Part shown: piece by piece, positions 1-64,000 of the stretch
Numbering within the stretch: position 1 is the stretch's first letter
How the letters are laid out: every line of letters starts with the position of its first letter
NCBI GenBank assembly: GCA_963675295.2
Contig: CAXXKJ010000002.1
Location: 4,192,001 to 4,256,000 of the forward strand
Origin: a bacterium
GTDB taxonomy: Bacteria; Electryoneota; Electryoneia; Electryoneales; Electryoneaceae
DNA length: 64,000 nucleotides
Direction: 5' to 3'
Translations under genes and position numbers: made by a program
Notes under the pieces: model-generated
Told to the model about the DNA's origin: nothing
The model's database searches: none
Seen by the model: the letters and a program-made list of their open reading frames with translations, nothing else

Positions 1-60
1 CTGCGCCGCCACAAAGACCGGCAGCACCAGCAAAAACATGCCCGTCATGAAGTACTTCAT
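1..60 (-). CDS. 5' end of a secreted protein (runs off window)
   Basis: ATG at 60 reads MKYFMTGMFLLVLPVFVAAQ (signal-peptide-like); G-rich RBS upstream. Confidence 0.6.
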   Translation of the reverse strand, partial: MKYFMTGMFLLVLPVFVAAQ

Positions 61-156
61 GGTGTATCCCCCCCGTTTATCCCCTACAAACACGAATGTT
101 TTAAAATGATAACACGGGAACCCCGTCAGCATAAAGCCGTTAATTGCGAAAATTGC

Positions 157-186
157 AAAAAAAAGCCACAACAAGATGCTGTGGCT
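157..186 (-). terminator. Intrinsic terminator
   Basis: AGCCAC...GTGGCT stem followed by T8 on minus strand, downstream of 233..2608. Confidence 0.7.
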
Positions 187-232
187 GTTGGACTTGCTAA
201 TAAGGAGAGTCTAACTCCGCTCTGGATCACAC

Positions 233-2608
233 TCAGCGCACGAGCATCACCTTCTGGACCGCATTCAGTTGGCCGGGAACGGTCGCGCGCACGAAATACA
301 TCCCGCTCGCCAGATTCGAACCGTCCAGCGTGAATGTGTGCGTCCCGGCGTCAACCGAACCCCGCACAAGTTCCGCAACCTGCTGACCCATCACGTTGTA
401 CACGGTCACGGTCAGTTCGGACGTTGCAGGTAATGTCACCTGAAGCTTCGTTGTTGGGTTAAACGGATTCGGGTAGATCGGCTGCATCTCATACACGGTC
501 GGTAGAAAGCCCTCGGACGCTACGGTTTCGCCCATCTCGAATTCACCCCTCGCTGACCATTCGTTGATTTCCGTGCCATCGATCACCGCCGCATTCTTTG
601 CAAACGGGAAGAAGCCCCCGAACTGTGGACCGCCGCCATTGGGGTTTACACCGATCCAGGCCCACATCTCGTAGTCGCCAGCCGGAGCGAAACTCGGGAT
701 GTCTTGCATCAGACTGCCAGTGAGGTCCATGTAGGGTGTTAAGGTAAATGTATACTGGAATTGTATCTGCGGGTAGAACGTGCCGTTTGGAAGTTTGACC
801 TTTGTCCAGAACCAGACTCCGGGATAGCTGTTCGGCAAATCACTGACCACATTCGCATCGAATTCGAGTAATCCTCCGTTAGCTGGCAGGTTGGTGCCTG
901 AGGTTGGTGTTAAGATGACTTCAACAGGATCGGCTTCGCCACCGCTAATGGTGAAGACTCCGCTGACGTCTGAGATGGCTGGATCATTCACCGAGGCAAT
1001 CTCGATCTCAAAGTTGGAGCCCGTGTCCCCTGTCTCCGGGATCGTCCATTCGTATGTCCCGTCGCTCGGGGTGGAACTGATGATGGTGGAGTGGAATGAC
1101 CCGTTTATGAGCAGGTTGATCTCGACATTTTCGTCAAGGTTGTCCGACCACTCGATGGTATGGGTTTCACCGCGGGCCCAGACCTCGCCACCGGATGGGG
1201 AGATGATGGAAATCACGGGGCCGGGGGTGGGCTGAATGGAAAGCTCGTTGCTGAAATCGAAGATGAATTCGTTGTCCACCGACGTAACCTTGATTCTCGA
1301 ATGGTGGAGCCACTGCCCCTGGTCGGGGATGGTCCACATGAACGAACCATCGCTGGGGGTGGATTCCGCGATCAGATCCAGAAGCGTGCCGGTCCACCAC
1401 TCGAGGCGTACGTCTCCGGTGATGTTGTCGTCCCAGGTGATCTCGTAGGTGAACCCATGGTACCAGGTTTCGCCGCCGAGGGGGTTGGTGATGTGAATCT
1501 CCGGCCCGCTGTAGGGAACTTGCTCCCACCAACTGAACCCATCGGCTCCACGGCTCATCAGGTCAATGTCGCCGTCGCCGTCGATGTCGCCGGACACAAC
1601 TCCATAGTAAGGCTGCACCACTTCGGTGACGAAGTGTGAGTCGAACAGAAATGACCCATCGTTGATCCAGTACGTCAGTTTGTCTTCGTACAGGCCACCA
1701 TATTGGTTCTGGTGAGCCGTAACGATGTCCAGGTCTCCGTCGTTGTCGATGTCAACGACCGAGCGACCATTGGATTGGGGCGCTCCTCCTGGAATATTGT
1801 AATCGGACCAGTCGTCACCTGCCCCTTCGTTTTCGATCCAGCCCAGAGTGCTCTCCGCGGTGAAGATATCGGTGTCGAAATCGCCGTCTATGTCGACTGC
1901 GATCATTCCACCGAAATTGTTGAAGGAGATCGTTACTATTGGGAAAGATGAGCCGTCCCCGTTCACGTTTTCGTAGAGAACAGTATCGTTGTTGCTCGCG
2001 ACAATATCGTTGTCACCGTCGTTATCCACGTCCAGGATGATGATGTCCCTGAAGTCCTGCCAGCCACCATCCTGCAGATAGTGGATTTCCCACGGGTCGG
2101 ATCCGTTGTTCCTGATCCATGTATTGCCATATTGACCCCGAGTCAGGGCGAGGTCCGGATCGCCGTCTCCATCGATGTCACCCACGTCCATAGCGCTGCA
2201 GGCCATAAGATCTTCGGTGATGGTCTCGATGTCCCAGTAGATGGTATCCCCCTGGGTCTGATACCACACCCAGACCGTCGTGAGCCCCACCCCCGCAATG
2301 TCGAGGTCACCATCACCATTGAAATCGGCGACGGCGCAGTCCCGCAGATGCTGCCAGCCGGAGACCACGGTGTGTTCGGCGAAGGAGTCGCCGTTGTTGA
2401 TGTTTTCCATCCACCAGAGTCCGGCGTACCAGTAGGCGTACTGGTTGTAGACGGCGTCCAGGTCGCCGTCCTGGTCCAGGTCGACCAATTCGAAATGCGT
2501 TGTTCCCCCCTCAGTATCAGGGATGGGATGCTGAACCCAGCCTATCTGGCCCAAGACCATCATCGGAATGGCGATTACGAGCAACAGTGAATAGCGCAGA
2601 ACCTTCAT
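233..2608 (-). CDS. Secreted FG-GAP repeat protein with two Ser/Thr-rich Ig-like (Kre9-like) domains and T9SS-type CTD
   Basis: Repeated DxDxDGDxD motifs; two P.GGE.W..G....I.W.DN repeats; YPNPFNP...KVMLVR tail; start moved to MKVLRY (signal peptide). Confidence 0.85.
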   Translation of the reverse strand: MKVLRYSLLLVIAIPMMVLGQIGWVQHPIPDTEGGTTHFELVDLDQDGDLDAVYNQYAYWYAGLWWMENINNGDSFAEHTVVSGWQHLRDCAVADFNGDGDLDIAGVGLTTVWVWYQTQGDTIYWDIETITEDLMACSAMDVGDIDGDGDPDLALTRGQYGNTWIRNNGSDPWEIHYLQDGGWQDFRDIIILDVDNDGDNDIVASNNDTVLYENVNGDGSSFPIVTISFNNFGGMIAVDIDGDFDTDIFTAESTLGWIENEGAGDDWSDYNIPGGAPQSNGRSVVDIDNDGDLDIVTAHQNQYGGLYEDKLTYWINDGSFLFDSHFVTEVVQPYYGVVSGDIDGDGDIDLMSRGADGFSWWEQVPYSGPEIHITNPLGGETWYHGFTYEITWDDNITGDVRLEWWTGTLLDLIAESTPSDGSFMWTIPDQGQWLHHSRIKVTSVDNEFIFDFSNELSIQPTPGPVISIISPSGGEVWARGETHTIEWSDNLDENVEINLLINGSFHSTIISSTPSDGTYEWTIPETGDTGSNFEIEIASVNDPAISDVSGVFTISGGEADPVEVILTPTSGTNLPANGGLLEFDANVVSDLPNSYPGVWFWTKVKLPNGTFYPQIQFQYTFTLTPYMDLTGSLMQDIPSFAPAGDYEMWAWIGVNPNGGGPQFGGFFPFAKNAAVIDGTEINEWSARGEFEMGETVASEGFLPTVYEMQPIYPNPFNPTTKLQVTLPATSELTVTVYNVMGQQVAELVRGSVDAGTHTFTLDGSNLASGMYFVRATVPGQLNAVQKVMLVR

Positions 2609-3179
2609 CAGTCTATCCCCCCAATTATCGATCAAGAACACCTTCGACGGTCGCGTCCCGAAGTTTGGTGGAAACTGCGATCCACCCTCAGCTGTTGAAA
2701 GCTACGCCGCATCTAGAAAGCGATCAACCGAATCAAGCGGGGATCGGCATTTTTGTGATTTCGTTCACCTACTTCCCCATCGACCCATATTTTGTTGTGA
2801 CAAGCACTTAAGTCCCCCCCCATTAACTCCGAGAGCGTATTACCCAGGCCTAACATTTCGGTCTGTCACGATTCAAGGGATCGCATCATCCAATGCGATG
2901 AAGAGGATTTCGGCAGATACGAAAGCGCCTCTTGAGCTGGATAGCCTGGGGGCGTGTGGGTGACTGCTGGCATGTTGTAGTTACGCGACATTTCTGTCAG
3001 ATCGGGGTGCCGGTGGAAAATACCCGGTGAGGAAAATACCGGGCTTTCGACATAGACCGAGCCAGGGAACGTTCAGTTGATTTTTTTTTTTTGAAATTTT
3101 TTGGTGGGACACATAGTGCGGTTCGGACGCGGTTTTCCATATCTTTCCCTTTGAAACCTTTCGTATAGGAAGTTCATAG

Positions 3180-3210
3180 AAAAAGGCGCCGATCTGACCG
3201 AAGCGCCCTT
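3180..3210 (-). terminator. Intrinsic terminator-like hairpin
   Basis: GGCGC...GCGCC stem with T5 tail on minus strand. Confidence 0.5.
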
Positions 3211-3294
3211 GCTAACTGACTGCCAGCCAAGTAATTTCTGTAGGTCAAGCAAGAATAGTATCCCAATGTAACTTGTCCGCCGGTGGAGGATTAG

Positions 3295-3429
3295 ATGCTG
3301 AAGTGGTCGAAGGAACATATTGAAGCCGTGGACAAGGACTGTCCGGGTATCGCTGAGCAGATCTATAGATTTGAAGCGAACCAACTGCCGGACTGCCCGT
3401 ACTGTAGCTCAGATGACACAGCGCTTGTC
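3295..3429 (+). pseudogene. Small Zn-ribbon-like protein truncated by IS3
   Basis: GGAGG RBS; CPYCSSDDTA motif; reading frame runs into the IS end at 3430. Confidence 0.55.
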
Positions 3430-3438
3430 TGTATGTCT

Positions 3439-4479
3439 TCAAAGCCTTTGGGACAGAAGCTTAGTTATGGTTCCGGTCTTTTCAGTGTAGTGGTTTTCTC
3501 GTGTTGATCTCAAGTTTTGTCGTCTTCTTTCCTGCAGTGTTTTCCGTTTGATCTCCTCGCGTTTGGTTTGAATTTCGTGGTAGCGGCCGCTGTACATGTC
3601 GGCCGGTGTGATGTTGTCCAGCGATTCGTGGACACGTTCGTGGTTGTACCAAGTGACGAAGGCATCGATCTGATGTCGTAAGTCGTCCGGGAACCAGTAG
3701 TTCTGCAGCTTGATAAGGTTCTTCATCGTGCGGTGGTAGCGTTCGATCTTACCCTGTGTCATCGGGTGATACGGCTTGCCGCGCGTATGGTCCATCTTCT
3801 GATCTGACAGGTACTTCGCCAGTTCTTTCGACACATAGCACGGCCCGTTGTCCGACAGCAGCCGGGGACGGTGACGCACGGTCACCTGGTCGATTCCGGC
3901 ATGTTCAAGTGCCAGATCGAGGGTTTCCTTCACGTCATCCGCTGACATGGTCGTAAACAGCTTCCACGACAGGATGTAGCGGCTGTAATCGTCCATCACC
4001 GTCGACAGGTAATACCACCCCCAGCCGACCACCCGGAAGTACGTGAAATCCGTCTGCCACAGCTCGTTGATCCGGCGGGTCGGATTCTTGAATTTATCCG
4101 CCGCCTTCAGCACGATGTAATTCGGGCTGGCAATCAAATCATACGACTTAAGTATCCGGTATACACTGGATTCCGAGATGTACCAGCCGTGCTCGTCGGT
4201 AATGTGCCAGGCCAGTTCACGGGGTGTCTTGTCCGGATGGTCCAGCGCCAGGTCACGCACCCGTTTCTTCTCCTGATCCGGGATCTTGTTCCAGAACTGG
4301 CGCACGACGGGCTTCCGATCGACCAGACCGTCAAAGCCATCATCCACGTACTGGCTATACCAGCGATAGAACGTGCTGCGCGGGATGTCCAACTGCTCCA
4401 GCGTGCGTTTCACACCCAGATCGGACTGCTCCACCAGACGGATGATTTCCAGCTTCTCTGAAGCGCTGTGTCGCATCAT
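3439..4479 (-). CDS. IS3 transposase OrfB (DDE integrase core)
   Basis: WQTDFTY, LSDNG, GKIERYHRT DDE motifs. Confidence 0.95.
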   Translation of the reverse strand: MMRHSASEKLEIIRLVEQSDLGVKRTLEQLDIPRSTFYRWYSQYVDDGFDGLVDRKPVVRQFWNKIPDQEKKRVRDLALDHPDKTPRELAWHITDEHGWYISESSVYRILKSYDLIASPNYIVLKAADKFKNPTRRINELWQTDFTYFRVVGWGWYYLSTVMDDYSRYILSWKLFTTMSADDVKETLDLALEHAGIDQVTVRHRPRLLSDNGPCYVSKELAKYLSDQKMDHTRGKPYHPMTQGKIERYHRTMKNLIKLQNYWFPDDLRHQIDAFVTWYNHERVHESLDNITPADMYSGRYHEIQTKREEIKRKTLQERRRQNLRSTRENHYTEKTGTITKLLSQRL

Positions 4480-4862
4480 TCGTCCGGGTCGATACCCTGA
4501 TCGATGCAGCTTTTTTTTAGGTACTGATTCTGCAGATACAGATCCGAAACACCACGCCGAAGCTCTTCGTTTTCACGTTTCAGCTGCTTCACTTCGTCGC
4601 TGCTGGCTTCACGTTTCGTGTCGCCCTGCAGACGCTTCTTCCCGGCTTCCAGAAATTCCTTCGACCAGCTATAATACTGATTTGCGTGAATCTCTTCGAT
4701 CCGGCACAGCTCGGCGATGCTCATCTCGCCACGCAGACCTTCCAGCACGATGCGGATCTTCTCTTCGGACGAAAACTTCCGGCGGGTACGACGCTTCACT
4801 TCGCGTACGGCTTCTTCGGATGGCGACTTCTTTGGCCTTGGGCTCATGACTGACCTCCTCAT
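4476..4862 (-). CDS. IS3 transposase OrfA (HTH plus leucine zipper)
   Basis: RRKFSSEEKIRIVLEGLRGE HTH; coiled coil ending LKKS on an A8 slippery run; ATGA overlap with orfB. Confidence 0.9.
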   Translation of the reverse strand: MRRSVMSPRPKKSPSEEAVREVKRRTRRKFSSEEKIRIVLEGLRGEMSIAELCRIEEIHANQYYSWSKEFLEAGKKRLQGDTKREASSDEVKQLKRENEELRRGVSDLYLQNQYLKKSCIDQGIDPDE

Positions 4863-4933
4863 TCGTCAATCTAAGACCAAAACCATAACTAACTACAGAC
4901 CTACAAATGTCCCACTTCCTCTGACGTCAGACA

Positions 4934-5467
4934 GGCAAGTTCAAGTAATGTGTCTGGAGTATGGTGGTCATCAGCACCGAGGCATATATCTGGTCTTGCT
5001 GCCTTTGGATAGAGTTCAAATGGCAGAGGTCTTTCCGGATATGAGTGAATGTCGATAATTACGGCATGCCCGAATTGTTTAAGCATGTTATCAACAACGT
5101 CTGCAAACTCTTTATGGTGCGGATCATAGTAGGTGCGTTTCAAACGTTCTGAATCCTGACTCGATAAGCGTCGCATGGGTTCGCCATTGTGCCGCTTCAC
5201 ATAGGTCGCGCCCATGCCCTTGTCTGCCATGGGTTCAGCATCGTCGTTCCTAAACCTCTCAGGGTCGACAAGAAGACGGCTGTATTTGTATCTTAGTACA
5301 TGATATTCTGCCTTGGCAGCGGACAAAAACTGGTCGGTAAAATGGTCAGTCATGATGTTCAACTCGGTTTCCATCTCATCATTGGTCAAGAAGTAGTGAG
5401 ACGCTTCCGCAGCTGGAATCTCACGAGAGCTATGTGGTACATGAATCAGAACCGGGTTCGGGCACAT
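4934..5467 (-). pseudogene. N-formylglutamate amidohydrolase family protein, 3'-truncated by IS3
   Basis: HVPHSS, TDHFTD, SRLLVDPERF, YYDPHH, IDIHSYP, PDICLG motifs; C-terminus replaced by IS sequence. Confidence 0.8.
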
Positions 5468-5519
5468 ATGTCATCCTCTAGTTAGCAAGTTTAAACTATC
5501 CTTAAGGGAGGTCCACAGT

Positions 5520-6278
5520 ATGAATATAGCTGATTTCAGTGAGGTCGCGCAGTTATTGCTAGCAGACACGGGTTACATCTGGGACGCCATAGAGAATTAT
5601 GAGGGCGAATGCTTTGAGTTTTATATGAAGGAGGAACACAGCATCACCTATGATAAAGAGAACGACTTATGGCTAGACGATGGAAACAACTCTATCGACG
5701 AGGACAAGATACATGATGATTATTTGTGGGATTTTCAACACGATTATTCCAAAATTATAGAATACCTTCGTGAATATATTGATAACACATCAGATGAAAT
5801 GGGTACTATACTAGAGTTTGCCATCCCATCAATGTTTACAAGTTCGGGTTTAGGAAACTGGTATGCAAAGATTAAAGATAAGTATTATTTTTTTTCAGAG
5901 AGTGAATATAGGCCTGAATATGACCAATATGATCCTAACTATGACTGGCAAAAAGATGGTAGTTTTAATTACAATATGTGTTTAGATTACATAATCAAAG
6001 CATCTGAATGGGATCCTGTTAAAGAAATGCGTAAGCTCTCATCCAGCTTTGAACGAGCAAAGGGTGATCACGACGAAAATGACGATATTGATCAATGGCC
6101 CGATCTTTTCCAAGTTCATCCTGCAGATCCAGATTCGTTGGTTGAAATCTTTACAGGTAAAGATCCAACGACAGTAGGTGAGAAGGAAGCCAAAGCACTC
6201 CGATTAAAAGTCGCTAACTATCTTTCTCGGTGGGGCTTTGCATCCAATGGTGAACCACTCCCTACGAAAAGGAAATAG
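5520..6278 (+). CDS. Acidic hypothetical protein
   Basis: GGGAGG RBS; 252-aa low-GC ORF, D/E/Y/W-rich; no motif recognised. Confidence 0.75.
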   Translation: MNIADFSEVAQLLLADTGYIWDAIENYEGECFEFYMKEEHSITYDKENDLWLDDGNNSIDEDKIHDDYLWDFQHDYSKIIEYLREYIDNTSDEMGTILEFAIPSMFTSSGLGNWYAKIKDKYYFFSESEYRPEYDQYDPNYDWQKDGSFNYNMCLDYIIKASEWDPVKEMRKLSSSFERAKGDHDENDDIDQWPDLFQVHPADPDSLVEIFTGKDPTTVGEKEAKALRLKVANYLSRWGFASNGEPLPTKRK

Positions 6279-6334
6279 CTTTTACACGTCATGCAAGCTT
6301 GCGTACATTTGGCATTAAGATACAAGAGGCATTC

Positions 6335-7360
6335 ATGAGCAAATTTATGCAAGGATTTCTTCAGGACCTTAAACGTGATTTATTGATCGATGATGAGTGG
6401 TATATTGATCACGATGATGGGTTCGAGTGGTGGCCTGGACCCTATTCCCAACGCATAAGGATGATAGGACCTAAAGAATTTAAGGGGATGAAGCTCTATA
6501 AGGTTTCCGCAACGACAAAGATACTTTCAATCAAGAAAAAGTTGTTTGGAAAAAATAGAACTGAACAAGCACTGCTTTTACTTAATCGTTATCCGTTATT
6601 AAATTCGTATGTTTACGATAAAAAACAATCGGTAGTTTCTATATGCTCTTCGTGCTATTTCCCTGAGGCAAGCAAAGTTGGATATCTGTACTGGACGTCT
6701 ATTTCTGCTGCATTTCAAGTTGCACTTGGGGCAATTGGCCTTGAACTTTTGCCGGAACTGTGTGGTGGCCATGTCTTCACAAGCAACCATCCTGCCAGGA
6801 TGGTTCGAACGGACCTTGATGATCTCACAAATATTATCGCAAGCTTGGAACATAAAGTTCATGAGATGTTTTCATCAAGAATAGCAATAGAAATTGATAA
6901 GGTTGGTAAATTTTTAAATGATAATACTGATTTTCTGACAAACTATGAAGAGGATCAACTAACTACCGAGTTACCATTTATTTCTGAAGAACCAGCTGTC
7001 ATGAAATATCTTAATTTGACTGATGGCTCACCATATTCAGAGACCGTCCTACTAAGAATACTCACTGTGGATCAACACCCTAAGCTTAACGAAGGCTTTT
7101 TAGTTCAGATTTCCCTTCCAATTCGTCTTTCAGAAAAATGCATCACAGAACTGAACAGAATAGAAACCGAGCGATTTTACGGCACGCATGTATTCGGTGC
7201 TTGGACTAATGACCATACACTAGGACCTACCCATTCTATTTTTCTGCCATTTGTGGTGTACAAGGATAACACACTTTTAAACACTGTGTTGTCCATGATA
7301 CTGCGTTCGCAAAATGTTAGAGAATTTACGGTATTTCCTGATCGCCTAAAATTTTGCTGA
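6335..7360 (+). CDS. Hypothetical protein, possibly tandem YbjN/T3SS-chaperone-like domains
   Basis: Long ORF, GAGG RBS before MSKF; two LN-containing helix-strand segments (LLNRYP..., ELNRIE...GAW); fold call is pattern inference. Confidence 0.65.
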   Translation: MSKFMQGFLQDLKRDLLIDDEWYIDHDDGFEWWPGPYSQRIRMIGPKEFKGMKLYKVSATTKILSIKKKLFGKNRTEQALLLLNRYPLLNSYVYDKKQSVVSICSSCYFPEASKVGYLYWTSISAAFQVALGAIGLELLPELCGGHVFTSNHPARMVRTDLDDLTNIIASLEHKVHEMFSSRIAIEIDKVGKFLNDNTDFLTNYEEDQLTTELPFISEEPAVMKYLNLTDGSPYSETVLLRILTVDQHPKLNEGFLVQISLPIRLSEKCITELNRIETERFYGTHVFGAWTNDHTLGPTHSIFLPFVVYKDNTLLNTVLSMILRSQNVREFTVFPDRLKFC

Positions 7361-7445
7361 AGTGTGAGTTGAATTTTGGTATTTGCCGACGCTTGAATAT
7401 CTAAAACGCGGATAGGATCGTTGCTTACAACTTCCTATCGATAGA

Positions 7446-7629
7446 TCAACCGGTATCGCGTCGATTCTGCCACAGCTCTTCCAGCAGCGCCTCCACCTGT
7501 TTCTCTTGAAATGCTGTTGATCCTGGCGTGTAGGATGATGCATGGGCACCGGGTAGGTCTTCAGCATACGCAGGTTCGATTCGTGGTTCTTCACTGAAGC
7601 AACGAGTCGAGATCGTTTTGATTAGACAT
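7446..7629 (-). pseudogene. Disrupted paralog of the 95-aa ORF at 13813..14100
   Basis: Frame 7595->7446 reads SEEPRIEPAYAEDLPGAHASSYTPGSTAFQEKQVEALLEELWQNRRDTG; nearest ATG (7629) is one base out of frame. Confidence 0.6.
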
Positions 7630-7655
7630 GGTCCCTGCCACCAGATTTCTTTTGT

Positions 7656-8510
7656 CTACTTCTGCGATTCCCACTCCTTGATATACCTCGTCACAACGGG
7701 AAAACCGGATTGCTGTGCCAACTCAGCAGCAGTGAGTCCTTCGTCATCAAGGATGTCTGTCTTTGCACCGTGTTGCAGTAAGAGTTCACAACATTCAAGG
7801 AAACCAAGCTTTGCCGCGTAATGCAGTGGTGTCCATGTTGTGTAATCAGCCTTGTTCGAATCAGCTCGCCAGCTAAGCAGGAATCGCACCCTTGCAATAT
7901 CCAGATCGTAAACTGCTTTTGTCAGCGCTGTCATACCATGCGAGTCAAATTCATGTATAATTTGACGATGAGTAGTTTGTATCACTCCTCGTTTTACTGC
8001 TAAATCATAGATATTTTCATTGTTTTTTCCGACACCCTCCAAGGCAAGGGCTCCATGTTCGAATAACGAATCGAAGACCCCAAAACGCTCAAAATCACCT
8101 ACACCAAGACTTTCCCAACCCTGCGCTAATTCAATGTAGATTGGAGGCACTCCCCAGGCGTCAAATCCGTCTATATCTACACCAGCTTCCTTCAGAATAC
8201 GGATGCAACCGAAGGCGTCCAGATACACTGCCAGATGGATCAGATTGCCGCTGATTATCCCTGGATTGATCCGATTTGTGTCCTGCTTCCAGAAAGGCAA
8301 GATCTTGTGCAAATAATAGTAATGTGCTGTATCTGGGTCAGCAAACTTCTTGGGATCAAAACTTTCGAAGGCCGCCTGAATTATGAAGTCATCGTAGCCA
8401 TCTATCCTGTAGTCAGCGGCGTCTGGTTCACCTAGCAGTAGAAGACGAAGACGTTCCGTGTCGTCTTGAGCAATAGCGATGATAACTTCCTTGAACCAAG
8501 CTTCTTCCAT
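7656..8510 (-). CDS. Ankyrin repeat protein
   Basis: GMTALTKAV, WTPLHYAAKLGFLECCELLLQHGA, GLTAAELA ankyrin motifs. Confidence 0.9.
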   Translation of the reverse strand: MEEAWFKEVIIAIAQDDTERLRLLLLGEPDAADYRIDGYDDFIIQAAFESFDPKKFADPDTAHYYYLHKILPFWKQDTNRINPGIISGNLIHLAVYLDAFGCIRILKEAGVDIDGFDAWGVPPIYIELAQGWESLGVGDFERFGVFDSLFEHGALALEGVGKNNENIYDLAVKRGVIQTTHRQIIHEFDSHGMTALTKAVYDLDIARVRFLLSWRADSNKADYTTWTPLHYAAKLGFLECCELLLQHGAKTDILDDEGLTAAELAQQSGFPVVTRYIKEWESQK

Positions 8511-8538
8511 AGATTCTGCCTTTCCTGAGTACTCAGTT

Positions 8539-8970
8539 TTAATTCCGATCCCTGAGTTCAGCGCGAACCTGCATAAGTATTTGACCTAAGTGATTTTTTC
8601 CGCGACCAGTTCGAAGATCGACACCCCAGTACGTATCGCCCCAACGGTTGCCTTCCTGGATGTGTTCGTTCCCAGTGGCAAGCAGTTGCTGAGCCATTAT
8701 TGTGTGCTGCTGAAATTTAGCACGCACGCCTTCGAGCATCACGTTCCGTTTCATGTGATCCCAGTTCTTCTGCAACTTTACCCGCTGACCTTCGCGCTTT
8801 GCCTGTTCAGGTGATGCAAGCTTGCGGATTTTTTCAGCTTCACCCTGATCAGCACACTTGCTTGCCTGAAAGAAGTGTTCGACGGTAGGATATCGCTTCC
8901 CATCCACATCGATGGGGGATTCGAGGAAGTTGTCCAGAAACTCGTAGTCTTCTGAAAATCGCTTGATCAT
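8539..8970 (-). CDS. NADAR (YbiA-like) family protein
   Basis: FLDNF, YPTVEHFFQASK, KFQQH, LLATG, DTYWG, GKNHLGQILMQVR motifs. Confidence 0.92.
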   Translation of the reverse strand: MIKRFSEDYEFLDNFLESPIDVDGKRYPTVEHFFQASKCADQGEAEKIRKLASPEQAKREGQRVKLQKNWDHMKRNVMLEGVRAKFQQHTIMAQQLLATGNEHIQEGNRWGDTYWGVDLRTGRGKNHLGQILMQVRAELRDRN

Positions 8971-9115
8971 ATAGTCTCCAGACTGTGCCTCTTCAATGCC
9001 CTTAAATTCAGATCTGTCAACAGCGGCTATCAACCGCTAGTTTTAACACCAACGTCAGTTAGTTGCCGTGCAGTGTACCTAGGATTTCTACTCACCATAA
9101 CTCGAAACTGAACTC

Positions 9116-9143
9116 AAAAGGGAATCTCGGAAGATTCCCTTTT
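9116..9143. terminator. Bidirectional intrinsic terminator
   Basis: AAAAGGGAATCT-CGGA-AGATTCCCTTTT perfect hairpin. Confidence 0.8.
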
Positions 9144-9238
9144 CTGGCGCGGATGTAATTAATCAGATTCCATTCAGTAAGGTGGCATCATGTCGCGGGA
9201 AGTGATCCATTGCGCCAGGCACCCCCACCGAATTCGTG

Positions 9239-10558
9239 TCACTTCACATAGACGATCTTTTGCATCTGCCTACCACTACCGTTCAATGCGGCTTGAATGA
9301 AGTAAACGCCACTTGCCAGGTTGCTCGGTGACCAGCTAAGTCGATGTTCGCCAGCGGTGAACATATCGCGTGCGAGCGTTTCAACAAGCCGGCCAGTCAC
9401 ATCGTAAACAGCGATTGAAAGCTGACCGGATGCAGGCAAGACAACACTGACACCAACCGTGCTGTTGAACGGATTGGGGTATGCTTGCGACATGGTGAAC
9501 GTTTCCGGCTGAACGGGTTCTGTCAACTCACCAGAATCAGACAAATCGGCTTCAAAGTCCCAACCACGATCATGTACCGCCAATTCGTTGTTCCTGCCAA
9601 CCTTGTTGAACTGGAACGAATCTTCAGCAATCACGGTGTTGGGCAGTGTTCCGAGCATAGTATGGAACTGGTACTCACCACCAGGCGCGAAATTCGGCAC
9701 AAACTGGATACCCTGGAACTGAACCTGGTATTCAGCAGGTAGATTCAGGTTCTGGAACGCAACCAGCGGACCGTAGCTGTTTCCATTTGGCAGAGTAACA
9801 CTCGCCCAGGCAGTCGTAACAAGGGGAGTCGCACCGTTCTGGATCATTCCGACAAAATTCAGCGCGCCACCGCGTGCAGGAATGGTGGTGTTGCCTACTG
9901 GATCAACTGTGATCGTCGGGTAGTAGGTAGTGACCACGAAATTGTCGAAGTGTGCCCCATTTTCGCTCTCATAGTACGGACCTGCACCAACCCACAGATA
10001 CAAGTCATCCAAGGTTGAGAAGTTGTCGAAACCGTAAATCACCCGTTCATTCGGACCGCCAACGTCCCACGTGATCTCCCAATCTCCATAGTTACGTTCC
10101 ATGCGCACCACATGTTCACGGAAACCGAAATCGGGGATCGGAACCTGTTCCTGGTGGTCCAACTCCCAGCGCGTGTAGAGTATATCCAAGTCTTCTTGCT
10201 GCAGGTAGAACATGTTCGACCAGTCGTACGCGCCACCTGCCCACGGCATTCCTTCTGACATACCCATGTACACATTGTTGAACTGTGTCATGGTGTCGCG
10301 AGGATAGACGTCAAATTCGATCGTCCACACTTCCGGCATCGTTCCCAATGGTACACCAAAGATTCCAGTGTCATTCCAATAGCCCCAGACTTCAAGTGCG
10401 TAATCACCTTCATGCATCGTTACTTCGCCGAAATCATTGACTAATACCCACGGTTCAAGCGTGCCATCCTCAAAATCATCCTCAAAAATCACGACATCTG
10501 CAACAGATGTTCCAGCCAGCATGAAAATGGCTACGATCCAGCTAAGTGCTTTCTTCAT
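9239..10558 (-). CDS. Secreted protein (lectin/LamG-like N-domain, conserved pre-CTD module, T9SS-type CTD)
   Basis: MKKALSW signal peptide; IFEDDFEDG; PARGG...LPNG...FAPGGEY module; YPNPFN...KIVYVK. Confidence 0.8.
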   Translation of the reverse strand: MKKALSWIVAIFMLAGTSVADVVIFEDDFEDGTLEPWVLVNDFGEVTMHEGDYALEVWGYWNDTGIFGVPLGTMPEVWTIEFDVYPRDTMTQFNNVYMGMSEGMPWAGGAYDWSNMFYLQQEDLDILYTRWELDHQEQVPIPDFGFREHVVRMERNYGDWEITWDVGGPNERVIYGFDNFSTLDDLYLWVGAGPYYESENGAHFDNFVVTTYYPTITVDPVGNTTIPARGGALNFVGMIQNGATPLVTTAWASVTLPNGNSYGPLVAFQNLNLPAEYQVQFQGIQFVPNFAPGGEYQFHTMLGTLPNTVIAEDSFQFNKVGRNNELAVHDRGWDFEADLSDSGELTEPVQPETFTMSQAYPNPFNSTVGVSVVLPASGQLSIAVYDVTGRLVETLARDMFTAGEHRLSWSPSNLASGVYFIQAALNGSGRQMQKIVYVK

Positions 10559-10789
10559 CTTTCTTCCCCTCGTTCTGTTTCGAGTACCGATCCCGCATCG
10601 GTTGCTGAAAGAAGGAGTGGAAATCAAAAGGGGTGAACTAATCCAAAAATTGGAAATGTTACGTCGGACTTGAGTAGAGGAAAACAAAGATCGAATTTAG
10701 GTCAGTATTTTTAGTGCTGGAAGTAGTTCTGAACCGCAAAAACTGCTGGTAGTTGATCCAATCGAAAAGCACTCATCGAATGGGATCAT

Positions 10790-11485
10790 CTAGTTGCTAT
10801 CCGTTGACTCAGACGTGTTATCCAGCGGTCGATTCTTTACCGCCCAAAGGTAGAGATCCCTGAGTTTTGCCAGGCCTACTTTGTTGCGGATTGCTTCGGT
10901 GCGTTTGCGGATTGCCCACTCAGAGAGGTGAATCATGTCGGCAATTTCTGCGACGCTCTTGCCATCCTGCAGCAGTCGCAACACCTCAAGTTCGCCTGCA
11001 CTTAATCCATATGGAACTGCTGATTCGTCTGAATCGATGTCTGCTTTCGACTTGCTTGAGGTCTCATCGCCAGCTGGTGCAGGCAAATTGCTCGGCCATA
11101 CATCCTTGCCTGAATATGCATCGTGGATTGCCTTGACAATTTCCTGATTCGACGCGTGTTTTGTCAAAAAGGCTCTGGTCATTTCAAATGCTTTACGCGG
11201 GACATCAATATCCTGCACTGCAGAAATCACGATTATCCGGACTGCTGGCTTCAGTTCCTGCATTCGCCTGATCGTACGCCACTCACGCATACCGTAAAGA
11301 TCAAGATCGAATAACACGACGTCGACCTGTTCTTTTGTGAAAACAGCCAGGGCCTCGTCACGTGTCTGACATGCGGCCACCAACCGAAGTTCGTGTTCGC
11401 GACGAACAAGATTTCGCATTCCTTCCAGCGCGAGTGCCTGGTCTTCAACTGTAAGAACATGGATAATCGAGGACGACATGGTCAA
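10790..11485 (-). CDS. NarL/LuxR-family response regulator
   Basis: VEDQ, VVLFD receiver; LSAGELEVLRLLQDGKSVAEIADMIHLS HTH. Confidence 0.92.
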   Translation of the reverse strand: MTMSSSIIHVLTVEDQALALEGMRNLVRREHELRLVAACQTRDEALAVFTKEQVDVVLFDLDLYGMREWRTIRRMQELKPAVRIIVISAVQDIDVPRKAFEMTRAFLTKHASNQEIVKAIHDAYSGKDVWPSNLPAPAGDETSSKSKADIDSDESAVPYGLSAGELEVLRLLQDGKSVAEIADMIHLSEWAIRKRTEAIRNKVGLAKLRDLYLWAVKNRPLDNTSESTDSN

Positions 11486-13692
11486 CTCCCCTCAGATTTC
11501 ACTGTATCAAGTCTACTGGGAATCAACATCCAGACTCCGGTCAGCTCGTCAAATCGACGTTCAACAGGCAACCGCAGCTCAACTGTGGTTCCAGCTGAAT
11601 CGTGTGATCGAACCTCGCACGTTCCACCATGAGCCAACATGCGCGTTTCCATCAGCACCAATCCGAGGGACTCAGATTGATGTTTGTCCAGCTCGCGAAT
11701 CCCGATTCCATTGTCTTCGATTTGAATACGGACAGGAGAAGCAGAGGTATAACTACGTACAATGACGCTAGATGCTTTAGAGTGTCGATGAACATTGATC
11801 AGTGCATCCTGGATGCAAAGAAACAAATCCAGCTTCACATCAGAGCCAAAATCTACTTTGTCCTCTTCAATCTCACAGGAACATGCAAATGAATGAGAGT
11901 ATTGTTCAACGACCGAACGCAGCATATCCGCATATTCGAATTGGACCAGGGAAGGTAAAAGCGAACGACTACTTGTTCTTACTTCGCGTTCTGAATCAAA
12001 TAGCAATTTGATCATACGTAGTGATTTGTGAAACAACTTATCATCAACTTCTTTGGCCAGCTCTTCCATTTCCCTACCACAATAGAGAAGAACAGCACAA
12101 ACATTCGAATGAAGGAAGCTTTGTGTATCTGCTCTGATGCTGCTATTTTCACGTGTACTGGCTTCACTAATCTGTTTCAATTTCTGCTGATATAACTTAT
12201 CCTGTTTTTGTTTTTCTATCCGTAGTTTTGCGTGCTTATACCAGATATAAAGCAACACAACCAACAGTGGAACAATCACACCTACCAGGAGATTGAGCCA
12301 ATGACGGTGAAACCACCAACCATACCAAGGTACATGAACCAATTCATACAAATTGAATCTGCCATCTCGATCAATCAGAATTGCATGTTTTCCGGCGAGT
12401 ATTACTTCGGTAGAACGTTTCGCATGATTGCTTTGTATGCGGCCTTCAATTACACCAAGTGGCTGAAATTGGGTATCTAGCAGCCACGAACGAGTCTCAT
12501 CGACGACCAGGTAAGCTGGCCCATTTTGCTCCCGTGATCCAGCAATTTCAATCCGTGAGTAGTGAACTCCATCTGAAACTGCAAAACCAGGCGTAGCATG
12601 AAAGCGTAAATGCCGGAACATACCCACAAATAGATCAGGATCGACGCCCTGATCTACAACCAGTTCGGGAGTAATCCCTGCATGAAAGACCAATCTGGTT
12701 TGGCCAAGTGTGGTGGTAGAGTCAACTGTCGAACCAGTTTCAGGATCCAACAGCCAGAGTGTTGTGACTTTGCTTTCTTGCAATGAAATCCCAGATCGGA
12801 CGACCAGCAACCTGTCCTGCCATGGAACAACCTCTGCTGATCCGCCCCCACCACCAGTGTTCCTATACCATAGCAGGGTTCCATGGTCGTCATAGCAGAA
12901 GACATAAGAGTACTCGTCCGTAAACAGGGCGTTTCCCATTCCATTGCCTGGGGCACTGCTGACACCGACAAATCGATGTTGACCACTTCGTTCAGTCTCA
13001 TGTATGAATCGAACGTTGACTCGAACACCCGTTTGGATATCGAAGAGTACGTGATGCTTGTCGTCCAACCGCATCATTCTCAGTCGCCAGACCTTCAAAG
13101 AACTTGGGTATACCACGCCCACAAACGTACTTGAATCTGCGCTAGCAATTGGTCGCGACACAGTTACTTCGTTGCTAATCCCCTGTAAAGGCCTGTATGG
13201 AACATTCACATCTTGTAGCAATGATGTTGACTGCCCCTTCAGTAGATCGAACATGTAGCATGTCTGAGAAGTATCCGTCTTTTGTGAAAAACAGATCCAT
13301 CGTGTGTTCGTTTGATCGTCTGCGACAAAACTCATATCATAAAATGGCACCTGACGAGGAAAACTGGTTGCACGTTCCAGATTGAACCGGCCCAGATTTG
13401 GCGATCCGGAAGGGGCTTCAATCTGCAGGTAGCGTTCATTACTTAAACCACGATGCCCCAGGTGAGCAACAACCAGGAAAGGATCAGGTAGTGAGTCCGC
13501 AACAAACGGTTCAATTGCTTGTGTGTCGAGGCTGAATGTGCGAATGTGTCGAAACTGATAGGGGTATGCTTTTGGATTCGGTTCAGAATACTCACAACCA
13601 GTAACGAACAGAACGAGACATCCTGCAAACAAAACTAACGCTGCTGTTCCGGGTGAGTGTGTAGGCGATTTCATCGAGTCAATATACCGCAT
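11482..13692 (-). CDS. Membrane sensor histidine kinase (NarX-like HATPase, large beta-propeller-like periplasmic domain)
   Basis: FLHSNV H-box, ALINVHRHS N-box, DNGIG, LGLVLM; TM helix; 4-bp overlap with the RR. Confidence 0.88.
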   Translation of the reverse strand: MRYIDSMKSPTHSPGTAALVLFAGCLVLFVTGCEYSEPNPKAYPYQFRHIRTFSLDTQAIEPFVADSLPDPFLVVAHLGHRGLSNERYLQIEAPSGSPNLGRFNLERATSFPRQVPFYDMSFVADDQTNTRWICFSQKTDTSQTCYMFDLLKGQSTSLLQDVNVPYRPLQGISNEVTVSRPIASADSSTFVGVVYPSSLKVWRLRMMRLDDKHHVLFDIQTGVRVNVRFIHETERSGQHRFVGVSSAPGNGMGNALFTDEYSYVFCYDDHGTLLWYRNTGGGGGSAEVVPWQDRLLVVRSGISLQESKVTTLWLLDPETGSTVDSTTTLGQTRLVFHAGITPELVVDQGVDPDLFVGMFRHLRFHATPGFAVSDGVHYSRIEIAGSREQNGPAYLVVDETRSWLLDTQFQPLGVIEGRIQSNHAKRSTEVILAGKHAILIDRDGRFNLYELVHVPWYGWWFHRHWLNLLVGVIVPLLVVLLYIWYKHAKLRIEKQKQDKLYQQKLKQISEASTRENSSIRADTQSFLHSNVCAVLLYCGREMEELAKEVDDKLFHKSLRMIKLLFDSEREVRTSSRSLLPSLVQFEYADMLRSVVEQYSHSFACSCEIEEDKVDFGSDVKLDLFLCIQDALINVHRHSKASSVIVRSYTSASPVRIQIEDNGIGIRELDKHQSESLGLVLMETRMLAHGGTCEVRSHDSAGTTVELRLPVERRFDELTGVWMLIPSRLDTVKSEGS

Positions 13693-13812
13693 GGCACGGT
13701 GTTTCTCAAGAGTTCTGGCGTCTGAGGAAGTGAGGCAGATGATGAGCTTCTGCTATGCCATAGGTTTTTGATTGACGAATTAGAAGGTCAATTATCAACC
13801 CATTGCTACGGC

Positions 13813-14100
13813 TTATATCCTATACATCCCTTTGCCCTGTCGATTCTGCCACCACTCTTCAAACGCTTGTTCCACAAGCTTTGCCTGATGAACCGCCGAA
13901 TCAGGCGACAATGGTAAACCAGATGTTGTTGAGTCATCGGGGTTGTCCGTTTCAATTCGGGGTTCTTCGCTGGCTGGTTTGAACTTCGAATGCCGTAAAC
14001 CAAGAGCTCGAGCTAGTCTAGACCGTTCTTTTTTTTGTTGTTTTGTGTCGCCCCAATCAAGGGACGTGCTGTCAGTACTTCGTGATTTGTGTAGGTTCAT
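13813..14100 (-). CDS. Small hypothetical protein immediately downstream of the putative origin
   Basis: AGGTGAGGA RBS; C-terminal half conserved in the paralog at 7446-7595. Confidence 0.65.
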   Translation of the reverse strand: MNLHKSRSTDSTSLDWGDTKQQKKERSRLARALGLRHSKFKPASEEPRIETDNPDDSTTSGLPLSPDSAVHQAKLVEQAFEEWWQNRQGKGMYRI

Positions 14101-14222
14101 ATGGATTCCTCACCTGTTTCGTGTTTTTTTGTTTTGATGCGCTGTTATACCGTCCTATCCCGTCAGGGTGCTGTTAGTGCGGGACACGTCTGGGCATGTC
14201 CTTAAGCACGCAGTGCGCCGCA

Positions 14223-14560
14223 GCGAGACAACACAAAAAAACGAGTAGGATGACCAAAACGTGACAGGAATGACCACTTTTCCAGGGTGCTTTGGTCATA
14301 CTTAACTTGTGTTATAATTAGTAAATACACGGCGAATGACCGAAATGACCGGAATTTTTCAGAACCTTTTATAGGGTACGTATTCTATATTGTTAGGTTT
14401 ATCTAACTAGTCGATATACCAGTTTCTAAAAAAAGTGGTCATTTCAGTCATCACGCTCGTAATTAGCTTAATAGACAGGACTTAAGTATGACTAAACACA
14501 TCAAAAAAAGCTGTCATTTTCGGTCATTCTGGTCATCGTGTTTTTTTGTTTTTGTTTCGC
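14223..14560. repeat. Dyad-symmetric iteron array, putative replication origin
   Basis: 12 RTGAC(C/A/T) hexamers mirrored about ~14393.5 around an AT-rich core, abutting the primase-helicase stop. Confidence 0.8.
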
Positions 14561-16628
14561 CGTAGAAGTGTTTCTTCCGCAGGATTTCGAAGCCGTACTT
14601 CTGTTTAGCACTGCGCGTTTCTTGATACGCTACCACGTGACTGTCTTGCAAACGACGGAAGTAATCCTGATGACGTTCAGGACGTAAACGCATTGACTTA
14701 AGCATCTCCCGGAATTCCATTTTCATGATATGGCTACCACCACCATGGGTTGCACCTTCGCCATCGACATAACCCAATACCAAGGCTTCAGCAACCAGAT
14801 CCGTTTCAGCTTCGATGTTTGTTTGTGCTGAATCGTAAAGGTCTTTTTCCAGATCCGTGATTGGGCATGGAATACCGTAGCGCGCTGTCGATGTCTGTCT
14901 TTGGGCTTCCCATTTCTTATGCCGTTTTTTCAGTTCAGTGCGCATGTAGTGACCAAATCGTTCACGAATTTCATCCTTGATGTGCGGATTCAGCTTCTTG
15001 ATCGCCGGCACCTTGTAGATGAAGAAATTGTTGTGATCTGGACTGGTTGGTTTTTCATCAGCAACCAGGAATACCGGCCTTGGTTCGTTGGTCGTCAGGA
15101 TGATGTTGGTGTTGTTACGTACACGGTACTGCGGCATGTATTTTTCGTTAACGGTCAGGAATTCGCTGCCGGTCACCCCTTTGATCTGCACGTACTGGCT
15201 TTTTTTGTTGATGTAGTTTTCTTCCACCATTAATAGTTTGTTCGTATAGAACGGGGTAAAATTTTGCTTGTCGCCATCCCAGTCAGAAGCCAGGTCAGGA
15301 AAAATGCTAGCAACGATTTCAGAAAAGGTTGTTTTACCGGTACCACGTTCACCTGTTAGCACTAAAACTGGTAGCTTTTGGTAGTTTGTGTAGCAGTACA
15401 AGGCAAGCCAGTTCTTGATGAAATCGCTATGCTGGTCAAAAAGACTATCCAACCATCGATCTACAAAAGCGTTATCTTTCTTGTCCACTTCTAGATCAGA
15501 CGGAATTTGTATCTGTAGACGACCAGTGTCGAAGTTCAGATCGTAGTCCACCTGGTTGAATGCTGCGCTGGCACGTCGTTCGACGGTAAATTCAGCGCTA
15601 GGTATGTTTCGTCTGCGGGACAGGAAGGTCTTAACATAGTCGCGGTTTCCTTTGCTGATGTAGTCATCGCGGACTTTCACCACATGGGCGTTGCTGTCCG
15701 TCACCTGCACGCGCATCAGTTTGTCTTCCAACATGAACATGCCGGGCTCGACAGGATCTTCGTAGAAGTAGTGTTGATCACCGACAGATTGGCAGTGGGA
15801 ACAGTTCATCTCGACAAAGCCCTTCTTCGTCAGTTGTACGAAAGCGGATGGGCTTTCCGAATTCAAATCATCACAAAACGGGCAGTAGCACGGCTGCTTG
15901 TGGTCCTTGCAGGTTTCCAGGTAAGGGCGTAAGGTTTCCAGTTTGAAACTGGTTCGCTTGTTGGGCAAGACAACATCCATGTCATGTCCGATGTATCGAT
16001 ACTTACCTGCCGGTTGTGCGTTTCCATTGGACGCCTGAACAGCTTTTTCCCTGGCTACTTTTTCCACTTCATCCAGCGGCACCTGGAACCAGATACCTTC
16101 CGTATTCACCTTTAGAATGAAACGATCCGGATTCGGGTTCACATTGGGATATAGCTTCATGTGGCGAGCAAATACACCAGAATCAAACTGCGGGAAGCGT
16201 TTCTTCGCCCAGCCGTAGACTTTGTCGGCCTCATCTGGATCCGTGAAGTACAGACCATTTTGCGGATCAAATGGCAGGATCACCCGGAAACGGGGCTGAA
16301 CCCCACGATGATCAGGCTTGTCTTCCAGATGGTTTGTTGATGTGTACAGGATGTAGTTGTGGTCCTTGAACTGTGCTTCGGCAGCTTCAATGGAAATCAA
16401 TCCATCGTCCGCATCAAGTGCTAGCCCTACCATTCCCTGGTAGCTTTCCTTACCACAATTCTGATCTGGATCCCACACGTTGGTTGCGTGGGCGTAGCTG
16501 CTGAATAGTGTTTCTAAGGCGGGTCGATCTAGCAGGTTTACTGATTCAAGCTTGAATCTTGTTACATTGTTGCCATCAGATTTTGTTTGTAATTTCTTTT
16601 CCTTATTAATAGAAAGTCTAATTTCCAT
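14514..16628 (-). CDS. Primase-helicase (AEP-type primase, Zn finger, SF3/DUF5906-like helicase)
   Basis: LDADD, YTSTNH, RFRVILP AEP motifs; CPFC...CSHC; GERGTGKT Walker A, LLMVEE Walker B, TTN motif C. Confidence 0.88.
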   Translation of the reverse strand: MEIRLSINKEKKLQTKSDGNNVTRFKLESVNLLDRPALETLFSSYAHATNVWDPDQNCGKESYQGMVGLALDADDGLISIEAAEAQFKDHNYILYTSTNHLEDKPDHRGVQPRFRVILPFDPQNGLYFTDPDEADKVYGWAKKRFPQFDSGVFARHMKLYPNVNPNPDRFILKVNTEGIWFQVPLDEVEKVAREKAVQASNGNAQPAGKYRYIGHDMDVVLPNKRTSFKLETLRPYLETCKDHKQPCYCPFCDDLNSESPSAFVQLTKKGFVEMNCSHCQSVGDQHYFYEDPVEPGMFMLEDKLMRVQVTDSNAHVVKVRDDYISKGNRDYVKTFLSRRRNIPSAEFTVERRASAAFNQVDYDLNFDTGRLQIQIPSDLEVDKKDNAFVDRWLDSLFDQHSDFIKNWLALYCYTNYQKLPVLVLTGERGTGKTTFSEIVASIFPDLASDWDGDKQNFTPFYTNKLLMVEENYINKKSQYVQIKGVTGSEFLTVNEKYMPQYRVRNNTNIILTTNEPRPVFLVADEKPTSPDHNNFFIYKVPAIKKLNPHIKDEIRERFGHYMRTELKKRHKKWEAQRQTSTARYGIPCPITDLEKDLYDSAQTNIEAETDLVAEALVLGYVDGEGATHGGGSHIMKMEFREMLKSMRLRPERHQDYFRRLQDSHVVAYQETRSAKQKYGFEILRKKHFYGETKTKKHDDQNDRK

Positions 16629-16643
16629 ATTTTTTCCTTTGGT

Positions 16644-16820
16644 TTAACCTTTGATATCCCATAGATCATAATATTCATCTTCATATCTTTCGTTTTCTTC
16701 CTGATAGTCTTGCATACATGCTGCATACCAGTCTTCTTCGTTGTCATACATATTTCCTTCAAGCCATTCTGGCTTTTTCTTCTTAACTACTTTTTCATCA
16801 TTCTGCTTTTTCCATTTCAT
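16644..16820 (-). CDS. 58-aa basic/acidic micro-protein (not in ORF track)
   Basis: AAGGA RBS; MKWKKQNDEKVVKKKKPEWLEGNMYDNEEDWYAACMQDYQEENERYEDEYYDLWDIKG; fills the gap between HTH gene and primase. Confidence 0.55.
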   Translation of the reverse strand: MKWKKQNDEKVVKKKKPEWLEGNMYDNEEDWYAACMQDYQEENERYEDEYYDLWDIKG

Positions 16821-17004
16821 AGAAAATCCTTGGTTTGTTATCGTTCAAATAGTAGATACGCTTGATGTGATCAACTTGTCGTCGACTGATACCGTATCTG
16901 TTCTGGATGTAGCGCCGTGATAAATCCATATCCAGGGCACGGCATACATTGCTACAAAGTCTTGTGTCTTCCAGTACTTCCGCTGTCGTGGTATGTAGTC
17001 CCAT
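16798..17004 (-). CDS. Small HTH-like DNA-binding protein
   Basis: LSRRYIQNRYGISRRQVDHIK HTH-like pattern; first gene after a consensus promoter. Confidence 0.6.
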   Translation of the reverse strand: MGLHTTTAEVLEDTRLCSNVCRALDMDLSRRYIQNRYGISRRQVDHIKRIYYLNDNKPRIFYEMEKAE

Positions 17005-17132
17005 AAGTTTTGTCCTTGATTTGTTTCACTTACACATCAGTTTCGATTCAAATTGTCCCGACAAAAACCGCCGTAGCGGTATCTGCCGTAGACTTTCAAT
17101 TCTGGAAAAGATATGTAATATCTGACAATTAT

Positions 17133-17161
17133 ATTATAACATTTTTCGGCATATTTGTCAA
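17133..17161 (-). promoter_or_regulatory. Consensus sigma70 promoter for the replication operon
   Basis: TTGACA (17161-17156), 17-bp spacer, TATAAT (17138-17133) on minus strand. Confidence 0.8.
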
Positions 17162-17500
17162 TAGCCGGTCAGAAATATTTTCTGGGTCTCCTCGGCCATT
17201 CAATCTTTCATTTGTATCCTATACCCCTATTGAAGAGTGCAGGATGCCACTGCCACAACCGTTGTCAAGTTTGGATTTCAGCGAAGACGCAGGGCATAAA
17301 AACCGCGGATTGCACCGTTTGAATTTCAGCAGAAACTCTGAAAAAACTGGATGAGACTTCCAAGACAAGTCCATAAAAAAATTACATTTACTATAATTAT
17401 TATGTTTTATATGAATTTCGAATCCGTTTCTGAAACTACCCTCTATCTAGGGGCGAAGAGTCTCCCTGCCAGCCTCCCAGAGTCGACTGACAGATTACAC

Positions 17501-17549
17501 TTGCGTAGGGGACACTTATGGCGATAGTATTGAGTGTCTTATGTCCCCT
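17501..17549 (+). promoter_or_regulatory. Putative promoter/operator of the XRE gene
   Basis: TTGCGT-18-TAGTAT overlapped by inverted repeats GACACTTA/TGAGTGTC and AGGGGACA/TGTCCCCT. Confidence 0.5.
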
Positions 17550-17565
17550 CAATATCAGGAGTCAC

Positions 17566-18369
17566 ATGACCATGTTCGACAGACCTGAACGAGACCGCTC
17601 GCTTACAGCCAAGTTCTTGAGCACCCTTCGTGATAAATTGGCCTATACCCAGGAAGAGATGGCAGAGCTTTTCGGTGTTTCCAAAAAAACGTATGCAAGA
17701 TGGGAGCGTGGCAACTATGCACCCAAACCTTCGATCTTGTATCCATCCCTTGCAGCACTTCTGCTGACTGGTTCAGCGTCAACTTCGATAAAGAACGTAA
17801 TAAGAGATTTTATTGGAAAAGAATCCTTACCATTTGACATCAGAGCTAGATTGAGGGCTGGCGATTCGAAATCAGGTCCTAATTTGCTTGATAAAAGCAA
17901 AAAACAGTCCATCATTATCATGAAGAAAGGATCTACGCCCCCAGAAAAATATGAAATGAACAGTATTGGAATGTGGGGCTTTGGCCCAATAGATTATGAT
18001 TATATCACGTTTGAACTATTTCAGAATACTTCAAAAGGAGATATACTGTTATTGAAATTTATCATACCATCACAAGGATTACGACATAACAATAACACAC
18101 AGTCACAAGGTCATTCAAAAGCAGTACAGGCTATTTTAAGTCGAGATGCGATTGTAGCCTCACAAACTATTAATTCAATAGTGTATGATAACAATGATAT
18201 CGACAAAAAAGTATATTTTTATTCTTTTCAATTGGAAACAAAGCTCTTGCCGAGCCATATACTATACTATAAAGTAGAGATAGTTAAATTCATAGAATCC
18301 GAAAAGGAAGAAGAACCTTTTGACAAAATTGTAATTTGGAGCGCTGAAGGAAACATTGAAATACAGTAG
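17566..18369 (+). CDS. XRE-family HTH regulator with unknown C-terminal domain
   Basis: LRDKLAYTQEEMAELFGVSKKTYARWERG; AGGAG RBS before ATG 17566. Confidence 0.85.
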   Translation: MTMFDRPERDRSLTAKFLSTLRDKLAYTQEEMAELFGVSKKTYARWERGNYAPKPSILYPSLAALLLTGSASTSIKNVIRDFIGKESLPFDIRARLRAGDSKSGPNLLDKSKKQSIIIMKKGSTPPEKYEMNSIGMWGFGPIDYDYITFELFQNTSKGDILLLKFIIPSQGLRHNNNTQSQGHSKAVQAILSRDAIVASQTINSIVYDNNDIDKKVYFYSFQLETKLLPSHILYYKVEIVKFIESEKEEEPFDKIVIWSAEGNIEIQ

Positions 18370-18452
18370 ATAAAAGACCCACACCATTTCGCCCATGGTG
18401 TGGGTCACAAGCTAGAACGGAGCTTACGCTCCGAACACAGAAAGGAAATATC

Positions 18453-19034
18453 ATGAAAGAAAGTAAGAAACGCAACTTTGGAGGATCAGATCTCCTTGGT
18501 AGGCAGAGCGAATTGCCAAACCCTAACCACAGCCTGGTGACTGTGATACCGGCCGAGATAGAATCGCTCCTTGCAGAGCAGGGATTTGTGACTCTATCAC
18601 AGCTATACGATCGACTTCCGCGCAACCGTGAAAACGGACGGAGACTCATTGGGTTCAACACGCTGTGTGAATATGCCCGGATTGGTTTGATGAAAACACG
18701 GGTGCTAAACCGCAAGAACATGCGCGTGTTGGACCGGGACATGGTTGAGTGGTTTTTCAGGGTACTACCAACCGGACAGCGGGAGTTTCAACTGATCCAC
18801 GAGAGCTTTCGGGATAACCACTGGTATATAGGTGAGTCGGATGAGTTCAACAAGCCGGCGGGTAGATCCCGGGCTGAAAACCTAAGACTGCACAGAGAAA
18901 GGGAAAAACTCGCGACCAAGTATTGTAACCTCGTTAACGATATCCTGCCTGACTTGGAAGAAAATCGGCTCAGCGAAGACGATGTCCTGGAAAGCCTTAA
19001 GCCACTTGAATCCGAAGTTCGCCAGCTGGTATAA
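18453..19034 (+). CDS. Hypothetical protein with MerR-like HTH (possible recombination directionality factor)
   Basis: FNTLCEYARIGLMK...RVLDRDMVEWF resembles the MerR winged HTH; directly upstream of the integrase. Confidence 0.55.
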   Translation: MKESKKRNFGGSDLLGRQSELPNPNHSLVTVIPAEIESLLAEQGFVTLSQLYDRLPRNRENGRRLIGFNTLCEYARIGLMKTRVLNRKNMRVLDRDMVEWFFRVLPTGQREFQLIHESFRDNHWYIGESDEFNKPAGRSRAENLRLHREREKLATKYCNLVNDILPDLEENRLSEDDVLESLKPLESEVRQLV

Positions 19035-19063
19035 GAACATGTAAGCGAACCGAGGAGACGATT

Positions 19064-20119
19064 ATGGCTTGGCTAGAGCGGAAGGAAACGAAATCCGGAC
19101 GCAGAACTTGGTACGTCCGATTCTGGAAACCGGACGGAAGCAAGGGCTCAAAAGCCCTGGGTGTAGGATTGACGAAGCGCGAAGCCCAGCAATTAATGCT
19201 GGATTTTGAACGGAAACAGGCACTTGTTGCGGCAGGTCTGGTTACTCCAGACACCATGGACTGCTCATTGAACGAATTTGTGAAAATGCACCATACGTTT
19301 TCGAAAGCCAACAAGGCAGAGAGCACGGTACTTCGCGACGACAATACCCTTCGAAATCTGATGACCTTCGCGGGTAGTAAGATTCAGGTAAAGGAGATAA
19401 ATCGGTGGATAATCGACGATTACGTCGCACACAGGCTGGAGAGAGTCAAGCCTGGAACGGTGAATCTTGAGATTCGACATCTGAAAGCTGCATTCAACCA
19501 GGCCGTTCGGTGGGATTTGATCGGGGACAATCCGTTTAAAGGTGTTAAGCAGATCAGAATTCCACAATCCGACGTTCCGAAATTCCTTGATCAAGGACAG
19601 ATCGAGCAACTCTTAGCTGTAATGGTGTCAGATCCGTTACTGCCCTTAGTAAGATTCTATCTATTTACGGGCGCCAGACTTCGCGAAGGTGTTTATCTAC
19701 GGGGAGACGATCTTGATTTTGACCGCAAGATTATTCTGTTCCGTGGTCGTTGGACGAAAAGCAAACGCAATAGAATCCTACCTTTCGGCCAACTCCCCGA
19801 GTTAGAATCATTGCTGCTTGGGCAAAGTCCCAAACAGGATTTCCCAGTATTCCACTCGGTAAAGGGATCTGACACCATGTGGAACATTCATTGGGTGGGG
19901 CACAGGATCAGCGAAATGTTTAACAGGATCGGCATCCCTTGGGCAACTACGCATACCCTCAGGCACACCTTCGCTTCGCATTTGGTAATGCAGGGCGTAG
20001 AGCTTTTCACTGTTTCTAGGCTGCTGGGGCACTCTTCCGTCACGATTACCGAGCGGCATTACGCACACCTAGCACCTGGTCATGCAGAACGGGCAATCGC
20101 GAAGCTCCCTTATCGCTAG
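19064..20119 (+). CDS. int: Tyrosine recombinase/integrase
   Basis: TGARLRE (R), TKSK (K), HTLRH, LGHSS, HYAH; SAM-like core; ends 75 bp from att. Confidence 0.95.
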   Translation: MAWLERKETKSGRRTWYVRFWKPDGSKGSKALGVGLTKREAQQLMLDFERKQALVAAGLVTPDTMDCSLNEFVKMHHTFSKANKAESTVLRDDNTLRNLMTFAGSKIQVKEINRWIIDDYVAHRLERVKPGTVNLEIRHLKAAFNQAVRWDLIGDNPFKGVKQIRIPQSDVPKFLDQGQIEQLLAVMVSDPLLPLVRFYLFTGARLREGVYLRGDDLDFDRKIILFRGRWTKSKRNRILPFGQLPELESLLLGQSPKQDFPVFHSVKGSDTMWNIHWVGHRISEMFNRIGIPWATTHTLRHTFASHLVMQGVELFTVSRLLGHSSVTITERHYAHLAPGHAERAIAKLPYR

Positions 20120-20193
20120 CGCGGCAATGCCCACCTATTGCCCACCAGCACAGAAAGGGGGTTAACGCTATTAAGCGTAAACCCCTGTTTTTA

Positions 20194-20236
20194 CTAGTGC
20201 GCCATCAGGGACTTGAACCCCGAACCTGCGGATTAA
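20194..20236. repeat. att site: 43-bp copy of the tRNA-Lys 3' half
   Basis: CTAGTGCGCCATCAGGGACTTGAACCCCGAACCTGCGGATTAA identical to 31134-31176. Confidence 0.95.
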
Positions 20237-20465
20237 TAGACTTATGCTCTGCAAAAGCCGATTTATCTTTATATGTACTTATATATTAGATAAATAATAT
20301 AGGCGTATCAGGCAGTTTCTTCTTGACAAGATGAGATCCATAATTCTGCAGGAGCTCTCTTCTCCTCCCCCGATTGCACCCTGAGTTTCGCTCGCCTTAC
20401 TCGACCACACATTTTGTCACAGGTGGCATTAACAATCTCTGTGATTTCGAGGACAAGCACAAAAC

Positions 20466-21011
20466 ATGGCCTTAGATCTGGTACTGCGATTACGTGATGG
20501 TGATGAAGAAGCGTTCCGCGAACTATTTCTGTCGTATGTACGGGTGCTCATCAGCTTTGTCTACGGAATCGTTCACGACCTACCCATTGCAGAAAACATC
20601 GTCCAGGATGTCTTTGTCGAACTCTGGAACCGGCGGCGATCGCTGAATCCCAATTCGAGCATCCGCCCCTACCTCTACACAATCGCGAAGAATAAAGCTT
20701 TCAAGCATCTGAGGCACAAAGATGTTGAACGCCGACATGCAGATGAAACAAGTCAAAGTGACCTGTTCGAACCCTCCCCAGAGCATTCTGTCATCTCCGA
20801 AGAAAGAATCGCTGCGATTCACGCTGCCATCGATGCTCTACCTGAGAAATGCAAGCTTGTCTTCAAGATGAACCGTTTCCAGGATCTAAGCTATGCTGAG
20901 ATCGCTGAGGTGCTGGATATTTCAAAGAAGACTGTAGAAGCCCACATGAGCCGTGCCCTGCGAGAACTGCGCGACAAGCTCGGGCATTTGTTTGTCCTGC
21001 TATTCCTCTAA
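20466..21011 (+). CDS. ECF sigma-70 factor (Bacteroidota-expansion type)
   Basis: AENIVQDVFVELW region 2; LPEKCKLVF...SYAEIAEVLDISKKTVEAHM region 4. Confidence 0.95.
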   Translation: MALDLVLRLRDGDEEAFRELFLSYVRVLISFVYGIVHDLPIAENIVQDVFVELWNRRRSLNPNSSIRPYLYTIAKNKAFKHLRHKDVERRHADETSQSDLFEPSPEHSVISEERIAAIHAAIDALPEKCKLVFKMNRFQDLSYAEIAEVLDISKKTVEAHMSRALRELRDKLGHLFVLLFL

Positions 21012-21145
21012 TCGTCCAGAAGCGTCAAACCACCCACCAGTAATCCTGTCTGCCATGTCGAGTCTCCCTGCTCTCCTGGAGACTAAGGGTATTCTCTGCC
21101 TAAGGGGTACCACCAATAGAACCCGGGATTTGCAGGAGTTGAGTC

Positions 21146-22159
21146 ATGAACCATGAGATCGATCTTGAATTGCTGGCGAAGTACTTGTCCGGCGAATGTT
21201 CGGACCAGGAAGTGAATGATGTTGAAACGTGGATGGCCCTTGATGAGGAAAACCGACAGTCAGTCGAACAGTTGCGTCAAATCTGGGAGACACCTCCGCC
21301 GGATATCGCCGCATCAAGTGATATCGAACGGATGTGGGAAGAGGTCGCCGACCAGACTAGCCGCAAATCTGACAGGACTGCCAGCCGATCCACCAAGGTC
21401 ATTCCACTGTTCAGCAGTAAGGTGCTTCGCTATGCGGCCGCCATTGCGATACTGGTCATTCTGAGCGTGACGATGATTCAAACGATCCCAACACTGCTGA
21501 CTACTGGTGAAACTCAACTGGCTGAGTTGACCATTCCGAACGCAAACCAGGATAGCATCACTTTAGCTGATGGTACCGTGGTCACCTTGGACGCGGGTTC
21601 AACCCTTCGCTATCCGAAATCGTTCGTTGGCCGAACGCGCGAGGTTGAGTTGAACGGCGAAGCCTATTTCGATGTTGCACCTGACCAAGACAAACCGTTC
21701 ACAATAAAAACTGCGCTGGGGCGTGTTCAGGTTCTGGGTACAGAGTTTTCCGTGCGTGGTTGGGACAAGAACGAACCACTGCGGGTTGTTGTTGCTGAGG
21801 GCAAGGTTTCACTCGCTTCAAAAACTGACCTGTCTCAACCGGTGATTCTCACGGCTGGACTGGAAAGCGCCGTATGGAGTGGAATGATACCTACTGAACC
21901 TCGAGAAGCTGACCTCAGCACCGAATTCAGTTGGATGCAGGGTGTCCGGATTTACAGCGGGCATACGGTCCAAACGGTCATCTTCGACATGCAGCGCTGG
22001 TATGACCTCAATATCGATTTTGTTGACAGTGATCTGCTTTCAGAGCGAGTCTCACTGCGAATCGAACGCGACAGTCAAACGGAAGCGCTTGATTTGATGG
22101 CTGTCCTGACAGGTACCAGTTGGATTCAAACACAAGAAGGTGTGCAATTCACCAGGTAG
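21146..22159 (+). CDS. FecR-family anti-sigma factor
   Basis: LADGTVVTLDAGS, REVELNGEAYFDV, VQVLGTEF; one TM helix. Confidence 0.93.
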   Translation: MNHEIDLELLAKYLSGECSDQEVNDVETWMALDEENRQSVEQLRQIWETPPPDIAASSDIERMWEEVADQTSRKSDRTASRSTKVIPLFSSKVLRYAAAIAILVILSVTMIQTIPTLLTTGETQLAELTIPNANQDSITLADGTVVTLDAGSTLRYPKSFVGRTREVELNGEAYFDVAPDQDKPFTIKTALGRVQVLGTEFSVRGWDKNEPLRVVVAEGKVSLASKTDLSQPVILTAGLESAVWSGMIPTEPREADLSTEFSWMQGVRIYSGHTVQTVIFDMQRWYDLNIDFVDSDLLSERVSLRIERDSQTEALDLMAVLTGTSWIQTQEGVQFTR

Positions 22160-22194
22160 TAGATCGCTACCTGTGAATCCAGGGGAGTTGTGTC

Positions 22195-24909
22195 ATGAAA
22201 CAGCTCGATCGACAAGTGCCATTGTTCATCTTGATCCTGTTGTTAACAGCCGGGATGGCTTTCCCACAGCAGGTACTCACAGGTGCTGACTTTATCCGAG
22301 TTGAGCCAGATGATGTTGTTATTCCGGAATCGCTGCTGAAGACGGTTGACCTGAATCTCGAGCGGGTAACGTTCGGCCAGGCACTAAGTGAGATCGCAGA
22401 ACTAGGTGGTCTGGCTTTCAATTTCAATCATGACAGAATCCCAGTTGAAGAACGGATCATTTTAAAGGTTCAGCAGACGCGGATAATCGACGCTTTGATC
22501 AAGCTAATGAGTAAGACGAATACGCATTTGGTCATTACCTCCGCTAAAGATTTCGCGATCGTCCCGGATGTTCTGGAAGAGCTGGAAACGCAGCCGATTC
22601 GCGGCACACTGGAAGATGCTGAAACAGGGGAACCCGTTCCGGCTGGGACGATCCAGGTTCTGGGTCTCGGCTTGGCGGCCGCTACAGACATCGAAGGCAG
22701 ATATGAGTTTCCAGCGCTGGCGGAGGGTGTGTATGCCCTTTCGATTCGACATTTGGGTTATGAACCGCTGGTTGTGGATGTGTACCACGGAAACGGCCAT
22801 TTCGAGTCATCCTACACAATCAAACTGCAACCTACTGTCTTGAACCTGAGCGATGTTACCATAACGCCCGGTAGTTTCTCATTCATGGATGTTTCGCCAG
22901 CGAGCCCGCAGACTTTGACACGTGAGGATATCGAAACAGTTCCACAATTCGGCGAAGACATTTATCGCGCTGTGAAACGTTTACCCGGTCTTTCCTCTGG
23001 CGACTACGCAGCGCATTTCTCTGTACGCGGCGGTCGACCCGATGAAACACTGGTCATTTTCGATGGTCTGGAATTGCGTGAACCGTTTCATTTGAAAGAA
23101 TACCAGGATGGTGCGTTGAGCATCATCGACATCGAAGCAATTGACAATGTCAATTTGATGACGGGTGGTTTTCCGACCGAGTACGGAAATCGTATGAGTG
23201 GTGTATTTGACATCACCAGTCGCGATCCAAGGGAAGGTGAGAACAAGTACACGCTTGGTCTGAGCCTGATGAATGCTCGTGCAACGACAGAAGGCACATT
23301 CGCGAATGGGAAAGGTGCCTGGTTCACATCGGCGCGACGCGGGTATCTGGATGCTGTGCTGGGATTATTGAACGCGGACGATATTCCCAAGCCCGCGTAC
23401 TACGACATCTTCAGCAAGGTGCGCTATGACCTGAACGAAAACCATCGAATTAGTGTTAACCTGCTTCATTCTCGGGATCGGTTCACGTTCGATACCATAG
23501 CCACAACTGGCTACCTGGATACGATTGACACAAAAGAATACGCGGACAACACATATGGTAATTCCTACCTCTGGACGCGTCTTCAGTCGAAACTGCATGA
23601 TCAGGTGAGAGTGACAACCCTGCTTTCTGCCGGGTTGGTCACACAATCTCAATTTGGTTATGAACGATATACCAGGAATGATGAAGACATCTATTCCTTG
23701 GACGATAACCGCGATTACACTGTATACCAGGCGAAGCAGGACTGGCAGCTGGATGTAACAGAGTGGTTGATGTTCAAGACGGGCATCGACTTGAAACAGG
23801 AAGATGTGGACTACAAACTTGTCAGCACGGTTGGACAGAATCCCGACGATCCTTCTCCCGACTCCACTCAGCACTTTCCAGTTGTTACTGAAAACAACTA
23901 TGTCAGAGACAGCCGCTATATAGGTACCTATCTCGCGGCGAAAGTCAGACTATTTCCTGGTTTGTTTGCCGAAGCAGGCGCTCGATACGACCAGGCTGAC
24001 CATTCAAACGATGAAGATTTCAGCCCCCGCGCACATCTGATGTATTCCCCATTCCGAAACGGAACACTGCGATTCGGTTGGGGACAATACCGCCAGATTC
24101 ACAGCATTGAGCAGGTTGCTGAGCTGAATGGCGCGACAGAGTATTACCCATCCGAGCTTTCCGAACAATGGACCGTTGGTTATCAGCATAACTTTGATGA
24201 CGGTTCCAGGCTTCGGATCGAAGGATACGTGAAGGAAGTTCAGAATCCGCGTCCCCTGTTCCGGAACTGGAACGAGGGCATCAACTTCTTCAACGAAGTT
24301 GACGAGGATCGCATCTTCCTGGTCCCCGACAAGATGACCAGTCGGGGTGTTGAGCTCTACTTCACACGTAGTTTCGGCAGAACGTGGTCGTTTCAAGGTA
24401 GCTACGCTTTGGCTTTCCTGGAAGAAACCATAAGCACGGTTGACCTGGTAAATGAGCGTGGTACCCTCGAATTCGATCGCACACACGACCATCCTCGCGA
24501 TCAACGGCACGCCTTGTACCTCGATCTCGCCTGGCGTCCCAATCACCTGTGGACAGTCAGCGGCGCACTTGCCTATCACTCCGGGTGGCCGATCACCCTG
24601 GCCACGATGTATGAAGTTACGGATGAAGATGGTGAAATCGACTACACCGTCCGTCCGAACAAACTGTACGCGAACCGTCTGCCCGATTACTACCGTTTCG
24701 ATGTTCGAGTGACCCGCAGATACGCCATGACACATGGTGATCTGCGTGTCTTTCTCGAAGTCGCCAACCTGACCAATCACGAGAACATCTACAGCTATGA
24801 CTTCTACCGCAGCCCGGGTGTAAACGGCGGCAAGGTTTTCATCACTGAACCGGAGACATGGTTCACCATTCTCCCATCCTTTGGAGTGAGCTGGACCGGC
24901 AACCTGTAA
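22195..24909 (+). CDS. TonB-dependent receptor with N-terminal signalling (STN-like) and carboxypeptidase-regulatory-like domains
   Basis: LPGLSSGDYAAHFSVRGG plug, TGGFPTEYGNRMSGVFD, beta-barrel, aromatic C-terminus. Confidence 0.88.
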   Translation: MKQLDRQVPLFILILLLTAGMAFPQQVLTGADFIRVEPDDVVIPESLLKTVDLNLERVTFGQALSEIAELGGLAFNFNHDRIPVEERIILKVQQTRIIDALIKLMSKTNTHLVITSAKDFAIVPDVLEELETQPIRGTLEDAETGEPVPAGTIQVLGLGLAAATDIEGRYEFPALAEGVYALSIRHLGYEPLVVDVYHGNGHFESSYTIKLQPTVLNLSDVTITPGSFSFMDVSPASPQTLTREDIETVPQFGEDIYRAVKRLPGLSSGDYAAHFSVRGGRPDETLVIFDGLELREPFHLKEYQDGALSIIDIEAIDNVNLMTGGFPTEYGNRMSGVFDITSRDPREGENKYTLGLSLMNARATTEGTFANGKGAWFTSARRGYLDAVLGLLNADDIPKPAYYDIFSKVRYDLNENHRISVNLLHSRDRFTFDTIATTGYLDTIDTKEYADNTYGNSYLWTRLQSKLHDQVRVTTLLSAGLVTQSQFGYERYTRNDEDIYSLDDNRDYTVYQAKQDWQLDVTEWLMFKTGIDLKQEDVDYKLVSTVGQNPDDPSPDSTQHFPVVTENNYVRDSRYIGTYLAAKVRLFPGLFAEAGARYDQADHSNDEDFSPRAHLMYSPFRNGTLRFGWGQYRQIHSIEQVAELNGATEYYPSELSEQWTVGYQHNFDDGSRLRIEGYVKEVQNPRPLFRNWNEGINFFNEVDEDRIFLVPDKMTSRGVELYFTRSFGRTWSFQGSYALAFLEETISTVDLVNERGTLEFDRTHDHPRDQRHALYLDLAWRPNHLWTVSGALAYHSGWPITLATMYEVTDEDGEIDYTVRPNKLYANRLPDYYRFDVRVTRRYAMTHGDLRVFLEVANLTNHENIYSYDFYRSPGVNGGKVFITEPETWFTILPSFGVSWTGNL

Positions 24910-25012
24910 CAAAACTCTAAGTATATATAATTCAATAGGTTCGCGTCGATTTTGTCAGCGATACAAGGCCGAAGACTTGCCTGTTCGGAGCGAATCGAAA
25001 GGGGAGATTCAC

Positions 25013-27427
25013 GTGAAGAACATCAGAGTACTCAGAATTCTTGTGTTTGTTGCCATGTTTGCAGTGCAGTTGATGTCCGCGTACGCGGCTCCTGAAGGCG
25101 GTCTTTCAGGCCGTGTGTTGAGCCGTTCTACGAAAGGGGCCTTGTACGGTGTCTCTGTGCATGTCCAGGGCATGGCGAAGGGCGCATCAACGAATGAGAT
25201 GGGGGAGTTCACCATTTCCAGGCTATCCCCCGGCTCCTACACTCTCGTCTTCTCATATCTCGGGTACGAGGAATTGACGGTCGACCAACTCGAGGTGGGA
25301 CTGACTGTGCTCGACCTCGGCGATGTGTATCTGGTCGATGAAGTGCTTTCACTCAATCAGGTTGTCGTGTCGCCGGGTTCCTATTCCGTCATGGGTACAG
25401 AACAGCTTTCGCGGCAGACGCTGAGCAAAGAAGAAATTGAGAATATGTCTTACGCCGAAGATGTCACCCGAGCGGTCACACGTTTACCCGGTGTGACTTC
25501 CAACGACTATTCGTCAAAGTTTTCTGTGCGCGGTGGTGAGGCAGATGAGGTGCTGTTCCTGCTGGATGGCATGGAACTGTACGAACCGTTTCACCAACGT
25601 GACTTCGCTGGCGGCCTGTTCAGTCTGGTGGACGTGGAAACCATAGACGGCATCGATCTGATGACCGGTGGCTACCCGGCTCGATACGGAAACCGGCAGA
25701 GCGCGGTGTTTGACATGCGAACAAAACGACAGCGGATAAGCGAGCGTAATACAACCCTTGGTTTTAGCATTATGGCTCTTAGTGGATATACTGACGGAAC
25801 ATTCTCGGATGGTCGCGGTCGATATCAACTCAGCGCCCGTCAGGGTATTTTGAACGTGCTGTTCAAATTAGCTGATCAGACTGAACGAACACCTGAATTC
25901 TATGATGCTGCTGGCAAGGTGGAATGGGATCTCAACGACAGACACGAGCTGTCCTTCCATTTCCTCACGGCGGGTGACAAGACCGCCATTCGCGACGAAG
26001 CCCCGCGAGAATTCCCGGAGGACGATCCCGCCCCCGGTCAGGATTTCGACCGGCACGACACACTCTACGACAACAACTACGCGTGGCTGACCCTGCGCTC
26101 GATCTTCAGCAAAAGGCTTACCGCACGCTCCATCGCCTACTTCGGGCGCATCCATCACAACCGCCGTGGGGCGATGGACAAATACGATCGTGGTGACAAA
26201 CTGGTATTCAGCTTGCGTGACCGGCGTAACTACCAGTTCTTCGGCTTGAAACAGGATTGGGACTGGGACATTTCCGACCGCGTCTACCTGCAATACGGAT
26301 TTAATGTGAAATCTCAGGAAGCGGACTACGACTATTACTACTCCACCGACGAATGGCGGATGAATGAGAACGCTGAATTCTTCCGCTACCAGCGCCAGTA
26401 TGGCTACGACGACGTGAAGTCCGGTGGGCAAACAGCCGCCTACACCTCTCTGCGCTGGAAGGCGACGGACAGACTCTATTTCGATTCTGGCTTGCGCCAC
26501 GATTTCGTCAGCCACACCGATGATAACCTGATCAGCCCGCGCCTGGGCGTGGCGTATTCACTGGGACGAAACACCGTTCTGCGCGGCGGTTGGGGCTATT
26601 TCTACCAATCCCAGGGAATCAATGAGCTGGATGTCAATCACAACGTCCGCCAATTCGACGAAGCCGAACTATCCACCCACTACGTGGTCGGTCTGGAGCA
26701 CACATTCAATCGAGGCCTGAATGTCCGTGTGGATGGCTACTACAAAGACATCTCCCGCATGAGCCCCGGGTATTTCAACCTGCGTGATCCGTGGGAGCTG
26801 TTCCCCGAATCCCGCAACGACAATGTCCGCCTGGAGTTTGATGGTGCTCGGGCGTGGGGCCTTGAAGTGTTCATGAAATACGACATGGGCGACAAGTATT
26901 CCTGGTGGCTGTCGTACGCGTACACGAAGGCGGAAGAAAACGTCACCGCCATCGCGTTCGACGGAGTGCTGGACCGCCGCCTCGGCTGGCTGCCGCGCGA
27001 AACCGACCAGCGCCACACCATCTACGCCGATATGAACTACCGACCTTGGACCGACTGGCTGATCAACGTGTCCTGGCAGTTCCATACCGGCTGGCCGTAC
27101 ACCCAATACACTTTCAACTTCACTGAGCTACCCAACGGCGACCTGCACTGGCAGCCGGCCCACTACGAATTTCGCGGTGAGCAATTCGATCCCTACCACC
27201 GCATGGATGTGCGCGTCAATCGGTACTGGACCACCGGCTGGGGTCGCTTGTCCGCGTACCTGCATATCATCAACCTGTACAACCGTGAGAACATCCGGAA
27301 ATGGGATCTGGATACAGGTACCGATGATGGCGCTGTCCCGGATGGCCAGGGGGGATACGTCTACTTCGAAGATCCAGCTCTCTGGTTTGGCGTCACTCCG
27401 ATACTCGGCGTGTCGCTGGAGTTCTGA
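25013..27427 (+). CDS. TonB-dependent receptor (paralog of the upstream one)
   Basis: GTG start with GGGGAG RBS; LPGVTSNDYSSKFSVRGG, TGGYPARYGNRQSAVFD; ends SLEF. Confidence 0.88.
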   Translation: MKNIRVLRILVFVAMFAVQLMSAYAAPEGGLSGRVLSRSTKGALYGVSVHVQGMAKGASTNEMGEFTISRLSPGSYTLVFSYLGYEELTVDQLEVGLTVLDLGDVYLVDEVLSLNQVVVSPGSYSVMGTEQLSRQTLSKEEIENMSYAEDVTRAVTRLPGVTSNDYSSKFSVRGGEADEVLFLLDGMELYEPFHQRDFAGGLFSLVDVETIDGIDLMTGGYPARYGNRQSAVFDMRTKRQRISERNTTLGFSIMALSGYTDGTFSDGRGRYQLSARQGILNVLFKLADQTERTPEFYDAAGKVEWDLNDRHELSFHFLTAGDKTAIRDEAPREFPEDDPAPGQDFDRHDTLYDNNYAWLTLRSIFSKRLTARSIAYFGRIHHNRRGAMDKYDRGDKLVFSLRDRRNYQFFGLKQDWDWDISDRVYLQYGFNVKSQEADYDYYYSTDEWRMNENAEFFRYQRQYGYDDVKSGGQTAAYTSLRWKATDRLYFDSGLRHDFVSHTDDNLISPRLGVAYSLGRNTVLRGGWGYFYQSQGINELDVNHNVRQFDEAELSTHYVVGLEHTFNRGLNVRVDGYYKDISRMSPGYFNLRDPWELFPESRNDNVRLEFDGARAWGLEVFMKYDMGDKYSWWLSYAYTKAEENVTAIAFDGVLDRRLGWLPRETDQRHTIYADMNYRPWTDWLINVSWQFHTGWPYTQYTFNFTELPNGDLHWQPAHYEFRGEQFDPYHRMDVRVNRYWTTGWGRLSAYLHIINLYNRENIRKWDLDTGTDDGAVPDGQGGYVYFEDPALWFGVTPILGVSLEF

Positions 27428-27467
27428 GACCCATTCTCACGACTGGTCGAATTGAGGAGATCCTGAG

Positions 27468-28220
27468 ATGAAGAAAGTCCCGATCATACTGTTCCTGCTA
27501 CCTGTACTGCTGATGCTTTGCGCTGCAGGATGCAACAAGGATAATACCAGAAGCAGTCCCATTGTGCCGGGTGACGAACGTGAGCCAGATACAACCTATC
27601 ACCCGCAAATTGATCCGGAGTCATTTACCAGCGCCATCGACAACAGCTGGCTGCCGATGCCGGCAGGGTACACTTACGTATACGAAGGAGAAACGGAGGA
27701 GGGGCTTGAACATATCGAGGTGACCTTTTCCGCGGACACTCGCATGGTCATGGGTGTCGAATGTCGCGTAGTACGTGACAAGGTCTGGGTGGACGGGGAG
27801 TTCGTGGAGGATACCTGGGACTGGTACGCGCAGGACAGCCAGGGCAACATTTGGTACTTCGGCGAAGACTCCTATGACTTCGAGGACGGCGCGTGGGTAT
27901 TGTCATCGGGGAGCTGGGAAGCGAATGTCGATGGTGCCCAGCCCGGGATATATATGCATGCCGTTGCGGAAATCGGTGTGGATTACCGGCAGGAGTACTA
28001 TTTCAATCATGCCGAGGACATGGCTCGCGTACTTGAAACGAACGCATCCGCAACCATAGGCCTCGGCACCTACACGGATTGCCGCATCACACTGGACTGG
28101 AATCCGTTGGAAGAAGGATCTGAAGAAACCAAGACCTATGCACCCGGCGTCGGGCAGATCCGTGAAACGATCATGGAGACTGGGGATGTGATCGAATTGA
28201 TCGAAATCATTGAGCGGTAA
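27468..28220 (+). CDS. Lipoprotein of unknown function
   Basis: AAGC lipobox; WYAQDSQGNIWYFGE motif. Confidence 0.8.
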   Translation: MKKVPIILFLLPVLLMLCAAGCNKDNTRSSPIVPGDEREPDTTYHPQIDPESFTSAIDNSWLPMPAGYTYVYEGETEEGLEHIEVTFSADTRMVMGVECRVVRDKVWVDGEFVEDTWDWYAQDSQGNIWYFGEDSYDFEDGAWVLSSGSWEANVDGAQPGIYMHAVAEIGVDYRQEYYFNHAEDMARVLETNASATIGLGTYTDCRITLDWNPLEEGSEETKTYAPGVGQIRETIMETGDVIELIEIIER

Positions 28221-28319
28221 CCTCTGTGAACTCGCGGTCTAACGTCCTCTTAACCCTCCGGACGTAGGCCACAATTTCCCCGGATACATCTTGTATTCGG
28301 GGATTTTTGCTTCAGGGAC

Positions 28320-29726
28320 TCAGCTAATGGCAGGGGTGGGGAATTCAAGTGTTGCACGGAACAGATTATCTGTGGTCAGGTCGTATCGCACTTTGATCCC
28401 AAGCGCGTTGGCATAAGCCTCGACCAGTGTCAGCCCAAGCCCAAACCGCTCAGTACCACTCCGATTCTCGTCCTTCTGCCAGAACGGTTTCGCGATATCA
28501 GCCAGGTCAACCGTTTGCAGCGATTGCGTGGGGTTGCTGATGGACCAGGTGATACTCGTTGCATGGGTCGCTAGCTCAATTGCTATACGCTCATGATCGT
28601 TGGTGTAATGGCAGGCATTAATCATCAGATTTGAAAACATGGATTTCAGCAATTCTGCGGATGATTTAATTTGAACATGATCCGGCAACCGAGTCTGGAT
28701 CGTACACACACTTCCAGTCCGGTCCTGCAGGCCGGCTAGCGTGTACGCTGTGAGCGCCGCGAGATCAACCATGTCATCGGGAACACTCTTGCGGATTTCC
28801 TCCGAACGTGCGATGGCGAGCAATGCACTTACCAGCACATCCAACTGTTTGGAAATGGCCAAGATGTCGTTGAGGTAGATTATCTGTGATGAGTCATCTG
28901 TGTTCTGTAGCCGCTGGAGTTCAACCTCTGCGAGTGTTCGTAGCTCAGCGATTGGGGTCCGGAGTTCATGAGCAGCATCCGCAGTGAATCGTTTCTCGCG
29001 CTGATACGCTTCATCTATGCGATAGAATGCTCTGTTTAAAGCTGCAACAAGGGGGCGAACTTCTTTAGGCTGGATTTGTTCCGGCAGCCGCTGATCGAGT
29101 TTGTCCACATCCAGGTTTTCAACGGATACTTGGAGTTGATGCAATCGTCCCAGCGCCCAATTGACCGCTAACAACACCACGGGAATTGTAATGATTAGTA
29201 GCACAACACCGGCAACAACGATTCCAGCCAGCACTGACCTCAATGTTGTGTCCAATGGTTCACGGGTGGTTGCCAGAGAAAGGACAAGCGGAACAGGATC
29301 ATTGGTCTCAGATGGTTCTTCAATTCGTGGAACGTAAGCCCATCTCAGCAGGCGACCGGCAGATCCATTGGGGAGGATGACATTGTTGAAAACCATTGAA
29401 TCCGGCATGCTGTCATCACGAACCATTTCATCAATTCCGTACTCGACCAGAACAGTGCCCGTAGCTGTCACGAGCATGAACCACGGATCAGCAGTTGTAT
29501 CAAGTAGTGCATGATTGGCAAGGTCTTCCAAGTCGATTTCGAACTGGCCACGCTCGTTGATTTCTGTGACCTGAATGATGTTCTGAGCTTGTTCCTGCAT
29601 TCCATTGTCGAATGATGCTTGCATCGTCTGATGCAGGGTAGACCACATCATTGCTCCAGCGATCAGAATCAAGATGGTGAAGCTGGCCAACAAACTGATC
29701 AGCAGACGTGTGTGTATGGAGTTCAC
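28320..29726 (-). CDS. Sensor histidine kinase (QseC/CusS-like)
   Basis: Two TMs, HAMP, FTADAAHELRTP, GLGLTLV. Confidence 0.93.
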   Translation of the reverse strand: MNSIHTRLLISLLASFTILILIAGAMMWSTLHQTMQASFDNGMQEQAQNIIQVTEINERGQFEIDLEDLANHALLDTTADPWFMLVTATGTVLVEYGIDEMVRDDSMPDSMVFNNVILPNGSAGRLLRWAYVPRIEEPSETNDPVPLVLSLATTREPLDTTLRSVLAGIVVAGVVLLIITIPVVLLAVNWALGRLHQLQVSVENLDVDKLDQRLPEQIQPKEVRPLVAALNRAFYRIDEAYQREKRFTADAAHELRTPIAELRTLAEVELQRLQNTDDSSQIIYLNDILAISKQLDVLVSALLAIARSEEIRKSVPDDMVDLAALTAYTLAGLQDRTGSVCTIQTRLPDHVQIKSSAELLKSMFSNLMINACHYTNDHERIAIELATHATSITWSISNPTQSLQTVDLADIAKPFWQKDENRSGTERFGLGLTLVEAYANALGIKVRYDLTTDNLFRATLEFPTPAIS

Positions 29727-30400
29727 TCCTCCACCCCACCGATCATGTAGCCCAATCCACGTCGTGTTCTAATGAATGATATTTGTCCCGGTACGTCGAT
29801 CATTTTACGCAGGGTGCTGATTGCAGCTTCGACGGCATTGCTGGCAGGTTGACGGTCGTCGTCATAGAGGTGCAGTTCCAGTTCCCGACGGGTAACCATC
29901 TGACCCTGCCGCAACATCATGTACTCCAGCAGTGCCAGTTCACGTGGACGCATGTCCAGCGGTTGTCCATCTCGCCAGACCTGCCGTGTGTTCAGATTAA
30001 GACGAAGAAGATCGCACTCAACGACTGGTGTACGCTGAGCATATCGCCGTCTTACCAATGCTTTCACACGAGCTTGCAGCTCGGTTAGTGCAAAAGGCTT
30101 AACCAGGTAGTCGTCCGCGCCGGCAGTCAATCCCTGCACACGATCATCAACAGTGTCCTTCGCTGAGACAATGATAACCCCGGCAGCATGACCTGATCGT
30201 TTCATGCCCTCAAGCACGGCATACCCATCCTTCTCCGGCAGCATGATATCGAGGATGACTACATCGTAATCAATATCAGCGAGCAAAAGGAGGGCGCAGT
30301 CGCCGTCAGGTGCTGTATCAACAGCATACCCGAGCGTCTGCACCCCTTTCGCCATGTACTTGCGGAGACGTTCGCTGTCCTCAACAATCAGGCAGCGCAT
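29723..30400 (-). CDS. OmpR-family response regulator
   Basis: ILDIMLP, GADDYLVKPF, IRTRRGLGY. Confidence 0.95.
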   Translation of the reverse strand: MRCLIVEDSERLRKYMAKGVQTLGYAVDTAPDGDCALLLLADIDYDVVILDIMLPEKDGYAVLEGMKRSGHAAGVIIVSAKDTVDDRVQGLTAGADDYLVKPFALTELQARVKALVRRRYAQRTPVVECDLLRLNLNTRQVWRDGQPLDMRPRELALLEYMMLRQGQMVTRRELELHLYDDDRQPASNAVEAAISTLRKMIDVPGQISFIRTRRGLGYMIGGVEE

Positions 30401-30403
30401 GGA

Positions 30404-30898
30404 TCAGTCATCGTCTTCGCCATCGTCGTCATCATCATCATCTTCGCCAGACAGTTGTTGTCCATTGCCAAAATACATCAATTCATGAGTGTTGTCACCT
30501 ACCTTGATCTCAACTTCGTAGGCCATGATCTGGATTTTCACTGCTTCCTTGATCTTTGCGCCGTCATATTGCTGCATGATAGCCTGGCGAACGGCTTCCG
30601 GTAGTTGACTGTTTGCGATTTCGGTTTCGATCTCGAGCACTTCACCGTTCTCGCCGACTTCGACTTCAACATCATCTTCTTCGGCTTCGTAGACTGTCAT
30701 CCCACCTTCGGTTTCAGCGACGACATCGCCAGGCTGTTCGCCATCGAAGGCAGCCAGAAATGCTTGCTGTACGGATGCCGGCAACGCATCCCATTTGACC
30801 GAACGTTCGTCATCTTCTGCAATCGTTGTTTGAACGGTACCAAAAACGGCGATTCCAGCGATCAGGATAAATCCTGTCAGCCACAGCATCTTTTTCAT
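30404..30898 (-). CDS. Secreted PepSY-like / BLIP-II-type protein
   Basis: Signal peptide; two LP.AV...repeats with YEVE; acidic tail. Confidence 0.8.
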   Translation of the reverse strand: MKKMLWLTGFILIAGIAVFGTVQTTIAEDDERSVKWDALPASVQQAFLAAFDGEQPGDVVAETEGGMTVYEAEEDDVEVEVGENGEVLEIETEIANSQLPEAVRQAIMQQYDGAKIKEAVKIQIMAYEVEIKVGDNTHELMYFGNGQQLSGEDDDDDDDGEDDD

Positions 30899-31093
30899 CT
30901 CATCTCTCCTCAGTGTTCAACCTTAAATCTGTGTGCCCTGAAGTATAGAATCGCGAATCTTACACGATAATTACCTACCCATCAAAAAGCGCCACTGAAG
31001 AGCAACAGATTGCCCGGATCATCCAGGTAGCCTAATGGAAATCTCCTGTCACCCCCTCAAAGATTCGTTGGCCCATATTTGGCCCACGGACGG

Positions 31094-31127
31094 AAAAAGA
31101 GGTTACGCCAATTTGCGTAACCTCTTT
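31094..31127 (-). terminator. Terminator downstream of tRNA-Lys (island-supplied)
   Basis: AAAGAGGTTACGC...GCGTAACCTCTTT hairpin. Confidence 0.75.
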
Positions 31128-31137
31128 CTATTTCTAG

Positions 31138-31210
31138 TGCGCCATCAGGGACTTGAACCCCGAACCTGCGGATTAAGAGTCCGTTGCTCTGCCAATTGAG
31201 CTAATGGCGC
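31138..31210 (-). tRNA. tRNA-Lys(CTT)
   Basis: GCGCCATTAGCTCAATTGGCAGAGCAACGGACTCTTAATCCGCAGGTTCGGGGTTCAAGTCCCTGATGGCGCA cloverleaf; CCA not encoded. Confidence 0.95.
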
Positions 31211-31595
31211 AAAATGCTTGTTGTGTTTACGGTGTGGCTGCCAGCTCACGCCACGGTTGCAAGTCTACTGTACAGTGGGGTCGCGAATCTGCTGTAGAAA
31301 CGATCTACGACCAGATGTACACCTGTCTTCGAACTCGCTGTGCCGCGAAACCGTTGTCAAGTCTACCGTTGTCCAGCGAACTGAGTGTCGGCGACCTCGC
31401 CGCAAACGACCCGCCATGATACGAAACGAGCGCGCCCGGCGCAACTGTGTTCTCCGCGCAGCGCGCCTGGACACTTGATCAGATGGTTCTCAGCAAACAG
31501 AATCTCGTAAACGCCCGTCAATCAGCGACGTTGCAGCGTCCGCCACACCGGATGCAATCTAACCTGGAGAACTCCCGTTCGCCTGGAATCGACGC

Positions 31596-32018
31596 TTATT
31601 CGGAATCGGTTTGAGCCTCATCCATGTTCTGTTCGGCGAACTTCATCACTTCTTCGATGTCTTCGACATCCTTGCCGAGATTGGCCAGTTCCCACCGGGC
31701 GGACATCACCATGCCGCTGTCGCTGGTTGCGCTGTAGGTGTCGAGGAACGTCTTGTACGCTTCCTTGGCCATGGTGGTGTCACGGATGTCATTGGCGTAC
31801 AGGAAGCCGATCATGAACTGGGCTTCGTCGGCACGTTCGCCGTTCGGATAGGCGTCAACCACCGCCTGGTAAGCGGCGACAGCTGCGTAGAAGTCGCGTG
31901 CTTCCTGGGCCTTCTTGGCCTTGACAAACAGTTCTTCTTCCGATGGACCGCTGGCACAACCGGTGCTCAGAACCAGCGCCGTCACCAGCACAAGGGCGGC
32001 CAGGATGATACGTTTCAT
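31596..32018 (-). CDS. TPR lipoprotein (BamD/CpoB-like)
   Basis: STGC lipobox; AYQAVVDAYPNGERADEAQFMIG TPR. Confidence 0.8.
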   Translation of the reverse strand: MKRIILAALVLVTALVLSTGCASGPSEEELFVKAKKAQEARDFYAAVAAYQAVVDAYPNGERADEAQFMIGFLYANDIRDTTMAKEAYKTFLDTYSATSDSGMVMSARWELANLGKDVEDIEEVMKFAEQNMDEAQTDSE

Positions 32019-32103
32019 CACTGCTATCCCCACAGTTTCGTTGCATCTACACTGGAATATGGACCGCTTGATCGAACTCCGCAACCGGTCTCTCGTTGAT
32101 GGT

Positions 32104-33057
32104 TCAGGTTCGGGCCGTGGTTTCGACCCCGGCGGCATCGAACGCCATCGCCGCCGCGCCCAGCATGCCGGACTTGTCCTGCAGTTTCGCCCGGCTGAAT
32201 GTACAATCATTCCAATTCGGCGCAAAGCAGCGTGACTGGGCGACCAACCGTGCCGGCTTCAGCAGGTGTTCACCGGCGCCGGAGATTCCGCCGCCGATCA
32301 GCACCGCTTCCGGATTGAAGATGTTAATGTACGCCGCGACACCCGCGCCAAGGTACTGACCCACACGTCGCCAGACCTCGAGCGCTCGCTCGTCACCCTC
32401 GGATGCCGCTTTCGCCAGCAGATCCGGCGTCGCTGGCGGAGTTTCCGGCAAATAGACCTCATTTGCCTCGCGTAGCACGCCGGTAATGCTGCAGTAGCTC
32501 TCGAAGCTGCCCTTGACCTTGGTGCCACACTCCGGCCCGTTGATATCCAGCGGGATGTGGCCCAGTTCGCCCGCGCCGCCGTTGAAGCCACGCAGCAGCT
32601 TGCCGTCCACCATCACGCCGCCACCGACGCCGGTACCCAAAGTGAGCACGACAACGTGCTTCATCCCGACCGCGCCACCCCAGCGGCTCTCGGAATAAAC
32701 GAGCACGTTCGCGTCGTTCTCCAGCACCAGGGGCAGGTCGGTTCCGACCTTTTCACGAACCTTCTCCGCCAAGGACACATCATGCCACTCGGGGAAGTTC
32801 GGGGACAGACGCACGACAGTCCGTGTCGCGTCAATCAGTCCCGGCGACCCGATACCGATCCCGGCAACCGGAAGTTCGCTCCGGTTGAGTCCGTCCTGCA
32901 CCAGGCTGGCAATGGTTTCGACCACGTGCTCCACCGAACGGGACTTCAACGGCACGGTTTCTTCATGGCCGACCGACCCATCGGTGCGGATTAATCCCCA
33001 CTTGATGGACGATCCCCCGAGGTCAACGCCAATGGCAACAGTCTGGTCAAACGGCAT
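32104..33057 (-). CDS. ROK family sugar kinase (glucokinase-like)
   Basis: GVDLGGS, ENDAN, LGTGVGGG, AGELGH. Confidence 0.92.
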   Translation of the reverse strand: MPFDQTVAIGVDLGGSSIKWGLIRTDGSVGHEETVPLKSRSVEHVVETIASLVQDGLNRSELPVAGIGIGSPGLIDATRTVVRLSPNFPEWHDVSLAEKVREKVGTDLPLVLENDANVLVYSESRWGGAVGMKHVVVLTLGTGVGGGVMVDGKLLRGFNGGAGELGHIPLDINGPECGTKVKGSFESYCSITGVLREANEVYLPETPPATPDLLAKAASEGDERALEVWRRVGQYLGAGVAAYINIFNPEAVLIGGGISGAGEHLLKPARLVAQSRCFAPNWNDCTFSRAKLQDKSGMLGAAAMAFDAAGVETTART

Positions 33058-33343
33058 ACAAAAGGTTCCGGTTCAATGTGCCCGATACTCGCCGGACGGG
33101 TTCCAGGTTCCCCCCGGTCTCGCGGTAGATTCCGGGGAACAGCTTGCACCCGGCGAATATAGGCTCGTCGTGGCGTTCACGCAGCCCCTCCACCGAAGAT
33201 TGAGAGATTGGCCACGCGGAGGTGCTCTGGACGCCCAACAATCAGGCTGATGTGCTCGATCCATTCCCAGCGTTGGCGGGGACGGTGTCTGGTTGTACCT
33301 TGCGGACGTCGTAAACGGTTCACCCCCCACCGGTGAGGTCTAG

Positions 33344-34243
33344 ATGAAACGTGCATGGTTGCTGGTTGTTGTGCTGCTCGTCGCGTTCGTGAACGGAGCG
33401 TTCGCGGACAGCTGGGCGGATTCGTTACGCGCCGAACGAGCCGAAGCGGACGAGTACCTCGCAAACAGTCCGCTGAGCCCGTTCGCGGCGATCGGGCAGA
33501 CCGTTCTGCGTCCCGGCCAGGCGCTGCGTGTGGTGTTGCCGGTGGATACCCTGCTGCTCGGCTATCCGACCGCTGACCCCGGCCTGCCACAGTTGGAGTT
33601 AACCTATCAGCCGGACGTGCCGGTGGTATATGTCCGCAGTCCGCACGGCGGCGACTTTCACCTCAACCGGCAGAAGATCGGCCCGATCCCGTTGGCGGTG
33701 AGCAGCGCGGACACGGTTCACGCCGAGATCTTTCTGCTCAAGGCGTACGCCAGCAACAGCTCGGCACGGCTGCGTGCGTTCAAGCCGGGCGGGTACGGCC
33801 AGACGCAGTTCCACGGCCTCAACTGGTACCCGCCAAACCCAGACCTGCGGCTGACCGCGACGATCACACCGGCCGCGCGTGACACCGTCATCATGCCGAC
33901 CTCCGCCGGGCTGGAGAAGTCGTACATCCGGCACAGCACGTTGCGATTTACCGTTGACGGGTTCGACCAAACCCTTACCCTGTTCGCTCCGGCGAGTGAT
34001 CCGGATGCCTACGGCTTTATCCCGTTCACCGACGCCGGCGCGGGCGAAGCGACGTACGGCGGCGGGCGCTACATCGACCTCGACCTGCCCGCGGACGGCC
34101 AAACCGAGCTGACGCTCGATTTTAACGATGCTTACAATCCGTTGTGCGCCTACGTTCCGCACTACAACTGCCCGATTCCGCCGCCGGAAAACGCGCTCGA
34201 CATCGCGATCGAAGCGGGCGAGATGATCTACGAGAAGCACTGA
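33344..34243 (+). CDS. DUF1684 family protein
   Basis: PFTD...TYGGGRYID...LDFNDAYNPLCAY...CPIPPPEN. Confidence 0.9.
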   Translation: MKRAWLLVVVLLVAFVNGAFADSWADSLRAERAEADEYLANSPLSPFAAIGQTVLRPGQALRVVLPVDTLLLGYPTADPGLPQLELTYQPDVPVVYVRSPHGGDFHLNRQKIGPIPLAVSSADTVHAEIFLLKAYASNSSARLRAFKPGGYGQTQFHGLNWYPPNPDLRLTATITPAARDTVIMPTSAGLEKSYIRHSTLRFTVDGFDQTLTLFAPASDPDAYGFIPFTDAGAGEATYGGGRYIDLDLPADGQTELTLDFNDAYNPLCAYVPHYNCPIPPPENALDIAIEAGEMIYEKH

Positions 34244-34845
34244 TGACAACGGGTAAACGTGGCATGCTGATCGCCTTCGAGGGCATTGACGGGTCGGGCA
34301 AATCGACGCAGTGGAAACGTCTCGGTGCGTGGCTGAAAGAACTGGGCCGGGACGTCGTACTGTCATTCGAGCCGACGAAACGTGCGCACGGCCAATGGTT
34401 GCGGGACGCGTGGGCGACGGGTGTCCGGCTACCTGTGGACGAAGAGAAAGCCCTGTTCGACGCCGACCGCCGCGAACACATCGACGAAGTGATCAACCCG
34501 GCGCTCGAACGTGGTGCGATTGTCCTGCTCGACCGCTACTACTACTCCTCTGCGGTGTACCAGGGCACGCGTGAGGGGGAAACACCGGAAGCGGTGTTGC
34601 GGCATTATGAAGCCTTCTGCCCGCGTCCGGATGTGGTGCTGCTGTTCGATTTGCCGGTGGAGGCGGCGTTGCAACGGATGCAGTCCTCCCGGTCCAACCT
34701 CGACGCGATGGAAGTCCGAGACAATCTGGAAACGGTACGGACGGCGTACCTCAACCTGAACCGTCCCGAGATTGTCGTCGTGGACGCTTCCGGCTCACCG
34801 GACGAGGTGTGGGATAGCGTCTTGCGGCACGCGCGGGAGTGGTGA
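34243..34845 (+). CDS. tmk: Thymidylate kinase
   Basis: FEGIDGSGKST P-loop, EP, DRYYYSS; TGATG coupling. Confidence 0.93.
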   Translation: MTTGKRGMLIAFEGIDGSGKSTQWKRLGAWLKELGRDVVLSFEPTKRAHGQWLRDAWATGVRLPVDEEKALFDADRREHIDEVINPALERGAIVLLDRYYYSSAVYQGTREGETPEAVLRHYEAFCPRPDVVLLFDLPVEAALQRMQSSRSNLDAMEVRDNLETVRTAYLNLNRPEIVVVDASGSPDEVWDSVLRHAREW

Positions 34846-35034
34846 CCGGAACGGGAGTAGTGAAAGCGTGTGAACAGGGCGGCTGACCTTCTGGAATGGG
34901 CAGACAGCGAGACTGGGATTACCGCTAGTCATTCTGAAGCCGCGTCTTTTACGGCTGAAGAAGATCCCGATTTGATCACGCCCGCTCATCGTGTTGCCTG
35001 AGCTGTTGAAATTCTGAGCTGGAGAGTTGACCTG

Positions 35035-35880
35035 ATGCCGATGTTGAAACACAATCGTGCCGCGATCCTCTACGATTTCGACGGCACGTTGACCCCGAAA
35101 TACATGCACGACTACGACTTCTTCCCGGAGCTGCAGATCGACGCCGACTCGTTCTGGCAGGAGGTCCGCGCGAAGGCCCGGGAGATGGACGGCGACCAGA
35201 CCCTCGCCTACATGTACCTGATGGTGAAGTATGCCCGGGAGAAGGCAAATGTTGGCCTGACGGCGGATCGATTCCGTGAGTTCGGCCGCAAGGTGGAGTT
35301 CTTCCCAGGCGTCGAGGGCTGGTTTGATCGGATGAACCGTTTCGCGGAGTCCCTCGGCCTGACATTGGAGCATTACATCGTCAGCTCCGGCGTCAAGGAG
35401 ATGATCGAAGGCACAACCATCGCGGACACATTCAAGCGCATTTACGCCTGCGCCTTCCATTACGATCCGGACACCGGCCACGCCGACTGGCCGATCCTGA
35501 ACGTCAATTACACCACCAAGACGCAGTACATCTACCGCATCAGCAAGGGTGTGCTCGACAACTGGGACGGTCCCGGGTTGAACCGTCGCATGGCGGCAGG
35601 CGAGGAGTTCGCGGTACCGATCCGCAACATGCTGTACCTCGGGGATGGCGAGACCGATGTGCCGGGCATGAAGGCGGTACGTCAATACGGCGGGCATGCG
35701 GTCGCGGTGTACGATCACGAAAACATCCGCAAGGTGCAGGAATCGCAGCAGTTGGTGCAGGATGACCGTGTCGATGCCGCCAAGCACGCCGACTATTCCG
35801 AGGGGTCGCTGCTCGATGAGTACGTGAAGGCTGTCCTCCGCGAGATTCAGGCCCATGAGCAGAAGCTGGCGTTGGAATAG
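35035..35880 (+). CDS. HAD-superfamily hydrolase
   Basis: YDFDGTL, VSSG, K, GDGETDVP. Confidence 0.9.
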   Translation: MPMLKHNRAAILYDFDGTLTPKYMHDYDFFPELQIDADSFWQEVRAKAREMDGDQTLAYMYLMVKYAREKANVGLTADRFREFGRKVEFFPGVEGWFDRMNRFAESLGLTLEHYIVSSGVKEMIEGTTIADTFKRIYACAFHYDPDTGHADWPILNVNYTTKTQYIYRISKGVLDNWDGPGLNRRMAAGEEFAVPIRNMLYLGDGETDVPGMKAVRQYGGHAVAVYDHENIRKVQESQQLVQDDRVDAAKHADYSEGSLLDEYVKAVLREIQAHEQKLALE

Positions 35881-36031
35881 TCCTTTCAAGGAAAAACTGG
35901 CCAATCCGCAGGTACTCCCGGAGTCCGGAATTCGTTTACAAATCTCAAGTTATCACTGCTATTGGATCTGAAAACTCGACAAATTCCCTATCATGGTTTG
36001 GACCATGACTGGTTTTCTAAAGGGGGTAAAA

Positions 36032-37885
36032 ATGAAACACACAATCCTCATCCTCACGACGCTTTTCCTTCCGTTGCTTGCCGTGGCCGAGATCCAGTGG
36101 TTGGAACAACCGATTCGTGACAACGTGACCGGCGCGAGCGGGATCGTTTCCATTGATATGGACGGGGACGGTGACCTCGACGTATTGGTTACCAGCAAGG
36201 GAGAAAGCCCGGACTACATTGGGGAACTCTGCTGGTACGAGAACCTTGCCGGTTCGGGCACGATCTGGGAAACCCATCTCATCAGCGACACCGTTCATCG
36301 GGCTTCAAGTCCACAAGCCGTCGACATCGACGGTGACGGTGACTTCGACGCGGTGTGCCTGTTGGAAGACCACGCCATCGGCTGGTGGGAGAATCTGGAC
36401 GGGAACGGAACCAGTTGGAGTGCCACTCCGATCGAACTGCCGAGCAGCGAATCGGCAAACGTTGTAGCTGCCGACATTGACGGCGACGGTGACATGGACC
36501 TTGCGGGATCCAGCGAATCGGGCCAGCCATTTGAAGCGATCAAGTGGTGGGAGAACACGGCTGGCGACGGGACCGCCTGGTCGTCGCACACGGTTGACAG
36601 CAGCTGGGAAGCAATTCATTACGTCACTCTGGATGATGTCAACGGGGACGGCGACATCGACCTGATCACCGTGGATCGCATGTACGGTGATGTGATCTGG
36701 TTTGATAACATGAACGGCGATGGGTCCAGCTGGAGCGATCACACGATCGCCAGCGGTTTCCAGGACGGTCGGATGGCCCGTCTTGATGACATGGACGGCG
36801 ATGGCGACATGGATGTCGTTGCTGCCAGCACCTCCGGTGACGAAATCGTCTGGTGGGACAATCTCGATGGTCTTGGCACCAGCTGGCTGGAACAGTCGGT
36901 GGACAGCGACTTCAACAGCGCGTACGCCGTCTACCCGTTGGACCTGGACGCGGACGGCGACATGGACCTCGCCGGTACGGCGGCGTCCGGATTTCCCAGC
37001 TACGATGGTCAGGTGGTGTGGTGGGAGAATACCGACGGTTCCGGGACAAGCTGGACCCGCTACATCATTGAGTCGGATTTCAGTTCCGCGTACGGCCTGG
37101 CGGTCGGGGACATGAACGGGGACGCTGCCCTCGATATCATCGCGACCTCTTCCGAGTATGATGCCGTCACCTGGTGGGAACAGCGCGGAGGTGGCCCGGT
37201 CGAAGTCATCCTGACACCGTTTGGATCCACCGACCTTCCGGCGAACGGCGGCACATTGTCCTATGAGGCACGTGTCATCAGCTACCTGCCGGGCACGTAC
37301 GAGAATGTGAGTTTCTGGACCAAGGTGAAGCTGCCGAACGGCAATTTCTATCCGCCGGTGCTGTCCTATGTCACCTTCACTCTCGCGCCGTACATCGACC
37401 TCAGCGCTCCCGTCACCCAGCAGATTCCCGCAATGGCTCCGGCGGGGAACTATGAACTCTGGGGCTGGCTCGGTTATCACCCGAATTACGGACCCAGTTT
37501 CAGCGATTTCTTCACGTTCACCAAGAGCGCGGTGACGGGTTCTGGCACGCCGGTCGAGGGATGGAATTCGCACGGCTCGTTCGTGACAGACCAGGACACC
37601 GAACCGGTGACGCAAGCTTCTGCGTTCGCCCTGCGTGCGGTGTATCCGAACCCGCTCAACGCAATGGCTACGGTTTCTGTCGAAGTGCCGGAACGGGCGG
37701 ACTTGTCGGTGCGAGTCGTGAACATCACCGGCCAGCAGGTGGCGGAGTTGGCACATGGATCGTACCAGTCCGGCGTGCACGAGTTCGCGTTCGACGCGAC
37801 CGATTTGGCCAGCGGGATCTACTTCGTCCACGCGAAGGTTCCGGGTCAGCTCGACGCGGTGCAAAAGGTGATGTTGGTACGCTGA
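36032..37885 (+). CDS. Secreted FG-GAP repeat protein with pre-CTD module and T9SS-type CTD
   Basis: Seven DxDGDGDxD/WWEN repeats; PANGG...LPNG...APAGNY; YPNPLN...KVMLVR. Confidence 0.9.
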   Translation: MKHTILILTTLFLPLLAVAEIQWLEQPIRDNVTGASGIVSIDMDGDGDLDVLVTSKGESPDYIGELCWYENLAGSGTIWETHLISDTVHRASSPQAVDIDGDGDFDAVCLLEDHAIGWWENLDGNGTSWSATPIELPSSESANVVAADIDGDGDMDLAGSSESGQPFEAIKWWENTAGDGTAWSSHTVDSSWEAIHYVTLDDVNGDGDIDLITVDRMYGDVIWFDNMNGDGSSWSDHTIASGFQDGRMARLDDMDGDGDMDVVAASTSGDEIVWWDNLDGLGTSWLEQSVDSDFNSAYAVYPLDLDADGDMDLAGTAASGFPSYDGQVVWWENTDGSGTSWTRYIIESDFSSAYGLAVGDMNGDAALDIIATSSEYDAVTWWEQRGGGPVEVILTPFGSTDLPANGGTLSYEARVISYLPGTYENVSFWTKVKLPNGNFYPPVLSYVTFTLAPYIDLSAPVTQQIPAMAPAGNYELWGWLGYHPNYGPSFSDFFTFTKSAVTGSGTPVEGWNSHGSFVTDQDTEPVTQASAFALRAVYPNPLNAMATVSVEVPERADLSVRVVNITGQQVAELAHGSYQSGVHEFAFDATDLASGIYFVHAKVPGQLDAVQKVMLVR

Positions 37886-38021
37886 GCACATGGAAGTTCG
37901 TTACAATTCAAGTATATCATTCCCGTTGTGGTGGCCGTACTTTCCTCCACGGTGGGTAATGTATTACGTTCCAGCTATCACAATTGTCCACCTGTGAATG
38001 GCAGTTTGAAAGGAGTCTGTC

Positions 38022-39446
38022 ATGCGTGCATCTCCACTATTTGCCCTTGTTCTTTTGCTTCCTTCGTTTGCAACTGCACAGCACTGGTCCGCCCACCGGG
38101 TCACATTCGATTTTGACGGTGCATGGAGCGTTTTCGCCGCCGATATCGACGGTGATTCCGACATGGACGTGATCGGAGCAGCAAACCGCGCGGAAAAAAT
38201 CGCTTGGTGGGAAAACGAAGACGGCACAGGTCTGAGTTGGATCGAACACCCGATTGACGAAGACTTTGACTATGCCGAAGGTCTGTTCGTTGCTGATGTC
38301 GACGGCGACGGCGACATGGATGTGATCGGCGCGGCTGCTCAAGGCGATCTCATTCAGTGGTGGGAAAACTACGAAGGCACGGGACTGGTCTGGATCGAGC
38401 ACACCGTCGATACCCAGTTCGACGGCGCGTTGAGCGTCTACGCGACCGATCTGGACGGTGATGGAGATATTGACATCCTCGGGGCCGCTTTCCACGCCAA
38501 TACAATATCGTGGTGGGAAAACTTGACTGGATCTGGAACGGTTTGGTCCCAACACGAGGTGGATGACAGTTTTCGTGGCGTGACCTGTGTGTGTGCCGGT
38601 GACGTTGATGGCGACGGCGATTTGGATGTATTAGGGTCTGCTAGTGATGCAAACGAAATCGCTTGGTGGGGAAATGAAGACGGAACCGGTACAAGCTGGT
38701 TTAAACACCGCATCGTATCACGATTCATGCACGCGAGAAGTGTCCACTCAGCCGATATCAATTCGGATGGATACCTAGATGTGATTGGCGCTGCCCGCGA
38801 TGCAAATGACATTGTCTGGTGGCAGAATGTTCGTGGTGATGGGCTGCGCTGGAAAGCGAACAAGCTCGACAACAACTTTGTCGACGCAATCAATGTTTAC
38901 GCGGCCGACGTGGATAATGACGGTGACGTGGACATCCTCGGCGCAGCGGCAGAATCGCATAAGATCGCCTGGTGGGAGAATCGCAGTTTTACGTGTCCAT
39001 ACTGGGGTGAAATGACGCTGGATAACACCTTCGAAGGCGCTGTCAGTGTTTATGCCGCCGATGTCGACGGCGATGGTGACACGGACATCCTTGGTGCCGC
39101 GACCTATATCGACCAGATCACTTGGTGGGAAAACCCGCTCATCACCACTCAGGAATCAGTCGCGTATGAACAGACTGAAAGGCTTCCGCTGCTTGTCGGA
39201 AACAGCCCGAACCCGTTCAACGCGATGACGACAGTGACCGTCGCACTGCCGGAAGTATCTGACCTGACCGTGCGTATCGTGAACATCACCGGCCAGCAGG
39301 TGGCGGAGTTGGCACATGGATCGTACCAGTCCGGCGTGCACGAGTTCGCGTTCGACGCGACCGGTTTGGCCAGCGGGATCTACTTCGTCCACGCGACGGT
39401 GCCGGGTCAGCTCGACGCCGTGCAGAAGGTGATGCTGGTCAGGTGA
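38022..39446 (+). CDS. Secreted FG-GAP repeat protein with T9SS-type CTD
   Basis: Seven DxDGDGDxD/WWEN repeats; PNPFN...KVMLVR. Confidence 0.9.
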   Translation: MRASPLFALVLLLPSFATAQHWSAHRVTFDFDGAWSVFAADIDGDSDMDVIGAANRAEKIAWWENEDGTGLSWIEHPIDEDFDYAEGLFVADVDGDGDMDVIGAAAQGDLIQWWENYEGTGLVWIEHTVDTQFDGALSVYATDLDGDGDIDILGAAFHANTISWWENLTGSGTVWSQHEVDDSFRGVTCVCAGDVDGDGDLDVLGSASDANEIAWWGNEDGTGTSWFKHRIVSRFMHARSVHSADINSDGYLDVIGAARDANDIVWWQNVRGDGLRWKANKLDNNFVDAINVYAADVDNDGDVDILGAAAESHKIAWWENRSFTCPYWGEMTLDNTFEGAVSVYAADVDGDGDTDILGAATYIDQITWWENPLITTQESVAYEQTERLPLLVGNSPNPFNAMTTVTVALPEVSDLTVRIVNITGQQVAELAHGSYQSGVHEFAFDATGLASGIYFVHATVPGQLDAVQKVMLVR

Positions 39447-39486
39447 GGCAGTGGTGAGTTGTGTGTGATGAGTTGTGAGTAAAAAG

Positions 39487-39522
39487 AACCGGGGACACTT
39501 GCTCCGTCAAGTGTCCCCGGTT
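39487..39522. repeat. 36-bp REP-like palindrome / bidirectional terminator
   Basis: AACCGGGGACACTTG-CTCCGT-CAAGTGTCCCCGGTT; sister copy at 56741. Confidence 0.75.
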
Positions 39523-39613
39523 TGCTATCTACCACTCCTACGGTCTGCTATCTACAACTCTGGCAATCTCAGTCCGCAGCACTCAGGCCACATCCCGCCG
39601 ACCGCCGCCGTTG

Positions 39614-39655
39614 TCACTGACCACTGACTACTGATCACTGACCACTGACTACTGT
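39614..39655. repeat. Heptamer tandem repeat, six Y(C/T)ACTGA units
   Basis: TCACTGA CCACTGA CTACTGA TCACTGA CCACTGA CTACTGT next to the crotonase stop. Confidence 0.85.
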
Positions 39656-39657
39656 CC

Positions 39658-40434
39658 TTATTTCCCCTTGAAATCGGCCGCGCGCTTGTTGAGGAACGCG
39701 TCGGTACCTTCCTTGGCATCCTCGGTGGCGAAGCACATCCCGAACAGGTCGGCTTCCATGCGCATCGATTCTGTGTAGGCCATGCCCATGCCACGGTAGG
39801 CTGCGTCCTTGGCGAACTTCATCGCCACCGGTCCGACCGCTGCGATCTTGTTCGCGACCTTTTTCGCTTCGTCCATCAGATCGTCCGGGGTGACCACACG
39901 GTTGACCAGGCCGAGCCGGTACGCTTCTTCCGCGGAGATCATGTCACCGGTGAGGAGGTAGTACAACGCCGGGCCGAGGCCGACGAGTTTCGGCAGCCGC
40001 TGTGTGCCACCGAAGCCCGGGATCAGGCCGAGCTTGACTTCCGGCTGGCCGAAGACGGCTTTGTCTGAGGCGATGCGCAACGTGCACGCCATCGAGATCT
40101 CGCAGCCGCCGCCGAGCGCGTATCCGTTGACCGCCGCGATGACCGGCTTGTTCAGGCTCTCGATCCGGGTCATCAGGTGCTGGCCGGCACGCGCGTATTC
40201 GACCGCGCCAAGCGCATCGAGCTGGTTCAGTTCGCCGATGTCTGCGCCAGCGACAAACATCTTGCCCGCGCCGGTGAGAATCACGGCTTTGACGAGGTCA
40301 TTCTTCTTCACCTCGGCGAACGCCTTGTCCAGTTCCTTCACCACCTGCACCGCGAGGGTGTTCGCCTTCGGGTTGTCGATGGTGATGGTTGCGATCGCAC
40401 CGTCCACGTCGATATGCAGTTTTTCGTAGGCCAT
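39658..40434 (-). CDS. crt: Enoyl-CoA hydratase (crotonase)
   Basis: FVAGADI, AAVNGYALGGGCE, GQPEVKLGLIPGFGGTQRL. Confidence 0.92.
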   Translation of the reverse strand: MAYEKLHIDVDGAIATITIDNPKANTLAVQVVKELDKAFAEVKKNDLVKAVILTGAGKMFVAGADIGELNQLDALGAVEYARAGQHLMTRIESLNKPVIAAVNGYALGGGCEISMACTLRIASDKAVFGQPEVKLGLIPGFGGTQRLPKLVGLGPALYYLLTGDMISAEEAYRLGLVNRVVTPDDLMDEAKKVANKIAAVGPVAMKFAKDAAYRGMGMAYTESMRMEADLFGMCFATEDAKEGTDAFLNKRAADFKGK

Positions 40435-40557
40435 GTCTCTACTCCCCCTCTCGCTATGTGATGTTCGGATATGGCAGGACTTGAATATCGGGAGCGGAAC
40501 CGCCGCTCGCCACTCGCACGGCTCACGAAGATTTCTCAACCACGGAAAGGACTCGCA

Positions 40558-40936
40558 ACCACGGAATACACGGAATACTCGGAAAAACAACAGAACGTCC
40601 ACGAAAAACACGAAAGAAAAACGAAAGAAATATTAAATGATTAATGATAAAGATTAAAAGCAAGTACCTTATAGATTTACCCTGTACAATCATATATAAC
40701 ATATTAAAATATATTTCTGAATCATTTTTCATCTCTTGTCTCTTATTCCTCATCCCTTGTCTTTTATCTTTTATCTTTTATCTTTTATCTAATTTATATC
40801 CTTGCTATTAATTTAAAATATATCTTCTCTTTTTCTTTTAGCCAATAAGTATTTCTTTCATCTTTTTTTTGCTCTTTTCGCGCTTTTCGCGGTCATCCGT
40901 TGTCTTTTCTTCCGTTTATTCCGTGTATTCCGTGGT
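40558..40936. repeat. Long imperfect inverted repeat enclosing an AT-rich insert
   Basis: Arms 40558-40633 and 40850-40936 begin ACCACGGAATACACGGAATA; internal TCTTTTA x4. Confidence 0.85.
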
Positions 40937-42122
40937 CGAGAGCGGTTTTGATTTCCGTCCGTACGTCAGCATCAGTCTCGTGGTGGTATGCCTGGTCCAG
41001 CCCCTCCCGCGCGGCCCGGAACTCGCTGAGCTGCCCCAGCGCCCAGGCTGCGTGCGCACGGATCAGGGGTTCCGGTTCCGTTTCCATCACTTGTTTCAGC
41101 GCCGGAATGGCTTCATCACTGCCCCAGTTGCCCAGGGCGACGGCGACATTTCTCAGCAGTCCACCCCGCTTGGTACGTTTGACCGGCGACCCTTTGAACA
41201 TCTCGCGGAACTGTTCGTCGTTCAGCGCGATCAGCTCGAGCAATTTTGGCGCGCCCCAGTCGGGAATGCGAGGTTCGAACCACGGTTCACGGGTTGGCAG
41301 CAGGCCGCGTGTATTGTAGGGGCACGCTTGCTGGCAGATATCGCAGCCGAAAACCCAATTTCTCAACTCGGAGCGTAAATTGCGGGGGAGGATACCGCGG
41401 TGTTCGATTGTGAGGTAGCTGATACAACGGTTTGCGCGGTTCAGGTACGGTGTATCCAGCGCCCCGGTCGGGCATGAATTGCCGCAGGAGTGACAATCGC
41501 GGCAGCCGAACAGTGGTTCACGTGCCGGATCGGGTGGCAGCTCGAGGTCGAGCAGCAGTTCACCGAGCAGGAAGTACGATCCGTGCTTCCAGTGGATCAG
41601 CAGGGTGTGCTTGCCGATGAACCCGGCCCCGCCGGCGGCGGCGAGCGGACGTTCGAGGATCGGCCCGGTGTCAACGTAGGCACGTGAGTTGACCACACGG
41701 CCCGCGAGGTAGTCGATCGCCTTGCCGAGCGCTTTCAGGCGTGGCAGAATGAGGTCGTGGTAGTCGTAGCCCCAGGCGTAACTGGCAAATCGCCCCCGGG
41801 ATGGGTCAGACGCGTCGGGTGCGTCCATTGGACGCGGCTGATGGTAGGACATACCAACACTGAGCACCGACTTTCCGGACGGCCACTGCACCCGGGGGTC
41901 CATGCGACGGTCGGGGTGTTTCGCCAGCCACGACATGGTACCGTGGTAGTCGTTGGCGATCCACTCGGGGAACGTGTCGGCGTGTGGAGGCGGTTCGTAC
42001 GGCGCGACGCTGGAAAAATCAAACCCGAGGTGCCTCGCGGCCTGCTTGATCAGCTCGGCAAGCTCGGACGGGTTCTGTGACAGAGAAGATGTGGATGAAG
42101 CTGGCTGCGTGGCGTCAGGCAC
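40893..42122 (-). CDS. queG: Epoxyqueuosine reductase
   Basis: DYH, VDTGPILER, two 4Fe-4S Cys clusters (CRDCHSCGNSCPTGA; GCDICQQACPYN), HEAT tail. Confidence 0.95.
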   Translation of the reverse strand: MPDATQPASSTSSLSQNPSELAELIKQAARHLGFDFSSVAPYEPPPHADTFPEWIANDYHGTMSWLAKHPDRRMDPRVQWPSGKSVLSVGMSYHQPRPMDAPDASDPSRGRFASYAWGYDYHDLILPRLKALGKAIDYLAGRVVNSRAYVDTGPILERPLAAAGGAGFIGKHTLLIHWKHGSYFLLGELLLDLELPPDPAREPLFGCRDCHSCGNSCPTGALDTPYLNRANRCISYLTIEHRGILPRNLRSELRNWVFGCDICQQACPYNTRGLLPTREPWFEPRIPDWGAPKLLELIALNDEQFREMFKGSPVKRTKRGGLLRNVAVALGNWGSDEAIPALKQVMETEPEPLIRAHAAWALGQLSEFRAAREGLDQAYHHETDADVRTEIKTALDHGIHGINGRKDNG

Positions 42123-42135
42123 GAGAGCGTCCGTC

Positions 42136-42609
42136 TCAGGTTGACGCTGCCGGCGAGTCGATCACCTGGCCGATGGTTGGCCGCAGTGAGGCGCTGGCTT
42201 TGGCGAACCGGTTGACGAAGCGTACGACGAACATGCCGACGAACAGACCAGCGAGTCCACCGGCGACGCCGCCCTGCATGTCCTGGCCGGACGCATTAGT
42301 GCCGACGATGATCCCGAGGGTCAACATGATCACCGGAATGCCGAACACAAGCAGTGCGGCAACGATGCGTGGCGCTTCATCGCGTTTCAGCTCGACCAGG
42401 TCGCCAATCTTGACACTCTGACCGGCCAATGTCGCTTCGATGATCGGTGCCGGTTTTTCGTCGGGAAAGCAGACTGTGCTCGACCCGCAACTGCTGCAGG
42501 CGCTGTGCTTATGCGGTTGGACACGAGCGATAGTGTCCGTAACTTCAACGACCACGCCCATTTCAACGGGCGGTTCGGTAGGCTGTTCAGATTTATGGTA
42601 GACGATCAC
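42136..42609 (-). CDS. RseC/MucC family protein
   Basis: CSSC...C motif, two C-terminal TM helices. Confidence 0.8.
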   Translation of the reverse strand: MIVYHKSEQPTEPPVEMGVVVEVTDTIARVQPHKHSACSSCGSSTVCFPDEKPAPIIEATLAGQSVKIGDLVELKRDEAPRIVAALLVFGIPVIMLTLGIIVGTNASGQDMQGGVAGGLAGLFVGMFVVRFVNRFAKASASLRPTIGQVIDSPAAST

Positions 42610-42978
42610 AAGAGCTGCCGAATGTGGTTGAACTCAACAAATGGTATGGTAATCTACATAATTTCACATCTGAGGAGAGCACTCTCGGAATCTCTCCAAG
42701 TCCTCTCTATGACCTCTGAAGACAATGATAACAACATACTACGAGAGCATTTTGTGAGACCGTTGAAAACCGGTCAAGATGGCGACAACGCTCACTTTTA
42801 GGGACTCTTTGGTTCTTTCGAGATCCAGAAATCGGTAACAGGTTCTTGTATTCTTCGGAATTTTTCAGTAAGGTACGGTCATCTGAGATGACATTGCCAG
42901 CCCGATGAGTCTTGCGGGTCCTGGCTCCGCGTAACCTTAGTCCTTTTCATTAGTTACACTACGGTTCGGAGCGAAACG

Positions 42979-44160
42979 TTGCGGCGGATTTCTCTCGACG
43001 AGTTGAAACCCGGAATGGTATTGGGCAGGTCGATTTACTCCGGCCTGAACGCTATCCTTCTCGCTGCCGGCCAAACCCTCGATGACCGTTACATCACCCT
43101 TCTGCATAAGCACGGATTCGGCTACATTTACGTCGAAGAGAACGGGTTCGAAGACGTTAACCCGCAGGATGTTCTCTCGGATGTTTCCCGCCGGATTGCG
43201 GAAGCGACGGTTCGTGACAGCTTCGACCAGCTCCGTGACGTGGTCCGTCTCGAATCGGAAGCTGGCAAGATCACGCGTGAATTCCTCGAAGAACACGCCG
43301 ACATCCTGAACGTGCCACAGATCGACGAAATGTCGATGGCGGTGTCGACGATCATCCGTGACATCGTCAACCGCAGCGTCGGCCTGGTGGATGTGTTCGC
43401 GCAGGTGACCGGCGGAACGTACATGTACCGCCACGCGGTTAACGTTGTCTCGTTGTCGGTGTTGCTCGCGCGGCAGTTTGGCTATACCAACCGTCAGCTG
43501 CGCGAACTGGGCATGGCGGCGTTGCTGCACGAGGTCGGCAAGATCACTCTCGGCGACGATTACCTCATTCCCGAACACATGATCCCGGACGACGAAGCCG
43601 ATTTCTACCGTGAGTATCCAACGTACGGCTTCATTCTGATGCACAATACCAACCCGGCGTTGAAGGCGGAGCGACTGGCGATCCTGCATCACCGTGAATG
43701 GCAGGATGGCGGCGGATGGCCGCAGGGGTTGCACGGCGACAATCAGCCGCCGACCCGTATCGACAGCCATGAGCAGGGCCTGATTCACCGCTACGCCGAA
43801 ATCATCGCCGTCGCCAGCGCGTACGACAACCTCGTCAACGGCACCGGCGAACTTCCGCAACGGTTGCAGCCGGCGGACGCGCTCGCGTTGATCATGGCGC
43901 TGAGCCGCAAATGTTTCAACCAGGCGGTGTGCCAGGTGTTCAGCCGGATTGTCTGCCTATACCCCACCGGCGCGATGGTGCAGATTCAGGAGAGCTCATC
44001 GTTCGGATTTGAAGGCTATTACGGTGTGGTGAAAGATCAGAGCCACGACCCGGCGCGGCCGGTGTTGATCCTGTATGCGGATCCCCGCGGACGGCGTGTC
44101 CGTCCCAAGACCCTCGATTTCTCGCATGATCCCGATCTGCGGCTGCGGATCATGTCCTGA
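42979..44160 (+). CDS. HD-GYP domain protein, degenerate
   Basis: LKPGMVLGR N-domain; LLHEVGK, HHREWQDGGGWPQGL, VASAYDNL. Confidence 0.85.
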   Translation: MRRISLDELKPGMVLGRSIYSGLNAILLAAGQTLDDRYITLLHKHGFGYIYVEENGFEDVNPQDVLSDVSRRIAEATVRDSFDQLRDVVRLESEAGKITREFLEEHADILNVPQIDEMSMAVSTIIRDIVNRSVGLVDVFAQVTGGTYMYRHAVNVVSLSVLLARQFGYTNRQLRELGMAALLHEVGKITLGDDYLIPEHMIPDDEADFYREYPTYGFILMHNTNPALKAERLAILHHREWQDGGGWPQGLHGDNQPPTRIDSHEQGLIHRYAEIIAVASAYDNLVNGTGELPQRLQPADALALIMALSRKCFNQAVCQVFSRIVCLYPTGAMVQIQESSSFGFEGYYGVVKDQSHDPARPVLILYADPRGRRVRPKTLDFSHDPDLRLRIMS

Positions 44161-44168
44161 GACGTGTC

Positions 44169-46964
44169 CTACTCTGCTGGTGAGTTCACTGTGACGGCTG
44201 GGAAGTAGACGGAATAGACCGATCCCTTACCGGGTGCGCTCTGGACGTGAACCTGCCCATTGTTCTGCTTGATATGGCTGTAGACAGATGCCATGCCAAG
44301 CCCCGAACCGTGGGAATCGTCCGGTTTCTGGTAGAATGGTTCGAACACGTGCGCCAGATTGTCCTCCGACATCCCGACTCCTGTATCCTCGACCTCGAAG
44401 CAGACATACTCCCGACCGTCCAGATTGAACGGCGCATCCACCGGATCCACCGCCGGTTTCAGCACACGGGTGCGCAGCGTAATTGAGCCGTGGCCGTTTG
44501 CCATTGAATCGCGCGACTGGATCAGCAGGTTGATGATCATCTGCTCTATCTGGTTCGGATCAGCGTCAATCGCCGTGCTATCCCCGGTCATATCGATTTG
44601 CAGCTTGATTTCGGTTCCAACGAGGCGCTGTAACGTTTTCTCGAGATAGTGGAACAGATCGTTCAGCTCCATCTGCTTCGGCTCATGCTCGCCTTCACGG
44701 CTCAAGTCAAACAACTGATGCGTGAGATCGACCGCGGACTGCGTGGTCGCCTGGATGGTGTCCAGATCCTGCTGGAGAATATCGTCCGGCTTCAGTTTGG
44801 CGCGTGTGCGTTCGATCTGCCCGGCAATGGTTTCGATCATGCGTTCGAAGTCGTGAGCAATCCCACCAGCCATCCGTCCGATGGAGTCCTGACGCTGCAT
44901 CTGCTGTACACGGCGAACCAGCTTGCGCTGCATGGTCACGTCCCGGATAAACCCCAGCACGGCTGGTTTTCCATCCCACTCGATCATGCTGCTGGTCAGC
45001 TGCAGGGACAAGGTTTTTCCGCTGCGATGCAGTCCGGTAAAATCGAGAATGTTGTCGGTGTCTTCGCCCCGTGAAATGGCACGAATCCGCTTCACGACAT
45101 GGTCTCTGTCCGGCGGCGCGATCAGCTTCATCTCGTCAAAATCTTCCGAGATCAGTTCCTCGTGCGAATAGCCGAACAGGTGCGTAAAGCTGGGACTGAC
45201 CAGCACAAATCCCGTCGCGGTACGCACATAAACTGCATCCACCGACTGTTCGAACAAGTGCTTGAAACGTGCCTGCATGCGATCGATTTCAGCTTGCGCA
45301 CGCTTTCGATCCGTGATATCGACAGCGTTGACCACGGTTTGCGGATTTCCCTCCGGACCGGTGGCCAGGAAGATGCTGGCAAGGATGGTGCTAACGGTTC
45401 CATCCGAGGCGACAACATCGATTTCGTACTGCTTCGGCACATCTTCCCCACGCCGGCGGGCTTTGTACCGTTCTGCGATCATCTCCCGCTGTGCGTCGGT
45501 CAGGAACTCCCTGAAATCGGATCCGATCACATTCCGGTAGGCGCGCTTCAGGATCTGGCAAAAGCCCTGGCTGGCGAACGCGATGCAGAATTTTTCATCA
45601 ACCACCATCACCACGGACAGAGGGTTTTCGACAATCATCCGGTATCGCTGTTCGCTCTGCGCCAGCTTGATCTCCGCGCGCATGCGCTGTGAAATGTCGA
45701 TCAGCGCGGCTCGAATCTGCGTTTCCCCTTCCGGCGTTTCCCGTGTCGCGGATTCGAAGCGGACAAACTTGCGGTCCTTGCTCTCCTGCTTCAGCTCGAC
45801 CTCGCAGGAGGCCGATCGCTGGTTCTGAATGACGGTCTGGAAGTGATCCGCGAGCGTCGTCATGTGCCGGCTGACAACCTGTTGCAGCAGCGACCGCCGC
45901 ATCAACGAATCATAGTCGATGCCCAGGATCGCGCATGCTGTCTGATTCGCGCGAAGCACCACCCCTCGTTCGGAGATCGTCAGGTACCCTACCGGCGCAT
46001 GTTCGTACAGGTCGGTGTATCGTACCAGGGAGCGGTTGATTCGTTCTTCGGCCTGCTGCAACTCGGAGTTCTGCTTCTCCAGCTCGGTCTTGACCTGCTG
46101 CAGTTCACCCAGCAGCAACCGGATCGCCTGCTCTGACTCTTTGCGTTCGGTAATGTCTGAGGTGATGATGACGCCGGCAATCACGTTCCCCACCTCATCA
46201 CGCACCGCCTCCGCATGTGCCAGCACCCAGTTCTGCTTGCCATCGGGTTGTTCGATGATCACTTCTTCGTTTTGTACGGATTGTCCGGTTTGCATCGCCC
46301 GGAACAGTGGGTAGCTATCGTCGGTGTGCTGGCTCCCATCCGGCTGCAGGAAACGGCAGCGGCTGGCGAACTTATGCACCGGCTGGCCGACCGGATCTTC
46401 GTCAATATCATGCCCGCGCAGCCGGATCGCAGCCTTGTTGGCACTACGGATGATCAGATCGGGATAGTCGACGATCATGATTCCGGCGGGACTCTGTGCG
46501 ATCGCGGCGTTCAGAAACGCCTGCAGCTTCTCCCGTTGACGATCCGCCTCCTTGCGCTGGCTGATGTCCGTCATCGACAACACGATGGCTGGCGGATCTG
46601 TATCCGGAACGACAGAGGGATTGCATTCCACCCACAGCCACGTTTCGTCCTTTTGCCGCAGGCGTAGATCGATCATCGACTTGTCACTTGTACTGCGGAG
46701 CAGCCGTGTACACATGTCATCGATCTGTTCTGTGTCGTCCGGATGGAACAGGTCGAAGAGGCTGATGCCAGTCAACTCCCCGGGATCCTGCTTTGTGAAG
46801 TTGTAGGTAGCGGGATTGGCGTAGTGAACCTTCTTGTCGCGGAGATAGAGCACGGCGGACGCTGTATGTTCAAGTAGAATCTCGAATACTCTGGCGAGAT
46901 TCTCGGAACGCGGTCCGGGACTGGAAGGATCAGCGTTGCCTTCGGGTTTCGGTATGTTGTCCAT
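44169..46964 (-). CDS. Multi-PAS cytoplasmic histidine kinase
   Basis: Five PAS/PAC (DIS/DIT.RK) units; GGIAHDF, DTGVGM, FEPFY, GSGLG; no receiver domain. Confidence 0.9.
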   Translation of the reverse strand: MDNIPKPEGNADPSSPGPRSENLARVFEILLEHTASAVLYLRDKKVHYANPATYNFTKQDPGELTGISLFDLFHPDDTEQIDDMCTRLLRSTSDKSMIDLRLRQKDETWLWVECNPSVVPDTDPPAIVLSMTDISQRKEADRQREKLQAFLNAAIAQSPAGIMIVDYPDLIIRSANKAAIRLRGHDIDEDPVGQPVHKFASRCRFLQPDGSQHTDDSYPLFRAMQTGQSVQNEEVIIEQPDGKQNWVLAHAEAVRDEVGNVIAGVIITSDITERKESEQAIRLLLGELQQVKTELEKQNSELQQAEERINRSLVRYTDLYEHAPVGYLTISERGVVLRANQTACAILGIDYDSLMRRSLLQQVVSRHMTTLADHFQTVIQNQRSASCEVELKQESKDRKFVRFESATRETPEGETQIRAALIDISQRMRAEIKLAQSEQRYRMIVENPLSVVMVVDEKFCIAFASQGFCQILKRAYRNVIGSDFREFLTDAQREMIAERYKARRRGEDVPKQYEIDVVASDGTVSTILASIFLATGPEGNPQTVVNAVDITDRKRAQAEIDRMQARFKHLFEQSVDAVYVRTATGFVLVSPSFTHLFGYSHEELISEDFDEMKLIAPPDRDHVVKRIRAISRGEDTDNILDFTGLHRSGKTLSLQLTSSMIEWDGKPAVLGFIRDVTMQRKLVRRVQQMQRQDSIGRMAGGIAHDFERMIETIAGQIERTRAKLKPDDILQQDLDTIQATTQSAVDLTHQLFDLSREGEHEPKQMELNDLFHYLEKTLQRLVGTEIKLQIDMTGDSTAIDADPNQIEQMIINLLIQSRDSMANGHGSITLRTRVLKPAVDPVDAPFNLDGREYVCFEVEDTGVGMSEDNLAHVFEPFYQKPDDSHGSGLGMASVYSHIKQNNGQVHVQSAPGKGSVYSVYFPAVTVNSPAE

Positions 46965-47252
46965 GTTCGCAGTGTCGTCCGAATATCCGGAAAATGCGAG
47001 ACTCGTACTTCTATTCCATTTGCGCACTAATAAAAGTAATAACACAAGAGGCCGTGGAACAAGAAAAACCGCAATCTTGAGGAAGGAAATCGGGTCTCCG
47101 AGACAGTCTGCCCGAACGGCATGATGTTCGGGTTGGGTTTTGTTTTCCCCGATTGCGTCTTAGATTAATAGATTAAACAAAGCCACGTGGGTCCGCCTTA
47201 CTACTACACAATGACGGTTCACTTTGCTGCCTCACCATTCAGGAGTTCGACC

Positions 47253-50200
47253 ATGACAAGACGCGCACGGGGTGCCTTGTTTCTCCTTGCCATGCTGTTC
47301 CTGCTTCCCGTCAGTTCACTGGCGCGCGACGGTGTTCAAACGCCATCGCCGGATCCGTTCTTCGATGTCGAACGGTTGCCCAACGGACTGCGTGCCAAGG
47401 TTTCTCTTGCAACTTTGACGGACAGCACAACCATCAGCGCGATGATCGCCGCGCCTCCGGGACGTGGAGTCACGGCTCAGCTCAAAGCGGGCTCCGGAAT
47501 CGAAGCAGCAGTTGCCGAGCCGATCAACTTCCGCGGGATCACATTATACCCGTTGCAGGTGCGTCCGCTCGCGGGACAGGGTTGGTCCGGCAACGATATC
47601 GCGGAGGTGGAGGCTCGGTTTACGCAAGACGGGCTGGACAACGTTGGCGAGCCGATCCGTGTCAGCGAACAGATGGCGCGATGGATCGAACGCTCGGTGC
47701 TTAACAGCGAAGAGCTGGATCTCGAAACCGTCTCCCCCGTCGGCCGGATCCTGATCATCGTTCAGGATGACGCGCAGATTGTAGGCGCGCTCGAACCGTA
47801 CATCGAGTGGAAGCGGCAGCAGGGCTATCGCATCACCGTCTCTCACCCGACGGACAATACCGATCCGTACGCAATCAAGAACGAAGTCACCGCCGAGTAT
47901 TTCAGCGACAACCCGATCCCGCTGGAATATGTGCTGATGATTGGTGATCACGACTCCAATTCAGCAGTCCGGATGGTCGGCTATCGTTACGACCACAACT
48001 TCAACAGCAATCATACGGACAACTGGTATGTCACCATGGATGGGCGCCTTCCGGTGCCGGATGTCGCCATCGGACGTTTCAGCGTCCGTGAGTTGAACCA
48101 GTTGCGCATCGGCGTCAATAAAACGTTGACCTACGAACGTGACGGCGCGCTCGACGACGAGTCCTGGATTCGTCACGCCGCGTTAACTGCGGGTTCGAAT
48201 TCGGGCATCAGCGTGCTGCAGACCAACCAGTCGATCCGCTGGATGTTTGACGAACAGGACTTCGCGGTTGACACGTTGTGGTGGACCATGCCCAATGGCG
48301 GCATGATTCCGACCTTCATCCACAACCAGATTGAGGAAGGTGTCGGCTACGTCAACTACCGCGGTTATTACGGCATGAGCGGTTGGGACAACAACGATCT
48401 GATCGGACTGAACAACGTTGGCAAGCTTCCCGTCGTGGTCACCATCACCTGCGGCACTGGTCTCTGGGGCACCGAGGACGAAGCGATCAGCGAAGGCTTT
48501 TTCCGTGCGGGCTCGGTCAATGAACCGGTTGGCGCGGTCGCCTGCATCGGCACCGGCACCACCGACACGCACACCCGTTTCAACAATGTAATTGACGCCG
48601 GCGTGTTCGAGGCGTTGCTGTCCTACAACATGCGCTCGCTTGGCTGGGCACTGGTCAACGGCAAGATGCGGCTGGCGGAGGCGTACAACGGGACCAGCGA
48701 TTCCGGCTGGATCATCCGTTTCGTCAACTGGAACAACCTGATGGGCGATCCGGCGCTACGCATGTGGCTGAATGTGCCCGTCGAACCGACTGTGACTCAC
48801 ACCCCGTCCCTGCGTCCCGGCAGTAATTTTGTCGATGTCCAGGTCGTCCTGCCGAATGAGTGGCCCGACATGATCTGGGCGACCGTCGCCAATCAGGACA
48901 CCGTGCTCGATTCGCGCAGCTTTGTCAACGACGGCCGCGTCCGCTTGCAACTTCCAAACCTCGATCCGGATGACACGATTACGTTGACCGTCGTCGGTGA
49001 CGATGTTCTACCCTACCAGGCGGTGCTCCCCATCGTCGCGGAGGCCAATGACGTCGAGGTTACGGGAGTTACGGTTGATGACGGCGCTGACGGCATTCCG
49101 AACGCTGGCGAGACGGTCACCCTCGACCTGGAGCTGACAAACCAGGGCAGCGCCACGATCAGCGCCGGACAGGCCTCAGTCAGCTCGATCGACCCGCGTG
49201 TGGAATCGATCGGCACAACAGTCTTCAATTTCCCCGCGATTGGTGCTGGCCAGACGGTTACCGTGCAGGATGCGGTCACGTTGACCATTTCCGGTTGGGC
49301 GCCAGACGGCTGCTACCCGGCAGTGACGGCAACCTTCCCCGGCGATGTTGAAAGCTCGATCCCGTTCGAGGTGATCGCGTGGGAGTTGGACGCCGAATCA
49401 ACTTTCGCGTGGACAGACAGCACCAGCGACCGGCGCATTTTCCCCGGTGAATCCGGCGAAGTCGCGTTCCCGGTCAAAAATTTCGGTCGCGCGGACGCGA
49501 CCGGCCTGCAGGCCTCACTGTACTTCGACGACGACCGTTTCACCGTGCTCAACAACCCGGTAACGTTCTCCGATGTCGGTGCGGACTCAAGCCGTAACAA
49601 CCTCACGGCCCCCTTTATGGTGCAGTTGTCAGATGAAGCCCGGGTGGGTGAACTGGTTCCGGTGGTCGTGCATTTCGAGGATGCAGCCGGCGCGGTCGAC
49701 AGTGTCGAAGCAACCTTCATCCCAGCCGACCCACGAGCCGCCGGCGCAACCGGCCCCGACCTGAACTACGGGTACTGGGCGGTGGATGATCAGGATGTTG
49801 AACTGATCCGGCCTGAGTTCGACTGGTACGACAACGTCCTGCCGATCAACAATGTCGGCCTCGAGGATAACTACAGTGGCGGCGCCTACCAATACGGTGA
49901 AGAAGACGCCAGCATGGTGATGGATCTGCCGTTCCCGTTTGTTTACTACGGCGAGGTGTATGACGAAGTTACGATCAACACCAACGGCTGGATCGCACTT
50001 GGCAACAAGTCGACCATTATCCTATTCCGTAACTGGCCGATCCCGAATCCGATGGGCCCGCCGGCGATGATCGCGCCTTTCTGGGATGACCTGCACACCG
50101 GCACCAGCGGCGTGTACGCCAGCTATGATGCATTGACCGACCGCTTCATCGTCACCTGGGACTGCCTGGCAGCCTCGGATCACACTCCGGAGATATTCCA

Positions 50201-52046
50201 GGTTATTCTCTACGGTCCGACCATGCACCCGACCCAGAGCGGCAACGGGCGCATCCTGTTCCAGTACCAGGACGTCACCCCGGTGACCAGCAACAGCACC
50301 GACAATGACTACATCACGGTCGGCATCGAAAGTCCTGACCAGCTAAGTGGTATCGAGTACGTCTACTGGGATTTCTACCGCGCCGGGTCGGAAGCGATTG
50401 AGCCGGAACGGGCGATTCTGCTGACCGACGACCTGACCTCCTCAGCGACCTATTCGGAAGGCAACATCACGCCGGATGAAGTCGACATCACCCTGCAGGG
50501 TGTGGATGAGACCGAGGTTCCGATCTACATCGAAAATGTCGGCGACGAGAACCTGATCTGGGTGCTTAGCACCGGCTATGGTTCCGCACCGGGCAACGTG
50601 ACCCGCAACAACCGCTTGCCGGTCGAATCGGACTGGAACCTGATCGATGCGATCTCGCCGAAGGACAGCTGGGGCTACTATTGGCTGAGCCAGGACGAGC
50701 AAGGCGCGGAATATGATTGGATTGATCCGCCCGCGGACGCGCTGGTCATGACCGAGGACGACCTTCGCATCGGTGACTTGGACGACGGGTATTTCCGTGG
50801 TGTCGCGATGCCGTTCCCATTCGAATTCTACGATAGCTATTACGATTCGGTGTACGTGAACCCGAACGGTTTCCTCGCGTTCCAGGGGGATCTCAACTTG
50901 GATTACGGCACCAACCAGAACCGGATCATCCCCAGCACCTGGGCACCGAACCGGTACAACCCCGCCGCGCTGGTGATGGCCTGGTGGGATGATCTCAACA
51001 TGGATCTTGGTGGCGAGGTCAGCGTCTGGACCGGCGTCGAGGATTCGGTACTGGTCACGTGGGACGGCGTTTACGCCGACAACGGCACCGGCCCGTACAC
51101 ATTCCAGGCATTGATCTTCAAGCACGGCTGGATCAAGCTGCAATACCAGGACATGGACGAAGCCAACCTGCTCAGCGCGACCATCGGCATCCAGAACCAT
51201 AACGCCGAACACGGACTGGAAATCTGCATGCAGGAACCGTTCATGGAAGATCAACTCAGCCTGCTGATTGCTTACGACCTGACCTGGCTCGACACCGGCA
51301 CTGATTTCGGTGTCCTCGCTCCAGGTGAAACCGATACCGCCATCGTGCTCGCGTTCTCGGATGATCTTCGAATGGGAACCTTCGAAGGCCACGCCATCGT
51401 GCGCATGAACGACGGTGACACGCCGGTAGCCTATGTGCCGCTGCATGTCAATGTCGAAGGTGTTGGCGCAGTGCCGGAAGTGGCGGAGATTGACGACTTG
51501 CACGTGCCGTTCGGATTCCCGTTCGAACCGTTCCCGCTGGATGATTACGTCACCGACGACGTCTGGGGCTCGGATCGTATCCGCTGGTCAGTCAGCGGAA
51601 ACGTGGATCTGAACATCAACGTCTTCGAACGCACGCTGTACATCGAGAAACCGAACATTTTCTGGGAAGGGGCGGAACAGGTTACCTTGACCGCCACCAA
51701 CCCCGAGGAGAACTCGGATTCGGAAACGATTACCATTTCGGTCGGGTCGGTCAGTGTGGACGAAGTTGACGATGGCCTCCCGCGTGAATTCGCGGTCGGT
51801 CCGCTGTATCCGAACCCGTTCAACCCGTCCGTGACGATGGAAGTCGCGTTGCCGGAACCGTCCGGGATCACTGTCGCGGTATATGACGTCCTTGGCCGTC
51901 TCGTGCAAACGATCTCGATGCCGTCTCAGGCACCAGGCTATCATCGTGTGGTCTGGGACGCCGGTTCGCGTCCGTCCGGCGTGTACTTCCTGCATGTGCA
52001 GGCGGCGGGCAAGCAGCAGGTGCGCAAGGCCGTGTTAATGAAGTGA
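47253..52046 (+). CDS. C25 (gingipain-like) peptidase family protein with T9SS-type CTD
   Basis: YIEWKRQQG, VLMIGD, DVAIGRFS, NYRG, ITCGTG, NLMGDP; YPNPFNP...KAVLMK. Confidence 0.88.
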   Translation: MTRRARGALFLLAMLFLLPVSSLARDGVQTPSPDPFFDVERLPNGLRAKVSLATLTDSTTISAMIAAPPGRGVTAQLKAGSGIEAAVAEPINFRGITLYPLQVRPLAGQGWSGNDIAEVEARFTQDGLDNVGEPIRVSEQMARWIERSVLNSEELDLETVSPVGRILIIVQDDAQIVGALEPYIEWKRQQGYRITVSHPTDNTDPYAIKNEVTAEYFSDNPIPLEYVLMIGDHDSNSAVRMVGYRYDHNFNSNHTDNWYVTMDGRLPVPDVAIGRFSVRELNQLRIGVNKTLTYERDGALDDESWIRHAALTAGSNSGISVLQTNQSIRWMFDEQDFAVDTLWWTMPNGGMIPTFIHNQIEEGVGYVNYRGYYGMSGWDNNDLIGLNNVGKLPVVVTITCGTGLWGTEDEAISEGFFRAGSVNEPVGAVACIGTGTTDTHTRFNNVIDAGVFEALLSYNMRSLGWALVNGKMRLAEAYNGTSDSGWIIRFVNWNNLMGDPALRMWLNVPVEPTVTHTPSLRPGSNFVDVQVVLPNEWPDMIWATVANQDTVLDSRSFVNDGRVRLQLPNLDPDDTITLTVVGDDVLPYQAVLPIVAEANDVEVTGVTVDDGADGIPNAGETVTLDLELTNQGSATISAGQASVSSIDPRVESIGTTVFNFPAIGAGQTVTVQDAVTLTISGWAPDGCYPAVTATFPGDVESSIPFEVIAWELDAESTFAWTDSTSDRRIFPGESGEVAFPVKNFGRADATGLQASLYFDDDRFTVLNNPVTFSDVGADSSRNNLTAPFMVQLSDEARVGELVPVVVHFEDAAGAVDSVEATFIPADPRAAGATGPDLNYGYWAVDDQDVELIRPEFDWYDNVLPINNVGLEDNYSGGAYQYGEEDASMVMDLPFPFVYYGEVYDEVTINTNGWIALGNKSTIILFRNWPIPNPMGPPAMIAPFWDDLHTGTSGVYASYDALTDRFIVTWDCLAASDHTPEIFQVILYGPTMHPTQSGNGRILFQYQDVTPVTSNSTDNDYITVGIESPDQLSGIEYVYWDFYRAGSEAIEPERAILLTDDLTSSATYSEGNITPDEVDITLQGVDETEVPIYIENVGDENLIWVLSTGYGSAPGNVTRNNRLPVESDWNLIDAISPKDSWGYYWLSQDEQGAEYDWIDPPADALVMTEDDLRIGDLDDGYFRGVAMPFPFEFYDSYYDSVYVNPNGFLAFQGDLNLDYGTNQNRIIPSTWAPNRYNPAALVMAWWDDLNMDLGGEVSVWTGVEDSVLVTWDGVYADNGTGPYTFQALIFKHGWIKLQYQDMDEANLLSATIGIQNHNAEHGLEICMQEPFMEDQLSLLIAYDLTWLDTGTDFGVLAPGETDTAIVLAFSDDLRMGTFEGHAIVRMNDGDTPVAYVPLHVNVEGVGAVPEVAEIDDLHVPFGFPFEPFPLDDYVTDDVWGSDRIRWSVSGNVDLNINVFERTLYIEKPNIFWEGAEQVTLTATNPEENSDSETITISVGSVSVDEVDDGLPREFAVGPLYPNPFNPSVTMEVALPEPSGITVAVYDVLGRLVQTISMPSQAPGYHRVVWDAGSRPSGVYFLHVQAAGKQQVRKAVLMK

Positions 52047-52080
52047 CGCCATCCCGAACCGTCATCAGATCTAACAACAA

Positions 52081-52109
52081 CGGGGCCACATCGTGAGGAT
52101 GTGGCCCCG
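52081..52109 (+). terminator. Intrinsic terminator
   Basis: CGGGGCCACATC...GATGTGGCCCCG hairpin after the C25 gene. Confidence 0.7.
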
Positions 52110-52347
52110 ATTTGTATCCGGTAATGTGATCCGTGCGGTTCAGTTCGTGGGCAATCGCCAATCGGCCAGTGCGTCATTCCGAACGGAACGAAGAGAAGTG
52201 TGGAAGATCCAGCTTCGAGAGGATCGAAGTGTTGTGGTTTTCTCTGCTACTCTGGCTCTTCTTCAGCCGCAAACAGACGCGGCTTCAGAATGACATCCTC
52301 TCGGCATCGAGCTGAATTTGTCTGTCTGCGTCACGATGCCGCTGAGA

Positions 52348-53277
52348 TCAGTCGTCCTTTTTCTCCCGCCCCTTTGGCACAATCACCTTCAGCGCCTTTG
52401 GCTTTACCTCGATCACCACATCTTTGCCGGCTTCCAGCAACTCTCCGTCCACCTGCACCTTGCCCGCCTTCTCGCGTTGCACCGTCATCTTCTCGAACTG
52501 CCACGTTTTCAACTCGGGAATCTTGCTGATCGATCCGTCAAACAGGCGCCGGATCTGCGGCAGCAGTTCGTGCGGCTCCATCCGCGGCACGGCGACGAGG
52601 GTCAGCAGACCATCATCCGCACGCGCTTCCGGCGCGATCTTCGCGCCGCCGCCGTACTGCGTCAGGTTGGCCGCCGTCAGTAGCAGCGGCTTCTCAATGT
52701 GGATTTCTTCACCGTCCAGGTTGAGTTGGTAATCCTGCGGTTCGTAGGTGAAATACTTGTAGATTCCGGCGAAAACGTACGGCGCGATTCCACGGATCGG
52801 CATCTTCTCGAAATCCGCCACCAGCTCGGCGTCCCAGGCGAGGCTGGCGGTTACGAAGAACGGATGATCGTTGACGAACCCGACGTCGATTTCCATCACT
52901 TCGCCGTTAATCAGTGCCTTCGCCGCCTTCTCGGCGCTGTTTGGAATGTCGAAATGTCGCGCGAACCCGTTCCCGCTGCCCGCCGGCAATACGGCCAGCT
53001 TGACATCGGTGCCAACCAGTTGCGCGCCGAGCGTGTTGACCATACCATCCCCACCGATCACGATGACCGTATCAACACCGCAGTCCATCGCATGTCGAAT
53101 CTTGCCGACGCCGTCCTCGACATTCCGGCTTTCCTGGTACGTCAGGTTGATACCGGGGAACTGATCCCACGTGTCGCGCAGCGCGTTCAGAATGTCGCTG
53201 GGACGAAACCCAGTGCCCGATTGCGGGTTAAAGATTGCGAGCACATTGCGCGTCGCCTGGCTGTTTGTCTCGGTCAT
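52348..53277 (-). CDS. Diacylglycerol/lipid kinase family (YegS/DagK-like)
   Basis: NPQSG, GGDG, PAGSGNGFAR, YGGG, QVDGE. Confidence 0.92.
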   Translation of the reverse strand: MTETNSQATRNVLAIFNPQSGTGFRPSDILNALRDTWDQFPGINLTYQESRNVEDGVGKIRHAMDCGVDTVIVIGGDGMVNTLGAQLVGTDVKLAVLPAGSGNGFARHFDIPNSAEKAAKALINGEVMEIDVGFVNDHPFFVTASLAWDAELVADFEKMPIRGIAPYVFAGIYKYFTYEPQDYQLNLDGEEIHIEKPLLLTAANLTQYGGGAKIAPEARADDGLLTLVAVPRMEPHELLPQIRRLFDGSISKIPELKTWQFEKMTVQREKAGKVQVDGELLEAGKDVVIEVKPKALKVIVPKGREKKDD

Positions 53278-53517
53278 GGTGACTGTACCTGATGTGAACT
53301 GTGGGGGATGTTCGCGATACTGTTGTCTTTAAAGATACGCGGACAGCGTGAACGGGTTGCAGATTATTCTGAGCCCGATGCACGCACCCGGGAGCCGGAC
53401 AGGCTGAATCCGATCGCGATGACGGTCCGGGTCCATGAGGCCACCGCAAACGCCGGAGCCGTGGTTGACTCCCCGCATGCATCCGTTTAGTTTCCGTGGT
53501 TGCTGCAGGATTGAAAT

Positions 53518-53591
53518 GCCCGCGTAGCTCAGTTGGATAGAGCGTCTGCCTCCGGAGCAGAAGGCCGTGAGTTCGAATCTCGCCGCGGGTA
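53518..53591 (+). tRNA. tRNA-Arg(CCG)
   Basis: GCCCGCGTAGCTCAGTTGGATAGAGCGTCTGCCTCCGGAGCAGAAGGCCGTGAGTTCGAATCTCGCCGCGGGTA cloverleaf. Confidence 0.95.
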
Positions 53592-53600
53592 CTGTCATGC

Positions 53601-53636
53601 AAACCGGTCTTGCCACAATGGCAAGACCGGTTTTTC
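53601..53636 (+). terminator. tRNA-Arg terminator
   Basis: AAACCGGTCTTGCCA-CAA-TGGCAAGACCGGTTTTT. Confidence 0.85.
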
Positions 53637-54003
53637 TCCACCTTACCGTCGCACTCTCTCCGCTACCAACCCCAGTTTCGATGGAGCTGTTCAGACACCG
53701 TTCGCGACAGGAAGACGTGACCATCCTGCCAGACCGCCGTCCTGCCTCTAGGTAGGGCGTTCTACCCTTTGTTTATCAAAAACTTAGCCTCCTCAAGCTA
53801 GCCTCTGTCAAGTTTGATTTTAAGTTTGGCGATCCTAACACAGCGGGCTTCGGGGAAATATTTTGCAAAGGTACACCACGCCCTGATCCTCGGTATGCAA
53901 TCGCGTCACATTGAAAACGTTGAATCAAATCGTGAGTGTATCGCGGCTGCCTGCCTGCGAAACGTGGATTCAGGAACGTCCTTAACCTGGGAGAGAGAGT
54001 ATC

Positions 54004-55233
54004 ATGAGACAATTTCGAAGCGCTGTCTTCATCCTGCTGTTCGTCGTATCGTCCGCCGGGATTGCGCACGCCTTATCCAGCGGTCCGTCACAAGGATTCG
54101 CCGGCGATCCGCCTCCTGGCAACACCTGCCATAACTGTCACAACAGTTTCCCGTTGAATTCCGGGGATGGACAACTGGACCTGTCCGGCATCACCTCGTA
54201 CGTACCCGGCGAGACCTACACCTTGTCCGTACACATTGAAGATCCGGATCAATCGCGCTGGGGATTTCAGCTGACGGCCAAGGACAATGCGAACAACGGC
54301 TTTCAGGGAGTGTTCACGATAACCGATGTGGAGAATACCGAGCGCAACGGCGGCTATGTCAATCATACCACCGCCGGAACGTACAACGGTGCGGGAGAGG
54401 GCAACTGGTCATTCCAGTGGACGGCGCCGTCGGAGGACGTTGGTCCGATCACGTTCTACTATTGCGGCAATGCGGCCAATGGCAATTTCAACAATCAGGG
54501 GGACTACATCTATCGCGAATCGCTGACCGTCGAGGCAAATGTGCTGCCGTATGATTTCACTGTGCTTCCCGAGGACGATTTCGTGCCCGCGGAGGGCGGC
54601 TCGATTGACTACACCATCACGCTGACCACCAGCATTCCGCAGTCCTTCCCCGGTGTGGATTACTGGTCTAAGGTCATTCTGCCCAATGGCAGTGAGTATG
54701 GCCCGATCCTCCAGGTCAACAATCAGACCATTCCGCCGAACGCGAACGTTTCCGCGACATTCACGCTGGACGTTCCCAGCTTTGCCCCGTCCGGAGAGTA
54801 CCTGCATCATAGCAACCTCGGCTATTTCCCCAACGATGTCGCGGTGGCGACGTGGAACTTCTCAAAATCAGCGTCTGCGAACGGAACGGAGGGTGCATCC
54901 GTCTGGAGCGATCGGGGCGGGTTGTTTGAGTTGACGGCAAACGAAAACGGTGCGTCTGCGGCGATTGATACCTACAGCCTTGCGGACGTATATCCGAACC
55001 CGTTCAACGCGATGACCTCGATCCGGGTCTCCTTGCCCGATGCCGCGACGTTGACCGTAACGGTTCACAACGTCCTGGGGCAAACAGTCGCCACCCTCGC
55101 GGACGGCCGATATGCTCCCGGCCTGCAAACGTTCACCCTGGACGCATCGAACCTGAGCTCGGGTGTGTACTTCGTGCAGGCGGTCGTCCCGGGCCACCTG
55201 AACCAGATTCAGAAGGTGATGCTCGTCCGCTAA
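54004..55233 (+). CDS. Reeler-like (choice-of-anchor V type) secreted protein with pre-CTD module and CTD
   Basis: G.PP.NTCHNCH, YVPGETY, WGFQLTA, WTAP, GNAANG....GD.IY; YPNPFN...KVMLVR. Confidence 0.85.
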   Translation: MRQFRSAVFILLFVVSSAGIAHALSSGPSQGFAGDPPPGNTCHNCHNSFPLNSGDGQLDLSGITSYVPGETYTLSVHIEDPDQSRWGFQLTAKDNANNGFQGVFTITDVENTERNGGYVNHTTAGTYNGAGEGNWSFQWTAPSEDVGPITFYYCGNAANGNFNNQGDYIYRESLTVEANVLPYDFTVLPEDDFVPAEGGSIDYTITLTTSIPQSFPGVDYWSKVILPNGSEYGPILQVNNQTIPPNANVSATFTLDVPSFAPSGEYLHHSNLGYFPNDVAVATWNFSKSASANGTEGASVWSDRGGLFELTANENGASAAIDTYSLADVYPNPFNAMTSIRVSLPDAATLTVTVHNVLGQTVATLADGRYAPGLQTFTLDASNLSSGVYFVQAVVPGHLNQIQKVMLVR

Positions 55234-55430
55234 GCTGGCACGATCTCAAGGGCGTCCGTCCCGAGGCGTACTGATCATTGCACACGCCATGAATCCAGCT
55301 GGATTTATGGCGTGTGTGCTCCAGCCTCGCGGGATGATTCTACCGCCAAGTACAATTCGCGGACTTTAGAGGCTACAATGGAATCCGCATCGGTGCAGCT
55401 ACACAGGTTCGGTTTGTTACCAGCGTTCAA

Positions 55431-56711
55431 ATGGGTATGGCAGCAAACGTTCAATCAGCAGGCGTGAAAACCGTTTCAAGGCTGGTTTCAGCCTTCCTGG
55501 CCGTTCTCTGTCTTGCGCTGGGGATGGCCGCCCATGCCGGCCCGATTCCTGAGATCATCAGGGTTTATGGCGGCCGCGACGACGAGTTGAGCAAGGATCT
55601 CGTCCTGACTCATGATGGCCGCCTCCTCACCACTGGCTGGACGGAATCTCACGGCGACACACTGGGCGACCTGCAGGTGATGGCCTTCGGCCTGGCCTGC
55701 GATTCGATGTGGTCAATGACCGTGGGCGGATCGGCCGGACTTGACAAGGGCAAGGAAATCGTGCTGCTGCCAGGCGAAGGTTTTCTGGTTGCCGGCTATT
55801 CGGAATCCGTGCCAAGTGATCCGCGGCAGGGGTCGATACTCCGGATTGATCTTGCTGGTACTCTGGCTTGGTCACAGCAGCTGGGCGGACCCGGCCGTGA
55901 CGGATTCTTCGACCTGGTTCCGCTTGCCGATGGCACCTTCCTCGCCGTAGGCGACTATCAAAACGGTACCTACCGCGATGGATGGTTGTACTGCTATACG
56001 GCGTCCGGCGATTTCGTCTGGGAACGCTTTGTCGGCACAGACCGCGACACTCGCCTGTTCACCGCCTGCCAGTTGGTTGATGGCACCATCGTCTGTGCGG
56101 GTTGGAGCCGCCCGGCATTGCCCGGAACCATCCCCGACATTCACATATTCGCGTTGACGGATTCCGGCGATCCACTGTGGGACCGTATATTCGGCACGAA
56201 TGAACAGGACATCGCCCGCCGGGTTCGTCCACTGGCAACCGGCGGATTCGTCATGACCGGCGATTCTGAACTGCCGGCAGACCAGGGCTCGGAACAGATT
56301 GTAATCGCCCGATTCCAAGCCGATGGCACGCTGGTCTGGGGGCTGGCCTGCGGAAATGTCTGGCTGGATCACGCGAGCGACCTCGCGGTCGATCAAGACA
56401 ACGCCGTGTACGTTACCGGTACCTCTGAGGTCAACGCCGAACACGCGACGGACGTCGCATTGATCCGTGTAACACTTGCCGGCGAGTTGACCTGGTTCAG
56501 CACCCACGGCAGCGACGCGGATGATCTTGGCCGCGGGATTGAGATCGATCCGCTCGGCCGCTTGTTTGTCACCGGGCAGACCTTCCATCGGTTCGCCACT
56601 CACCGCACCGACATGTTTATTGCGCGTGTGCTCGACTCCAACCTGCCGGGTTCGCAACCGGCTTACCTCCTCACATTCGACGAAGCTGGTATCGAATTCC
56701 GGCGGCGTTAA
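55431..56711 (+). CDS. Secreted beta-propeller repeat protein
   Basis: Repeated G...W...GG...D motifs with G.S/T; signal peptide; start may be GTG 55464. Confidence 0.75.
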   Translation: MGMAANVQSAGVKTVSRLVSAFLAVLCLALGMAAHAGPIPEIIRVYGGRDDELSKDLVLTHDGRLLTTGWTESHGDTLGDLQVMAFGLACDSMWSMTVGGSAGLDKGKEIVLLPGEGFLVAGYSESVPSDPRQGSILRIDLAGTLAWSQQLGGPGRDGFFDLVPLADGTFLAVGDYQNGTYRDGWLYCYTASGDFVWERFVGTDRDTRLFTACQLVDGTIVCAGWSRPALPGTIPDIHIFALTDSGDPLWDRIFGTNEQDIARRVRPLATGGFVMTGDSELPADQGSEQIVIARFQADGTLVWGLACGNVWLDHASDLAVDQDNAVYVTGTSEVNAEHATDVALIRVTLAGELTWFSTHGSDADDLGRGIEIDPLGRLFVTGQTFHRFATHRTDMFIARVLDSNLPGSQPAYLLTFDEAGIEFRRR

Positions 56712-56740
56712 TCTGCTAATCGGGAAGCGGGGCAGATAAA

Positions 56741-56776
56741 AACCGGGGACACGTTCTTGCGAACATGTCCCCGGTT
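56741..56776. repeat. 36-bp REP-like palindrome / bidirectional terminator
   Basis: AACCGGGGACACGTTC-TTGC-GAACATGTCCCCGGTT. Confidence 0.75.
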
Positions 56777-56816
56777 GGTTTTGCTCACGACTGGTGTCAC
56801 GTGGACACCGTCCAGC

Positions 56817-58826
56817 TTACTTCATCAGCATCATCTTACGGGTAGCGGAGAATTCACCGGCGTTCAGCTGGTAGAAATACAGACCGCTGGCGAGGTTCGC
56901 CCCGTCAAAGGTGAGGCTCTGGTGACCGGCAGCCATCTGGCCGTTCTTCAGCGTCATGACCTGCTGGCCGGCGACGTTGTAGACGGTCAGGGTGACATCC
57001 GCCGCGTGCGGCAGCGTGAAGTCAATCTGCGTGGTCGGGTTGAACGGGTTCGGATAGTTCTGATCGAGGCTGAACTCGAGCGGCTGCGTCGCGGTCGGTT
57101 CACCAACCGTGGTCGCGCCGAACCAGTTGATCACGTTGCCCATCAGGGTGCCAAACTGCGGCGTGATGAACGGCCAGTCCGGGTTGGTCCAGTCAAGGGT
57201 ATACTCGATGTCGAAGCCGAGGAAAATAGTCTTGCCGTCCCAGGCGTTCACATATCGAAGACCATTGACATAACCGAGGTCCGCACCTTCAAAGATGGTT
57301 TCGGTTTCGGACACGCCGGTCATCGCTTCCGGGTAGCTCTGATCCGTGGTCTCAAACAGGATCTGGTACGGATCGTCAGCAAAATCGTTGCTGATCGGAT
57401 CATCCGGGATGCCATAGAACAGGGTGTCACCCGGAATGTCGATATCGTTGCGGCCTTCCTGGATACCGAACACATCGTACGCGAAATCACCAGCCGAGAA
57501 GCTGGGTTCTTCCGGTTCGTCATTCGCGAAGAAGTAGTCCTGGTCGGCGTAGAACATGTTGCCGCCGGCCATCAGGTACGGGACATATGCGTTGCCGGTG
57601 TAGTCACGGGTCGGGACAGAGCCCGCGCCCCAGCCAACGACGATCAAGGCGTTCCAGTCCGACTCAGCGATCAGGTACTCATCAATGCCCTTGTTGTCGT
57701 CGACATCGTAGAACGCGTAGTAAATACCGGCGTTCACGAGCGCATGACGCATCTCGTACGTGAAGTTCGACTGGTGGTCGATGAACAGGATGTCAGCATC
57801 CAGACCCGCCAACTCGATGATGTCGAAATTCATCTGGCTGTCTTCGTTGCTGTTTTCCTGGCCTTCATCGTCGACGGCCCAGATCCAATAGCTGATCATG
57901 TCACCGACTTCATTGTCAAGCGTGAAGGTGGCGTCGAAAATGCCGTCCTCATCCGGGTCGGTCATTTCGTACTGAGTCGGAGCGCCACCGTTCACCGAGA
58001 CATTCAGCATCGCCTGGTGATCATCGGTCCAGCCGGCATCGTCGAAGATGTCGCACGTGACGGTGCATTCCTTCGAACCGTTGACCGTGTTCGGCAGCTG
58101 GTTCATGTTGCCAATGATCGGCGGGGCGCCGAGCGGGTAGGATACACCGACACGCATGGCGAGGTCGACGACCGGGGAGCTGGAACCGTACGCACCCCAG
58201 GTTTCATCATAGGTGTCCATCCACGGACCACCGAACCAGGTGTAGGTAAAGCCACGGGAGGAAATGTTGTCCGCGAGCGGCTGCGGCATGCCGTCATCCT
58301 GGGTCTTGACCCAGCCGACGATGAACGCGCGGCCGTCGTCAATCCAGATCGCTTCGCCGTTGAACAGCTCTTCCTGTTCAAACAGGTACTCACCCCAGTC
58401 GCCCTCACCGTTGCTCAACTTGTTGAACGGGCCGAACAGGGCTTCACCCAACGGGCTGACCGGCGAGGTACCACGCAGCGGAGCGCGGCCATCCGCATAC
58501 ATCGCGGCGCAATCCGGGTTGTATTCCCAGACGAACGACTGGAAGTTACCCGCAGTGTACCACTGCTGTTCCGCGAAGTGCACCGAGCACGGAGCGAGCG
58601 GCTGGAAGTGCACGCACATGGTGTCACCCAGCGAGCCGGAGCTGAGGTAGTAGTCGGTCGTACCATCGCTCATGCGATTCAGGAACAAACCTTCCCACTC
58701 ATCCAACTCGGGGCCGTTCAGGCCCTTCGTTACTTTCGTTGGCTCGAGCAGGTGGATGTCAGTTGCCCACGCCGCCCCAACGGCGATCAGCAGCGCCATG
58801 CTCACCAATACCAAACGTTTCAACAT
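56817..58826 (-). CDS. Secreted protein with T9SS-type CTD
   Basis: Signal peptide; LDQNYPNPFNP...KMMLMK. Confidence 0.88.
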   Translation of the reverse strand: MLKRLVLVSMALLIAVGAAWATDIHLLEPTKVTKGLNGPELDEWEGLFLNRMSDGTTDYYLSSGSLGDTMCVHFQPLAPCSVHFAEQQWYTAGNFQSFVWEYNPDCAAMYADGRAPLRGTSPVSPLGEALFGPFNKLSNGEGDWGEYLFEQEELFNGEAIWIDDGRAFIVGWVKTQDDGMPQPLADNISSRGFTYTWFGGPWMDTYDETWGAYGSSSPVVDLAMRVGVSYPLGAPPIIGNMNQLPNTVNGSKECTVTCDIFDDAGWTDDHQAMLNVSVNGGAPTQYEMTDPDEDGIFDATFTLDNEVGDMISYWIWAVDDEGQENSNEDSQMNFDIIELAGLDADILFIDHQSNFTYEMRHALVNAGIYYAFYDVDDNKGIDEYLIAESDWNALIVVGWGAGSVPTRDYTGNAYVPYLMAGGNMFYADQDYFFANDEPEEPSFSAGDFAYDVFGIQEGRNDIDIPGDTLFYGIPDDPISNDFADDPYQILFETTDQSYPEAMTGVSETETIFEGADLGYVNGLRYVNAWDGKTIFLGFDIEYTLDWTNPDWPFITPQFGTLMGNVINWFGATTVGEPTATQPLEFSLDQNYPNPFNPTTQIDFTLPHAADVTLTVYNVAGQQVMTLKNGQMAAGHQSLTFDGANLASGLYFYQLNAGEFSATRKMMLMK

Positions 58827-58894
58827 ACTTCACCCCTTTCGTTGTACGACGTGATGTTACCATCACGACTTCCGAAAACTACTTCCGTTGCTTG

Positions 58895-59824
58895 TTACTG
58901 TAACTCGTTCAACTTTTCCTGCAGTTGGATCAGGAATTCCCCGAAGTTCACCGCGTAGTAGTAGGTGACAACGTACGAATCCCCTTCTGCAGGAATTGGA
59001 TTTCCTTTGAAACGAACAGCGTCTCCAGTGACATCGTATCCAGTGATCTCGAAAGTAATGTCATCCTGCATGACAGAAACAGGATAAACAAGATTTACGT
59101 TCGAGAGATCGAGTTGTGCGATACCGTCAAGGTGCGTTTTCTGCAGCAATGTGACTTCAACCGCCTCATCGGGAACTTCGACGATCGCCCCCGAATTCTC
59201 CAGGGACGGGATAAACGCGTTGTCGTCAACATCATCCAGCACCACCATCACCTCGCCGTACTCACCCTGGCCGTACCAGGCCATCGCCTCCAGCAACTTG
59301 ACCGTGTCCATGTCAAAATTCGGCAGCCAGCGATGGGTCGGGTTGGCCATGTCCGCCCAATACTCCTGCGCATTTTGTGCTTCTTCGACGGCCATCTCGT
59401 AGTCCTGAGTGCTCAGGGCCACGCTCGCCTTGCCTGCGCAGGCTTCCGCAAACAGAGCGTCCACGTCCCCGGCTTCCACCTCGCCGGTTTCGATCAGCAC
59501 CGCGCCCAACGTCAGCACGTTGGACAGGTTTCGTTGCGCGCTGATCGGTTCCCGTGAATCGGCGAACGCATACCCGAGCCCGAGATACGCCTCGAGGTTG
59601 CTGGATTCGGCGTTTGCGGCATCCGCGAACATGTTGAGGGCCTCGTCCACCTCACCATCGTTCAAATACTCCCAACCCCGTTCGATCATCAGATCGACGG
59701 TCACGGCCGGGCCGGTCGGGATATCGTCGCTTTCGGTTGAACAACCTACCACCATGAACAGGGCGGTCAACAGGAGCCCGGCGGTCAGGATGCGCAAGGT
59801 CAGCCGATGAAAATTGGTCTGCAT
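58895..59824 (-). CDS. TPR lipoprotein
   Basis: VVGC lipobox; GWEY...EAYLGLGYA TPRs. Confidence 0.8.
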   Translation of the reverse strand: MQTNFHRLTLRILTAGLLLTALFMVVGCSTESDDIPTGPAVTVDLMIERGWEYLNDGEVDEALNMFADAANAESSNLEAYLGLGYAFADSREPISAQRNLSNVLTLGAVLIETGEVEAGDVDALFAEACAGKASVALSTQDYEMAVEEAQNAQEYWADMANPTHRWLPNFDMDTVKLLEAMAWYGQGEYGEVMVVLDDVDDNAFIPSLENSGAIVEVPDEAVEVTLLQKTHLDGIAQLDLSNVNLVYPVSVMQDDITFEITGYDVTGDAVRFKGNPIPAEGDSYVVTYYYAVNFGEFLIQLQEKLNELQ

Positions 59825-59849
59825 TGTATGATCCTCCATCCGGGGCTGG

Positions 59850-62800
59850 TTACTTCACCAACACCATTTTACGGGTCTTGTTGAATCCCGGCGCATCCAT
59901 GCGCACGAAGTAGACGCCCGACGCGATCGGCGTGCCAGCCGCACTCTGTCCATTGAAATGGAACTTGTGCGTACCATACGCCAGGTCACCGTCGAACAGA
60001 CGCGTCACTTCGCGGCCCAACACGTCGTACACCGCCAGCGTCACCGGACCGGTTTGCGGCAGCGCGATCTTGATCGTAGTGCTCGGGTTGAACGGGTTCG
60101 GATAGTTCTGCCCCAGCTCGAAGCTGTTCGGAACCATCAGGTCGTCCGGGACGTCACCCAGCGGACCAGCCATCACGGCATACGTGCCGGTCTGGCCAAC
60201 ACGCACCGTGATCAGGCCAACTGCCGGGTTGGCTTCGCCACCGACATACACCCACTCATCGTTGCGCATCAGGTACACACCGGCGTCCTGTTCACCGGCG
60301 GCGTCCACGTCATACGGAATCCGCAAGGTCAGCGGATCACCGACCTTCTCGATGTGGTTGCCGATGCTGTAGCGGCTGCTGACCGGCGTCCGTCCATCCG
60401 TATTCTGGATGAACTTGCCCAGGCCGACCGACGCCACGTCCGGCGAGCGGACAAGCATCAGGTCCTTGTCGCGATCGAAGCTGCGTGCGGTCGAACTCAC
60501 CTGGAATCCATCGCTCAGTTTCACCATCGACGGGCCACCGCCTTCGAAGGTGGACATCACGATGATTGTCGGATCGGATTCCACAACCGGGACACCGTTC
60601 GAATAATACCCTTCAAGCGCCCAGTGCATTTCGCCGACATCCGTCATCGTGACATGTGCGACGTACTGATCGAAGCGACCAGTTGCGTTCTCGACCGAAG
60701 TCATCTCGAAATCATCAGGTGAATCGTACGTGGCGATCACTTCCGTCATGTCCGCATCGGCATACACGTTCACCGTCGGTGCAGAAACTCCGTCAGAACG
60801 GTACAGCGGCTGTTCGGTAATCACGTACACATCGAGCATCGTTTCGATCACCGGGTTCTGCACCACGAACAGGCGGCTGAATTCCGCGGCATTCTGCTGA
60901 TGATGCACGAGGAAGTCACCACCCGCACCCGCCGCGATCAGGAAGAAGGTCGGGAAGGTAGCTTCCGGATCGTCAGCGCCACCCAGCACCCATCCATCGC
61001 CGGGGCTGATCGGCACGACACCGACGTTCAGATCGCCCTCGAGTTCGATTTCCTGGGTCAGAATCGGCAACGCGCTGAGGTTGTTGTCAACCTCGGTCGC
61101 CTGCATGTTGACTTTCCGGAATGCGATATCGGTCGCGCCCTCACCAGCAAAGACAACCAGATTGTCGTTGACCGGATCCAACGCATTGTTCAACGTGGTT
61201 GCGGTGTAGCCGGTGAAGAAGTAGTCGAAGCCCCATTCCGTGTTGGTCCGCTGATACGGCGCACGGTCGGGACCGGCCGACGTCTTCCAGCGCATTGGAC
61301 CACCGCGAATCGCGGCTTGCGTGTTGATGTTCTCGAACATGAACCGGTTGTGATCGTCTTCGGAGTACGATGTGTCAATCAGGTTCGCGGTTGCGAAGTC
61401 GAGGAACACATCGACCACATCCAGATCCTTCTGCCAAGCCTCAAGCTGTTCGTTGCGGTCGGACAACGCATCCGCGACGCCATAAATATCAATGTGCGGA
61501 GACATCGAAATGGCAGTCAGCATATCGTCGCCACCATACTTCTCCCACAGGTACAGCATGTACATGAAGACATGCTTGTAATCCACGCGGGAAGACAGGT
61601 CGGACCCGATGAAGGTCAGGATGTTGCCGCCCGTCAGACCCCGGGTTTCGGAATCACCGTAGTACCGCGGATGACGGAAGGTGTAGAACTCAGTGAAATA
61701 CGCCAGGCCGTACTTGACCCAGTTGACCTCAAACTTGTCGACCTTGTAGCTGACGTACTGAGTGTACACATTGGCAATGGCGGACAAACCGGCTTCATCC
61801 AGTTCGTCCATGTCGTCCTCTTCCCAGACCTCGTCGTTATCGTTCCAGATCCAGGCATCATCCCCCGTGTTGTAGCTCTGCGGGTAACTGTCAAGAACGA
61901 TCAGCTCCGCTTCGTTGGAGTACTCATCGGTGCTGTTGCCCGGAAGGTCACTCGGCAAGAAATAGCCGTGCTTCCAGAAGCCTGCGTCACCGTCGTTACG
62001 TCCGACACCGTATTCATCCCAGATATCCGTCAACAGGATGATGATCTGCTCCGGAATCTTGTCCGCACGTTCGCCGCCAATCAGGTCGTCAATGGCAGCC
62101 TTGGCACCCATGTCCGGGAGTTTCGGTGTCCGCGTCTCAAAGAACGTTACTGCGCTGTCAAGCTCGGACTTGCGCAGCGGGGTCACCAGCGGATGTTCAA
62201 CCGACTTGCCTTCCCGCAGGTAGAACGGATCGTACGGCAGGCCCCACTGATCGTTGGCGACATACCACAACGCCCCTGGACTGACCTCGCGCAGTGATGC
62301 CTGCACGATGCGCGGCAGCGTCGGGAACGCTTCATGGCTGCGGATGTAGAATTCGCGACCAAAACCGAGGACCAGCACCGATTCGTACAGTTCGTTCGCG
62401 GTGGTATCGCCGTCCATCAAACCTGTTTGTTCAACACACGGAATGCCATCGGCCGTGGTGATAAATCCTTCGCTGAAGTCAAGTATCAGGTCTGTCCGGT
62501 CGGCCTGATCAATATCCTTGATCGCCGAAACATCCGTATCGCTCAAGTACAGCGAGATGCGATTCGGTTCGCTGGCTTCGAACGATTCCGGCGCACCGAT
62601 CGCGATACCGTTCAGCTGCATTTTGGTCAGGTCGACGTTTTCCGCCGGAACGGTTCCGTTTGTGCCGATCACAAACCGTCCGTGGACCTCATCAAACCAG
62701 ACATACTCAATCAGCGGCGGGTTCGGGTCGGCAATGTAGTTGAAGTCTTCGACTTCGATGTAGCGGTTGCCGTTCAGCTTGGAGGACTGTTTAACCGTGT

Positions 62801-64000
62801 ACGGTTCGATCACCATGCGTAGCGTGCTGGTGTCGATGGTGTTCTCCAGCGCGTACTGGTCTTCTTCGCTGATGGTGATCGAGAATCCCTTGTTGCCGCC
62901 TACGCGCTCCAGTTCGCCATCGGTCAGAGTGACGGTATCGTCATCAGCCGAGATGAAGTGAATTCCCTCGAACACGACTTCCGCGTCCAGGCGAACGTCG
63001 AACAGGAGGTATAGCTCGTTGGCATCAGCGTCGTAGTACGGCAGGTCCTCTTCATCAAGTTCCGGACCCTTGTTGCGGTCCTCGGCAATGATGGTCAGCG
63101 GAACACCGTCCGCCATATTGCCGTTACCGCCGGCGCTCAGCACGGTCGCGGAACGGACATACACCTGGAACTCGAGATTGGCTCCGGTATCACCAGCACC
63201 GTCACCATTCTGGTCAATCAGGTCTTCGGTGGCATGCGCGGTGCCAACACCCATCAGAACCGTCAGGCTGGAATCGGAATCCGCCAGGCCGGCGAGGCCG
63301 GACTCCAGCGCGTACGAATAGGTGGAATCGGGTTCGATGCGCTGAATCGACAGTTTCGGGACAACCGCGTAGTCCTTGACATTGGAAGCGAGCTTCTGGT
63401 TGAACTTCACCTTCAGCTCGTTGGACCCCATGTCATATTCGGCCCACTGCGGAAACAGCGTCGCCGGGTCCTGCGTAAACTCAACAGCAAAATCTTCGAC
63501 CGGCACCGCCGGGTTGTAGTCCACATCCACGAATGTATAGTCCGTGAACCGGATCATCATCGTCCCGGTGTCCAACGCTTCCACGGTCGCGCGTTCGGCC
63601 GGCAGCAACTGCAGCTGCAGCACGTCGGAATCCATCCTGGTCAGGTCCGCTGCGCTTGAAAGGGTCACGAGGGTGTTGTTCGCGTCGTACAGGGTGATCT
63701 GCGGAACAACAACATTGGCTTCAAAGTCAAGCACGCCGTTGCCGTTGCGGTCTTCGTTCTCACCACCGGTCAGCACACCGTCCCCCGGCGCCGGCCAGTT
63801 CTTGTTGTAAGGGTCCTGCGTGGCCACATCTTCCGGAATCTGGTCGAACTGCATCACCTTGTTGAAGCTCAGGGTCAGCGTGTTCGACGCGGCATCGTAT
63901 TCGGCGTCTGTGAGGTTAACCTCATCGTTGGAAGGAACTTCCACATATGTGAGGTCGATCCAGGTACCTTCCGACAGATTGCCCTGCGGATCGCTGGCCA
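59850..64000 (-). CDS. Very large secreted protein (5'-partial) with degenerate zincin-like domain and FlgD-Ig/T9SS CTD
   Basis: Frame open to window end; LGQNYPNPFNP...KMVLVK; GYF...SNEAE...WVKYGLAYFTE...YLWEKYG. Confidence 0.85.
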   Translation of the reverse strand, partial: ASDPQGNLSEGTWIDLTYVEVPSNDEVNLTDAEYDAASNTLTLSFNKVMQFDQIPEDVATQDPYNKNWPAPGDGVLTGGENEDRNGNGVLDFEANVVVPQITLYDANNTLVTLSSAADLTRMDSDVLQLQLLPAERATVEALDTGTMMIRFTDYTFVDVDYNPAVPVEDFAVEFTQDPATLFPQWAEYDMGSNELKVKFNQKLASNVKDYAVVPKLSIQRIEPDSTYSYALESGLAGLADSDSSLTVLMGVGTAHATEDLIDQNGDGAGDTGANLEFQVYVRSATVLSAGGNGNMADGVPLTIIAEDRNKGPELDEEDLPYYDADANELYLLFDVRLDAEVVFEGIHFISADDDTVTLTDGELERVGGNKGFSITISEEDQYALENTIDTSTLRMVIEPYTVKQSSKLNGNRYIEVEDFNYIADPNPPLIEYVWFDEVHGRFVIGTNGTVPAENVDLTKMQLNGIAIGAPESFEASEPNRISLYLSDTDVSAIKDIDQADRTDLILDFSEGFITTADGIPCVEQTGLMDGDTTANELYESVLVLGFGREFYIRSHEAFPTLPRIVQASLREVSPGALWYVANDQWGLPYDPFYLREGKSVEHPLVTPLRKSELDSAVTFFETRTPKLPDMGAKAAIDDLIGGERADKIPEQIIILLTDIWDEYGVGRNDGDAGFWKHGYFLPSDLPGNSTDEYSNEAELIVLDSYPQSYNTGDDAWIWNDNDEVWEEDDMDELDEAGLSAIANVYTQYVSYKVDKFEVNWVKYGLAYFTEFYTFRHPRYYGDSETRGLTGGNILTFIGSDLSSRVDYKHVFMYMLYLWEKYGGDDMLTAISMSPHIDIYGVADALSDRNEQLEAWQKDLDVVDVFLDFATANLIDTSYSEDDHNRFMFENINTQAAIRGGPMRWKTSAGPDRAPYQRTNTEWGFDYFFTGYTATTLNNALDPVNDNLVVFAGEGATDIAFRKVNMQATEVDNNLSALPILTQEIELEGDLNVGVVPISPGDGWVLGGADDPEATFPTFFLIAAGAGGDFLVHHQQNAAEFSRLFVVQNPVIETMLDVYVITEQPLYRSDGVSAPTVNVYADADMTEVIATYDSPDDFEMTSVENATGRFDQYVAHVTMTDVGEMHWALEGYYSNGVPVVESDPTIIVMSTFEGGGPSMVKLSDGFQVSSTARSFDRDKDLMLVRSPDVASVGLGKFIQNTDGRTPVSSRYSIGNHIEKVGDPLTLRIPYDVDAAGEQDAGVYLMRNDEWVYVGGEANPAVGLITVRVGQTGTYAVMAGPLGDVPDDLMVPNSFELGQNYPNPFNPSTTIKIALPQTGPVTLAVYDVLGREVTRLFDGDLAYGTHKFHFNGQSAAGTPIASGVYFVRMDAPGFNKTRKMVLVK

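Follow-up and report, generated by a model that had tools for sequence, protein, structure and literature searches.

A probable 26.2-kb mobile island of tycheposon-like plan at the tRNA-Lys(CTT) gene of a marine FCB-type bacterium

The 6.4-kb stretch in which genes for an integrase, an XRE-type regulator and a primase lie close together (Table 1) is probably one end of a 26.2-kb mobile island inserted in a tRNA-Lys(CTT) gene. This element, termed island II here, is best read as a tRNA-targeting, self-replicating cargo island whose plan comes closest to that of the tycheposons, and the PICMI and VEIME satellites can be seen as its minimal counterparts. The window, i.e., the whole 64,000-nt stretch of DNA that was analysed, holds the island except for a further 5,982 nt that run leftward to genome position C2:4186019 (L046:10019). 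A first-pass annotation of the same DNA had proposed the order att, integrase, 193-aa ORF, XRE gene and, divergently, an HTH-like gene, primase, origin and small ORF, and every gene was found where it had been placed. The compact 6.4-kb unit that it drew from this order did not hold up: the left att falls some 6 kb beyond the window's edge and the element measures 26.2 kb, and therefore what had been called cargo lies inside the element.

Island II extends from C2:4186019 to window position 20196 and is inserted at the 3′ end of the tRNA gene. The core at its integrase end (20194-20236), already proposed as an att site, is identical at 43 of 43 positions to 31134-31176, which comprises the 40 nt at the 3′ end of tRNA-Lys(CTT) and 3 nt more; none of 100 shuffles gave two matches. 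When the contig was searched for the left att, an exact third copy of the 40 nt at 20197-20236 was located about 6 kb to the left of the window, at C2:4185979-4186018, and all three cores are thus 100% identical over 40 nt. This outer copy falls, together with the distal conserved trio of genes described below, within L046:9979-14067. GC content steps from 0.62 to about 0.44–0.45 (0.446) at the outer repeat; within the island it is 0.40–0.56, against 0.59–0.63 in the left flank and about 0.56–0.63 in the right. The three exact repeats and the GC boundaries therefore delimit an island of 26.2 kb and not of 6.4 kb. Past the outer repeat, the native flanking DNA is kept in a congener at 88–91% identity. 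In the congeneric genome G001 the same tRNA-Lys site is occupied by a different island of 16.5 kb, and because the content differs there, turnover at the site appears to have been recent. The middle core is followed by a hairpin that is partially identical to the one after the intact tRNA gene (31090-31133), both stems being retained, and which can be read as a replacement tRNA terminator.

Table 1. Features of island II and its surroundings (window positions; a point in the strand column marks features given without orientation)
Feature	Position	Strand	Basis
Cargo part of island II in the window	1..13812	.	Pfam, GC
IS3-family insertion sequence inside island II cargo	3439-4862
95-aa ORF	13813..14100	-	homologue in L044
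Putative replication origin, non-coding, clustered iterons	14101..14513	.	after primase gene
Primase/SF3-helicase fusion, DUF5906/P4-type, 704 aa	14514..16628	-	PF19263 E 1e-12
Acidic micro-ORF, 58 aa	16644..16820	-	ORF only
Small protein, 68 aa, first gene of primase operon, divergent from XRE	16798..17004	-
Consensus sigma-70-type promoter facing the orf68–primase operon	17133..17161	-	pattern match only
58-aa ORF upstream of XRE gene	17351..17527	+	ORF list
XRE/HTH_3 protein, 283 aa as listed	17518..18369	+	HTH_3 E 6e-9, residues 36-74
193-aa protein, small N-terminal domain and long helical bundle	18453..19034	+
Tyrosine integrase	19064..20119	+	PF00589 E 2e-19; phrog_1 E 1e-59
Element-borne hairpin arm following att core	20150..20193	-	alignment with hairpin after intact tRNA
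Middle att core, tRNA-Lys 3′-end copy, junction of islands II and I	20194..20236	-
Island I, 10.9 kb	20237..31136	.	Pfam; bounded by two 43-nt cores
Intact tRNA-Lys(CTT), integration target	31137..31210	-	ARAGORN

In an alignment of seven integrases, R205, K232, H297, R300, H323 and Y333 are invariant and are taken as the likely catalytic set. The XRE protein, which appears in a 265-aa form in the protein database, matches repressor-type PHROGs and is a candidate for the master repressor; its predicted fold is confident for the HTH only, the C-terminal part, put forward in the first-pass annotation as a possible inducer sensor, having a pLDDT below 50, and no homologue was found among the 5.8e9 proteins searched. 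The neighbouring 193-aa ORF had been labelled MerR-like. The ORF itself stands, while for the label no Pfam match was obtained, and Foldseek placed MerR-family rows on top with a best E value of 0.18, a weak fold hint. The AlphaFold2 model of this protein has a mean pLDDT of 77.9, a VIA search reached the helical part only, and just three remote homologues were present among 1.84e9 representatives. It is a candidate excision or regulatory factor; as both it and the XRE protein are orphans, the roles given to them are guesses. The 58-aa ORF at 17351-17527 matched no family in profile searches that included Pfam and PHROGs.

The primase/SF3-helicase is probably the replication initiator of the island. 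It scores 48.9 bits against PF19263 (cut-off 27.6) and matches phrog_1829 and phrog_1156 ("DNA primase"), and TIGR01613, the P4-family primase C-terminal domain, was detected at E 2e-6 with 27 bits, below its cut-off of 108.7. A PDB profile search returned 6k9c/6k9e ("Primase", E 5e-7) and AAV Rep40 (E 0.007). A GxxxxGKT motif, a DxD motif, one His and a CxC...CxxC cluster are invariant across seven primase homologues, and the frames of both primase and integrase are open over their full length with all conserved motifs present. The family is small and lineage-restricted (39 proteins at E 1e-5 or better). Neither the 50,697 phage records nor the 72,556 plasmid records searched contained a match to the primase, and a search of IMG/VR with the primase alignment gave one weak match only.

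The 68-aa protein encoded at the head of the primase operon has homologues directly upstream of the primase in the related loci L011, L044 and L033 (47–51% identity over the 47–59 residues aligned by BLAST, 40–42% over the whole alignment). It is probably an HTH protein; HTH_28 was matched below threshold (E 0.015–0.16) by all three family members scanned. The promoter facing this operon agrees with TTGACA-17-TATAAT at 12 of 12 positions and has a TG before the -10 hexamer. The micro-ORF that had been included between the two genes is present as an open frame but is not conserved: it matched no family at E 0.01 or better and is missing from L011, L044 and L033. The small upstream ORF and the primase are 16–18 nt apart in two relatives and overlap in a third, and metagenome relatives skip 86–102 nt at this position, so that the micro-ORF is doubtful as a real gene. 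The origin predicted after the primase gene remains a putative one, in which ATGACC-type iterons, arranged in opposed sets, surround an AT-rich centre; of the 51 ATGACC hexamers in the window, 8 fall within 14250-14536. The RTGACM motif occurs 6–13 times in the 730–770 nt past the primase stop codon at seven of seven loci, in test windows that also covered the last 26–50 nt of the gene, and no control window equalled the observed count. The 95-aa ORF has a homologue at the matching post-primase place in L044 (77 aa, 35% identity, E 5e-10) and no family match in profile searches, Pfam and PHROGs among them.

Two observations lie beyond the span of the first-pass annotation, a second conserved module at the far end of island II and a tandem neighbour, island I. 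The distal module is a trio consisting of a 245-aa protein of unknown function, a PD-(D/E)XK exonuclease and a DUF932 protein, and these are 55–73% identical to the genes immediately downstream of the primase in the tmRNA-associated element L033; in the relative L034, the PDDEXK and DUF932 genes and one for a Rad52/Erf-like protein were matched as well. Among PHROGs, the exonuclease matches families of phage exonucleases, and 11 Flavobacterium phage records contain DUF932 homologues of 25% identity. In island II the DUF932 gene carries a frameshift, unless the assembly is at fault. Later events of an unrelated kind may have brought together the 19.7 kb that separate the two conserved modules. 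The cargo comprises two T9SS-tailed FG-GAP proteins, an FGase-like gene, two unknowns, an ankyrin protein, a NADAR protein, a T9SS-tailed protein and a LuxR-type response regulator with a histidine kinase. Island I, which has no integrase, sits between island II and tRNA-Lys and encodes an ECF sigma factor, FecR, two TonB-dependent receptors, a 250-aa unknown, a two-component system and a PepSY-like protein; a contig of run X1 spans 20207-31163, with both ends in repeats. The two islands are a tandem accretion at one tRNA and form a 37-kb array.

The linkage of integrase and primase was checked in relatives: at six of the seven loci with close primase homologues, a tyrosine integrase adjoins a tRNA or tmRNA gene and is separated from the primase by 0.6–2.5 kb. 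The plan recurs at tRNA-Ser, tRNA-Gln and tmRNA sites, with a 59%-identical paralogue at tRNA-Ser in the same genome, and L034 is a complete relative of 12.4 kb with exact attL and attR of 38 nt. The distribution is patchy (13 of the 61 genomes searched). Island II thus probably belongs to a lineage-specific family made up of the integrase, the primase with its iteron origin, the distal trio and variable cargo. More distant primase relatives are found in islands carrying Thoeris and restriction-modification genes, of a sort that satellites often carry for defence; no defence system was recognised in the present copy.

The island had been described as free of terminase, capsid, relaxase and T4SS genes, and this was upheld: capsid, terminase, portal, relaxase and T4SS families were absent from the island and from six related loci (Pfam/PHROG), and no structural family, tail genes included, or conjugation family was found among island ORFs of at least 90 aa (Pfam on all, PHROGs on part). 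Coupling proteins were likewise absent from the Pfam matches of the island. Neither of the two findings that the first-pass annotation had named as speaking against its own reading, structural or conjugation genes in the element or an integrase and primase unlinked in relatives, was made. The order int, repressor, divergent pri-rep and ori is that of PICIs and SaPIs, in which one or more genes for packaging or interference (terS, ppi, cpm, rpp) are present, and the P4-like satellites have psu, delta, sid, epsilon and alpha; the SatelliteFinder families are smaller than 26.2 kb. Island II shares with the PICIs and SaPIs this order and the adjacent origin, with iterons flanking an AT-rich centre just past the replicase gene and the XRE protein as presumed master repressor. 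In contrast to both groups, it has no equivalent of terS, ppi, cpm, rpp, sid, psu or delta, its primase-helicase is of another family, and it is about twice their usual size. The terS, ppi, cpm and rpp families were likewise missing from the six related loci (Pfam/PHROG), and of the P4 gene families only the sub-cut-off TIGR01613 was matched (Pfam, PHROG).

The tycheposons were described in Prochlorococcus, where tandem integrations push older elements inward (10.1101/2020.12.28.424599). They have in common with island II a tyrosine recombinase with a primase/helicase module, partial tRNA repeats, cargo of an ecological nature, repeated integration at a single tRNA and no transfer machinery of their own; a site-specific recombinase, full and partial tRNA flanks, replication genes and a cargo module were all found here. 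The likeness is one of plan, island II differing in its FCB-type marine host and its small lineage-restricted primase family, and the PDDEXK/DUF932 trio has no counterpart in the accessible text of the tycheposon paper, where "DUF932" has 0 occurrences. PICMIs, the phage-inducible chromosomal minimalist islands of Vibrionaceae, average 6.7 kb, depend on a helper as found by experiment, and are defined by an integrase (PF00589, PF00239 or PF07508), a DUF5906 (PF19263) or DUF3987 primase, AlpA (PF05930 or PF12728) and integration at the end of fis (10.1101/2023.07.18.549517). Island II has the PF00589 integrase and the PF19263 primase and, like the PICMIs, a cargo hot spot after the primase and no terS/sid/ppi or capsid genes. 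Unlike them, it lies at the tRNA-Lys(CTT) 3′ end, is 26.2 kb long and is known from its sequence. AlpA/HTH_17 had no match at E 0.01 or better in the island ORFs scanned, the only trace being HTH_17 at E 0.076 in a 124-aa distal ORF (L046:10536-10910), and HTH_17 proteins are present in L011, L044 and L034. The marine VEIMEs, some of which occur as insertions in the genomes of bacterioplankton, Flavobacteria among them, share the integrase, primase/helicase, regulators and lack of a major capsid gene (PMC9618062); they are defined by their recovery as concatemers from virus particles, whereas island II is known from genes and is compared with them by description only. To speak of a new satellite family, as had been done, overstates the novelty, since the plan matches these three groups, and island II is a lineage-specific version of a known general kind, the self-replicating, cargo-carrying islands.

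A true helper-dependent phage satellite, in which a helper protein inactivates the XRE protein and triggers excision, replication and packaging in capsids, is an unlikely reading, though the strongest of the rivals. Having no terS or capsid-remodelling genes, such an element would be packaged whole or as concatemers, for which PICMIs and VEIMEs give precedent (10.1101/2023.07.18.549517; PMC9618062). The integrase–repressor–primase–origin plan, the phage links of the exonuclease and DUF932, the Thoeris and restriction-modification genes of distant relatives and the presence of a TerL–portal pair in the host genome, its only one and 4.2 Mb away from the island, speak for it. Yet the housekeeping-like cargo and the size (most known satellites have roughly 8 to 18 kbp according to PMC9618062, and PICMIs 6.7 kbp on average) argue against it, as do the primase's absence from phage records, its single weak IMG/VR match and the lack of a recognised defence system in this copy; neither a helper nor a pac or cos site nor an interference gene came to light. 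An old, fixed integration that is losing genes is a still less likely reading. The IS3 insertion, the DUF932 frameshift (if genuine), the integrase-less island I and the flat depth would suit it; the assembled contigs, which break at repeats, have a depth of 41–50 over island and flank, excluding bins where contigs of relatives add in, and contain no circular junction, a feature that contigs of this kind would not be expected to reveal. The organism's sequencing runs appear to be of isolate type. Against decay stand the intact integrase and primase frames, the identity of the three cores and the recent turnover seen in G001.

It is improbable that the island is a mobilizable integrative element moved in trans by a conjugative element through an unrecognised oriT. 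The Bacteroidales mobilizable transposons of the NBU or MTn type likewise combine a tyrosine integrase with a primase-family protein, and NBU1 targets a tRNA 3′ end (PMC4755523), but they also carry a relaxase, of which no family was matched in the island ORFs (Pfam); PF03432 had 0 matches in the whole genome (92.8% complete), and plasmid records held no match to the primase. Least probable of all is a prophage made defective by the loss of its virion genes. The phage-like primase-helicase and exonuclease and the Erf/Rad52-like protein of L034 would fit, but L034 is complete with exact ends and has no structural genes either, and these are also absent from five other related loci; this reading is weak because an identical loss in every copy is unlikely.

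For the preferred reading, a tRNA-targeting, self-replicating cargo island, the following course of events is proposed. The XRE protein would keep the divergent orf68–primase operon silent. Once repression is lifted, the integrase, possibly assisted by the 193-aa protein, would recombine two att cores and release a circle, which the primase-helicase would then replicate after binding to the ATGACC iterons. The identity of the three cores means that this integrase could mobilise island I, too, or else the 37-kb array as a unit. With no transfer machinery of its own, the island would have to hitch-hike between cells; by analogy with tycheposons, PICMIs and VEIMEs, phage capsids would be the leading candidate for the carrier, and dependence on a helper phage is possible.

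A bolder proposal, with perhaps one chance in several of being right, is that of an undescribed satellite family of the marine FCB lineage, with a private primase, co-varying RTGACM iterons and the trio, which travels in capsids without a packaging gene and, via the shared att core, mobilises neighbours that have no integrase; if true, a satellite family would thereby build tRNA-linked genomic islands in this lineage. In any case, the tRNA-Lys gene is a hot spot at which a little-studied marine FCB-type bacterium has acquired 37 kb of accessory genes by the tandem integration of self-replicating islands, among them genes for secreted proteins, regulators and iron-uptake receptors. The primase, the iterons and the distal trio are searchable markers of a small, lineage-restricted family of elements. 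If its mobility is borne out, the tycheposon/PICMI type of element would extend beyond cyanobacteria and vibrios.

Integration at this locus occurred at the 3′ end of a tRNA gene, and three identical core sequences were found. The att site proposed by the first-pass annotation is real: the two cores in the window are identical at 43/43 positions, and one of them consists of the final 40 nt of an intact tRNA-Lys(CTT) gene plus 3 nt. No third copy was found within the window with up to three mismatches allowed, and the left att, which had been expected in the full contig, was located by a whole-genome search as an exact 40-nt copy lying 5,982 nt left of the window. At this outer core the GC content drops from 0.62 to 0.45 (0.446), and the native flank past it is 88–91% identical in a congeneric genome. 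The three core copies, the GC step and the native flank give a layout of two islands. From tRNA-Lys outwards these are island I of 10,900 nt, then a core, then island II of 26,178 nt, which ends at 20196, and beyond it the last core and the chromosome. The 6.4 kb formerly assigned to the element is the tRNA-proximal end of island II. A stand-alone unit of that size was rejected, as there is no att copy near 13.7–13.8 kb and a conserved trio of distal genes lies 19.7 kb further on. A similar hairpin stands 3′ of both window cores, with base changes that preserve the stem, and was read as a putative element-borne replacement terminator.

Features of the tRNA-Lys locus and of the distant TerL–portal pair. 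C2, host contig; L046, stretch left of the window; L064, TerL/portal region; other positions are those of the window.
Feature	Position	Strand	Matches or content
Outer core	C2:4185979–4186018
DUF932 gene	island II far end, L046:11677–12404 (C2:4187677–4188404)		E 7e-17
PD-(D/E)XK nuclease	island II far end		E 3e-17; phage exonuclease PHROGs
245-aa protein	island II far end		phrog_23155, unknown function
IS3-family insertion sequence	3439–4862		HTH_Tnp_1 ORF, rve transposase ORF
Ankyrin-repeat and NADAR genes	7656–9033
Primase-helicase, 704 aa	14514–16628	−	DUF5906 E 1e-12; "DNA primase" PHROGs
orf68, 68 aa	16798–17004	−	weak HTH_28 matches
Predicted promoter	17161–17133		sigma-70-type, 12/12 positions
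XRE-type protein	17518–18369	+	HTH_3, residues 36–74, E 6e-9
Tyrosine integrase	19064–20119	+	PF00589 E 2e-19; phrog_1 E 1e-59
Core between islands	20194–20236
Island I	20237–31136
Core at tRNA-Lys	31134–31176
tRNA-Lys(CTT)	31137–31210	−
Adjoining TerL and portal genes	C2:8334–11393 (L064:6334–9393)		TerL phrog_2 E 1e-36; portal phrog_3753 E 8e-28

Judging from its gene content, island II appears to be a single element that carries a conserved module at each end. In another genome, the tmRNA-integrated element L033 has three genes immediately after the homologous primase that are 55–73% identical to the distal trio. The DUF932 gene of island II has one frameshift relative to the 251-aa L033 homologue, which reflects either decay to a pseudogene or an assembly error. 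The 253-aa protein of the trio had no match among phage records, and the neighbours of DUF932 in Flavobacterium phage 6H are mostly hypothetical proteins. A 199-aa distal ORF was considered as a Rad52-like protein and showed no similarity. Between the primase module and the trio lie 19.7 kb of cargo, comprising T9SS-tailed FG-GAP proteins and a further T9SS-tailed protein, an FGase-like gene, two unknowns, an ankyrin protein, a NADAR protein and a two-component system, with the insertion sequence among them. The adjoining ankyrin-repeat and NADAR genes occupy the lowest-GC part of the cargo; among known defence systems, PADLOC gave nothing beyond weak "candidate" matches to these two genes (PDC-M72A, PDC-M42C).

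The ORFs listed at first pass are present, with families as expected, and both the recombinase and the initiator gene are intact. In the integrase, R205, K232, H297, R300, H323 and Y333 are invariant among seven aligned integrases and are taken as the predicted catalytic set. The primase-helicase also matched the P4-family primase C-terminal model, below the cut-off, and a profile of seven primase homologues compared with the PDB retrieved 6k9c/6k9e "Primase" (E 5e-7), which we take to be the helicase part of the phage NrS-1 primase-polymerase, and AAV Rep40 (E 0.007), both of these being SF3 helicases. A GxxxxGKT motif, a DxD pair, a histidine and a cysteine cluster are invariant in the alignment of the seven homologues. 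The N-terminal 200 residues probably form an archaeo-eukaryotic-type primase domain, and Pfam domains of the Prim-Pol, D5_N or VirE_N families occur in some relatives in the databases. In three relatives a homologue of orf68 immediately precedes the primase, and the promoter found by pattern matching faces the orf68–primase operon.

A putative iteron cluster occupies a conserved place after the primase stop codon. The 64-kb window contains 51 ATGACC hexamers, and eight of them lie inside 14250–14536, where about 0.2 would be expected by proportion, and they are oriented toward the AT-rich centre, mostly so on one side and in 3/3 cases on the other. In 7/7 loci, the 730–770 nt that follow the stop codon contain 6–13 copies of the motif RTGACM, in a test window that also covers the last 26–50 nt of the primase gene, against control-window means of 0.9–1.9. 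None of the 26–310 control windows per locus reached the observed count, a comparison that is somewhat generous because the motif was derived from the same regions. The dominant iteron varies by element (ATGACC, ATGACA or GGTGACA), the pattern expected of initiators with iterons of their own.

The label "MerR-like" for the 193-aa protein is unproven. A word-indexed search returned the protein itself alone, Pfam gave no match at E ≤0.05, and full HMMER found three remote homologues. Its four-sequence AlphaFold2 model (mean pLDDT 77.9) pairs a small N-terminal domain with a helical bundle; Foldseek placed MerR-family chains on top with a best E of 0.18, and a wide VIA search gave generic helical bundles throughout (Z ≤7.5). 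For the C-terminal domain of the XRE-type protein, the word-indexed protein search found no homologue and the Atlas no match, and pLDDT was below 50 beyond residue 83 in a single-sequence AlphaFold2 model. The small ORFs (95, 58, 68, 58 and 193 aa) had no family at E ≤0.01 in Pfam/PHROG-type scans.

The primase family appears to be small, with 39 proteins at E ≤1e-5 in a search of 5.8e9 clusters, nearly all of them "bacterium" or metagenome entries. There was no match among phage or plasmid records and one weak match in IMG/VR. Matches occurred patchily in 13 of 61 related genomes (the window's own included), among them 3/15 genomes of the same family and 8/12 of another family in the phylum. 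Homologues at 47–100% identity occur at seven loci, which are the window, L011, L012, L014, L033, L034 and L044, and their arrangement shows a family in which one plan recurs at further tRNA and tmRNA sites. The linkage of integrase and primase proposed for relatives was borne out in six of these seven, where a tyrosine integrase lies 0.6–2.5 kb from the primase and adjoins tRNA-Ser(TGA) twice, tRNA-Gln(CTG) twice, a tmRNA and the tRNA-Lys copy; the integrases of the related loci are 22–33% identical to that of island II. In L012, an IS256/Mutator-type transposase abuts the primase and no integrase lies in the 21 kb covered. L034, at a tRNA-Gln gene, is a complete element. Its ends are exact direct repeats of 38 nt at a distance of 12.4 kb, and one of them overlaps the 3′ end of the tRNA gene. 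Behind its primase come PDDEXK, DUF932 and a Rad52/Erf-like annealing protein, and further on, immediately ahead of attR, a T9SS-tailed cargo protein and an HTH_17 protein. One of the six loci with an integrase is a paralogue in the host genome itself (L011, 1452000–1471999), in which integrase, HTH_17, orf65 and a 59% identical primase directly follow tRNA-Ser(TGA). This paralogue stands at the head of a low-GC region of at least 38 kb (C2:1460615 to about 1500000, the end of the profiled stretch). A genome-wide BLAST (E ≤0.1) gave no downstream copy of the tRNA-Ser end beyond the element, its three short matches lying elsewhere.

More distant primases (35–40% identity, 855–883 aa) were found in another family of the phylum (L035, L037–L039, L041, L042). 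Their islands carry Thoeris (ThsA-like SIR2-STALD and ThsB TIR), a Vsr/C5-methylase/HATPase set, recurring ThiF-family genes, an ImuB/DnaE2-like pair and a tyrosine or large serine recombinase, and a DUF5659 small protein precedes the primase in 3/6 loci scanned. No virion or conjugation family appeared in the 76 of 104 ORFs within 8 kb that were scanned. Marine metagenome contigs hold 85–95% identical relatives of the origin–primase–orf68 block (14287–17100) without relatives of the XRE, 193-aa or integrase genes, a restriction that fits module shuffling.

At the same tRNA-Lys site, the congeneric genome G001 has a 16.5-kb island (L060, G001:C59:22500–41500) bounded by a 40-nt core copy and sharing no DNA or protein with islands I and II beyond trivial matches; it includes a 1886-aa ORF. 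In genome G002 the site falls on separate contigs, and a core copy lies about 11 kb from the flank. From these contents, the tRNA-Lys site is a hot spot of recent independent acquisitions. Island I lacks an integrase, is bounded by identical 43-nt tRNA-Lys cores and carries an ECF sigma/FecR pair, two TonB-dependent receptors, a two-component system and a PepSY-like gene. The hairpin arm on its tRNA side resembles the arm beside the island II integrase, and because of this resemblance island I could represent a relative in decay or a passenger that is mobilised in cis. Elsewhere in the window, the GC content dips locally to 0.49 at 40001–41000 (background 0.55–0.63), and a tRNA-Arg(CCG) gene lies at 53518–53592.

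The absence of packaging and conjugation genes, also claimed at first pass, held. All island II ORFs of at least 90 aa were compared with Pfam, and most of the unknown ones with PHROGs, and no capsid, portal, terminase, tail, relaxase, coupling protein or T4SS was found; the paralogue and five related loci likewise showed none of these families. In the genome as a whole, which is 92.8% complete, neither the PF03432 relaxase nor the HK97 capsid family had a match. The sole TerL and portal genes of the genome adjoin each other 4.2 Mb from the island, in DNA of backbone GC; 12 neighbouring ORFs gave no further phage match, and the two genes are perhaps the remains of a prophage or a cryptic pair for packaging. 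In sequencing run X1, depth was 41–50 across the island and flank, except in bins swelled by contigs of relatives; no contig joint between att cores was seen, which in assembled contigs decides neither way.

The following course can be proposed for island II. The XRE-type protein would keep the divergently oriented primase operon repressed. A circle would be excised by the integrase, perhaps aided by the 193-aa protein, and the primase-helicase would replicate this circle from the iterons. Island I, with its matching cores, similar arm and lack of an integrase, might be moved in trans or jointly with island II. Behaviour of this sort is known for cis-mobilisable elements accreted to ICEs.

The satellite reading stood in part: the gene plan and the lack of transfer genes agree with it, and the proposed size and boundaries do not. 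Island II does not match the gene sets that characterise PICI and P4, and no description of its family was found in the literature outside subscription journals. True satellites without any packaging genes are described for PICMI (bioRxiv 10.1101/2023.07.18.549517) and VEIMEs (PMC9618062). Unlike PICMI, island II has no fis site, no AlpA match and a different size, and it lacks the relaxase of the Bacteroidales mobilizable transposons (PMC4755523). Its plan is closest to that of the tycheposons; these carry a tyrosine recombinase, a primase/helicase and cargo, insert at tRNA genes and are marked by partial tRNA repeats, with tandem integrations driving older copies inward (bioRxiv 10.1101/2020.12.28.424599). 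Island II is probably a lineage-specific version of the known tRNA-targeting, self-replicating cargo islands, with helper dependence as a candidate feature.

Follow-up and report, generated by a model that had tools for sequence, protein, structure and literature searches.

The gene for a PriRep-like primase-helicase at 14514..16628 on the minus strand of the window (the whole 64,000-nucleotide, or 64-kb, stretch of DNA analysed here) runs at its 3′ end into a dense array of short repeats, and the question raised by this locus is what the array does. A sequence-only reading had proposed a SaPI-like iteron origin with mirror-symmetric arms around an AT-rich core, fused to the stop codon of the primase gene (rep). 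Our scan located all of its RTGAC hexamers (12/12) at the starts and in the orientations it gave: forward at 14250, 14261, 14270, 14336, 14345 and 14488, and reverse at 14294, 14437, 14446, 14512, 14522 and 14531. In the order of the rep strand there are three forward, one reverse and two forward copies, then the core, then two reverse, one forward and three reverse copies, with centre-to-centre spacings of 9, 10, 24, 42, 9, 92, 9, 42, 24, 9 and 11 bp. The predicted replication origin, with its 12 RTGAC(C/A/T) iterons around axis 14393.5, occupies 14250..14536 (287 bp, no strand assigned), or about 14223-14560 with its A-tract flanks. According to the hexamer scan, the rep-distal arm is composed of an outer triad (14250, 14261 and 14270; 14250..14275, plus strand), an inverted iteron 18 bp from the triad (14294..14299, minus strand) and, 36 bp past that iteron, an inner pair (14336..14350, plus strand). 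The rep-proximal arm contains the inner pair (14437 and 14446; 14437..14451, minus strand), the inverted iteron (14488..14493, plus strand) and the outer triad (14512, 14522 and 14531; 14512..14536, minus strand), which overlaps the last rep codons and has the stop codon in the 14512 iteron; the array thus covers the end of rep and then extends 265 bp beyond the stop. The tandem period is 9-11 bp, and the gap from triad to inverted iteron is 18 bp on both arms. Between the inner iterons lies a core of 86 bp (14351..14436, no strand assigned, about 71% AT), predicted from its composition, and from the SaPI literature as regards melting, to be the unwinding element.

The mirror symmetry proposed about 14393-14394 was borne out, since the axes of the six iteron pairs fall at 14393 (one pair), 14393.5 (four) and 14394 (one). 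At axis 14393.5, 80 of 170 positions are complementary without gaps, the highest value among the approximately 127,000 axes of the 64 kb (mean 43.2, sd 6.3), and the runner-up reaches 74 near 40735. The longer matches between the arms that had been quoted were also found, with 11/12 and 14/15 complementary positions. Twelve RTGAC/GTCAY motifs are present in 14223-14560, compared with a mean of 1.31 and a maximum of 5 in 2000 dinucleotide shuffles, and they form six mirror pairs, compared with a mean of 0.16 and a maximum of 2 in 1000 shuffles; random placement of 6+6 motifs gave six mirror pairs in 0/20,000 cases. When a mirror test was applied 3′ of the stop codons of 39 window ORFs, rep had six pairs and each of the other 38 had three or fewer. 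An A/T-tract motif is present on both flanks of the array (14223-14242 and 14536-14560) and recurs twice beyond it (14027-14052 and 14119-14135), 14119-14135 being an exact 17-nt copy of 14536-14552; such tracts are possible bending sites or sites for a second protein.

The protein encoded by rep (Rep, 704 aa) has an AEP-type N-terminus, a zinc-finger-like Cys cluster, an SF3 helicase and a predicted winged-helix C-terminus. It matched DUF5906 in Pfam (E 1e-12) and primase families in PHROG. In the N-terminal AEP-type domain, D72, D74, H100, R113 and D149 are invariant in an alignment of 22 sequences, and we infer from the sequence that D72/D74, H100, R113 and D149 would be equivalent to AEP motifs I-III and the conserved Arg of PrimPol-PV1. 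ESM Atlas look-alikes of residues 1-290 were RepB_primase clusters (score 0.92-0.93), which we treat as a lead. The Cys cluster (C247/C249/C252 and C276/H278/C279) is C-terminal to the primase domain, and the Walker A motif of the SF3 helicase (DUF5906; G426-T434) is intact and invariant. By profile (hmmsearch), the closest solved relative of Rep was the C-terminal region of the NrS-1 polymerase (E 2e-24), the profile alignment covering only residues 382-526, that is, the helicase; profile comparison of the N-terminal domains of Rep and NrS-1 gave no alignment. The AlphaFold model of Rep (mean pLDDT 83.5, pTM 0.52) aligned with NrS-1 (6K9C; Z 20.4, rmsd 10.0, 345 residues aligned, reaching the end of 6K9C), with PriRep5 of SaPI5 (7OLA; Z 16.7, rmsd 7.0, 307 residues aligned) and also with D5-type SF3 helicases. 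At the C-terminus of the full-length model, two helices (636-645 and 650-662) are followed by two strands (666-672 and 677-682) at a pLDDT of ~83-85, and this helix-helix-strand-strand order in residues 636-682 suggests a winged helix. Folded alone and with no alignment, the C-terminal domain gave a pLDDT of 40, and a six-sequence profile of it retrieved nothing significant from the PDB. The relatives P0046, P0047, P0054, P0057, P0058 and P0061 (813-915 aa) match Rep only from the zinc finger/helicase onward, so in some lineages this helicase has different, longer N-terminal domains fused to it. At E values up to 1e-10, 827 relatives were counted. The domain order of Rep and its tRNA-integrated context are those described for PrimQH-type proteins within the PrimPol-PV1 supergroup, which combine AEP, Zn-binding, P-loop ATPase and winged-helix domains and belong to tRNA-integrated elements; in that description, origin recognition by the winged helix is only speculated (PMC5862659).

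How does this arrangement compare with known origins? SaPI origins are described as consisting of 6-12 iterons, each a penta- or hexanucleotide, immediately downstream of rep and split equally between the two sides of an AT-rich region, to which a self-loading helicase binds with its winged-helix C-terminus (PMC9371898). The array has these sequence-level features of SaPI/PICI origins: it is located 3′ of rep, has 12 iterons with six on each side and an AT-rich core, and accompanies an SF3 helicase, SF3 and MCM-like helicases being the self-loading kinds expected with such origins. The most detailed comparison is with SaPI5, whose origin of ~300 bp is reported to have L2-L4 in tandem at a 9-bp period and an inverted L5 15-17 bp away, four C-terminal winged-helix domains of PriRep5 occupying the three tandem iterons and the inverted one in the cryo-EM structure (bioRxiv 10.64898/2026.10.17.759575). 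Likewise, the origin in the window is directly 3′ of a fused primase-SF3 helicase of the same helicase fold (Z 16.7 with 7OLA), and measures ~300 bp; both origins have 11-12 short iterons in opposed sets around the AT-rich core, with three tandem iterons (~9-bp period) and an inverted one 15-18 bp off. From SaPI5, the gap before the inverted iteron (15-17 bp in SaPI/PICI origins) would be expected to be AT-rich on each side; the corresponding 18 bp of the window contain 13/18 A or T on the rep-proximal and 10/18 on the rep-distal arm, so that one of the two is clearly AT-rich. The two systems differ in iteron sequence (RTGAC(C/A) in the window, TGCAAC(C) in SaPI5), in the nearly exact 6+6 mirror symmetry plus inner pair of the window, in Rep itself, which has 13% identity with PriRep5 in the structural alignment, and in the host, which is an uncultured Gram-negative-type bacterium here, with no terS or interference gene recognised.

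The sequence-only reading had suggested looking for the same layout behind homologous primases. One scan of GTDB genomes yielded seven Rep homolog loci, L001-L007, with Rep identities of 77% (L001), 64% (L002), 59% (L003), 48% (L004), 47% (L005) and 34% (L006 and L007, both from Marinimicrobia). An unbiased mirror test, applied blindly behind each rep stop with 60 shuffles per locus, detected a mirror array at five of the seven loci: L001-L005 carry a TGAC array at the 3′ end of rep with 6, 5, 6, 4 and 6 mirror pairs, respectively, a result reached by 0/60 shuffles each. L006 and L007 did not pass (38/60 and 23/60 shuffles were as good); there, a degenerate GTG[GT]CAGG repeat in a three-three-core-three arrangement was visible only with a hand-chosen pattern. 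The spacings are conserved together with the motif. In L003 they are 10, 10, 24, 42, 8, 92, 8, 41, 23, 9 and 10, and L001 has the same series with a core of 90 when two extra TGAC matches are skipped. L002 matches with a degenerate third iteron and L005 with a core of 83; L004, which has no rep-distal inverted iteron (hence four pairs), matches on the rep-proximal arm only, with a core of 103. Where the spacers of L001, L002 and L005 contain further TGAC matches, we passed over these and added up the distances. The L001 origin is likewise trailed by similar A/T tracts, and sequencing-adapter-like stretches were seen at the contig end of L002 (6340-6540), which make that sequence unreliable beyond ~6340, well past the array.

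The homologous loci also allowed us to judge the proposed fusion of the origin to the stop codon. In the window, the primase TGA (14516-14514) does lie within the hexamer 14512-14517. Compared with the third iteron, however, the stop is inside it only in the window and L003, after it in L001 and L002, and ahead of the whole array in L004 and L005, and the outer triad overlaps the last rep codons in 4/6 TGAC-type loci. With the stop inside an iteron at only 2/6 loci, we rejected this position as a functional feature and regard the fusion as incidental. The reading frame at this end of the gene deserves attention as well: the tail of Rep in the window is KKHDDQNDRK, and the same DNA read one base over gives KNTMTRMTENDSFF, which agrees with the tail of the 93%-identical homolog P0001. 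Between the window and P0001 there is thus a one-base shift within an A-run near 14540-14546, which is either real or an assembly error; the shifted tail region of the Rep model has a pLDDT below 50. Another difference between close relatives concerns the base after RTGAC, which is C in 8/12 iterons of the window; in L001-L005 it is A in 47/55 motif matches and C in 1/55. In the window, the predicted wing at about residues 666-682 has the sequence QETRSAKQKYGF, and its counterpart in L001 is QETRNASKRLGF; from these sequences we infer a change in iteron specificity between the two. Since this fifth-base shift occurs despite 77% identity between the two Rep proteins, a few wing residues are candidates for determining specificity.

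Does the array act as double-stranded protein-binding DNA or as a folded strand? The core claimed to be AT-rich is so (71% AT in the 84 nt measured, compared with 52% in the rep coding sequence), and over the window and the homolog loci the cores have 64-87% AT, compared with 50-60% in the upstream coding DNA. The spacers were claimed to have diverged, and this holds for L002 and L003, where identity between the arms is at chance, but not fully for the window, whose spacers retain part of their mirror identity: 48/112 mirror positions are complementary, compared with an expected fraction of 0.27 (binomial p 2e-4). As computed by script, the mirror identity of the spacers is 0.43 in the window and 0.46, 0.25, 0.25, 0.37 and 0.34 in L001-L005, with 0.25-0.28 expected. 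The length of the long spacer (within the 42-bp segment) is nevertheless 35-37 bp on both arms in all 5/5 loci measured, L004 being excluded because its anchor iteron is absent, and identity of this spacer between loci is 0.20-0.53, reaching 0.72 for the window and L001 only.

These data bear on the possibility that the origin works as a single-strand hairpin or cruciform, as in plasmid pRN1, whose AEP-SF3-winged-helix protein depends on a stem-loop of 100 nt located 3′ of rep (PMC4234260). Rep shares this domain logic with the pRN1 protein ORF904, and its presumed origin is likewise 3′ of the gene (PMC4234260). The strand of the window folds far better than its shuffles (-58.8 kcal/mol, z -6.2), the homolog array regions reach z values of -1.6 to -4.5, and the spacer symmetry of the window and L001 (0.43 and 0.46) would suit a stem. 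But many loops interrupt the predicted stem, the ensemble frequency of the MFE structure is 0, tandem direct copies at a 9-10-bp period would be superfluous for a hairpin, and L002 and L003 keep the iteron positions with spacer complementarity at chance (0.25). Moreover, the stem-loop of pRN1 is described as being without iterons (PMC4234260); what the family of the window retains are the positions of short motifs and not the complementarity of the arms. A pRN1-type stem-loop was rejected on this presence of iterons and on the chance-level complementarity in L002 and L003, and we give a hairpin origin in general only a small chance of being right. The earlier preference for protein-binding geometry over a hairpin is thus upheld, because positions are conserved among the homolog loci while pairing is not. 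The leftover spacer symmetry of the window and of L001 may stem from homogenisation of the arms or from longer contact sites.

The neighbourhood of the array is that of a small integrative element. Directly upstream of rep is a 58-aa acidic ORF (16644..16820, minus strand), which L002 matches weakly at the corresponding position (63% over 19 aa, E 1.7e-4), followed by a 68-aa small HTH-like ORF (16798..17004, minus strand), whose homologs in L003 and L004 (47-51%, E 8e-15 and 6e-12) are likewise situated upstream of rep. The 68-aa ORF has a weak HTH_28 match in Pfam (E 0.015) and is a candidate excision or regulatory factor. Divergent from this operon are an XRE/HTH_3 repressor-like gene (17518..18369, plus strand; Pfam/PHROG), a 193-aa ORF of no assigned family (18453..19034, plus strand), whose weak MerR/HTH_17-like look-alikes with scores below 0.9 are a lead only, and a tyrosine integrase (19064..20119, plus strand; PF00589 E 2e-19, phrog_1 E 1e-59). 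L003 and L005 encode HTH_17 proteins, and a relationship of the 193-aa ORF to these was considered and dropped, none being detectable. Downstream of the origin, a 95-aa ORF (13813..14100, minus strand) has a homolog downstream of the L003 origin (35% over 69 aa, E 1.4e-9). Adjoining the end of the integrase gene, 5.7 kb from the array, is an att core (20194..20236, minus strand), a 43-bp exact copy by sequence identity of the 3′ half (31134-31176) of tRNA-Lys(CTT) (31137..31210, minus strand; Rfam/tRNA scan), which is the probable integration target. The GC content is 0.45-0.46 over 4900-20200, compared with 0.58 past the tRNA. No second, far att site was found within the window, so the element may be a remnant.

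Several observations were made around the borders of this element. Just past its last conserved ORF, 49 nt (13754-13802) are 76% identical, in inverted orientation, to 4839-4887, a region at the start of a transposase pair (3439-4862); they may be the remnant of an IS end marking where the element was cut. The 11 kb between tRNA-Lys and its 3′ duplicate (20241-31133) encode an ECF sigma factor, FecR, two TonB-dependent receptors and a two-component pair, and contain no integrase; it probably represents another island, inserted in tandem at that tRNA. A similar hairpin and GTGGGC repeats follow both att copies. The many proteins with C-terminal sorting domains encoded in the window suggest that the host is an FCB-type bacterium, and the bin named for P0002 belongs to Electryoneota in GTDB.

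The gene order is that of PICIs, with int and the XRE gene on one strand and the small HTH gene, rep and the origin divergent from them. For Gram-negative PICIs, the same origin layout has been reported, and their rep-ori was reported to drive plasmid replication (PMC6092414). The window shares with Gram-negative PICIs (EcCICFT073) and PICMIs an integrase linked to tRNA or tmRNA, a small HTH gene, a primase-rep gene, an iteron origin and the absence of capsid genes. At the same time, the divergence of the integrase-repressor pair from rep is a layout described for Gram-positive PICIs, and no AlpA family match was found in the window. In L002-L005, int and rep are co-oriented, as in Gram-negative PICIs, and each stretch opens with a tRNA or tmRNA, after which comes a tyrosine integrase. 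A tRNA-Gln 3′ duplication ~12.4 kb apart bounds L005, and no bounding tRNA 3′ duplication was found in the stretches of L002-L004 examined. In L001, the gene directly upstream of rep encodes an IS256-family transposase, and the stretch retrieved contains no integrase. Among the 45 + 7 window ORFs, no capsid, terminase or lysis genes were matched in PHROG, and no phage-interference or terS gene was recognised among the ORFs of the element, of which those of 95, 58 and 193 aa have no family. An integrative mobilizable or conjugative element was also considered and rejected, Pfam scans having revealed no relaxase or T4SS family among the window ORFs, although an element with only an oriT would be possible. 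The element resembles a PICI or PICMI, and we withhold assignment as a PICI, which would take helper-phage-dependent induction and packaging as well as two att sites bounding about 6-15 kb, of which the far one is missing here. Downstream of the origin, cargo differs among the relatives: L004 (13696-15382) and L005 (14110-16255) have a DUF932 protein and a PD-(D/E)XK nuclease, split over two ORFs in L004 and joined by a Rad52/Erf-like annealing protein in L005, and in L001 the cargo consists of a restriction-modification pair of type III and a phrog_18693 protein of 1259 aa.

The element encodes several DNA-binding proteins, and the array might instead serve the XRE repressor, the small HTH protein, the integrase or the terminase of a helper phage as an operator or as a site of packaging or recombination. 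However, it accompanies rep and not the repressor or integrase: L001 has the array without an integrase in the fetched stretch, and the repressor and the 193-aa ORF of the window had no tblastn match in L001-L007. Furthermore, a promoter and terminator scan found no such site in the array, and att is 5.7 kb off; an Rfam scan of the whole window detected two tRNAs only and no known RNA family at the array. We assign a role for another protein the smallest chance of all readings weighed here.

The array very probably serves a small integrative element, targeted to a tRNA, as its replication origin, which is of the type found in SaPIs and PICIs. The SaPI-like reading is supported because the array and its spacings are conserved behind homologous primase-helicases (5/7 GTDB loci) and because the SF3-helicase fold is common to Rep, PriRep5 of SaPI5 and NrS-1; the integrative context and the published SaPI/PICI origins agree with it. 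The design of the origin is already known from SaPIs and PICIs and the window is a further instance, so the feature alone will not surprise a specialist. By analogy with SaPI5 and SaPIbov1, a PriRep hexamer would bind the double-stranded iterons through its C-terminal winged-helix domains after excision, one hexamer on each arm. Four C-terminal domains would be taken up by the outer triad together with the inverted iteron, as happens on L2-L5 in SaPI5, and the inner pair would engage the remaining domains or position them beside the core. The ring would then load itself, the AT-rich core would melt and the helicases would separate in the 3′ to 5′ direction, with the AEP domain priming and host proteins or the enzyme itself performing extension. 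The mirror symmetry would represent two oppositely oriented hexamers rather than a folded strand. Natural origins with fixed distances and free spacer sequence fit the four-domain unit of PriRep5 and predict the placement of two hexamers.

We then asked whether phages with related primase-helicases carry such arrays. Neither Rep (tblastn) nor the array (blastn) had a match among phages and plasmids, and phage relatives were reached with the distant homolog P0033 as the query, which gave 33 phage records, 11 of which were fetched across different hosts. The mirror test behind the primase stop was passed by 5/11 phage loci: NrS-1, Stenotrophomonas S1, Halomonas H4907 and Pseudomonas KT1 (0/60 shuffles each) and Moraxella Mcat7 (1/60). 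Mcat4 was borderline (2/60), its repeats being plain by eye (TGTGCAGGG), and KPP25, phiA008, UF_RH7, C22 and RpY1 (4/60) did not pass; an annotated DNA polymerase gene is present in the fetched stretch of three of these five. In the first 340 bp after the primase stop, the iteron words are TGTGCGG in S1 (L009), TCAGACA in H4907 (L010), TGGT[TG]CA in Mcat7 (L011) and TGGTT in KT1 (L013), the array of Mcat4 being at L018. Within the same 340 bp, no similar arrays were seen in KPP25, phiA008, C22 and RpY1, and UF_RH7 has a few TAAGTGCC-like copies.

The array of NrS-1, a deep-sea phage, is of particular use since its enzyme is well studied. A mirror array of GTTACAC repeats lies directly behind the stop of the primase-polymerase gene (AB746912.1, L014, 17055-17380, corresponding to 3955-4280 of L008), and all 11 copies of GTTACAC in the 37,159-bp genome record are at 17062-17377, within 330 bp after the stop at 17051. 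NrS-1 resembles the window in this position of a mirror iteron array and in being the nearest solved relative of the helicase and C-terminal region of Rep. It differs in the N-terminal primase region, composed of a PrimPol plus a helix bundle in the NrS-1 polymerase family, which does not align, Rep having the zinc-finger-like cluster after the primase domain, in its iteron (GTTACAC) and in being a full temperate phage. The array overlaps the annotated hypothetical ORF NRS1_29, which may be spurious. Our literature search, to which Zhu et al. 2017 was external, found no account of this array as iterons; that paper reportedly may mention a repeat region in NrS-1, and the array may already be in print.

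The NrS-1 primase is reported to initiate at the 8-nt site 5'-TTTGGTTA-3' (PMC8718748), two copies of which were described by Chen et al. 2020 as perhaps the origin (PMC7102993); we found one copy in the NrS-1 record, compared with two in that report. This only exact site (17198) falls among the GTTACAC iterons. It could accordingly be asked whether the repeats in the window are mainly recognition sites for the primase on the unwound single strand, and not loading sites on double-stranded DNA: two one-mismatch copies of the 8-nt site fall on iterons of the window (14291 and 14251), and preferred priming starts of SCCmec are reported to map to an iteron (PMC7581432). Yet there are 28 one-mismatch matches across the whole window, 5/7 homolog arrays lack such a site, and the single ones of L004 and L006 are seemingly off the iterons. 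Priming sites would not need the fixed 24- and 42-bp distances, and Rep does not align with the N-terminal domain of NrS-1 (profile match of residues 382-526 only). A mainly priming function consequently has a very small chance, and a role of the repeats in priming can coexist with that of an iteron origin.

Across lineages the iteron words are RTGACC in the window, RTGACA in L001-L005, GTG[GT]CAGG in L006-L007, GTTACAC in NrS-1, TGTGCGG in S1 and TCAGACA in H4907. It is quite possible, though we would lean slightly against it, that an origin with three tandem iterons and an inverted one, followed by an inner pair, is the family-wide loading platform of the DUF5906/NrS-1-type primase-helicases, common to capsid-less islands of uncultured bacteria and temperate phages with an iteron word that varies by lineage, and that the NrS-1 array is a helicase-loading origin with a priming site. 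Pairs of iteron word and Rep would then constitute a natural code linking the wing residues of the winged helix to iteron sequence. The role of the NrS-1 C-terminal domain in origin recognition, which Qiao et al. 2022 describe as not yet addressed (PMC9371898), would be explained as well, and the GTTACAC array is a ready substrate for the NrS-1 enzyme.

Two further groups of repeats were observed in the window. At 40524-40942, between an enoyl-CoA hydratase gene and queG and with no rep gene near, eight forward and four reverse CACG(G/A)AA-type repeats with a ~9-bp period enclose a 245-bp core of 78% AT. This region has the second-best symmetry axis of the window and fewer than four pairs in the strict mirror test, and by its sequence it is a putative second, orphan origin-like array. 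Finally, a short palindromic repeat, REP-like or terminator-like, occurs in two intergenic positions, 39471-39523 and 56740-56792, its copies being 74-75% alike.
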